A stretch of DNA of 24,000 nt from an uncultured Eubacteriales bacterium (GTDB taxonomy: Bacteria > Bacillota > Clostridia > Oscillospirales > Oscillospiraceae), in the NCBI GenBank assembly GCA_900079765.1, contig LT599017.1, forward strand, positions 3,152,996 to 3,176,995. Direction: 5' to 3'. Below, piece by piece: positions 1 through 24,000 of this stretch. Within the stretch, counting starts at the first letter, position 1; each line of letters starts with the position of its first letter. Under the pieces are notes generated by a model. The model saw nothing but the letters and a program-made list of their open reading frames with translations, did not search any database and was not told the DNA's origin. The position numbers were made by a program, and so were the translations under genes.

Positions 1-522
1 CACCATTTCTGGGTCCAACGCGCTGGTCGGTTCATCAAACAGCAGGATCTTAGGATTCATCTCCAGTGCCCGCGCAATGGCCACGCGCTGCTTTTGTCCG
101 CCGGACAAGGTTGCCGGATATACATCCCGTTTATCCAGCAGTCCAACTCTGGACAATAACTCCTCCGCCTTTTTCACCGCCTCCGCTCTGCTGTATTTTC
201 TGAGCATCACGGGCGCCAACGTTATATTTTGAATTACGGTGTAATTGGGAAACAAGTTGAAGTGCTGGAATACCATCCCGATATTTTCTCTGAAATGATT
301 GATGTTTTCAATCTTCTGTACCTCTTCTTCCAGAACCCTGATCGTACCGCCCTGAATGCTTTCCAGCCCGTTGAGGCAGCGCAGCATTGTGGATTTCCCT
401 GAGCCGGAGGGGCCAATTAAGCAAACGACTTCTCCCTCTTCCACGGAAAACGAGATATCTTTCAGCACCTCGAGCTCTCCAAATAACTTTCTTACATTTC
501 TTGCATCAATAATCGGCGCCAT
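1..522 (-). CDS. Polar amino-acid ABC transporter ATP-binding protein (GlnQ/HisP-like); C-terminal end cut by window edge
   Basis: My own minus-strand translation from the ATG at 522-520 gives MAPIIDARNVRKLFGELEVLKDISFSVEEGEVVCLIGPSGSGKSTMLRCLNGLE... (Walker A GPSGSGKST). It continues to ...LSGGQKQRVAIARALEMNPKILLFDEPTSALDPEMV (ABC signature plus Walker B). The ORF is absent from the ORF track because it runs off the window. It lies 17 nt downstream of the permease gene. Confidence 0.9.
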   Translation of the reverse strand, partial: MAPIIDARNVRKLFGELEVLKDISFSVEEGEVVCLIGPSGSGKSTMLRCLNGLESIQGGTIRVLEEEVQKIENINHFRENIGMVFQHFNLFPNYTVIQNITLAPVMLRKYSRAEAVKKAEELLSRVGLLDKRDVYPATLSGGQKQRVAIARALEMNPKILLFDEPTSALDPEMV

Positions 523-539
523 ATGTCCACCTCATTTCA

Positions 540-1193
540 TCACCGTTTGTCATAGCTCATTTTTCTTTCAACAATTTTGGATAGATATGTAAGGAACGCA
601 ATTACAATCAAATAGATGATAGCGGCATAGGAATACAGTTCAAACGCCTTATAAGTTCTTGCAATGACGACTTTTGCCGTCATTGTCAGTTCATTTACAC
701 TGATGGCTGAAAGAATTGCCGTATCCTTAAGACTGCTGATAAACTGATTCATCAAGGAGGGCGTCATAATTTTAAAAGCCTGAGGCAAAATGATTTTGCG
801 CATCGTCTGAAAGTAGCTTAACCCAAGACTTCTTGCTGCCTCTGTCTGCCCGAAATCAATTGCTTGGATACCTGCTCTGAAAATTTCCGCCATGTATGCC
901 GATGCATTGATTGCAAGGATGAGGATAGCGCTGCTAACCAAGCTTATGGAGTTCTTGATTATGCCAAAATATAAAAACAAGGCCAGAATCATCAGCGGTA
1001 TGCCACGCACAAGCGTAATATAAGCAGTACTGATCTTCTGCAGCACCTTTACGCCGCTGATAGAAAAAATACATAGAATAATACCAATCACGACCGAAAG
1101 GAAAATCCCCCCGATCGCAATTATAAGCGTTAGTTTTAGTCCACCCAAAAGGGCGGGAAGGTACTTCCAAAAAGTTATAAAATAGTCAACCAT
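540..1193 (-). CDS. Polar amino-acid ABC transporter permease (His/Glu/Gln/Arg/opine family)
   Basis: The 217 aa ORF is multi-TM and carries an EAA-loop-like segment, TEAARSLGLSYFQTMRKIILPQA, typical of this permease family. An AAAGGAGA RBS precedes the ATG. It sits between the binding-protein and ATPase genes. Confidence 0.9.
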   Translation of the reverse strand: MVDYFITFWKYLPALLGGLKLTLIIAIGGIFLSVVIGIILCIFSISGVKVLQKISTAYITLVRGIPLMILALFLYFGIIKNSISLVSSAILILAINASAYMAEIFRAGIQAIDFGQTEAARSLGLSYFQTMRKIILPQAFKIMTPSLMNQFISSLKDTAILSAISVNELTMTAKVVIARTYKAFELYSYAAIIYLIVIAFLTYLSKIVERKMSYDKR

Positions 1194-1214
1194 TGTTTCA
1201 TCTCCTTTGAAATT

Positions 1215-1243
1215 GGGGAAAGGCGATCATTTCGCCTTTCCCC
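1215..1243 (-). promoter_or_regulatory. Perfect 12-bp intercistronic stem-loop between the binding-protein and permease genes
   Basis: GGGGAAAGGCGA-tcatt-TCGCCTTTCCCC. It lies in the 80-nt gap after the binding-protein stop (1274) and before the permease RBS. The U-tract is poor (AAUUUC), so it is more likely an mRNA-stability element or partial attenuator than a full terminator. Confidence 0.6.
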
Positions 1244-1273
1244 AATTTCTATCTAGGCAGGTGTTAACTGTTC

Positions 1274-2161
1274 TTATTTGTAATTGTTGACAATCTTATC
1301 GTACGTACCATTTGCGCGGACTGCGGCAAGGCCCTCGTTGAACATGGCAAGAAGCGTCGCGTTCTCACTCTTCTTCACAGCGAAACCATTCTGGGGCGCT
1401 TCTTCAATGGCGTCGATAGCCACTTTCAGGCTCCCCTGCTCGCCAATGGCAATCTGATAGCCGATTACCGGATAATCCTCAATCAGAAAATCGGCCTGCT
1501 TGTTGGAAACAGCAAGCATCATACTGGCGGAATCGGGGTATACCGACACCGTGAACCCATATTTGTCCGCATTGTCCTGGCACCAGTTCATTCCGGTAGT
1601 GCCTTCTTTGCAGGCAGCAACCTTGCCCTTCAGATCCTCGAAGGAAGAAATGCTCGTGTCGTCCTTGTTCACAACCAAAGCGGAGCCGGACTCGTAATAA
1701 CCGTCAGAAAAATCGACGCTCTGTTTGCGCTCTTCGGTGATATTCATACCTGCGATGGAGCCGTCAATGGTTCCGGAAACAAGCGCGGGAATAATACCTG
1801 AGAAATCCATGGGGGTCAGCTCATACTTGAATCCCTCGTACTGTGCAACCGCGTCCAAAAGCTCAACATCAATGCCATAGTAATCTCCCATGCCGTTGGC
1901 GGAGGTAACTACCGTACCGGGCGCCTTTTCCCCATCCCCCAACTGAATGGAGAACGGAGCATACGCCGCATCACAGGCGATTTTATATACAGTCCCGTCA
2001 TAATCCGCATTAGCGGTAGGCCCTCCGGAAGATGCAGTTCCAGCCGGGGGTGCGCTGGGCGAGGCGCTTGCTTGCGGGCTGGATGCGGGCTTGCCTGCAC
2101 AGCCTGCTAGCATGCCCACGGTCAGTAATGCAGTGAGCGACAGAACAAAAGACTTTTTCAT
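1274..2161 (-). CDS. Amino-acid ABC transporter substrate-binding lipoprotein (SBP family 3)
   Basis: The start is reassigned to MKKSFVLSLTALLTVGMLAGC at 2161, with a GGGAGGA RBS at 2171-2177. The ORF-track start at 2212 lies inside the 5' hairpin. There is a signal peptide with lipobox LAGC, a Ser/Pro/Ala linker, then a periplasmic-binding fold (YKIACDAAYAPFS...GIDVELLDAVA...SIAGMNITEERKQSVDFSDGYY). Confidence 0.9.
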   Translation of the reverse strand: MKKSFVLSLTALLTVGMLAGCAGKPASSPQASASPSAPPAGTASSGGPTANADYDGTVYKIACDAAYAPFSIQLGDGEKAPGTVVTSANGMGDYYGIDVELLDAVAQYEGFKYELTPMDFSGIIPALVSGTIDGSIAGMNITEERKQSVDFSDGYYESGSALVVNKDDTSISSFEDLKGKVAACKEGTTGMNWCQDNADKYGFTVSVYPDSASMMLAVSNKQADFLIEDYPVIGYQIAIGEQGSLKVAIDAIEEAPQNGFAVKKSENATLLAMFNEGLAAVRANGTYDKIVNNYK

Positions 2162-2189
2162 AACAACTCTTCCTCCCAGAAAAGAAAAG

Positions 2190-2228
2190 ACAATGAGGTC
2201 AATACGTAACACGTATCGACCTCATTGT
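2190..2228 (-). promoter_or_regulatory. Long 5'-proximal palindrome / terminator-like hairpin in the leader of the amino-acid ABC operon
   Basis: On the minus strand: ACAATGAGGTCgATACGT-gtt-ACGTATtGACCTCATTGT, 17 bp with one mismatch and a 3-nt loop. It is followed at once by CTTTTCTTTTC and then the RBS. Confidence 0.6.
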
Positions 2229-2243
2229 CTTAAGAATGGATTA

Positions 2244-2273
2244 ATTATAATACTGGCTTCTGCCGCGAGTCAA
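2244..2273 (-). promoter_or_regulatory. Sigma-A-type promoter for the amino-acid ABC operon
   Basis: On the minus strand: TTGACT (2273-2268), an 18-nt spacer, then TATAAT (2249-2244). The predicted TSS is near 2237, roughly 9 nt before the hairpin. Confidence 0.6.
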
Positions 2274-2598
2274 TCAGCACCTTTACCAAAAAGGCATACT
2301 CAAATGATATAAAAGTCTATCACATAGAATATCCACCGGCGTAGCCTCACGCCTGTTTTTCCCCGTTCTGGATTTTTTCTGAACTAATTTCCTGTATCAA
2401 ACCATCTGTTGGGAAACGCAGCATAGAGCTATCCCCTCTTAAGGGAAAAAGCGTTTATCATCGTCGCGTGCCTGCTGGCGGCTGTATTTTATCGGTAATT
2501 GCACAGAATACATCAAACCAATGGGACACCTGACCTTTCCCTATCTTTTCGTCTTTGATAAAATACATAAATCGTTGGCATAGAAAGGATGCTCCAAA

Positions 2599-3393
2599 AT
2601 GACGTTGTGCACCTGCAACTTTTTTTCAAAAGTACTGAAGAACCATGTCTCGGTCAATGTGCTCATTCCCTCGCTGCCCGATAACGACTGCCTTCATGCG
2701 AGTTATGACGAAATCTACCCGGGAGGGCGGCTCTATAAGACCTTATACCTGCTCCATGGGGCTCTGGACGACTACAGCTGCTGGCTCCGGCACACCGCCA
2801 TTGAGCGCTACGCCGAGGAAAAAGGGATCGCCGTAGTCATGCCCTCTGGTCAAAATGGATTCTATTCCAACGCAAAATATGGTCTCGACTATTTCGACTT
2901 CATTACCGAGGAGCTTCCCCGTTTCGTGCAGGGGACTTTTCATCTATCCTCCAGACGGGAGGACAATTATATCGCAGGGCCGTCCATGGGCGGCTACGGC
3001 GCCACGAAATGCGCGCTCTCCCGTCCTGACCTGTTCGCCGCCTTTGCCGACCTCTCCGGCGCGGTGGACCCTGGCGATCTGGAGCCCCGCATGAAATCCA
3101 TGGGTTTCGACTTTTTCCGATACGATCTTATTTTCGGCGGCTCCGAACAGGTAACTGGAACGAAAGACGATCTATACCAGCTGGCCCGAGCCCTGAAGAA
3201 TGCGGCACAGAAACCCGCAGCATGGGTCTTCTGTGGTTTGGAAGACACTGCAAACTATGATATGAACCGTCGCCTTTATGACGCGCTGGCCGCATCCGGT
3301 TTTCAGTCCACATTCCATGACGGGCATGGTGGACATAACTGGCCTTACTGGGATGCCTGTATCAAAACTTTCCTTGAAGAACTGCCGTTCTGA
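2599..3393 (+). CDS. Esterase, esterase-D / tributyrin esterase EstA family (alpha/beta hydrolase)
   Basis: The 264 aa ORF has the nucleophile elbow GPSMGGYG. It shows collinear similarity, from memory, to pneumococcal EstA (FFS..L......VNVL.P, LYLLHG, W.....ER, VVMP, GFY.....G.DY...I.EELP, and C-terminal HDGHGGHNWPYW). Confidence 0.8.
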   Translation: MTLCTCNFFSKVLKNHVSVNVLIPSLPDNDCLHASYDEIYPGGRLYKTLYLLHGALDDYSCWLRHTAIERYAEEKGIAVVMPSGQNGFYSNAKYGLDYFDFITEELPRFVQGTFHLSSRREDNYIAGPSMGGYGATKCALSRPDLFAAFADLSGAVDPGDLEPRMKSMGFDFFRYDLIFGGSEQVTGTKDDLYQLARALKNAAQKPAAWVFCGLEDTANYDMNRRLYDALAASGFQSTFHDGHGGHNWPYWDACIKTFLEELPF

Positions 3394-3402
3394 ATTTACG
3401 AT

Positions 3403-3438
3403 AAAAGTGCTCCGGCCCAGCAGGGCCGGAGCACTTTT
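3403..3438. terminator. Bidirectional intrinsic terminator shared by the convergent esterase and GntR genes
   Basis: AAAAGTGCTCCGGCCC-agca-GGGCCGGAGCACTTTT. The GC-rich stem is perfect and is flanked by an A-run and a T-run. It abuts the GntR stop codon. Confidence 0.85.
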
Positions 3439-4139
3439 TACTTCTCTGCATAAAGTTTTGGGGCCTCTTCCGGCGTCTCTTCCAACGTATGGAGCGAGTT
3501 GTCAATATGCATACGCGCATAGATACCCGCCAACTCAGCATTCCCCTGTTCGATACAGCTAAGAATCATGCCGTGGTACTGAATAGCGTGCTCGGGGCCG
3601 ACGCTGCTGTAAAGCGCGCTCTGATGCTCCCGCAGAAGATCGGTAAGAAGATCGGAGATTTGAGCGATGATCGGGTTGCGCGTCCCTTTGGCAATCAAAT
3701 CATGAAATTCGTTGTCCAAATAGCGAAAGCGCTCATGGTCAGAGGACGCCTCCGACATCTCACTGTAGTTTTTTCGAAGCTTTGCAATATCCTCTTGTGT
3801 GCATTTTTGAATAAAAAGCTCAGTGCTGTAAGAATCGAACATTCTCCGAAACTCCAGCACCGTCTTCATCGTATGGCGGGTAACCGGATAATAGATCAGG
3901 CCGCTGAGAGAGGTCTGCTCAAACTCCTCCACATAGGTCCCAGATCCCTGAAGCTTACGCAGAACCCGCAGCGCACTCAGCTTCTCGATAGCCTGTCGGA
4001 CCGCCGCGCGGCTGACGCCAAGCTCCTGGCAGAGCTGGGTCTCGGTGGCTATTTTCGTACCAGGCACCCACTGCCGTGTTTTTATCTTGTGTGTAATGTA
4101 TTCAAATACCTGATTGGTTGCCTGTGTGCTATACGGCAT
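3438..4139 (-). CDS. GntR-family transcriptional regulator with FadR-type FCD ligand domain
   Basis: The N-terminal winged HTH is TETQLCQELGVSRAAVRQAIEKLSALRVLRKLQGSGTYV. The C-terminal domain is all-helical and FCD-like. The start is reassigned to the ATG at 4139 (MPYSTQ...), preceded by GAGGGAGGG; the ORF-track start at 4163 is a GTG upstream of the RBS. Confidence 0.85.
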   Translation of the reverse strand: MPYSTQATNQVFEYITHKIKTRQWVPGTKIATETQLCQELGVSRAAVRQAIEKLSALRVLRKLQGSGTYVEEFEQTSLSGLIYYPVTRHTMKTVLEFRRMFDSYSTELFIQKCTQEDIAKLRKNYSEMSEASSDHERFRYLDNEFHDLIAKGTRNPIIAQISDLLTDLLREHQSALYSSVGPEHAIQYHGMILSCIEQGNAELAGIYARMHIDNSLHTLEETPEEAPKLYAEK

Positions 4140-4182
4140 ATCGGGCCGCCCTCCCTCAGTCACACTTTTCCTAATTGCTATT

Positions 4183-4211
4183 ATTCTACCATTTTCGCCC
4201 TATCATTGCAA
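4183..4211 (-). promoter_or_regulatory. Promoter of the GntR gene (with extended -10)
   Basis: On the minus strand: TTGCAA (4211-4206), a 17-nt spacer, then TGgTAGAAT (4191-4183). Confidence 0.6.
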
Positions 4212-4214
4212 GAA

Positions 4215-4237
4215 CAAGGCGGGGCATCCCCGCCTTG
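4215..4237 (-). terminator. Stem-loop terminator after the nucleoside ABC operon
   Basis: CAAGGCGGGG-cat-CCCCGCCTTG is followed on the minus strand by TTCTTGCAAT. It lies 17 nt after the last permease stop. Confidence 0.6.
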
Positions 4238-4253
4238 TCCCTGTCATTTTCTC

Positions 4254-5204
4254 TTACCCCTGCTCAGCCTTTGCAATCTTACCGTGTTTCATGCGGTTTT
4301 TCTTCCTGCGTACGGAGGAGGAATATGCCGCCAGACCAATCAGCGTGGCAATATAGGGCAGTGCCTGCACCGCTTCCGCGGGGACGTTCAGTGTCTGGAG
4401 CACGTTGGAGAGCGCATTGGCGACGCCAAAGGCCAGAGCGGCCAGGAAAGTCGGCAGGGGCGCCGCGCCGCCCAGGTTCTGCGCTGCAATACCCATAAAG
4501 CCGCGGCCGGCCACCATGTCGCGGGCAAACCAGGAGAGGTAGCCCATGGACATATAGATACCGCCAAAGGAGGCAATCACACCACTGATGATTAGCGTAG
4601 TAAACTTGGTCTTTACCACGTTGATACCCACGCTGGCTGCGGCATTGGGGTTTTCGCCCACGGTACGGATACGAAGGCCAAGCGCGGTTTTGAATACCAG
4701 CAGCCACACCACAATCACGCATACGAAGCTGAGATAGGTCAGCACATTGTGTCCGGACAGAATCGTTCCCAGGATGGGAATGTCCTTAATGACGGGAATT
4801 TCAATATTGGGGAAAGTCAAGCTGGGAAGCGAGGTGGAGAGGCCCTTATCGTTAACGAGCACATAGAGCATGAACACTGTGCCGCCCGAAGCGAAGGTAT
4901 TTAGCGCAATGCCGGTCAGAACCACATTCGCGTTCAGTACCAGGTTGAAGTAGCCCAAGAGCAGCATGATTGAGACGCCGCCGGCAAGGCCGGCAAGCAG
5001 TCCCACGAAGAGATTCTGGGAATAGGCGCTGCCTACCACACCGCAGAAGGCGGCGGTGAGCATACAGCCTTCAAACGCGATATGGAGACACCCGCCGCGG
5101 TTGCAGACCAGAGCGGCCAGGGCTGCGAAGAGGAGCGGCGTGGTCACACGGATGACTGAAAACAGGAAGTCGGCGGAGAAAATTGCGGCAAACAGACTAC
5201 TCAT
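4254..5204 (-). CDS. BMP-family (nucleoside/simple sugar) ABC transporter permease, NupQ/YufQ/RnsD-like
   Basis: The 316 aa ORF is a polytopic membrane protein. It overlaps the upstream permease by 4 nt (ATGA). Its position and composition fit the second permease of a BMP-type ABC operon. Confidence 0.85.
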   Translation of the reverse strand: MSSLFAAIFSADFLFSVIRVTTPLLFAALAALVCNRGGCLHIAFEGCMLTAAFCGVVGSAYSQNLFVGLLAGLAGGVSIMLLLGYFNLVLNANVVLTGIALNTFASGGTVFMLYVLVNDKGLSTSLPSLTFPNIEIPVIKDIPILGTILSGHNVLTYLSFVCVIVVWLLVFKTALGLRIRTVGENPNAAASVGINVVKTKFTTLIISGVIASFGGIYMSMGYLSWFARDMVAGRGFMGIAAQNLGGAAPLPTFLAALAFGVANALSNVLQTLNVPAEAVQALPYIATLIGLAAYSSSVRRKKNRMKHGKIAKAEQG

Positions 5205-6307
5205 GCGGCAACCTCCCCTTTCGCGGCAAGCTGTTTCTCAGCGGCTTCCACCAGTTTCTTATGCTTGAGTCTGTGGAGGAAACGCTCTGCTACCACCAGC
5301 ATGATAATGATCGCCTGGATAATGTTGACCAGTTCGATGGGGATATCGTTGGTGCGAGCCATCACGTCGGCACCCACGCGGACGTACGCGAGGAACAGGG
5401 CGGCCAAGGGCACCAGCTTGGGGTTGTAGCCCGCGATGATGCCCACCAGGATGCCATCGAAACCGTGGTTGGTCAGGCCCTGATACTGGAAACGCTTATA
5501 CATGCCCAGCACTTCCACCGCGCCGCCGATGCCGGCGATGGCGCCGCCCAGAAGCTGGGCGTTCATCAGGATACGCTTGACCGGCATGCCGGAGTAGGTT
5601 GCAAAGTCCATGTTCTTGCCCACGATGCGGATCTCATAGCCGCGCTTGCTGCGGTAGAGATAGAAGTAGCCCAGTATCACCACGACGATACCAATCACGA
5701 TGCCGGCATGGACGCTGGTGCCCTCCAGCAGGCGGGGCAGCTTTGCGTTATCTGCAAATTTATAGGAGGCGAGATAGCCCGCCGCCGGATCGCGGAGAAT
5801 ATGGTTAATGATGCCGAGGCCAAAATAGAGGCACACATAGTTAACCATCAGACTGCTGACCACGGGCTTGGAGTCAAATTTCACGTAGAGCGTGGCAGGG
5901 ATACCGCAGGCGATGGCGCCGAAAATACCGCCGGCCAGAAGGCAAACAACGATATGGATGACAGGGGGCAGGTTGAGCACGTTGGCTATGATGGTGGCAC
6001 CCACAGCACCCACGAAAAAACCGCCCTCGACTGCCATATTGGTCTGGTTCGCTGAGAAAATAAGGCAGACTGCTACGCCGGTGAAGAGCAGAGGTGTCAT
6101 CATCTCCACGATGTTGCCCATACGGCGCATGGTAGAGATGGGGCCCAGGATAAAGCTGTGCAGCGCGCTCAGCGGGTCGTCTGTGATAACCAAAATGATG
6201 GCAAAAGCGATACCCAGAGCGATGGCAACGGCCAGCAGCATGCGCAGGATATTGAACTCTTTTTCAATTTCCTTGGGAGATTTGAGCTTCTTATCGTTCT
6301 TAGTCAT
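5201..6307 (-). CDS. BMP-family ABC transporter permease, NupP/YufP/RnsC-like
   Basis: The 368 aa ORF is a polytopic membrane protein. It overlaps the ATPase gene by 8 nt. Confidence 0.85.
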   Translation of the reverse strand: MTKNDKKLKSPKEIEKEFNILRMLLAVAIALGIAFAIILVITDDPLSALHSFILGPISTMRRMGNIVEMMTPLLFTGVAVCLIFSANQTNMAVEGGFFVGAVGATIIANVLNLPPVIHIVVCLLAGGIFGAIACGIPATLYVKFDSKPVVSSLMVNYVCLYFGLGIINHILRDPAAGYLASYKFADNAKLPRLLEGTSVHAGIVIGIVVVILGYFYLYRSKRGYEIRIVGKNMDFATYSGMPVKRILMNAQLLGGAIAGIGGAVEVLGMYKRFQYQGLTNHGFDGILVGIIAGYNPKLVPLAALFLAYVRVGADVMARTNDIPIELVNIIQAIIIMLVVAERFLHRLKHKKLVEAAEKQLAAKGEVAA

Positions 6308-7865
6308 CGTACGCCACGCTCCTAATCTCTTCCGGCGTCATTTTCTTAATGCCAAGCATGTACTCGCCCAGCTCGTCCTCAGACACCGATTGAGCGTCTT
6401 TGAACCACGCCGCAATCTGGCCGTCGCTCATGACCAGAAGGCTGTCGCTCACCTCCATGACCTCGTTGAGGTCGGCGCTGATCAGGAGTACTCCCGCACC
6501 CTTATCCCGAAGCTCCACGAGCTTTTTCCGGATAAAGTCGGATGCGCCGATATCAATGCCGCGGGTAGGCTGATTGGCAATGATCAACATGGAGTCCGAG
6601 GTAAATTCCCGGGCGGCGACCACCTTTTGCATGTTTCCGCCGGACAGCATGCGGATGGGCTGGTCCTTGCCATCGCACTTAACGTTAAAGGCCTCAATCA
6701 GCTCATCGGCCAGATTATCCACCTTTTTCCGGTCCATCAGAATGCCCTTCTGGAATCCGGGCTTATAGTACCGGTCAGAGACTATATTTTCCGAAATTGC
6801 GCCGTCACCCACAATGCCGTAGGTCATTCTGTCCTCGGAGATGTGGGCCACGCCCGCCTCCCGGATCTGGCGGATGCTGTGCTTGCGCACGTCGATAGCC
6901 GTGGTGCCGACTGTCACGTCTCCTTCAAAGCTCTTGTCCATGCCGGTGACGATTTCACTGAGCTCCTTCTGTCCGTTACCCTCAACACCTGCGATTCCGA
7001 TGATCTCACCGCGGCGGACGCGGAAGCTCACGCCGTCCAGCACCTTCTTCGCGCCGCTGGTACCCATCTTGGACACGCAGCGCACATCCAGCACGGTCTC
7101 ACCAGGTTTCGGCTTTTCCTTGTCGATCTTCAGCACCACGTCGCGGCCAACCATCATGCGGGAAATGTCCTGCTCTGTGACATTTTTAATCTCTTCCACG
7201 CCAATGGTGCGTCCGGCACGCATAACGGTGACCCGGTCGCACAGGTCGGTGACCTCCTGCAGTTTGTGGGAGATAAAGATAACGGTATAGCCCTCTTTCT
7301 TTAGGTCCTTAAGCTCCACAAAAAGCTCCTTGGTCTCCTGCGGTGTGAGCACGGCGGTGGGCTCGTCCAAAATTAGAATACGCGCGCCGCGTACCAGGGC
7401 TTTGAGTATCTCTACCTTCTGCTTCTGTCCGACCGACAGGTCCTCGATCTTTGCCAGCGGTTCCACTAAAAAGTTATACTTTTTGGCGGCCTCGGCGGTA
7501 ATTCGGACTGCCTCGTCCATATCAAAAAGTCCGTTCTTTTTTGGCTCCATGCCAATGACCAGATTTTCCGCAACAGTGAGAGAGGGTACGAGCATAAAGT
7601 GCTGGTACACCATACCGATTCCATACTGAATCGCTACGGTTGGGTTTTCGATGTGGACCTCCTCGCCTTTCAGCAGGATGCGTCCTCCCTCAGGCTTTTC
7701 CACGCCGAACAAAACCTTCATTAGGGTACTCTTGCCCGCGCCATTTTCTCCAACAAGCGCGTGGATCTCGCCTTCATTTACATGGAGGTTCACGTCCTTG
7801 TTCGCTACAAAGCCGTTTGAGTAGACCTTGGTTATATTCTCCATCGCCAGGATATTTGCCATCAT
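6300..7865 (-). CDS. BMP-family ABC transporter ATP-binding protein with duplicated ATPase domains (NupO/YufO/RnsB-like)
   Basis: Domain 1 has Walker A GENGAGKST, signature LSVGQKQKVEILKAL and Walker B ILILDEPT. Domain 2 has the degenerate GVEGNGQ, LSGGNMQKV and LIIANQPTRGID. The start is reassigned to MMANILAMENI at 7865, with GGAGG 9 nt upstream; the ORF-track start at 7946 lies inside the intercistronic hairpin. Confidence 0.9.
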   Translation of the reverse strand: MMANILAMENITKVYSNGFVANKDVNLHVNEGEIHALVGENGAGKSTLMKVLFGVEKPEGGRILLKGEEVHIENPTVAIQYGIGMVYQHFMLVPSLTVAENLVIGMEPKKNGLFDMDEAVRITAEAAKKYNFLVEPLAKIEDLSVGQKQKVEILKALVRGARILILDEPTAVLTPQETKELFVELKDLKKEGYTVIFISHKLQEVTDLCDRVTVMRAGRTIGVEEIKNVTEQDISRMMVGRDVVLKIDKEKPKPGETVLDVRCVSKMGTSGAKKVLDGVSFRVRRGEIIGIAGVEGNGQKELSEIVTGMDKSFEGDVTVGTTAIDVRKHSIRQIREAGVAHISEDRMTYGIVGDGAISENIVSDRYYKPGFQKGILMDRKKVDNLADELIEAFNVKCDGKDQPIRMLSGGNMQKVVAAREFTSDSMLIIANQPTRGIDIGASDFIRKKLVELRDKGAGVLLISADLNEVMEVSDSLLVMSDGQIAAWFKDAQSVSEDELGEYMLGIKKMTPEEIRSVAYDD

Positions 7866-7903
7866 AAACGATCGCCTCCATGTTTCTCTGCCCATTTTCC
7901 AAT

Positions 7904-7937
7904 CGCCCTGCGGCAGTTCTAAAACTGCCACAGGGCG
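7904..7937 (-). promoter_or_regulatory. Intercistronic 15-bp stem-loop between the BMP binding-protein and ATPase genes
   Basis: CGCCCTGcGGCAGTT-ctaa-AACTGCCaCAGGGCG, with one mismatch. There is no U-tract on the minus strand. Confidence 0.55.
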
Positions 7938-7950
7938 ACGGGCCATTCTT

Positions 7951-9126
7951 TTAGGGGCGCACGGAATCGCGGATGCCGTTGAGCGTGTCGTTGTCCATGC
8001 CGACGGCGGTCTGAACTTTGATCTCGCCGTTGGCGACCTTCTCCTGCAGCTCCTTCAGCTGGTTGATCTGGTCCTCGCTGAACACGGCGCGGAAGTATTT
8101 GTTATCGGCGGCGCCGACGGACCCCTTGGCAAGACCGGCAGTCTCATAGGCGCCCCAGGGCAGAGTGCCCTCCACGGCGGCCTTCAGAGCGTTGTAGACG
8201 GTATTGTCGATCATCTTCATCATGGAGGTGACAATGTGCTCGCTGAGGATGGGGTCGCTGTCCTCCAAAACGGTGGCCTGGTCGGCATCAACGCCAATGG
8301 CGTAGACGTTCTTCTCCTTGCAGCCCTCCAGCGCGCCTAGTCCGGCGCCGCCTGCAACGGCGAACACAATGTCGGCGCCCTGGTTAATCTGGGCAATGGC
8401 CATCTCTTTGGCCTTGGCGGTATCCTTAAAGTCGCCGATGTAGGAAATCAGGACCTTGATCTCGGGGTCAACAGCCTGAGCGCCCTGAATGTAGCCGACG
8501 AGGAAGTCGTTGATGGCGGTGTTCTCGCCGCCAGCCACGAAACCGATAACCTTGTCGGGGTTGGCGAGAGGTGCGTCGGAGGTTGTCAGCATGGCGGCGG
8601 CGGCGCCCACGACAAAGGAACCCTCGTTCTGCAAATGCTCCATACTATAGATGTTGGGCAGCTCCATATCGTCCTTGGCATCATAGAGAATAAACTTCTT
8701 GTCGGGGAACTCCTCGGCTACCGTCTGCATGGACTCGAGGATGTTGTAGGTGCCGCCGATGATGATGTCCCAATCATCGCTCTCAGCGAACTCGGTCATG
8801 GTGGGGATCTGCTTGGTAGCGTCACCGTTGAGCTCGACGACCTTGGTGCGGAAACCAAACTCCTCGGCCGCGCGCATAAGGCCTGCGTTGGACAGATCGC
8901 AGAAGGACTTGTCACCCAGGTTGGTATTCACAATCATGACCACGCCCACATCGGCGGGGTCCTTGCCGAGACCGGAGGGCTCGCCGCTGGGAGTGGTGCT
9001 GGTGGGGGCGGGAGTTCCGCTGGTGCCGGGAGTGGGGGTGTTGCCCCCTGCAGCGGGGCTGCCGCAGCCGGAGAGAAGGCCGAGGGTCAGCGCGAGAGCA
9101 AGTGCAAGAGAGGTAAGCTTTTTCAT
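7951..9126 (-). CDS. BMP-family (PnrA/Med/TmpC-like) nucleoside-binding ABC transporter lipoprotein
   Basis: The signal peptide plus lipobox is LLSGCGS, followed by a Thr/Pro/Gly linker. The fold is BMP-like (GVVMIVNTNLGDKSFCD...GTYN...VIGFVAGGEN...GVDADQ). The start may be 9126 (MKKLTS, better RBS spacing) or 9132 (MEMKK). Confidence 0.85.
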   Translation of the reverse strand: MKKLTSLALALALTLGLLSGCGSPAAGGNTPTPGTSGTPAPTSTTPSGEPSGLGKDPADVGVVMIVNTNLGDKSFCDLSNAGLMRAAEEFGFRTKVVELNGDATKQIPTMTEFAESDDWDIIIGGTYNILESMQTVAEEFPDKKFILYDAKDDMELPNIYSMEHLQNEGSFVVGAAAAMLTTSDAPLANPDKVIGFVAGGENTAINDFLVGYIQGAQAVDPEIKVLISYIGDFKDTAKAKEMAIAQINQGADIVFAVAGGAGLGALEGCKEKNVYAIGVDADQATVLEDSDPILSEHIVTSMMKMIDNTVYNALKAAVEGTLPWGAYETAGLAKGSVGAADNKYFRAVFSEDQINQLKELQEKVANGEIKVQTAVGMDNDTLNGIRDSVRP

Positions 9127-9205
9127 TTCCATGTTCCTCCTTCGTTTTGTTGCGCTTCATTTTTTTATTTTCAATCCCGCTTCGGCAGGGAATGAACGAG
9201 GGAAA

Positions 9206-9889
9206 TTATGCGGTGGCGGCACGGTGCCGGTTCAGCAGCGGCGTAAAGAAATGGATGGACCACTGGAGGACGGGGCCCGTGAGCAGCATGGCTATGACCG
9301 TTCCGATTCCCCAGGTTGCGGAGAGGAGAATACCTCCTACCACTAGGATGATATCCTGAATGACCTTTGCCTTGGTATAGGAAAACTTCTTTTTAGCACA
9401 CAGGAGCTTGACCAGCCCTTCCAGCGCCCCGAATCCCCGGTCTACCGCAACGTAAAGTCCCAGGCCGCAGCCCATTAGAATGGTGCCAGCCACTGTGCAG
9501 AGCACCCGTGTAACAATGGGCCACTCACAAATCAGAAGACCGCTCAGCATTGGCGTAAAAAGATTTACCCAAAGCCCGATCGTAAAAACGCATAGGACCG
9601 TTCCGATGTTGATGTAATTGCGTGCCAAAAAGAAAAGCACTACCAGCAGCACCATATTGGCCACCGTGTTGGCCGTTCCGTAAGAGATGTTGAACACATT
9701 ATGGATTCCGTCACAAAAAGTTGCCATGGGGCTGCTTCCCAATTCAGCGGCATAAAAAAGTGCCGTCCCAAAGGAAGAAATCATCAAACCAAAAGATATG
9801 ATAATTATGTCGCGTATAACAGAAATGATATTATCTTTCTTAAAATTCAAAATGAATCCGCCGGTCTCTTTTTTTCCCTTTTTCGGCAT
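9206..9889 (-). CDS. YczE/YyaS/YitT-like integral membrane protein
   Basis: The pattern SFGLMISSFGTALFYAAELGSSPMATFCDGI....SYGTANTVANMVLLVV, with about 6 TM segments, fits the YczE/YitT family. The start is reassigned to the ATG at 9889 (MPKKGKKE), with a GGAGGA RBS at 9894-9899. Confidence 0.6.
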   Translation of the reverse strand: MPKKGKKETGGFILNFKKDNIISVIRDIIIISFGLMISSFGTALFYAAELGSSPMATFCDGIHNVFNISYGTANTVANMVLLVVLFFLARNYINIGTVLCVFTIGLWVNLFTPMLSGLLICEWPIVTRVLCTVAGTILMGCGLGLYVAVDRGFGALEGLVKLLCAKKKFSYTKAKVIQDIILVVGGILLSATWGIGTVIAMLLTGPVLQWSIHFFTPLLNRHRAATA

Positions 9890-9917
9890 AATGTCCTCCG
9901 TTTCCCGTCCGTCGTTC

Positions 9918-9947
9918 ATTATAATCGACACTATATCCAACCGTCAA
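9918..9947 (-). promoter_or_regulatory. Promoter for the YczE-like gene (and probably the BMP ABC operon)
   Basis: On the minus strand: TTGACG (9947-9942), an 18-nt spacer, then TATAAT (9923-9918). Confidence 0.55.
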
Positions 9948-10023
9948 GTCTATACTCACAAAAACATCATACAAATTTCAACCCAAGAACCTGTGGCATT
10001 TGCACAAAAAGATATGATGACTA

Positions 10024-10051
10024 TTGCATTCCGCTTACGGTTTGCTATAAT
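10024..10051 (+). promoter_or_regulatory. Promoter for udp (with extended -10)
   Basis: TTGCAT (10024-10029), a 16-nt spacer, then TGcTATAAT (TATAAT at 10046-10051). Confidence 0.6.
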
Positions 10052-10110
10052 ACCAGCAAGAGGCGCACAACCGGCGCGGTCTACAATGAAAAAGCAGGGA
10101 GCGGATCAGT

Positions 10111-10881
10111 ATGGAAAAGGAACTCATGCATCATATTAAGTGTGGCAAGGGCGATGTGGGGCGTTACGTCATCCTCCCGGGCGACCCTGGCCGGGTCGAG
10201 AAAATTGCCGCTTTTCTGGATAACGCGAAACATGTGACCACCTACCGCGAGTACAACACCTGGACAGGCACTCTGGAAGGCGTGCCCGTCAGCGTCTGCT
10301 CCACCGGCATCGGCGGCCCCAGCGCCTCCATCGCCATGGAAGAGCTTATCAAGTGCGGCGCCGACACCTTTATCCGCGTAGGCACCTGCGGCGGGGTGGA
10401 CGCTTCTTTGATCCCCGGCGATCTTCTCATTCCTACCGGCGCGATCCGCAAGGAGGGTACCGGCCTTGAGTATGTGCCCGTCCAGTACCCCGCCGTGCCC
10501 AACTACGAGGTTCTCACCGCTCTCGACGGAGCGGCCGCCAAGCTGGGTTATCGCCACCATATGGGCGTGGTGGAGTGCAAGGACAGCTACTATGGCCAAC
10601 ACGACCCCGACAGTATGCCTGCCGGCGATGAGCTGAAAAGCAAGTGGAAGGCCTGGAAGATGGCCGGCGCGCTGGGCAGCGAGATGGAGAGCGCTACTCT
10701 GTTTCTCGTGGCCGGCGTCCGTCGGGTGCGTATGGGCACAGTTCTCCTTCTCTGCCGCAACCGCGAGCGCGAGGCCGTTACTGGACTTACCGAAACCGTA
10801 TGGGACACCGCATCGGCCATTGAGACTGCCATTGAGGCGCTCCGTTCCATCATCCGCAAGGATAAGGAAACCGGAAAGTAA
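10111..10881 (+). CDS. udp: Uridine phosphorylase (PNP/UDP-1 family)
   Basis: The 256 aa ORF is collinear with E. coli Udp as I recall it: ILPGDPGRVEKIAAFLD / VPGDPDRVEKIAALMD, VCSTGIGGPSASIAMEELIKCG..TFIRVGTCGG / VCSTGIGGPSTSIAVEELAQLG..TFLRIGTTGA, and EMESATL. It is clearly closer to Udp than to DeoD. Confidence 0.85.
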   Translation: MEKELMHHIKCGKGDVGRYVILPGDPGRVEKIAAFLDNAKHVTTYREYNTWTGTLEGVPVSVCSTGIGGPSASIAMEELIKCGADTFIRVGTCGGVDASLIPGDLLIPTGAIRKEGTGLEYVPVQYPAVPNYEVLTALDGAAAKLGYRHHMGVVECKDSYYGQHDPDSMPAGDELKSKWKAWKMAGALGSEMESATLFLVAGVRRVRMGTVLLLCRNREREAVTGLTETVWDTASAIETAIEALRSIIRKDKETGK

Positions 10882-10894
10882 TGGATTGAATTTG

Positions 10895-10933
10895 AAAAAG
10901 GAGACCGCGCCAACTGGCGCGGCCTCCTTTTTT
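10895..10933. terminator. Bidirectional intrinsic terminator shared by convergent udp and yjjW
   Basis: AAAAAGGAGaCCGCGCC-aact-GGCGCGGcCTCCTTTTTT. The stem is 13 bp with one mismatch, with an A-run on the left and a T-run on the right. Confidence 0.85.
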
Positions 10934-10939
10934 GTTGCC

Positions 10940-11782
10940 CTATATGAGTCGTGCTCTTTTAAACCCCAGCCCGCGCGCCTCCCGGAGGAGCTCCTCCATC
11001 CATACCCTGTGGGGCTGCGGCATGTCGGAGAGCTCCCCCCGCACGCCAAAGGGGCGGAAGGAAATCAGCTTGAGCGGCGTCTCCGCCGTCTCTTCCGGGC
11101 CGAGGGTCTGGGCTACTCCCTCCAGAACGGCCTTCACGTCTGCCCGCCCCGGTACGCAGACGTGGCGAACCTCCGTGAGCTTGCCCGCCTTCGCCAGGAA
11201 CGCGAGGTTCCGCTTCACCGGGCCATTCTCCTCCCCTGTCAGTTGGCGGTGAATCCCGGTGTCCCATGCCTTCACATCCAGCATGACACCGTCGCACACG
11301 GCAATAAGCTCCGGGAATGCGGATAACTCCACCATACCGTTGGAATCCATCAGGCAGGAAAGTCCTGCCGCCTTTGATAGGCGAAACAGCTCTGTCAGGA
11401 AATCCGGATATAGGGAGCACTCCCCGCCGGAGACGGTAATACCTCGGATAAAGGGGAGGTTCTTCTCTATCTGCACAAAAACCTCTTCCGCCGAGCTCCA
11501 TTTCACCTTGGGGGATGCGCGGTTCGGACAGGCGGCGATGCAGGCGTCACAGCCCACGCATTTCTCCTCGTTCCACACCACTCTTCCCTCTGCAGACTGG
11601 GACAGCGCTCCGCCGGGACAGACCGCAAGGCAGACGCCGCAGCTGTTGCACAGGTTCTGTGTCTCCGGGTTATGGCAGTAGGCGCAGCGGAGGTTACAGC
11701 CCTGCAGAAAAACAGCGGTCCGATTTCCCGGCCCATCCACCACACTGCTGGGGATAATTTTATTGACCGGAGCCCGGCTCAT
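10940..11782 (-). CDS. yjjW: Glycyl-radical enzyme activating protein, YjjW-type (radical SAM with two extra ferredoxin-like 4Fe-4S motifs)
   Basis: The N-terminus is SSVVDGPGNRTAVFLQGCNLRCAYCHNPE (CX3CX2C). It is followed by CNSCGVCLAVCP and CVGCDACIAACP, then ITVSGGEC. The start codon overlaps the stop of the upstream GRE gene (TAATG at 11780-11784). Confidence 0.85.
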   Translation of the reverse strand: MSRAPVNKIIPSSVVDGPGNRTAVFLQGCNLRCAYCHNPETQNLCNSCGVCLAVCPGGALSQSAEGRVVWNEEKCVGCDACIAACPNRASPKVKWSSAEEVFVQIEKNLPFIRGITVSGGECSLYPDFLTELFRLSKAAGLSCLMDSNGMVELSAFPELIAVCDGVMLDVKAWDTGIHRQLTGEENGPVKRNLAFLAKAGKLTEVRHVCVPGRADVKAVLEGVAQTLGPEETAETPLKLISFRPFGVRGELSDMPQPHRVWMEELLREARGLGFKRARLI

Positions 11783-13281
11783 TAGACGGACCGGACCTTT
11801 CTGTCCTTCAGGCGGTTGAGGCGGTAGTTGGCGCTGCCGTTGATGACGTTGTCCTGCAGAACAACCTCCCCCCGCTCGTACCGCTCCAAATCGCTGCGTT
11901 TGACAAGATATCCGGTGACGCGCACCAAATCACCCTGTGCGCCATAGAAGGCGCAGTACTTATCGCCAAGGCTGAACGCGCCCTTCACCAGGTCCAGCAG
12001 CGCGGCCGGATTGCGCTCTGCCGTGGAGTCAAAGGGGAAAATGTCGCTGCAGCCCGTGGGGAAAAATTTATGGAATCGGGCGGAGTGGCGCAGATGGTTG
12101 TGGATGTTGGCGGGCTCGTCACCCACGGTAATGCGCACGCCGGAGGTAACACCCACGTCGTCGGAAAGGCCCGCCTGGGCATGAAGCAAGAAATGTCCGC
12201 CCGCAACTTCGGAATACTTGGCCGGATAGCTCGCGGCAAAGTCCGAGATAACGGTCAGGATACGTTCGGCCAGATCGTCCGCTTCAGCGCTGCTGCCGTA
12301 CCGCCCCCCCCTACCCGCAAGGAGAAGATTTACGCAGTCGCACAGCCCGGCCACGCCGAACATGCCCACGAAACGCTCTCGCTCCACAAGCCCTTCCTGC
12401 ACGAGAAAATCGGACTGGAAATAGCCGGAGTCCTCCACCAAGAATCGGATGCGCTCGTTCATATAGTCGCCCAGCGCTTTCAGTGCGTCGGGCAGCAGCT
12501 CCGTACAGAAATGCTCCGGGTCCTTAGCAAGCTTTGCCAGCCGCGGCAGTACCACCCGGTTCAGGGTGTACGCCCCGCCCCGGAGCGGGAGGATATTGTA
12601 GCAGGAGGAAATACCGTAATCGAAACTGTAGGTGTCCTTGTGTGCCCGGTGATTACAGATAGCCGGGTTGGCGCAGGACAGGGAGCACAAAAGCGCAGCC
12701 TCTGCAAAATCATCGGGAGTAAGCTCACTGTCGTACTTAAGCGTCAGGTTGGGAACCTGCAGCTGCAGCTCCTCGACCAGTTCCAGAATAAGCCGTCCCG
12801 CCCGGGTGGCCTCCGGGCCCAGGTTGGCGTGGCTGTAAGCGTTGGCGATCGTGCGGTCGCAGAACATGAGGAACCGTCTCAGCGCTGCCTTGGCCGTCTC
12901 GTCGTCCACCCCCTCCAGAAAAGGCTCGATCAGCTTATCGATGTTTCCGAGGTACACCGGTTTCGTGGTAATGGAGGGGACATGGCAGTAGAGGATTTCC
13001 AGCGCGTTCAGCACCCCCTCCAGGTCCTTGGGCGGGTCCAGCCGTAAAAATTTGCTGCCCTGCCGGACAAACTTTTCATAGTCGGGCATCACGTAGCGGG
13101 GGCGGTAGGGCGCTTGTCCCTCGTTTAAGTCGTCCAGCCCGCCGCTCTCCCGGTAGTATTGGTAGCGGGGCGGAACATTGAGCACGTCCAACGTGTTTTC
13201 CGCGGCCAGGCAGAGGGCGGTCAGTTTCTGACGGTAGTTCAGGTGGGTGGAAGTGACAATTTCATAGACATTCTGGCTCAT
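11782..13281 (-). CDS. yjjI: Short glycyl-radical enzyme, YjjI family (DUF3029-like); substrate unknown
   Basis: The 499 aa ORF has a C-terminal glycine-radical fingerprint, GDLVRVTGYLVKR. Gly457 is encoded by GGA at 11913-11911, 42 aa from the C-terminus. Translation is coupled to a GRE activase. The length of about 500 aa, versus 750-850 aa for canonical GREs, matches the YjjI family. The RBS is GGAGGA, 6 nt upstream. Confidence 0.75.
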   Translation of the reverse strand: MSQNVYEIVTSTHLNYRQKLTALCLAAENTLDVLNVPPRYQYYRESGGLDDLNEGQAPYRPRYVMPDYEKFVRQGSKFLRLDPPKDLEGVLNALEILYCHVPSITTKPVYLGNIDKLIEPFLEGVDDETAKAALRRFLMFCDRTIANAYSHANLGPEATRAGRLILELVEELQLQVPNLTLKYDSELTPDDFAEAALLCSLSCANPAICNHRAHKDTYSFDYGISSCYNILPLRGGAYTLNRVVLPRLAKLAKDPEHFCTELLPDALKALGDYMNERIRFLVEDSGYFQSDFLVQEGLVERERFVGMFGVAGLCDCVNLLLAGRGGRYGSSAEADDLAERILTVISDFAASYPAKYSEVAGGHFLLHAQAGLSDDVGVTSGVRITVGDEPANIHNHLRHSARFHKFFPTGCSDIFPFDSTAERNPAALLDLVKGAFSLGDKYCAFYGAQGDLVRVTGYLVKRSDLERYERGEVVLQDNVINGSANYRLNRLKDRKVRSV

Positions 13282-13302
13282 AGGAATTCCTCCTCTAAAT
13301 AA

Positions 13303-14010
13303 TTACGGCAGCACCTCCCTACACAGAAGGCGAAGCCCCTGATACTGCTTTTCATTGACTTTGATTGCCCGTCCCTGGCACGAAATCAGGTTTTCCTTTC
13401 GGAAACGGAGCAACGCACGCTGAACGGTCTTGATGCTGAGTCCTGTCTCGTCTGCCATCTGCTGGCGTGCCACATTGAGATGCAAAAGCCCACTTTCTCC
13501 GCTTTTCTCCCAGGCCCGGCACAGGTAGATGGACATGCGCTCGACTCCGCTGAGGAAGAGGTAGCTCCGCTCCGTCCCGGTCTGGTCCACCAGCTGGCGG
13601 ACCATCTGGCAGGTCCTGGAAAAGAGCGCGTCCACATCCCCGCGCACCCATTCAAGGTACGTGCTGCGCGGTAAGGATGCCAAAACGCAGTCCCCCGCGC
13701 ACACCAGCGTCCCGCGGTAGACCGGGCAGTCGGAGAACACCTCGTATTCGCCAAAAATGGCTGGAGCCGTAAAATGTGCAAAGGCATAAACGCTGCCGCT
13801 CTCCATCTCATCCACGCCGCTTACCCGCCCCGCAAGCAGGAGATAGATGTATGTCGCCTCCTCCTGCGCGCGCAGGAGGACCTCACCCTCGCTCATGTGA
13901 AAGACCCGTCCTCCGGTTTCCATTTCCTGCCGCAGACTGCGCAGCAAGATCCGAAAGTACTCCCCCGCATAGCCTTCCAGTCCTTCCACATAGGCCTTGA
14001 TAGCACCCAT
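13303..14010 (-). CDS. Crp/Fnr-family transcriptional regulator (cNMP-binding-like domain plus C-terminal HTH)
   Basis: The 235 aa ORF has a beta-roll-like N-terminal region (VLLRAQEEATYIYLLLAGRVSGVDE...FGEYEVF). The C-terminal HTH is RQQMADETGLSIKTVQRALLRFRKENLI. There is no N-terminal Fnr-type Cys cluster. Its stop is 21 nt before the yjjI start, with no terminator between them. Confidence 0.8.
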   Translation of the reverse strand: MGAIKAYVEGLEGYAGEYFRILLRSLRQEMETGGRVFHMSEGEVLLRAQEEATYIYLLLAGRVSGVDEMESGSVYAFAHFTAPAIFGEYEVFSDCPVYRGTLVCAGDCVLASLPRSTYLEWVRGDVDALFSRTCQMVRQLVDQTGTERSYLFLSGVERMSIYLCRAWEKSGESGLLHLNVARQQMADETGLSIKTVQRALLRFRKENLISCQGRAIKVNEKQYQGLRLLCREVLP

Positions 14011-14166
14011 CGTTCGCTCCTCCTTCGGTGCTTACGCACCAATTCTATGCCCTTATCTTATCAACTAAAAGGACACATGTCCAGTTGCCGGTGAACTCTT
14101 TATTTTGCGCGGCTCCAAAGCACGTTTCTCCGCATGAGAAACCTCCCCTGAGCTGAAGCTAAATAC

Positions 14167-14204
14167 GGCCGCTGAGGCTCTGGGGTTCCAGAGCTCCAGC
14201 GGCC
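14167..14204 (-). terminator. Stem-loop after the DUF2207 gene (weak U-tract)
   Basis: GGCCGCTGagGCTCTGG-ggtt-CCAGAGCtcCAGCGGCC forms a 17-bp stem with a 2-nt internal mismatch. It lies 37 nt after the stop at 14241. The trailing sequence on the minus strand is GTATTTAGCTT. Confidence 0.5.
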
Positions 14205-14240
14205 ATATTCTCATGAACGAAGCACTTTAAACGATCAGCC

Positions 14241-15914
14241 TCACCGGCTGCCTCCCCCTCCGCCGCCGGAAAAACCGCCGCCGCCAATGGAGCTTGCCAC
14301 GCCGCCCGTCCCATCCATGCTCGGTGCGGAGGCATTCGAGATATGATTTGTCATGGTCATAAAGTATATCATGCTGTAAGCATTGCAGCCATATATGCTT
14401 GAGAACGTATCAAAATAGGCGGGATCAAGCGCTTGCATGCTTTCCAGCACCTGTTCTCCTGTATCAAACAGGGCGGCAACCACAAGATAATCTCTCCAAA
14501 GCTCCCTTGGCGCAGGCCTGTCTTTATTCTGCTTACGCATTCCCGCCAAGTATTTCTGGAGCCCAAGGATTCTAACCGCTTGTTTGAACCCTGAGTCCGT
14601 GAACCGGACGACACCTTTCTCGTCCGTTGCCGCCGCACCTGATTCGATCAGCTCTTTTTGGCCGTCCTCTTGTACGTCTTCTGCCCACCCTGTAAGTTTC
14701 TCGTAGAGCTCTTGCGCACTTTCTTCTATGTCAGAGGTCCAAAGAACGCCGTCCCGGTCGGCACCACCGACTAAAATTTGATACAGGGTCCTCTCCGCTC
14801 CTTGGAGCGGCGCTTTCTCTGAAGCAAAGACAATTACCTCCTCCTTTTTTGCCTTTTTTATTCCCGGGTTCACTACCCGCTCTTCAATACTGATATACCT
14901 TGCCTCCTGCCAGCGAATGAGATAGGCCCCCATAAGCCGCGGGCAAGAAATCTTCCTGCGCAGCAGCGCCATTGCGAAATATATGGCCGGAATACTGCCG
15001 CCAAAGGGAATGGACCAAGTTATTTCCATTTCTTTCTGTTTGGGAAGCTTTACTACGGTACCGTCCGCCAGCTTATAGCGCGCCGAAAAAAGTACGGCTA
15101 AAAAGGCCGCCAGAAGGACAACAAAAACAACACCCCCGGCTGAAATGGCAAAAACGAACAAGCCTATGCCGGAGTTGCTTTTTTCTGCAGATTCCTGCAG
15201 TTCTTCAAATGACACATTCGCCTTAGGCGCCAGCGGGAACAAGTCTTTCTCAAAGCGGCAGAGCACATTCACATAGTTCCCGCCGCTTAGCGCATCAGAG
15301 GAGAAAGCGTGAAGTACGCCGTCCCTGCCAATCTCCACCTCACCTGGAAAGCCATACCCCCAAATCCGCGAATTTTCTTCGGTTAGGCGCACATCAGCCA
15401 GCCGGATATCAATAACCGCAGATTCAGGCGCGCTGGAAAGCTCGGAAATAAACTGATGGTAAAATCCTGCGTAATCGCCATAGTCCTTTACCAATCCTTC
15501 TATGGTGTATTGAATGGTATATTGATGGTTGCCATAGCTGCCAATACCCCAGCAAAGCTCATAACCATCAGACTTTTCTAAAATACCGCAGGTACCGGCT
15601 TTTTCTAGCAAAGTTAAGTCCGTGTCCCAGCTGCTTAGCGTCTTATATTGTGTTCCGGACTCGTCCCTTACAAGAAGAGAATGCACGCGCATTCCATCCA
15701 TGTTGTTGAGCGCCTTATAATATTCCGTGCCGCTGGATACCCCGCGCACATCCCAAATCTCTGTAATAACCGCAGACCCGTCACGCTCCAGCACGGCATT
15801 AACCTGGATGGACGGGATGGCGTCCTCTGCTGCAAAGGCCGGAATTGATCCCAGCACAAACAGTATTGCAAACACTACTGAAACAATAAGCAGTCTTTGG
15901 CGTCTTAATTTCAT
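14241..15914 (-). CDS. DUF2207-family membrane protein with C-terminal poly-Gly tail
   Basis: The 557 aa ORF has a signal peptide (VFAILFVLGSIPAFAAE), an extracellular N-terminal domain and central TM segments (GLFVFAISAGGVVFVVLLAAFLAVLF). A cytoplasmic region follows, and the protein ends in the C-terminal SSIGGGGFSGGGGGGSR typical of DUF2207. Confidence 0.7.
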   Translation of the reverse strand: MKLRRQRLLIVSVVFAILFVLGSIPAFAAEDAIPSIQVNAVLERDGSAVITEIWDVRGVSSGTEYYKALNNMDGMRVHSLLVRDESGTQYKTLSSWDTDLTLLEKAGTCGILEKSDGYELCWGIGSYGNHQYTIQYTIEGLVKDYGDYAGFYHQFISELSSAPESAVIDIRLADVRLTEENSRIWGYGFPGEVEIGRDGVLHAFSSDALSGGNYVNVLCRFEKDLFPLAPKANVSFEELQESAEKSNSGIGLFVFAISAGGVVFVVLLAAFLAVLFSARYKLADGTVVKLPKQKEMEITWSIPFGGSIPAIYFAMALLRRKISCPRLMGAYLIRWQEARYISIEERVVNPGIKKAKKEEVIVFASEKAPLQGAERTLYQILVGGADRDGVLWTSDIEESAQELYEKLTGWAEDVQEDGQKELIESGAAATDEKGVVRFTDSGFKQAVRILGLQKYLAGMRKQNKDRPAPRELWRDYLVVAALFDTGEQVLESMQALDPAYFDTFSSIYGCNAYSMIYFMTMTNHISNASAPSMDGTGGVASSIGGGGFSGGGGGGSR

Positions 15915-15965
15915 GCGTTTTCTCCTTGATTCCTTCTTACTTCACAGCATAGTTCTGTCCTTTTT

Positions 15966-15995
15966 ATTATAGCACCCAAAAACGTGCCGGATCAA
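15966..15995 (-). promoter_or_regulatory. Promoter for the DUF2207 gene
   Basis: On the minus strand: TTGATC (15995-15990), an 18-nt spacer, then TGcTATAAT (TATAAT at 15971-15966). Confidence 0.55.
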
Positions 15996-16059
15996 GTGCC
16001 GCAAAATAACATTACCATAAACTGATATAGGACCAAAATAAATAGCGGACAGCCAACTC

Positions 16060-16383
16060 CCCTACGAATGCTGCGAGGTCACGCCTCTCGGCGTGAAAAG
16101 AATTCGTCCCTTAAGGTACCGGCGGAGGCGTGGGGTGTCTCCGCCGTGAAAACAGCGGCGGTGGGGGACGACGGGCAGCGACCTGGTCGCGCTTGCCGTG
16201 ATGGGCTATCCCATGGACATGGGCAATGCTACGACTTAGGCCAAAGCGCGGCAAAGCGGGTGAGGGCTCCAACGCGCATGAGGTTACAGCCAGAGCAATT
16301 TGCTATTATTAAGGTTATAAGGCGAAATTTTATACGCAAAAGGAAACGGGAATCACAGAAATTGCGGTTCCCGTTCATCTTTT
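16060..16383 (+). ncRNA. Candidate structured non-coding RNA of unknown class (GC-rich, hairpin-dense island ending in its own terminator)
   Basis: About 230 nt of roughly 60% GC lies between AT-rich flanks, and no convincing ORF is present. There are several stems, two sets of mutually exclusive hairpins, and a terminator at 16345-16383. The strong liv promoter lies downstream of that terminator. The 5' end and promoter are not defined. Confidence 0.4.
16345..16383 (+). terminator. Intrinsic terminator closing the non-coding island
   Basis: AACGGGAA-(15-nt loop)-TTCCCGTT is followed by CATCTTTTG. Confidence 0.55.
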
Positions 16384-16424
16384 GGGACAGGCCTTGATTT
16401 TCCGGTGTTTTTGCCCTTTGGGGA

Positions 16425-16453
16425 TTGCATTTTAATTTCTACTCTGCTATAAT
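16425..16453 (+). promoter_or_regulatory. Near-consensus sigma-A promoter of the liv operon
   Basis: TTGCAT (16425-16430), a 17-nt spacer, then TATAAT (16448-16453). It sits about 78 nt upstream of the livJ-like start. Confidence 0.7.
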
Positions 16454-16530
16454 AAAGCAACGCTACGGACAACTGTACGTGATGGGAGGACAAACCCGCT
16501 GGCGTGATTTAGTGAAGGAGGATATATCCC

Positions 16531-17721
16531 ATGAAGAAACTTCTTGCAATGGCTCTTACCTGTACGATGCTGACAGCCATACTGGCGGGCTGCTCCAACA
16601 CCCCAAGCGGCGGCAACAACGGTTCCTCTGGCGGCGACGTGGTTAAAATCGGCGTATTCGAGCCCGCCACCGGCGACTCCGGCCCCGGCGGCAAGCAGGA
16701 GATGCTCGGCATGCAGTACGCAAATAAGGAGACGCCCACCGTGGACATCGGCGGCAAAACCTACAAGGTCGAACTGGTCTATGCCGACAATGGCTCCTCA
16801 ACCGACAAGGCACCCACCGCGGCCGCTCAGCTGGTGAGTTCCGGAGTGTCTATCGTCCTGGGCTCTTACGGCTCCGGCGTGTCCATGGCCGGCGGCCCCA
16901 AGTTTGAAGAGGCAGGCCTCTGCGCCATCGGCGTCACCTGCACCAACCCCAACGTCACCGCAGGCAACGACTACTACTACCGCATCTGTTTCCTGGACCC
17001 CTTCCAGGGCACCATCCTCGCCAACTTTGCTGCTGAGAAGTTCAGCGCCAAGAAGGCCTATTGCCTGGGTGAGCTGGGCAACGAGTACGACCAGGGCCTA
17101 ATCACCTTCTTCGAGCAGGCCTTTACCGCCAACGGCGGCACCGTGATCAAGGACTCGTTCCCCACCAACAACTCCGACTTTACCTCTTACCTCAACAAGG
17201 CCAAGGCCGAGGGCGCCGACGTCATTTTCTGCCCTGTATCCATCGCCTATTCCACTCAGATCGTCAAGCAGGCCGCTTCCCTGGGCATCGAGGCCCCCAT
17301 CCTGGGCTCCGACACCCTGGACAGCAACATGGTCCTTGAGGCCGCTAAGGGCAGCAGCGTCAAGCTGTACGTTTCCACTTTTTATCAAGAGGGCGGCTCC
17401 CCTGAGTTTGATACCGGCATCAAGGAGTACATTAACGGCGACGCTACCGCCAAGACGAATAACGGCGGCAACGATACCATCTCCGCCGTTACCGCCATGG
17501 GCTATGATGCCTACTACACCGCGCTCGAGGCTCTGAAGGCCGCCGGCTCCACCGATCTGGCCGCCATCAAGAAGGCCCTCCCCGGTGTGACCTACGATGG
17601 AGTCTCCGGTGCCATCGCCTTTGACGAGCAGGGCGACGCCATCCGCGACACCGCTTATATCAAAACCGCCGACACCGCCAACGGCGTTTGGACCCTGGAA
17701 ACCGTGCAGAAGGCCGGCTAA
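16531..17721 (+). CDS. livJ: Branched-chain amino-acid ABC transporter substrate-binding lipoprotein (LivJ/LivK-like, type-1 PBP)
   Basis: The 396 aa ORF has the lipobox LAGCS and a Gly/Ser linker. The fold is Leu/Ile/Val-binding-protein-like (VKIGVFEPATGD...VELVYADNGSS..KA...A.QL...GVSIVLGSYGSG). The RBS is GAAGGAGGA. Confidence 0.85.
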   Translation: MKKLLAMALTCTMLTAILAGCSNTPSGGNNGSSGGDVVKIGVFEPATGDSGPGGKQEMLGMQYANKETPTVDIGGKTYKVELVYADNGSSTDKAPTAAAQLVSSGVSIVLGSYGSGVSMAGGPKFEEAGLCAIGVTCTNPNVTAGNDYYYRICFLDPFQGTILANFAAEKFSAKKAYCLGELGNEYDQGLITFFEQAFTANGGTVIKDSFPTNNSDFTSYLNKAKAEGADVIFCPVSIAYSTQIVKQAASLGIEAPILGSDTLDSNMVLEAAKGSSVKLYVSTFYQEGGSPEFDTGIKEYINGDATAKTNNGGNDTISAVTAMGYDAYYTALEALKAAGSTDLAAIKKALPGVTYDGVSGAIAFDEQGDAIRDTAYIKTADTANGVWTLETVQKAG

Positions 17722-17746
17722 TAGGGCGTTACTTCATGTAATTTTT

Positions 17747-17778
17747 CGCATGGCGGAGGCCCGTGCCTCCGCCATGCG
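17747..17778 (+). promoter_or_regulatory. Perfect 14-bp intercistronic stem-loop after the livJ-like gene
   Basis: CGCATGGCGGAGGC-ccgt-GCCTCCGCCATGCG is followed by GCACGTTTATTGG. It lies in the 109-nt gap before livH. Confidence 0.6.
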
Positions 17779-17830
17779 GCACGTTTATTGGCGCTGAATC
17801 ATTCCACGCAACCGCAAGGGAGGAAACCCC

Positions 17831-18706
17831 ATGGAATATATCATATCCATCCTGCTCTCCGGTATTTCGGTGGGCGGGCAGTACGCCCTCATTGCCATCG
17901 GCTACACCATGGTCTACGGCATCCTGCGCCTCATCAACTTCGCCCATGGCGACGTGTTCATGGTGGCCGGCCTCATGATGGTGTACCTCTCGGCTACGCT
18001 GCCACTGCCGCTGGCCGTGCTGCTGGTACTCATTCTCACAGTGATCCTGGGCTTTGCCATTGAGCGGGCAGCCTATAAGCCCCTGCGTACCGCGCCCAGA
18101 ATGAGCGTCATGATCTCCGCCATCGGCGTGAGCTATCTCCTGCAGAACACCGCGACTTACATTACCGGCGGCCTGCCTCAGATGTACCCCACCGTCCCGC
18201 TTCTCTCGGAAAACGTGAATATCTTCGGTTCGACCACCAAGTGGGTCACCGTGGTGACGCCCGTCCTGGTTCTTGGCCTGGTGATCGGCCTTACCCAGCT
18301 CATCAACCATACCAAGGTGGGCATGGCTATGCGGGCAGTGGCCAAGGACTTCGAGACCAGCCAGCTCATGGGCATCAAGATCAACTCCGTCATCTCCATG
18401 ACTTTTATCATCGGCTCGTTTCTGGCGGCGGTTGGTTCGGTACTCTATTTCACCAACTACTCCTCCATCGTGCCCCTTTCCGGCGCCATGCCCGGCCTTA
18501 AGGCTTTCGTGGCCGCCGTGTTCGGCGGCATCGGCTCCATTCCCGGCGCGGTCATCGGCGCGTTCCTCATCGGCATCTGCGAAAACATCATCAAGGGTAC
18601 GCCCTTTACCGTGTTCTCCGACGCCTTTACGTTCGCTTTACTCATCGTGATCCTGGTGGTGAAACCCACCGGACTTTTCGGTGAGAAAGCCACCGACAAG
18701 GTCTAA
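17831..18706 (+). CDS. livH: Branched-chain amino-acid ABC transporter permease LivH
   Basis: The 291 aa ORF begins with the N-terminus typical of LivH: LLSGISVGGQYALIAIGYTMVYGILRLINFAHGDVFMV. Confidence 0.9.
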   Translation: MEYIISILLSGISVGGQYALIAIGYTMVYGILRLINFAHGDVFMVAGLMMVYLSATLPLPLAVLLVLILTVILGFAIERAAYKPLRTAPRMSVMISAIGVSYLLQNTATYITGGLPQMYPTVPLLSENVNIFGSTTKWVTVVTPVLVLGLVIGLTQLINHTKVGMAMRAVAKDFETSQLMGIKINSVISMTFIIGSFLAAVGSVLYFTNYSSIVPLSGAMPGLKAFVAAVFGGIGSIPGAVIGAFLIGICENIIKGTPFTVFSDAFTFALLIVILVVKPTGLFGEKATDKV

Positions 18707-18719
18707 GGGGGTGCCATTC

Positions 18720-19895
18720 ATGAGCAAACAAAAAAAGAACACGAAGGGCGCCTTTATCGCCATGGTCTGCGCTGCCGCCGTGCTGGCGCTGGTCATCCTT
18801 TTGGAAAATACTCTGTCCCCCACCAGTATGCTCTTCACGGTACTTAAAAAGGGTGCGGTTTATACTCTGGTAGCCGTCTCCATGAACCTACTCAACGGTT
18901 TTACAGGGCTTTTCTCCCTGGGCCAGGCTGGCTTTATGCTGCTGGGCGCTTATACTTATGCGATCCTCACTGTCCCTACGGACGTGCGCGACTCGGTCTA
19001 CTACCTCTTTAACGGCTCGGTGGTGAAGTTCTCCCTCCAGGAGGCTTTCAGCGCCCTCTTTGGAACTTCCGGCATGGGCGGGGCAATTAGCCTGGTGCTG
19101 GGCGTGCTGCTGGCCCTGATTCTGGCGGGCCTGGTAGCGGCGTTCTTTGCCTGGCTCATCGGCCTCCCGGTGCTGCGGCTTAAAAGCGACTATCTCGCCA
19201 TCGCCACCTTGGGCTTTGCCGAGATCCTCCGCGCCATCTTCCAGTGGGATGCCCTGGGCAAAGTCACCAACGGAGCCAACATGATCAAGAGTTTCCCCAC
19301 ATTCTCGAGTTTCAACATTACGAATTCTGAAGGTGCAATCGTGCTGCGCCTATCCACCTTTGTCCCCTTCCTGGTGGTCATCGTGTGCATCGCCCTTGTT
19401 GTGCTGCTCATCAATTCCTCCTACGGCCGGGCCTTTAAGGCCATCCGCGAGGACGAGATCGCCGCCGAGGCCATGGGCATCAACCTTGCCAAGCACAAGA
19501 TGCTCTCCTTCTGCATCTCAGCATTCTTCGCCGGCGTGGGCGGCGCTCTCTTCGCGATGTATGCCACCAATGCTCAGGCCAAGGTGTTCACCTCGGCGAT
19601 GACCTATGAGATTCTTTTGATCGTGGTCATCGGCGGTATCGGCTCCATCAGCGGAAGCTGCATCGCCTCGTTCCTCTACATCGCCGCCTCCGAGTGGTGG
19701 CTGCGCGGCCTGGACGAGAACCCACTCCTCGGTTTCAATGCCCCAGCCATATTCCGGGTCGGCCTTCGTATGGTAGTCTTCTCGGTCATCATCATGATTG
19801 TGGTCCTCTTCTTCCGCCGCGGCATCATGGGGAATAAAGAGATACCCGACCTCTTCCGAAGGCGGAAGAAAGCGGCGAAGGAGGTGGCGAAATGA
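18720..19895 (+). CDS. livM: Branched-chain amino-acid ABC transporter permease LivM
   Basis: The core is LivM-like: NLLNGFTGLFSLGQAGFMLLGAYTYA...DYLAIATLGFAEILR...FRGIMG. The start is reassigned to the ATG at 18720 (MSKQKKN), with an AAGGGGG RBS; the ORF-track start at 18681 overlaps livH. Confidence 0.9.
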   Translation: MSKQKKNTKGAFIAMVCAAAVLALVILLENTLSPTSMLFTVLKKGAVYTLVAVSMNLLNGFTGLFSLGQAGFMLLGAYTYAILTVPTDVRDSVYYLFNGSVVKFSLQEAFSALFGTSGMGGAISLVLGVLLALILAGLVAAFFAWLIGLPVLRLKSDYLAIATLGFAEILRAIFQWDALGKVTNGANMIKSFPTFSSFNITNSEGAIVLRLSTFVPFLVVIVCIALVVLLINSSYGRAFKAIREDEIAAEAMGINLAKHKMLSFCISAFFAGVGGALFAMYATNAQAKVFTSAMTYEILLIVVIGGIGSISGSCIASFLYIAASEWWLRGLDENPLLGFNAPAIFRVGLRMVVFSVIIMIVVLFFRRGIMGNKEIPDLFRRRKKAAKEVAK

Positions 19896-20740
19896 GCCAG
19901 AATGTCCTTCGTGTGGAAGACGTTACTATGCAGTTCGGCGGTGTCGTGGCCGTGAACAACCTCTCTCTTGAGGTGAACCAAGGCGAGATTGTGGCCCTTA
20001 TCGGCCCTAACGGTGCGGGCAAGACCACGGCCTTCAACTGCATCACCGGCGTCTACGAGCCCACCAACGGTCAGGTTGCCTTTCTGGGCGAGCCCATCGT
20101 GGAAAACTATCCCCAGGGCAAAATGAGGGCGGCCTATCTGGGCGAGAACAGCGGGAAATACACCAGGCGCATCAGTCCCACACCCGACCAGATCACCCGG
20201 GCGGGTATCGCCCGCACCTTCCAGAATATCCGCCTTTTCTCCACTCTGACAGTATTTGAAAACGTACTAATTGCCAAGCACATGCGGGCCAAGCAGAACT
20301 TCATGTCCGCCACGTTCCGCCTCAACCGCAGGGAAGAGGAGCGGATGCGGGAGGAGACCACGGCTCTTTTAGCGGAGCAGAACCTTCTGCATCTCAAGGA
20401 CGAAGTGGCGGGGAGCCTCCCCTACGGCCTGCAGCGCCGGCTGGAAATCGCCCGCGCCCTGGCCACGGAGCCCAAGCTCCTCCTTCTGGACGAGCCGGCC
20501 GCGGGTATGAACCCCCAGGAGACCCAGGCCCTGGCGGACTTCATCGGCCAGATCCGGGAAAAGTATAGCTTGACCGTATTTATGATAGAGCACCACATGG
20601 ACCTTGTCATGCGCCTCTCCGACCGCATCTACGTCCTGGACTTCGGCAAGCTGATCGCCCGGGGCACGCCGGACGAGGTGCGCAGCGACCAGCGGGTCAT
20701 CGAAGCTTATTTGGGGGTGGCGGAAGATGCTGAAGATTGA
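19892..20740 (+). CDS. livG: Branched-chain amino-acid ABC transporter ATP-binding protein LivG
   Basis: Walker A is GPNGAGKTT, with FGGVVAVNNLSL, signature LPYGLQRRLEIARAL, Walker B LLLLDEPAAGMNP and C-terminal VIEAYLG. There is a 4-nt ATGA overlap with livM. Confidence 0.9.
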   Translation: MSQNVLRVEDVTMQFGGVVAVNNLSLEVNQGEIVALIGPNGAGKTTAFNCITGVYEPTNGQVAFLGEPIVENYPQGKMRAAYLGENSGKYTRRISPTPDQITRAGIARTFQNIRLFSTLTVFENVLIAKHMRAKQNFMSATFRLNRREEERMREETTALLAEQNLLHLKDEVAGSLPYGLQRRLEIARALATEPKLLLLDEPAAGMNPQETQALADFIGQIREKYSLTVFMIEHHMDLVMRLSDRIYVLDFGKLIARGTPDEVRSDQRVIEAYLGVAEDAED

Positions 20741-21422
20741 GGACCTCCGGGTCAACTACGGCGGCATCGAGGCCGTCAAGGGCATCTCATTTGAGGTGCC
20801 TGAGCGCCAGATCGTGACCCTTATCGGTGCCAACGGCGCGGGCAAGTCCACCACCCTCCGCTCCATCGCAGGCCTTGTAAAGCCCGCCTCGGGCCGCATC
20901 CGTTTGCAGGCGGAGGACCTTACGGGAGTAGCCCCCAACGTCATCGTCTCCAAGGGCATTACCCTGGTTCCAGAGGGGCGACGAGTGTTCCCCGACCTCA
21001 CGGTGGTGGAGAATCTGAGGATAGGCGCCTATCTCCGCAAGGACAGCCTGGACGACGACCTCAATTGGGTCTACGACCTGTTCCCCCGTCTCAAGGAGCG
21101 CTCTTGGCAGGCGGCCGGTACCCTCTCCGGCGGCGAGCAGCAGATGCTGGCCGTGGGCCGGGCCCTTATGTCGCGGCCCACGCTGATGATGATGGATGAG
21201 CCCTCGCTGGGCCTCGCGCCCATCGTGGTTAAGGGCATCTTCGACATCATCAAGGAGATCAACCGTCAGGGCGTGACCATCCTCCTGATTGAGCAGAACG
21301 CCAACATGGCCCTCCACATCGCAGACACCGCCTATGTGCTGGAGACCGGCCGCGTCACTCTGACGGGTACGGGCAAGGATCTCCTCAACAACGAACAGGT
21401 GAAAAAGGCGTACCTGGGATAA
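20727..21422 (+). CDS. livF: Branched-chain amino-acid ABC transporter ATP-binding protein LivF
   Basis: Walker A is GANGAGKST, signature LSGGEQQMLAVGRAL, Walker B LMMMDEPSLGLAP, and C-terminal VKKAYLG. It overlaps livG by 14 nt. Confidence 0.9.
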   Translation: MLKIEDLRVNYGGIEAVKGISFEVPERQIVTLIGANGAGKSTTLRSIAGLVKPASGRIRLQAEDLTGVAPNVIVSKGITLVPEGRRVFPDLTVVENLRIGAYLRKDSLDDDLNWVYDLFPRLKERSWQAAGTLSGGEQQMLAVGRALMSRPTLMMMDEPSLGLAPIVVKGIFDIIKEINRQGVTILLIEQNANMALHIADTAYVLETGRVTLTGTGKDLLNNEQVKKAYLG

Positions 21423-21426
21423 TGCG

Positions 21427-21472
21427 AAAAGGCCCCGCCCGGCATCGGATAAGATACCGGGCGGGGCCTTTT
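21427..21472 (+). terminator. Intrinsic terminator of the liv operon
   Basis: AAAAGGCCCCGCCCGG-(14-nt loop)-CCGGGCGGGGCCTTTT. Confidence 0.85.
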
Positions 21473-21796
21473 ATGAGTCCTCTGCGGCCGGCCGTAATGG
21501 AAAATAAGCGCGTGTCTTGCCAAAATTCCACCGAGACCAGAGACTAAGCGGTAGCAGGTCGGCAGAACCTAAAGGCGAGTTTTTCGGTCTGTACCCAAAA
21601 ACCAAAGGTGGGGTAGCATGGACCAAGTAACATATTCAAAGCACGAGTACCCGCTGTGGGGATGAGTATTAGAAGAATATAGAGACATCGCATCACGCTG
21701 GGCCTCCACTGCTGCGCACATTCTCCCCTCTTCCCATTCTGAATTTTCACCCAAACTCATACCCTGTACCAAACCATTGATTGGGAGGTATAAGGT

Positions 21797-22552
21797 ATGA
21801 AACTATTCCTGCTCAAACGAAAGATGCTCACTGTAGTTGCCTGTCTGCTGGCGGCGGCGGCTATGTTCTACGTTGTCAACCACCCCGCCATCGTCGGTGC
21901 CGCCGCCACTACCCGCCAGCTGCCCATCTATTGCGTCCAGCGCGACCAGAAAATGGTCGCCATTTCCTTCGATGCCGCCTGGGGTAATGAGGACACCCAG
22001 CAGCTCATCGACATACTGGCTAAGTATAATGTGCGGGCCACCTTCTTCGTGGTAGGCCAGTGGGTGGACAAATACCCAGAGTCAGTAAAGGCCCTGGCCG
22101 ACGCGGGGCATGAGGTAATGAACCACTCTAATACCCACGCCCATTTTTCTAAGCTCAGCCGGGACCAGATCATCGCCGACGTGAACGCCTGCAACGACAA
22201 AGTCGAGGCCGTCACCGGTGTGCGCCCCACCCTGATTCGCCTGCCCTATGGCGAATACAACGACAACGCCATCTCCTCCATCCGCTCCATCGGCATGGAG
22301 CCCATCCAGTGGGACGTTGACAGCTTGGACTGGAAAGACCTCCCCGCCAGCGAAATTACCCAGCGGGTGACTACCAAGGTGCAGGCCGGGTCTATCGTCC
22401 TCTTCCACAACGCCGCACTCCACACCCCCGAGGCCCTGCCCGGCATCATTGAGAAGCTTCTCCAGGACGGGTACACCTTCGTCCCCATCTCAGAGATCAT
22501 CCTTCCCCAGCCCTACACCATTGACCATACAGGCAAGCAGCTTCCGGAATAA
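21797..22552 (+). CDS. Polysaccharide deacetylase family protein (NodB domain; PdaB/YlxY-like)
   Basis: The 251 aa ORF has an N-terminal TM/signal anchor. NodB motifs are present: ISFDAAWGNEDT, ATFFVVGQW, HEVMNHSNTH, LIRLPYGEY and IVLFHN. The RBS is GGGAGG. Confidence 0.85.
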   Translation: MKLFLLKRKMLTVVACLLAAAAMFYVVNHPAIVGAAATTRQLPIYCVQRDQKMVAISFDAAWGNEDTQQLIDILAKYNVRATFFVVGQWVDKYPESVKALADAGHEVMNHSNTHAHFSKLSRDQIIADVNACNDKVEAVTGVRPTLIRLPYGEYNDNAISSIRSIGMEPIQWDVDSLDWKDLPASEITQRVTTKVQAGSIVLFHNAALHTPEALPGIIEKLLQDGYTFVPISEIILPQPYTIDHTGKQLPE

Positions 22553-22590
22553 GGAAATCACGGCCTTGCATAGTCTTTCTGTATTAGAAA

Positions 22591-22628
22591 GAGCAAACTG
22601 CCTTATGTGGCAGTTTGCTCTTTTCTTG
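22591..22628 (+). terminator. Intrinsic terminator after the deacetylase gene
   Basis: GAGCAAACTGCC-ttatgt-GGCAGTTTGCTC is followed by TTTTCTTG. Confidence 0.85.
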
Positions 22629-22748
22629 TATCGGAAGTCGCTCCCCTTGCGGGGATCAAAATCCCCTGCCAGCAGAAAACGGCTGCGTGGAGAATGTAAC
22701 TGCAGACGGTGAAAGTTTCGTACAGCTTCAAGTCCCTCTCCCGCAATG

Positions 22749-22792
22749 AAAGGCGACGCTGACTTATGCAAAAGTCAGCGTCGCCTTTTTTA
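22749..22792. terminator. Second, bidirectional-looking terminator (probably serving rbsK on the minus strand)
   Basis: AAAGGCGACGCTGACTT-atgcaa-AAGTCAGCGTCGCCTTTTTT has a 14-bp GC-rich core. The tail is TTTTTT on the plus strand and TTTCATT on the minus strand. It lies 83 nt after the rbsK stop. Confidence 0.75.
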
Positions 22793-22874
22793 TCTAGAAT
22801 AGCTATCGCAAAAAAGCCTGGGCAGTGCCTAGCTCGATAAGGCCATCTCCGAGATCGTCCTCTTTTTCCGCTCA

Positions 22875-23762
22875 CTATGCCCCGCTAAACCCGCGCACTT
22901 CCCTCCAGTATGGAATGGATGGGACCGCGCCCTTTCTCGTCACTGCGATGGCGGCCGCTTTGGCCGCCAGCTCCAGTGTCTGCTCCCATGGGAGTTTCTT
23001 CAGCAGGCCGAAGAGAAAGTACCCGGTAAAGGTATCCCCGGCAGCAGTAGTATCCACCGCGTCCACCCTGAATGCCGCCTGATGGAGCCGCCTGCTGATA
23101 TCACAGTAACAGGAACCTTCGCTGCCGAGGGTCAGCACCGTGCGGGAGTCCGGATAGGTCTTAACCATATAATCCATGATTTTCTCGTGGTCGCTCTCTC
23201 CGGAAATAGCGCTCCCTTCAATCTCATTCATCAGAAAGACAGACACCTTGGACAAGCTGCACTCCTTCAGCTCCTCACTGATGGGAGATGGATTAAGTGC
23301 AATGACCATGCCCTTTTCATAGGCCTTGTCAATCATATAGGGCAGTAAATTAACCTCATTCTGCAAGAGAAACAGGTCTCCCTTTTCAAAGGAGGCGAGA
23401 ACCTCGTCTACGAAAGCCTCGGTAACCTTACCGTTGCTGCCGTCAAAGAGCAGAATGCTGTTTTGCGCGTTCTTGTCTACCTGGATGATGGTGTGTCCGC
23501 CCGGTCCGGCCACTTCTTTGATGAATTCCGTCCGGATCCCATTTTCGAGGCATATGTCGAGGAGCATCTGACCGTCATCGCCAATCAGTCCCGCATGATG
23601 GACCGGCACTCCCGCACGTGCCAAGGCGACGGACTGGTTCAGTCCCTTACCACCTGCAAATGCCTCTCTGCTCTTGGCCTTGTGCGTCTCGCCTCCGCGC
23701 ACCATGTGGTCGACCTGGTATACGTAGTCCACATTCAGAGAGCCAAAATTTAAAACTTTCAT
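22875..23762 (-). CDS. rbsK: Ribokinase (PfkB family)
   Basis: The 295 aa ORF is collinear with E. coli RbsK as I recall it: GSLNVD, GGKGLNQSVALARAG, LNPSP, NE.E, VDAVDTTAAGDTFTGYF and AAIAVTRKGAVPSIPY. Confidence 0.85.
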   Translation of the reverse strand: MKVLNFGSLNVDYVYQVDHMVRGGETHKAKSREAFAGGKGLNQSVALARAGVPVHHAGLIGDDGQMLLDICLENGIRTEFIKEVAGPGGHTIIQVDKNAQNSILLFDGSNGKVTEAFVDEVLASFEKGDLFLLQNEVNLLPYMIDKAYEKGMVIALNPSPISEELKECSLSKVSVFLMNEIEGSAISGESDHEKIMDYMVKTYPDSRTVLTLGSEGSCYCDISRRLHQAAFRVDAVDTTAAGDTFTGYFLFGLLKKLPWEQTLELAAKAAAIAVTRKGAVPSIPYWREVRGFSGA

Positions 23763-23802
23763 TCCTTTCCCTCCCGCCGGTTGACCTTTGCCTTCTCCGC
23801 TT

Positions 23803-24000
23803 TTAAAATGTTACCCCCGCCCGCAAAACTACATTGGGATAGGGAGAGTACTCTCCCGTACGAATGGCAAACTTACACTGCTGCGTCAGTTCCTTCAGTT
23901 TGCTGTGGGGCATTTTCTCACAGGGACAATCCGCCATCGCGCGCTCGATATGTCTGAGCAGTTTCGGGTTTCTCGCGTCGATCTCCTCGGCGAGGTAATA
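23803..24000 (-). CDS. C-terminal 65 codons of an unidentified protein, upstream of and probably co-transcribed with rbsK
   Basis: My own minus-strand translation gives ...YYLAEEIDARNPKLLRHIERAMADCPCEKMPHSKLKELTQQCKFAIRTGEYSPYPNVVLRAGVTF*. The frame is open to the window edge and the stop is at 23805-23803. The rbsK RBS and start follow 40 nt later. I do not recognise the family. Confidence 0.5.
   Translation of the reverse strand, partial: YYLAEEIDARNPKLLRHIERAMADCPCEKMPHSKLKELTQQCKFAIRTGEYSPYPNVVLRAGVTF

Follow-up and report, generated by a model that had tools for sequence, protein, structure and literature searches.

A YjjI-family glycyl radical enzyme with its activase and regulator beside nucleoside import and cleavage genes in an uncultured Eubacteriales bacterium

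On what does the glycyl radical enzyme YjjI act, and do the genes around it point to an answer? The question is raised by a locus of an uncultured Eubacteriales bacterium (GCA_900079765.1, contig LT599017.1, 3,152,996-3,176,995, forward strand), here called the window, which is the whole stretch of 24,000 nucleotides that was analysed. Within it, a crp-like gene, yjjI and yjjW form a single unit that converges on a uridine phosphorylase gene. The features, numbered within the window, are as follows.

2599..3393, plus strand: PF00756-type esterase, of a family that recurs with the YjjI module
3438..4163, minus strand: GntR/FCD regulator (Pfam)
4254..7946, minus strand: ABC importer core (Pfam), with a double ATPase (6300-7946) and two BPD_transp_2 permeases (5201-6307 and 4254-5204)
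7951..9132, minus strand: BMP/PnrA-like substrate-binding lipoprotein, Bmp (PF02608, 167 bits)
9206..9940, minus strand: YczE/YitT-family membrane protein (Pfam and NCBIfam)
10111..10881, plus strand: uridine phosphorylase, Udp (TIGR01718)
10895..10933, both strands: two-way intrinsic terminator (folding energy, z-score)
10940..11782, minus strand: YjjW-family activase, 280 aa (TIGR04041; Pfam Radical_SAM and Fer4)
11782..13281, minus strand: YjjI-family glycyl radical enzyme, 499 aa (TIGR04040, PF11230)
13303..14010, minus strand: Crp/Fnr-family regulator (Pfam cNMP-binding and HTH_Crp_2 domains)
14066..14087, minus strand: predicted palindromic operator CAACTGGACATGTGTCCTTTTA, conserved upstream of the crp-like gene
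22875-23762: PfkB kinase (TIGR02152, 219.3 bits)

YjjI scores 608.8 bits on TIGR04040 (cut-off 498.3) and 644.5 bits on PF11230 (cut-off 23). It has a glycyl motif, RVTG457Y, near the C-terminus and a finger-loop motif, GISSC227YN, with C227 as the sole invariant cysteine; both motifs are invariant across 43 diverse family members. The AlphaFold2 model has a mean pLDDT of 90.1, and its 24 top PDB fold matches (Foldseek) are all class III ribonucleotide reductases, with E-values of 1e-15 to 1e-12 and TM-scores on the query of 0.6-0.77. The start of yjjW overlaps the stop of yjjI. YjjW reaches 366 bits on TIGR04041 (cut-off 250). Its radical-SAM motif (C29-X3-C33-X2-C36) is followed by a two-cluster ferredoxin insert, whose CX2CX2CX3C motifs are CNSCGVCLAVCP and CVGCDACIAACP. 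As a member of its family, YjjW is expected to set a glycyl radical on Gly457 of YjjI. In living E. coli cells, a chemical probe labels Gly465 of YjjI as well as Gly734, the known glycyl-radical site of PflB (bioRxiv 10.64898/2026.08.13.742689). FNR activates E. coli yjjI (PMC3688515), and the yjjI/yjjW genes of Yersinia are induced anaerobically (PMC3792023).

On TIGR01718, where the equivalog cut-off is 280.3, the uridine phosphorylase reaches 290.6 bits. It is 65-85% identical to the YjjI-adjoining Udp copies of 16 other loci and just 57% identical to the second Udp-type copy of its own genome; this second type is the only one found in 10 other genomes of the genus. By these identities, the Udp that adjoins YjjI is a module-specific copy. 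A sequence-only reading of this DNA had described yjjI and yjjW as converging on udp with a shared terminator, and the hairpin and its folding on both strands agree with this. The common element of udp and yjjW is the stem-loop CCGCGCC-AACT-GGCGCGG, with an A run on one flank and a T run on the other. Its folding energy is -28.7 kcal/mol on the plus strand (z -6.2) and -31.8 kcal/mol on the minus strand (z -6.9); of 200 shuffled versions, none is as stable.

The BMP-family ABC importer that had been noted beyond udp is indeed present, although it ends at 9132 rather than 9126. The whole importer (4254-9132, minus strand) is composed of a Bmp-family binding protein, a double ATPase and two BPD_transp_2 permeases. 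The YczE/YitT-family gene is the first of the importer operon, which is transcribed away from udp, and the GntR/FCD gene closes it. Among solved structures, the window's Bmp matches T. pallidum TmpC (2fqw, E 1e-30) and BmpD of Borrelia (basic membrane protein D; 6shu). TmpC is PnrA, a receptor for purine nucleosides, and BmpD binds nucleosides as well. Judging from the family and the neighbouring Udp and Cdd genes, the ligand of the importer would be a nucleoside, but nucleoside binding is not universal among BMP-family proteins: a solved atrazine-binding protein, 6pi5, is another match.

The crp-like gene ends 21 nt ahead of yjjI, and inspection of its translation found no N-terminal FNR-type cysteine cluster. 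The predicted operator has the core GGACA-TG-TGTCC at 14071-14082, and its centre is 29.5 nt before a TAGAAT box (14042-14047), which would place it at about -41.5. Related loci carry the same palindrome (consensus AAAAAGGACATATGTCCTTTTT) at 39 sites ahead of yjjI or the crp-like gene. Among 48 Crp-upstream regions, 21 have the exact GGACA-N2-TGTCC, while shuffles give at most 3. In the window's own genome, the site upstream of the crp-like gene is the sole strong intergenic match; within the window, no such site was found in the promoters of udp or the importer. The palindrome AAGGACA-N2-TGTCCTT is probably bound by the unit's own Crp-family regulator, which would activate rather than repress the crp-like/yjjI/yjjW unit.

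A survey of the gene families within 10 kb of YjjI, made without prior assumptions, covered 84 loci. YjjW adjoins YjjI in 79 of these, and the Crp-like family, which lies directly upstream of YjjI, is present in 50. The BMP-type ATPase was found in 40/84 loci, and the permeases and Bmp in 39/84 each, so that the importer core recurs in 39-40 loci. Udp/DeoD-type phosphorylases occur in 32 loci (Udp-type in 27), cytidine deaminase (Cdd) in 17, DeoB in 12, DeoC in 10, Pdp in 8, a NupG-type symporter in 5, nucleoside hydrolase in 4 and PsuG in 3. The YczE/YitT family is found in 20/84 loci, with PNP< YczE> Bmp> as the usual arrangement, and the GntR/FCD family holds the same place in 10/84. The esterase family is seen in 8/84 loci; one representative matches PF00756, and the window's own gene gives weak NCBIfam esterase matches only. 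A pyrimidine-specific gene is present in 42 loci, and a DeoD-type phosphorylase without one in a single locus.

In 36 of the 84 loci, YjjI stands in a tightly spaced same-strand run with a nucleoside gene; the run at one locus (L043) reads YjjI YjjW Bmp ABC Crp Udp DeoD DeoC Cdd DeoB. In the window itself, YjjI and the nucleoside genes are in separate operons. Nucleoside importers recur in many gene orders and belong to three clearly unrelated families: BMP-ABC, NupG-MFS and NupC/CNT. An ECF transporter that adjoins a phosphorylase is possibly a fourth kind. Among the recurrent neighbours, none points to a reductant or co-substrate. At one locus, a phosphoribosyltransferase gene comes right after YjjW. 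An association of YjjI with nucleoside genes was not reported in the literature searched.

It had been proposed that co-localisation with nucleoside genes in two distant phyla would be unlikely by chance, with enrichment near YjjI as a test. The idea is supported by the two checks made, those of enrichment and of the E. coli gene order, and the enrichment is strong in the clade to which the window belongs. The named nucleoside genes lie within 10 kb of YjjI at 48 of the 64 loci from outside Bacteroidota and in 3 of 54 matched controls (p = 1.5e-15), counts that are inflated by shared descent because the 64 loci were drawn from the 80 closest YjjI relatives. The control regions were taken from genomes other than those of the YjjI loci, and the search models were built out of the very loci counted. 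Merging of the YjjI proteins at 80% identity leaves 22 clusters, 18 of them positive, and the own-genome background is 5.7% of positions. Among Enterobacterales, 5 of 7 YjjI loci have deoCABD and/or a nupC-like gene. The Bacteroidota loci are at background (2/16), with housekeeping and polysaccharide genes as neighbours. An even sample of Bacillota shows the link at 4/20 loci, or 3/14 genera, compared with 4/54 controls for a wider nucleoside gene set (p = 0.13). The link is not family-wide; it depends on the clade. The gene at 22875-23762, which had been called ribokinase and counted in the pattern, is ribokinase-like and not part of the pattern: its score on TIGR02152 is below the cut-off of 299.65, it is 9.6 kb away beyond unrelated genes, and PfkB genes are not enriched near YjjI (4/64 loci against 3/54 controls).

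The genome of the window encodes a second YjjI, of very divergent sequence, within the run LacI-PfkB-YjjI-YjjW-amidohydrolase-nucleoside hydrolase-deoxyribosyltransferase-ABC, and the subfamily of this copy heads BMP-ABC operons in gut Lachnospiraceae. Both paralogs adjoin nucleoside genes, for which the chance is about 0.3% (0.057 squared). The gene order stated earlier for E. coli K-12 was correct: yjjW (b4379) and yjjI (b4380) lie on the minus strand next to deoCABD (b4381-b4384), with a gap of 257 bp. A nupC-like gene after yjjW is kept in other Enterobacterales but missing in K-12. The K-12 and window proteins belong to the same families (TIGR04040/TIGR04041; PF11230, formerly DUF3029), are about 41% identical and share the glycyl motif, the single finger-loop cysteine, the activase type with a ferredoxin insert and the adjoining nucleoside catabolism genes. 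They differ in that the K-12 pair is transcribed away from deoCABD, whereas the window pair converges on udp beside a BMP-type ABC importer. Moreover, the K-12 pair is under FNR (PMC3688515), while the window pair has its own Crp-like regulator and predicted operator.

The window probably contains an accessory module that serves the anaerobic use of nucleosides, made up of the importer, a dedicated Udp and the crp-like/yjjI/yjjW unit, in which the YjjI radical acts on an imported nucleoside or its product. The importer part would comprise the BMP-type ABC importer, the YczE-like membrane protein and the GntR regulator. The Crp-family regulator of the crp-like/yjjI/yjjW unit would turn this unit on from the palindrome near -41.5. 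YjjW, as the radical-SAM activase, would then place the glycyl radical on Gly457 of YjjI, and Cys227 on the finger loop would start an oxygen-sensitive reaction. The target would be an imported nucleoside, mainly pyrimidine, or its cleavage product; a pentose or deoxypentose phosphate or a pyrimidine base, as suggested earlier, would fit the pyrimidine-biased neighbours. The parts around YjjI are those of nucleoside operons such as E. coli deoCABD, nupC and nupG: phosphorylases, DeoB, DeoC, Cdd, and BMP-ABC, NupC or NupG importers. Bacillus has the nucleoside operons dra-nupC-pdp and the BMP-type nupNOPQ. We know of no described nucleoside operon that includes a glycyl radical enzyme, whereas in the window and many Clostridia YjjI/YjjW are first in nucleoside operons or flanked by them.

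As to the chemistry, the glycyl-radical eliminases and lyases (CutC/CutD choline TMA-lyase, the 1,2-propanediol and glycerol dehydratases, HypD hydroxyproline dehydratase and PflD) remove a group adjacent to a hydroxyl-bearing carbon, which makes them plausible chemical models if the substrate is a nucleoside or pentose. They have the same radical machinery and the same ferredoxin-insert activase class (TIGR02494-type matches for YjjW), and they match the YjjI fold with E-values of 1e-12 to 1e-10. They differ in length and family (~750-850 aa, PF02901/PF01228), YjjI being far shorter at ~500 aa, and the finger-loop motif is S-C-Y-N in YjjI against C-x-E in the dehydratases. YjjI may carry out an undescribed radical transformation of the nucleoside or its ribosyl moiety, e.g., removal of the 2' substituent without reduction or a CutC-like elimination of the base, although this is somewhat short of probable. 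A narrower form, the likeliest single guess at the chemistry although still rather unlikely in itself, begins as ribonucleotide reductase does: a ribosyl hydrogen is removed and the neighbouring substituent is then lost, as dehydration or elimination without NrdD-type reduction.

The closest solved fold is that of the class III ribonucleotide reductase NrdD, which likewise has RxxGY near the C-terminus and a finger-loop cysteine and gives a profile-profile match to YjjI over ~445 columns. On this fold rests the very unlikely alternative that YjjI is another anaerobic reductase, which converts imported ribonucleosides to deoxyribonucleosides or deoxyribose phosphates for DNA precursor salvage or as an electron sink through DeoC. 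Ten of the 84 loci, and Enterobacterales too, have DeoC or the deo operon close to YjjI, and the second-copy operon includes a nucleoside 2-deoxyribosyltransferase. Against this, hhalign finds no YjjI counterpart of the NrdD reductase residues, zinc ribbon or N-terminal regulatory region, in an alignment with low confidence except at the glycyl motif: YjjI begins at about residue 128 of E. coli NrdD and is gapped over the zinc ribbon, R62-Y63 takes the place of Cys175, and the residue two positions ahead of the YjjI cysteine is Ser where NrdD has Met382 by Cys384. Cys175 and Met382 are reductase residues of NrdD. Only one cysteine of YjjI is invariant, YjjW is of the ferredoxin-insert type and not NrdG-like, and thioredoxin or formate genes are not recurrent near YjjI. 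The YjjI profile gives E = 0.23 against solved NrdD sequences, and a Pfam scan of the window's YjjI at E <= 0.001 returns PF11230 alone, without the NrdD model PF13597. Some YjjI relatives have weak precomputed PF13597 matches. The window's genome encodes a true NrdD (673 bits) with an NrdG-like gene after it (G000:C1:2846211-2848753), and this separate pair rules against YjjI as the organism's anaerobic ribonucleotide reductase; NrdD is found in 40/41 relatives, compared with 5/61 for YjjI.

An unlikely alternative is that the substrate of YjjI is not the sugar but the freed nucleobase (uracil or thymine), so that anaerobes would use or detoxify the pyrimidine ring by a radical route after Cdd, Udp or Pdp. 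The pyrimidine-biased neighbours (Udp-type, Cdd, Pdp and PsuG) have uracil as a common product, reductive pyrimidine-breakdown genes are absent from the recurrent neighbours, and the phosphoribosyltransferase after YjjW and the amidohydrolase of the paralog operon would also suit it. However, the same pathways all yield ribose or deoxyribose phosphate too, the closest fold is that of an enzyme working on the ribose ring, and ring-opening or downstream genes are not recurrent nearby. Adjacency without pathway meaning, in which an anaerobic cassette landed beside nucleoside loci, was inherited there or shares regulation only, is quite unlikely. It would explain the separate units and regulators of the window, the absent link in Bacteroidota and weak link in other Bacillota lineages, and the co-expression of FNR-activated E. 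coli yjjI with nitrate-respiration genes (PMC3228777, PMC3688515). It accounts poorly for the many gene orders, the three to four unrelated importer families, the presence of both phosphorylase-based and hydrolase-based cleavage genes, the two paralogs of one genome and the shared same-strand runs. A role in nitrogen-oxide or nitrogen metabolism is highly improbable: in E. coli and Salmonella, yjjI falls together with narG into a conserved expression cluster that has FNR/NarL-like motifs (PMC3228777), but anoxic co-expression is expected of any FNR-controlled gene, and nitrogen-oxide genes are not recurrent near YjjI in the 84+20 surveyed loci.

The probable reading thus remains that of a module for anaerobic nucleoside use. 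Since nucleoside genes adjoin YjjI here, in most close Gram-positive relatives and in relatives of E. coli, the candidate substrates of the enzyme can now be narrowed to a short list open to testing. If YjjI does carry out an undescribed transformation of a nucleoside or its ribosyl moiety, this would be a new anaerobic branch of nucleoside breakdown, one that would be widespread in gut Clostridia and Enterobacterales and, in Bacillota, under dedicated Crp-family control.

The gene for the glycyl radical enzyme YjjI (TIGR04040/PF11230) forms a unit with that of its radical-SAM activase YjjW, and this unit converges on a gene for uridine phosphorylase (Udp). On the far side of udp lies an ABC importer with a BMP/PnrA-like substrate-binding protein (Bmp). 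YjjI, YjjW and Udp score above their curated equivalog cut-offs; the gene order below comes from the ORF listing and family scans.

13303-14010, minus strand, Crp-like regulator, heading the yjjI-yjjW unit
11782-13281, minus strand, YjjI
10940-11782, minus strand, YjjW
10895-10933, both strands, terminator hairpin common to udp and yjjW
10111-10881, plus strand, Udp
9206-9940, minus strand, YczE-like (YczE/YitT-type) membrane protein
7951-9132, minus strand, Bmp
6300-7946, minus strand, importer ATPase
5201-6307 and 4254-5204, minus strand, importer permeases
3438-4163, minus strand, GntR/FCD regulator
2599-3393, plus strand, esterase (PF00756)
22875-23762, PfkB kinase, ribokinase cut-off not reached

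The terminator hairpin is strong in both directions (-28.7 and -31.8 kcal/mol), and none of the shuffled sequences folds equally well. Both the convergence on this terminator and the adjoining importer, as described in the sequence-only reading, are present, and that observation is confirmed. What links YjjI to nucleoside genes in the window itself is their adjacency and the conservation of the module, rather than a common transcript. The same reading had placed a ribokinase at 22875-23762 in the neighbourhood. This gene was rejected as a member of the pattern, as its product is a PfkB kinase scoring below the ribokinase cut-off and genes of its type are not enriched near YjjI. Beyond 14.2 kb, the window carries genes for a DUF2207 protein, a Liv-type ABC system and a polysaccharide deacetylase, none of which recurs near YjjI in the other surveyed loci.

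The best 80 YjjI loci were surveyed with 10-kb flanks, scanning one genome per species. These loci share 56-76% identity with the window YjjI and comprise approximately 60 from Bacillota and 16 from Bacteroidota; addition of the window, its paralog, a congener and E. coli gives 84. ORFs were chosen by homology support and clustered without prior labels, and the recurrent clusters were annotated afterwards. YjjW was found within 10 kb of YjjI in 79/84 loci and a Crp-like regulator in 50. The BMP-type ATPase is present in 40 loci, the permeases and Bmp in 39 each, and a Udp/DeoD-type phosphorylase in 32. Less frequent neighbours include cytidine deaminase (17), LacI (14), DeoB (12), DeoC (10), Pdp (8), a NupG-type symporter (5), nucleoside hydrolase (4) and PsuG (3). 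YjjI shares one tight same-strand run with a nucleoside gene in 36/84 loci. The YczE/YitT-type protein (20 loci), the GntR/FCD regulator (10) and the PF00756 esterase (8) travel with the Udp-BMP-YjjI module.

For comparison, 60 control regions were taken from 20 YjjI-holding Bacillota genomes, themselves found in an even sample of 400, and all loci and controls were scored with the same profile models. The sequence-only reading had asked for an enrichment test on named genes, scored here as the set Bmp, Udp/DeoD, DeoA, DeoB and DeoC. The set is enriched in the non-Bacteroidota loci among the 80, where 48/64 carry such a gene as opposed to 3/54 control regions of at least 5 kb (p = 1.5e-15, in a comparison that includes non-independent, related loci, draws its controls from other genomes and uses models built on the same 84 loci). 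The enrichment does not extend to the Bacteroidota loci (2/16), and few positives occur in the even Bacillota sample (4/20, or 3/14 genera). When the YjjI proteins are merged at 80% identity, 18/22 non-Bacteroidota clusters are still positive. As a background within the window genome, a gene of the wider nucleoside set lies no more than 10.75 kb away at 5.7% of positions.

The loci without the nucleoside link have neighbours of other kinds. In Bacteroidota these are an OPT transporter, fructose-bisphosphate aldolase, acetyl-CoA hydrolase, ClpP, ribosomal protein S16 and glycosyltransferases. Several other Bacillota lineages show neighbours such as an HD-domain protein, an Mrp-like ATPase, a 300-aa protein or chemotaxis genes. 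Hints of the nucleoside link occur there now and then. One is a phosphoribosyltransferase; another comes from a Bacillota genome (L111, 5518-8412) in which the genes after YjjI-YjjW encode an IF-2B/MtnA-like isomerase, a class II aldolase, a SorC/DeoR-type regulator and a BMP importer, a run that resembles a 5-deoxyribose or methylthioribose shunt.

The E. coli gene order given in the sequence-only reading proved correct: on the minus strand of MG1655, yjjW-yjjI point away from deoC-deoA-deoB-deoD, with 257 bp between. Enterobacterales were sampled through YjjI homologues and the contigs encoding them. In Edwardsiella and two other loci, yjjI-yjjW are sandwiched by deoCABD and a nupC-like gene, and in a fourth a nupC-like gene immediately precedes them. 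Neither accompanies yjjI in Proteus or in one further locus. In three loci (L180, L216 and L217), the nupC-like transporter gene has yjjW on one side and the TatD-like yjjV on the other. These two genes are separated in E. coli K-12 by just a 420-bp gap (4614260-4614680), and the nupC-like gene next to yjjW has probably been lost.

Among the other loci, the BMP-ABC importer may be downstream of YjjI, upstream or divergent, and the partners vary. Neobacillus has a NupG-type symporter directly after YjjW, Caproiciproducens-like genomes an ECF transporter and a phosphorylase, Texcoconibacillus nucleoside hydrolases and a PfkB kinase, and Faecalispora PsuG and a kinase. The window Udp is a module-specific copy, with 65-85% identity to YjjI-linked Udp in 16 other loci and only 57% to the second Udp-type copy of the same genome, which is the sole type in the 10 other genomes of the genus. 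This second copy sits in a cluster of Cdd, Bmp, DeoC and the Udp-type phosphorylase without YjjI (G000:C1:2507551-2517222).

The window genome also holds a second, very divergent YjjI/YjjW pair (G000:C1:916000-929600; locus L018, 7311-19998). Here the run, under LacI control, is LacI, PfkB, YjjI, YjjW, a 208-aa protein, amidohydrolase, nucleoside hydrolase, nucleoside 2-deoxyribosyltransferase and a BMP-type ABC importer. In abundant gut Lachnospiraceae and Eubacterium, members of this copy's subfamily stand first in BMP-ABC operons. On two such contigs (L209 and L210), the run is LacI-YjjI-ABC-Bmp with no adjoining YjjW gene, and the activase must come from a gene located elsewhere or be shared. 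Proteins of approximately 195-215 aa, resembling MgsA_C only weakly, recur in these paralog-type YjjI/BMP operons, twice in L018 (11681-12307 and 18803-19450) and once each in L209 (14279-14866) and L210 (14229-14810).

In a tree of 105 YjjI proteins, the nucleoside association is found on both sides of the midpoint root. Bacteroidota YjjI (L069-L098) form a single clade nested within Lachnospiraceae-type sequences, which suggests acquisition by transfer from Clostridia. Two MAG contigs, labelled Spirochaetaceae (L024) and Bacteroides thetaiotaomicron (L076), have Clostridia-type contexts and may be mis-binned. The distribution of YjjI is patchy, with the gene in 2/11 genomes of the genus and, besides the window's own, 20/400 sampled Bacillota genomes. 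Taken together, the varied partners and arrangements, the divergent paralog, the tree and the dedicated Udp indicate more than inherited gene order.

The Crp-like regulator provides a further feature of the module. A palindrome scan of upstream regions returned 39 sites with a 22-bp consensus, AAAAAGGACATATGTCCTTTTT (AAGGACA-N2-TGTCCTT), ranging from Oscillospiraceae to Neobacillus across several Bacillota classes (loci L020-L094 and the window). The palindrome is placed before the Crp-like gene, or before yjjI where yjjI heads a large operon, and its exact form occurs in 21/48 Crp-upstream regions compared with at most 3 in shuffles. In the window it lies at 14066-14087, its centre 29.5 nt upstream of a TAGAAT box. 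This would correspond to approximately -41.5, the position used by CRP/FNR-family activators. No other strong intergenic match occurs in the window genome; the second-best match was dismissed, as it falls within an 812-aa ORF. In a wider-regulon scan of five other genomes, the palindrome was almost unique to YjjI promoters, and it is not enriched before the udp, yczE, Bmp or ATPase genes. The palindrome is probably the operator of the dedicated Crp-family regulator. The translated window regulator lacks an FNR-type cysteine cluster, so a small-molecule effector is likely. The conserved operator and dedicated regulator offer a route to identifying the inducing metabolite.

The YjjW protein carries a CX3CX2C motif and two ferredoxin-type cluster motifs, and YjjI has an RVTG457Y motif with C227 as the sole invariant cysteine. 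There is no solved structure of a YjjI family member, and the best PDB sequence match is an anaerobic ribonucleotide reductase (E = 0.23). An AlphaFold2 model built from 43 sequences (pLDDT 90.1, pTM 0.90) was used in a fold search of the PDB. Class III reductases account for every one of the best 24 matches (E = 1e-15 to 1e-12, TM 0.6-0.77), followed from 1e-12 by PflD, hydroxyproline and propanediol dehydratases, PFL and CutC. A YjjI-NrdD profile-profile alignment covers approximately 445 columns with the glycyl motifs aligned (E = 2e-5). The N-terminal 127 residues, zinc ribbon, Cys175 and Met382 of NrdD are without a YjjI counterpart in this alignment, whose confidence is low except at the glycyl motif. 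The window genome also has a true NrdD/NrdG pair, found in 40/41 relatives. YjjI was rejected as a true NrdD on these grounds and on the Pfam scan of the window YjjI, which gave only PF11230. YjjI therefore has a reductase-like core and is not the reductase; it is probably devoid of NrdD-type reduction activity, and a reductase role is regarded as highly improbable.

Thioredoxin, formate channel and dehydrogenase genes were sought among the recurrent YjjI neighbours and none was found. The neighbours show a pyrimidine bias, with Udp-type, Cdd, Pdp or PsuG in 42 loci and a DeoD-type phosphorylase without any of these in one. Action on a base is considered unlikely, though less so than reduction. 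A ribosyl-directed elimination is given somewhat more credit, as a tentative proposal. At the level of genomic context, the interpretation that YjjI acts on a nucleoside-derived metabolite is supported, and it is held with good confidence that YjjI is functionally tied to nucleoside use in the clade of the window.

To our knowledge, YjjI is among the last E. coli glycyl radical enzymes without a function. Studies have reported that FNR directly activates E. coli yjjI (PMC3688515) and that anaerobic conditions induce yjjI and yjjW in Yersinia intermedia (PMC3792023). [quoted passage not shown] A preprint of August 2026 describes YjjI as uncharacterised, with Gly465 probe-labelled in living cells (bioRxiv 10.64898/2026.08.13.742689). 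No published YjjI function or nucleoside link was found in the searchable literature, subscription journals being outside its scope.

The window locus is unexceptional within a catalogued family that lacks an assigned function, and its value is that this function becomes testable. On the neighbourhood evidence, the search for a substrate comes down to a few dozen compounds that can be purchased, namely nucleosides (pyrimidine, purine and modified), pentose phosphates and pyrimidine bases. With this list, a laboratory strain can be used to test the long-standing question of YjjI directly. Should the reaction prove new, gut bacteria would have an extra branch of anaerobic nucleoside catabolism, and the glycyl radical enzymes a novel type of chemistry.

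Follow-up and report, generated by a model that had tools for sequence, protein, structure and literature searches.

YjjI (b4380) and YjjW (b4379) of Escherichia coli gave their names to a family of glycyl-radical enzymes (GREs) and their activases (TIGR04040/TIGR04041; PF11230, formerly DUF3029). In enterobacteria, yjjI is directly activated by FNR (PMC3688515), the yjjI system of Yersinia is induced anaerobically (PMC3792023), CRP peaks have been found at E. coli yjjI/deoC (PMC4287617), and co-expression in an older study had hinted at a role of E. coli yjjI in nitrogen metabolism (PMC3228777). Two other E. coli GREs, YbiW and PflD, were once orphans as YjjI still is; they cleave a C-O bond of 1,5-anhydroglucitol-6-phosphate or 1,5-anhydromannitol-6-phosphate, followed by an aldolase, and thus offer a precedent for redox-neutral radical elimination on sugar phosphates by a GRE with an aldolase downstream (PMC13450708). 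They match YjjI at the level of the fold (8id0, TM 0.70; 8yjo, TM 0.65), but they are PFL-like proteins of 760 to 810 aa without significant sequence similarity to YjjI, and their genomic context is sugars, not nucleosides. The original prediction for the locus described here had treated YjjI/YjjW as a family without an assigned reaction, and indeed, no reaction for YjjI was found in the literature searched, including a June 2026 GRE review that does not mention it.

The window, a 24,000-nucleotide stretch of DNA from an uncultured Eubacteriales bacterium, encodes a Crp/Fnr-family regulator, a short, O2-sensitive radical enzyme (YjjI) and its activase (YjjW) in a row (Table 1). All three open reading frames of this module were reproduced from the sequence, as were the TAATG overlap of the yjjI stop with the yjjW start and the 21 nt between the regulator stop and the yjjI ATG. 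This gap contains a GGAGGA ribosome-binding site and had been described as free of a terminator; in agreement with that, a hairpin scan gave no terminator-like hairpin there. The sole strong hairpin found in the scan lies 3' of yjjW (a stem of 7 G-C pairs and a 4-nt loop, with a T-run on the plus strand and an A-run upstream), whereas two weak hairpins inside yjjI are at chance level (8 found versus 9.4 expected). The layout recurs in other loci, with a median of 22 nt between regulator and yjjI and an overlap of yjjI and yjjW of 1 or 4 nt in most of 62 loci. As predicted from these features, the three genes are one operon, whose promoter has a 14-bp palindrome in place of the -35 region and whose end is the strong hairpin.

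Table 1. Positions of the features of the YjjI locus and its surroundings in the window
Feature	Position	Strand	Remarks
Candidate second regulon member: operator-like GGGACACCTGACCT (2523-2536) and esterase gene (2599-3393)	2523-3393	+	
Bmp/PnrA-type ABC uptake locus	3438-9940	-	Pfam matches; family known for nucleoside import
GntR/FCD regulator	3438-4163	-	
Permeases (two)	4254-5204, 5201-6307	-	
Double ABC ATPase	6300-7946	-	
Bmp/PnrA substrate-binding lipoprotein	7951-9132	-	
YczE/YitT-like membrane protein	9206-9940	-	True start probably 9889; NCBIfam YczE match below cut-off
Uridine phosphorylase (udp)	10111-10881	+	Convergent with yjjW; TIGR01718 equivalog, 290.6 bits (cut-off 280.3)
Intrinsic terminator, bidirectional	10905-10922		Common to yjjW (-) and convergent udp (+); closes the three-gene unit
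YjjW-family radical-SAM activase, 280 aa	10940-11782	-	TIGR04041; Radical_SAM and Fer4 Pfam matches
YjjI-family glycyl-radical enzyme, 499 aa	11782-13281	-	TIGR04040, PF11230, alignments, AlphaFold model
Crp/Fnr-family regulator, 235 aa	13303-14010	-	cNMP-binding-like sensor domain and Crp-type HTH
Regulator ribosome-binding site GAAGGAGGAG	14017-14026		
Likely -10 hexamer TAGAAT	14042-14047	-	22 nt downstream of the palindrome
Operator palindrome TGGACATGTGTCCT	14070-14083		Putative site of the adjacent regulator; consensus AGGACA-N2-TGTCCT (AAGGA-N6-TCCTT geometry)

The 499-aa protein matched the YjjI family over its full length (TIGR04040, 608.8 bits with a cut-off of 498.3; PF11230, 644.5 bits) and the 280-aa protein matched YjjW (TIGR04041, 366.1 bits with a cut-off of 250.2); by these scores, the assignment of the pair is far above chance, as is that of the regulator. 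The same curated models match E. coli YjjI over its full length. This protein is 41% identical to that of the window, with Gly457, Cys227, Cys203 and roughly 100 further invariant positions in common, but is 17 residues longer by N- and C-terminal extensions; its gene, too, is overlapped by that of the activase. The VRVTGY fingerprint starts at residue 453, so that Gly457 is encoded by GGA at 11913-11911, and its reading as the radical glycine held up, since E. coli YjjI and 50 other members have an invariant glycine in the corresponding alignment column. The proposed thiyl-radical residue Cys227 (codon 12603-12601, motif GISSCYN) and Gly457 were both invariant in two YjjI alignments that included the E. 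coli protein, and another cysteine, C203, 24 residues N-terminal of C227, is almost invariant. Across phyla, YjjI identity is unusually high (57 to 77%), which suggests horizontal spread. The cysteine clusters ascribed to the activase were found as C29-x3-C33-x2-C36 (nt 11675-11698) and as two ferredoxin-type 4-Cys clusters, C45/48/51/55 and C75/78/81/85 (nt 11528-11650). With 153 bits to TIGR02494 versus 48 to 67 bits to NrdG models, YjjW is classified by profile as a PflC/CutD-type activase with ferredoxin clusters and not as NrdG-like.

An AlphaFold model of YjjI (pLDDT 91.3, pTM 0.91) contained the GRE barrel and placed the Cys loop (C227) and Gly457 at the tips of beta-hairpins. The top 21 PDB matches to this model were all class III ribonucleotide reductases (RNR; NrdD), with E values down to 1e-15 and TM scores up to 0.77; the closest were 8p2s_B (E = 1.2e-15), 9dau_A (TM 0.77) and the T4 enzyme 1h7b. 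YjjI has in common with NrdD the two finger loops that bear the cysteine and the glycine, a glycine motif (RVxGY) that resembles RRVCGYLG, and a ribosyl-related genomic context. However, identity is only 12 to 15%, YjjI is about 200 residues shorter, its Pfam NRDD match (18.3 bits) is under the gathering score of 26.2, and NrdG does not have the two ferredoxin-type clusters of YjjW. Neither a Pfam match to an ATP-cone nor Zn-ribbon cysteines before Gly457 were found in YjjI. The Cys-loop segment aligns with the C384 region of NrdD, with a formal hhalign probability of only 3% for the NrdD match. In this weak alignment, the invariant Tyr63 is at the position next to the alignment point of NrdD C175, so that no equivalent of C175 is apparent and YjjI probably does not have the second catalytic cysteine of class III RNR.

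The regulator has the two-domain architecture of the E. coli Class II activators CRP and FNR (PF00027, 47 bits; PF13545, 35.9 bits), but its matches to the FixK, CRP, Fnr and YeiL models were weak and all far below the cut-offs. The original prediction had tied it to the radical enzyme, and in fact, a regulator of the same family was present in the loci of 38 of the 80 other species compared, usually directly upstream of yjjI; even among orthologues, identity is only 22 to 36%. E. coli yjjI-yjjW does not have a dedicated regulator and is under global FNR control beside CRP sites; FNR and CRP themselves act there. A reading as an FNR-type O2 sensor was rejected because the FNR cysteine cluster is absent, C108 alone being conserved among 34 orthologues. 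The Arg/Ser pair that binds the phosphate in CRP is not conserved either, and the regulator is probably not a cAMP sensor. Its recognition helix reads I193-K194-T195-V-Q-R198 versus R180-E181-T-V-G-R185 in CRP, with K194 in place of E181. The third Crp/Fnr paralogue of E. coli, YeiL, is presumably encoded beside the nucleoside hydrolase gene rihB and the permease gene nupX and would thus also be a Crp/Fnr-family regulator with nucleoside genes. The YeiL model matched the N-terminal part of the window regulator weakly (E = 7.7e-4); these 19.1 bits fall far short of the 180 required by the model, so the two proteins are not orthologues.

The palindrome upstream of the regulator gene was conserved. 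In 1.44 Mb of loci, 13 perfect matches were found versus 0 expected and 19 matches with one mismatch versus 2.4 expected, nearly all of them 33 to 92 bp in front of yjjI or the regulator gene, and presence of the palindrome went with that of the regulator (26 of 39 loci versus 2 of 42; Fisher p = 2.5e-9). This placement 5' of the regulator gene itself supports autoregulation of the transcription unit, as had been claimed. Of 24 orthologous promoters, 16 had a -10 element, often of the extended form TGnTATAAT, at a distance of 22 to 23 nt downstream of the palindrome. The 22-nt spacing in the window puts the operator center at about -40.5, close to -41, that is, in Class II activator geometry; CRP and FNR likewise use a palindromic 5-N6-5 operator near -41.5 in place of the -35 element, but the half-site here is AGGAC(A) and not TGTGA or TTGAT. 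An operator at -41 next to an extended -10 element would also be compatible with repression. An alternative promoter from a consensus scan, TGGACA-17-TAAGAT, was discarded, its position not being conserved. Further operators were found in the intergenic region between DeoB and a divergent regulator gene, upstream of an operon that begins with DeoB, and upstream of a nucleoside hydrolase gene without YjjI nearby. Immediately downstream of the module in the window lie udp and the Bmp-type ABC uptake system, on which the first reading had not remarked; no operator was detectable at either, and both are separate transcription units.

That the chemistry of the family is unknown, as had been stated, is right as far as a published reaction is concerned, but the context narrows it, probably to nucleoside/pentose catabolism. 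Within 10 kb of YjjI, at least one gene for nucleoside uptake or catabolism was found in 55 of the 80 loci and at least two different ones in 34; they encoded Bmp-ABC, ECF, NupG and NupC transporters, uridine phosphorylase (Udp), cytidine deaminase (Cdd), DeoB, DeoC and nucleoside hydrolases. Genes of this kind belonged to the co-directional gene chain of YjjI in 36 of 73 loci. In an unbiased clustering of 1265 neighbor ORFs, the ranks immediately below YjjW were taken by Bmp-ABC components, Udp, YczE, Cdd and DeoB; the species are not phylogenetically independent, and the enrichment is to be read from this rank order and from independent arrangements, not against a genome-wide background. Bmp was next to YjjI in 34, YczE in 19 and GntR in 14 of the 80 loci, and Udp/DeoD-type phosphorylases were present in 30. 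Beside YjjI, transporters of four unrelated classes (Bmp-ABC, ECF, NupG and NupC) were found in independent arrangements, as were three routes to pentose phosphate (Udp with DeoB, nucleoside hydrolase with a PfkB kinase, and PsuG). In E. coli, as in the window, YjjI adjoins nucleoside-catabolic genes, but these are deoCABD, from which yjjI-yjjW diverges there and in Edwardsiella, and not udp and Bmp-ABC; in Proteus, the linkage to deo is absent. Compared with its closest relative (L002, 76% identity), the window is rearranged, and YjjI is still beside udp and Bmp. About 25 of the 80 loci had no nucleoside gene within 10 kb, including all nine from Paludibacteraceae/Bacteroidales and several from Bacillota; some of the 25 come from short contigs or carry divergent Bmp proteins that tblastn missed. 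Overall, this context is a strong pointer to nucleoside/pentose catabolism.

We consider it reasonably likely that YjjI is a radical enzyme that works anaerobically in connection with nucleosides, that its substrate is a ribosyl compound or pentose phosphate that undergoes an RNR-like, redox-neutral elimination, and that its operon is activated by the regulator; both substrate and reaction type are inferred. From what is known of the family, YjjW would install a radical on Gly457 under anoxic conditions, the radical would be passed on to Cys227, which sits on the tip of the opposite finger loop, and the resulting thiyl radical would take a hydrogen atom from the substrate. The neighboring Bmp-ABC system would import nucleosides, chiefly uridine and cytidine, for cleavage by uridine phosphorylase, and the substrate would be a ribosyl compound of that route, i.e., a nucleoside, ribose-1-phosphate or ribose-5-phosphate. 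Since YjjI is closest to class III RNR yet without a Zn-ribbon, an ATP-cone and, apparently, the second cysteine, elimination rather than reduction is suggested. Its chemistry would most likely resemble the first half-reaction of RNR, with hydrogen abstraction next to a hydroxyl followed by elimination, which makes the step a redox-neutral dehydration or a C-O/C-N lyase reaction rather than a net reduction; the product may go to an aldolase such as DeoC. The regulator would bind its palindrome near -41, most likely activate its own operon by a Class II mechanism and possibly the esterase gene as well, and respond to a small molecule that would not be O2 sensed by an FNR-type cluster and probably not cAMP. 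The nucleoside link makes the function of YjjI testable.

If YjjI were an RNR-like enzyme pared down to a non-allosteric, reductive 2-deoxygenase that uses formate or a thiol as the reductant, it would convert a ribonucleoside, ribose-1-phosphate or ribose-5-phosphate to the 2-deoxy form, from which DeoB and DeoC could yield glyceraldehyde-3-phosphate and acetaldehyde; alternatively, the deoxyribose could be used for salvage. The NrdD folds, the divergence of yjjI from deoC in E. coli and Edwardsiella, the presence of DeoB and DeoC in 9 and 7 of the 80 loci, respectively, the operator common to DeoB, the second cysteine C203 and an aldehyde:ferredoxin oxidoreductase gene directly upstream of YjjI in one locus (L080) all suit such a reaction. 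On the other hand, DeoC adjoins YjjI in a minority of loci only, a counterpart of NrdD C175 is not apparent in the weak alignment, a Zn-ribbon is lacking and no gene for reductant supply (formate transporter, thioredoxin) recurs among the neighbors, and we regard net deoxygenation as unlikely. The fold and the sub-threshold NRDD match would also be compatible with a minimal class III RNR that supplies dNTPs. This is hardly credible, since the match stays under the gathering score, ATP-cone, Zn-ribbon and C175 equivalent are all missing, E. coli keeps a separate nrdDG, the activase scores as PflC/CutD type, and the neighbors are genes of catabolism and uptake, not of replication.

The substrate could also be a pyrimidine base set free by Udp, nucleoside hydrolase or PsuG (uracil or a reduced form of it), and YjjI would then take part in anaerobic ring degradation. 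Udp and Cdd, the commonest catabolic neighbors, both funnel cytidine and uridine to uracil, uracil is the product common to all three contexts, and the E. coli co-expression data hint at nitrogen metabolism (PMC3228777). Genes for dihydropyrimidinase, ureidopropionase or other ring-opening enzymes do not recur nearby, however, and deoCABD of E. coli (which includes the purine phosphorylase DeoD) and the co-regulation of DeoB indicate the sugar moiety. We also know of no GRE chemistry that suits an aromatic lactam without a hydroxyl beside the leaving group, and a role in base degradation is thus very improbable. Finally, the substrate may have nothing to do with nucleosides, the adjacency reflecting shared anaerobic or carbon-status regulation or co-transfer as a mobile block. 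About one-third of the loci are without nucleoside genes, the Bacteroidales have other neighbors (an OPT transporter, fructose-bisphosphate aldolase and acetyl-CoA hydrolase), and horizontal spread is suggested by the conservation of YjjI. But at least five gene arrangements with four non-homologous transporter families converge on one pathway, nucleoside genes share the co-directional gene chain of YjjI in 36 of the 73 loci, the operator is common to DeoB and a nucleoside hydrolase, and the rearrangement relative to L002 kept YjjI beside udp and Bmp; an unrelated substrate is therefore quite unlikely.

The gene proposed as a second member of the regulon encodes an EstA-type carboxylesterase (PF00756; PDB 4rgy, E = 6.5e-50). 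Its operator-like site has two mismatches and is thus, on its own, at chance level, but it is followed at the same 22-nt spacing by an extended -10 element (TGaTAAAAT, 2556-2564), and in another locus (L009), a perfect operator lies upstream of the esterase gene. From this geometry and the parallel in L009, membership in the regulon is credible but unproven. Orthologues of the esterase with 58 to 72% identity were found in 12 other YjjI loci.

The unit of a Crp/Fnr regulator, a short glycyl-radical enzyme (GRE) and its activase that the original prediction had described is correct. Scripts run on the window recovered all three open reading frames, the fingerprint VRVTGY from residue 453 with Gly457 encoded by GGA, and the TAATG overlap of the yjjI stop with the yjjW start. 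The 21 nt between the regulator gene and yjjI contain GGAGGA, and a consensus scan found no terminator there; the only strong hairpin in the consensus terminator scan lies just 3' of yjjW and is common to the convergent gene. The 499-aa protein matched the YjjI model TIGR04040 with 608.8 bits (cut-off, 498.3) over residues 3 to 497 and PF11230 with 644.5 bits, and the activase matched the YjjW model TIGR04041 with 366.1 bits (cut-off, 250.2) as well as Pfam Radical_SAM and Fer4. YjjW has the CX3CX2C radical-SAM cluster (C29/33/36) and two ferredoxin-type four-Cys clusters (C45/48/51/55 and C75/78/81/85). Gly457 aligned with the invariant glycine of the family in two alignments, one including E. 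coli YjjI and one of 52 sequences, with G457, R454, T456 and Y458 invariant or nearly so. The regulator was placed in the Crp/Fnr superfamily by PF00027 (cNMP_binding; 47.0 bits versus 27.5) and PF13545 (HTH_Crp_2; 35.9 versus 27). Since the enzyme pair joins a recognised family and the identical YjjI protein is already in public databases, the module is not new in kind. Two long antisense ORFs over udp and yjjI matched no family and are artefacts of the sort usual in high-GC DNA; in several related loci, artefacts of this kind masked udp, the regulator or yjjI when ORFs were picked automatically.

Positions of the module, its neighbours and regulatory elements in the window
Feature	Position	Strand	Remarks
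Operator-like site	within 2523-3393		GGGACACCTGACCT, two mismatches; 69 bp upstream of an EstA/tributyrin-esterase-type gene (PF00756)
YczE/YitT-like membrane protein, longest ORF	9206-9940	-	with the Bmp-type locus
GntR/FCD regulator		-	with the Bmp-type locus
Near-consensus promoter in YczE/YitT-like ORF	9947-9918		TTGACG-18-TATAAT
Antisense ORF over udp	10081-11049	-	322 aa
Uridine phosphorylase (udp)	10111-10881		directly downstream of and convergent with yjjW; TIGR01718, 290.6 bits versus 280.3
Hairpin	10905-10922		3' of yjjW
yjjW	10940-11782	-	280 aa
yjjI	11782-13281	-	499 aa
Gly457 codon	11913-11911	-	GGA
Antisense ORF over yjjI	12070-13047	+	325 aa
Regulator	13303-14010	-	235 aa
-10 element of the regulator promoter	14047-14042	-	TAGAAT
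Operator (predicted)	14070-14083		TGGACATGTGTCCT
Inverted repeat	14124-14142		GTTTCTC-ATGCG-GAGAAAC
Terminator of DUF2207 gene	14167-14204		
Branched-chain-amino-acid-type ABC transporter operon	16531-21422	+	complete
PfkB-family kinase	22875-23762	-	219 bits; ribokinase cut-off, 299.65
Bmp/PnrA-type ABC uptake locus		-	further along; binding lipoprotein, double ABC ATPase, two permeases

Of the GREs in E. coli K-12, YjjI is to our knowledge the only one that still lacks an assigned reaction. Full-text searches of the GRE and nucleoside literature gave no biochemical assignment for YjjI, in agreement with what the original prediction had said of the YjjI/YjjW pair, and a June 2026 review of the GRE superfamily does not mention YjjI, nucleosides or uracil (PMC13450708). 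YbiW and PflD are described there as C-O lyases of sugar phosphates, an assignment that is recent (PMC13450708). Expression data are available: FNR directly activates E. coli yjjI (PMC3688515), CRP ChIP peaks occur inside yjjI and next to it, in the spacer between yjjI and deoC (PMC4287617), and yjjI is induced 4.3-fold anaerobically in Yersinia intermedia (PMC3792023). A role in "nitrogen metabolism" was guessed by biclustering from coexpression with narG (PMC3228777); the gene neighbourhoods give it no support, and it was rejected.

Those neighbourhoods were collected by a pattern scan with one genome per species, which gave at least 594 (about 600) species-level genomes with YjjI loci; the best 80 of these were retained, with 10 kb on either side. 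These 80 came from Oscillospiraceae, Lachnospiraceae, Clostridium, Tissierellia, Peptoniphilaceae, Bacilli, Erysipelotrichia and Mollicutes and also from Bacteroidales, a Spirochaetaceae metagenome-assembled genome (MAG) and Leptotrichia. yjjW adjoined yjjI in 74 of the 80. The 1265 neighbour proteins from called ORFs were clustered blind to function and ranked by the number of loci. Among 75 loci from this best-80 set, YjjW came first (65/75), followed by the ABC permease (36/75), ABC ATPase (33/75) and regulator (32/75) of the same clusters as those in the window, the Bmp binding protein (30/75), uridine phosphorylase (25/75), YczE (17/75), cytidine deaminase (15/75), DeoB (10/75), GntR/FCD and LacI-type regulators (9/75 each) and DeoC (7/75). 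Bmp/PnrA-type ABC transporters are best known for nucleoside import. In a six-frame census, 55 of the best 80 loci had one or more genes of nucleoside uptake or catabolism, and 34 of 80 had two or more different ones; in 36 of 73 loci from this set, such genes lay in the uninterrupted codirectional chain of yjjI. Any one such gene should be present in well under 1% of random 20-kb windows, and the 69% found here would therefore be far above expectation, a comparison inferred from general knowledge.

The arrangements differ between lineages. In Tissierellia, Hungatella/Lacrimispora, Clostridium, Erysipelothrix, Peptoniphilaceae and Epulonipiscium, the order is [regulator] YjjI YjjW [Cdd] Bmp-ABC [regulator] Udp [DeoC] Cdd, and in Oscillospiraceae/Lachnospiraceae it is Udp<>YczE Bmp-ABC (esterase) GntR [regulator] YjjI YjjW, which is rearranged in the window. 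Christensenellaceae, Caproiciproducens and other Bacillota have LacI, an ECF transporter, Udp and DeoB<>regulator YjjI YjjW; Neobacillus has regulator YjjI YjjW NupG; Texcoconibacillus and Leptotrichia have a nucleoside hydrolase plus a PfkB kinase; C. drakei has PfkB plus PsuG; and Enterobacterales have deoCABD<>yjjI yjjW, with NupC too in Edwardsiella. These arrangements are independent of one another, and thus four unrelated transporter families and three pentose-phosphate routes converge on the same neighbour. The association has exceptions. Nucleoside genes were absent from all 9 Paludibacteraceae/Bacteroidales loci, which have an OPT transporter, a class II aldolase and an acetyl-CoA hydrolase instead, and several Bacillota and Proteus are further exceptions; since Proteus has no deo linkage, the enterobacterial yjjI-deo adjacency is not universal.

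Several further observations were made at these loci. An aldehyde:ferredoxin oxidoreductase gene (7423-9573) lies directly upstream of yjjI in L080, a Clostridiales MAG, and class II fructose-bisphosphate-type aldolase genes are near yjjI in seven loci (L044/L048/L052, L013 and L056/L067/L072) of at least three lineages; either enzyme could process the YjjI product, or the proximity could be coincidence. An Oscillospiraceae MAG (L074) has a second YjjI copy in the order regulator-YjjI-YjjW-YjjI, and in a Neobacillus locus (L015), another gene for a YjjW-like activase follows a few kilobases downstream. A 574-aa protein at NCBI (P0124), encoded on a contig of 2.9 kb, has both YjjI and DeoC Pfam matches, and 91% of its length aligns with E. 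coli YjjI at 100% identity; because yjjI and deoC are divergent neighbours, it is probably an assembly or gene-calling artefact and not a true fusion. A tblastn search of phage genomes retrieved only bacterial contigs filed as phage records.

The regulator aligned with E. coli CRP over residues 44 to 218. Its G87/E88 match the nucleotide-loop residues G71/E72 of CRP, whereas the phosphate-binding R82/S83 of CRP align with Y98/R99, of which R99 is not conserved among orthologues. Since this Arg/Ser pair is not kept, cAMP binding was judged unlikely; the CRP equivalog model gave 36.1 bits (cut-off, 266), which leaves the protein outside that subfamily. An FNR-like O2 sensor was rejected: the Fnr model gave 22.5 bits (cut-off, 228), the window protein has no N-terminal Cys cluster, and the single cysteine shared by the 34 orthologues of its cluster is C108 (94%), so there is no FNR-type [4Fe-4S] cluster, which takes three N-terminal cysteines and a central one. 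In the recognition helix, I-K194-T195-V-Q-R198 (K, T and R conserved) stands in place of R-E-T-V-G-R in CRP. The 34 regulators, from loci of the best-80 set, are only 22 to 36% identical to the window protein. YjjI, in contrast, is unusually well conserved between phyla, with 57 to 61% identity to its Bacteroidales and Bacilli counterparts and 70% to that of the Spirochaetaceae MAG, so the enzyme may be under strong constraint, may have spread horizontally, or both.

Enumeration of palindromes in 28 upstream regions gave AGGAC-N4-GTCCT in 17. In 1.44 Mb of loci, AGGACANNTGTCCT occurred perfectly 13 times, against none in shuffles, and with one mismatch 19 times, against 2.4 expected; nearly all sites were 33 to 92 bp 5' of the regulator gene or, in operons with a later-placed regulator gene, 5' of yjjI. 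Operator and regulator co-occurred (26/39 loci versus 2/42; p=2.5e-9), with a truncated contig accounting for one of the two exceptions. A -10 element, often TGnTATAAT, was found 22 to 23 nt 3' of the palindrome in 16 of 24 orthologous promoters, several of the others have an equally good alternative -10 at this spacing, and no -35 was recognisable in these 24 palindrome-anchored promoters. Therefore, the operator would be centred at -40.5 or -41.5, which is the Class II geometry of Crp/Fnr activators. In the window, transcription is predicted to begin near 14035. TGGACA-17-TAAGAT, proposed by a consensus promoter scan, was set aside in favour of the conserved -10 at 22 to 23 nt after the palindrome in the 24 promoters. 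The fixed spacing favours activation, that is, putative positive autoregulation; repression from the same operator is a possible alternative. The operator was also found elsewhere: four Bacillota have two sites in the DeoB<>regulator spacer, and a Ruminococcus has one before a DeoB-regulator-YjjI-YjjW-Bmp-Udp chain. A metagenome scan with the exact 16-mer gave at least 120 stretches, most of them chance matches without promoter geometry; about 15 of the matches listed were informative, including the contigs L174 and L176. In L176, the exact operator AAGGACATATGTCCTT (position 6932) stands between two divergent genes, one for an inosine-uridine nucleoside hydrolase and one for a Crp-family regulator of 226 aa. 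A YjjI was not detected in the whole 14-kb stretch, which suggests that the regulator-operator pair acts on nucleoside genes also where the radical enzyme is missing. Such placements link the regulator with nucleoside catabolism in general.

Searches of the PDB with the single YjjI protein and with the 52-sequence profile found no GRE, only chance matches (E about 1), and hence no solved-structure relative detectable by sequence. An AlphaFold2 model from the 52-sequence alignment (mean pLDDT 91.3, pTM 0.91) had 87 Foldseek matches in the PDB at E<=0.001, and the listed 50 were all GREs or class III ribonucleotide reductases (RNRs). Ranks 1 to 21, at 12 to 15% identity, were class III RNRs (NrdD), among them those of Prevotella copri (8p2s_B, E=1.2e-15), S. 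thermophilus (9dau_A, TM 0.77) and T4 (1h7b); HypD, PflD, propanediol and glycerol dehydratases and CutC followed. YjjI is therefore predicted to have the ten-stranded alpha/beta barrel of GREs and RNRs and to be nearest to NrdD. In the model, C227 (strands 222-226 and 229-232) and G457 (strands 452-455 and 458-461) are at the tips of beta-hairpins that would form the classic finger-loop pair. From E. coli to Firmicutes, C227, in GISSC227YN, is invariant, and C203, in C203-x-N-P-A, is nearly so (>=90%). A profile alignment (hhalign) with E. coli NrdD, of weak formal probability (3%) and used as a pointer only, pairs YGISSCYN...VVLPRLA with PMGC384RSF...LNLPRIA; it starts right after C175, the second catalytic Cys of NrdD, at which place YjjI has the invariant Tyr63.

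This kinship would be the argument for a true RNR, which we consider less likely. The Pfam NRDD model gave 18.3 bits (gathering threshold, 26.2), so the likeness is one of fold and not of NRDD class. Unlike NrdD, YjjI has no ATP-cone match in Pfam and no Cys-rich Zn-ribbon before Gly457, the only cysteines there being C411 and C443, and YjjW is nearer to the PflC/CutD-type ferredoxin-cluster activases (153 bits) than to NrdG, the activase of NrdD (48 to 67 bits). Therefore, YjjI would use the radical apparatus of NrdD yet is no NrdD; it looks like an RNR-like barrel stripped of the elements for allostery and reduction. From family knowledge, YjjW would cleave SAM reductively to generate the radical at Gly457, which would pass to Cys227 for abstraction of a substrate hydrogen. 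The context points to a ribosyl compound from imported nucleosides as the substrate. Ribose-5-phosphate is what the Udp/DeoB, hydrolase/kinase and PsuG contexts have in common, and the many invariant Arg and His residues of YjjI, among them R60, R62, R143, R160, R242, R383, H151, H367 and H396, would suit a phosphorylated substrate. Because YjjI is without the elements that NrdD needs for reduction, the favoured chemistry is an RNR-like elimination that is redox-neutral (either dehydration or a lyase step at a C-O or C-N bond) and feeds an aldolase, for which YbiW/PflD would be the precedent (PMC13450708).

Reductive 2-deoxygenation feeding DeoC, the main alternative, would fit the deo genes divergent from yjjI in Enterobacterales and the DeoC genes in other loci; the missing reduction elements favour the elimination over it. 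That YjjI acts on uracil, as the recurrent uridine phosphorylase might be read, is less likely. An unrelated substrate, to which the Bacteroidales loci could point, is also less likely in view of the independent arrangements elsewhere. With the parts list, operon organisation, operator and nucleoside neighbourhood established, we put at slightly below an even chance the full proposal of a new glycyl-radical reaction on a nucleoside, ribose-1-phosphate or ribose-5-phosphate (e.g., C2'/C3' radical dehydration or C-O/C-N elimination) that constitutes an unrecognised anaerobic nucleoside/pentose branch, under the control, in Firmicutes, of a new Crp-family nucleoside-responsive activator at AGGACA-N2-TGTCCT. 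If this is true, the branch would occur widely among anaerobes of gut and sediment and also in E. coli, it would add a new radical step to anaerobic nucleoside metabolism that bears on gut microbial nutrient turnover, and YjjI would be an evolutionary bridge between RNRs and catabolic GREs. Three findings were absent from the searched literature: how broadly YjjI is associated with nucleoside genes, the dedicated Crp-family regulator together with its operator in Class II geometry, and the structural case for keeping YjjI apart from NrdD. Together they make the orphan YjjI tractable: the strong and multiply independent nucleoside link leaves a short list of candidate substrates, and the defined regulator-operator pair opens the way to effector screens and reporter assays.

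In the rest of the window, no evidence was found that links the PfkB-family kinase or the branched-chain-amino-acid-type operon to the module. The YczE/YitT-like protein accompanies Bmp-ABC/Udp genes in 19 of the best 80 loci; since its longest ORF contains a promoter, its true start is probably the ATG at 9889 (MPKKGKK...). Between the operator and the terminator of the upstream DUF2207 gene is a perfect inverted repeat with arms of 7 bp. The operator-like site before the esterase gene is followed, at the canonical 22-nt spacing, by the extended -10 TGaTAAAAT, and the esterase may belong to the same regulon as regulator-yjjI-yjjW. Orthologous esterases (58 to 72% identity) are encoded in 12 other YjjI loci, one of which, L009, has a perfect operator.
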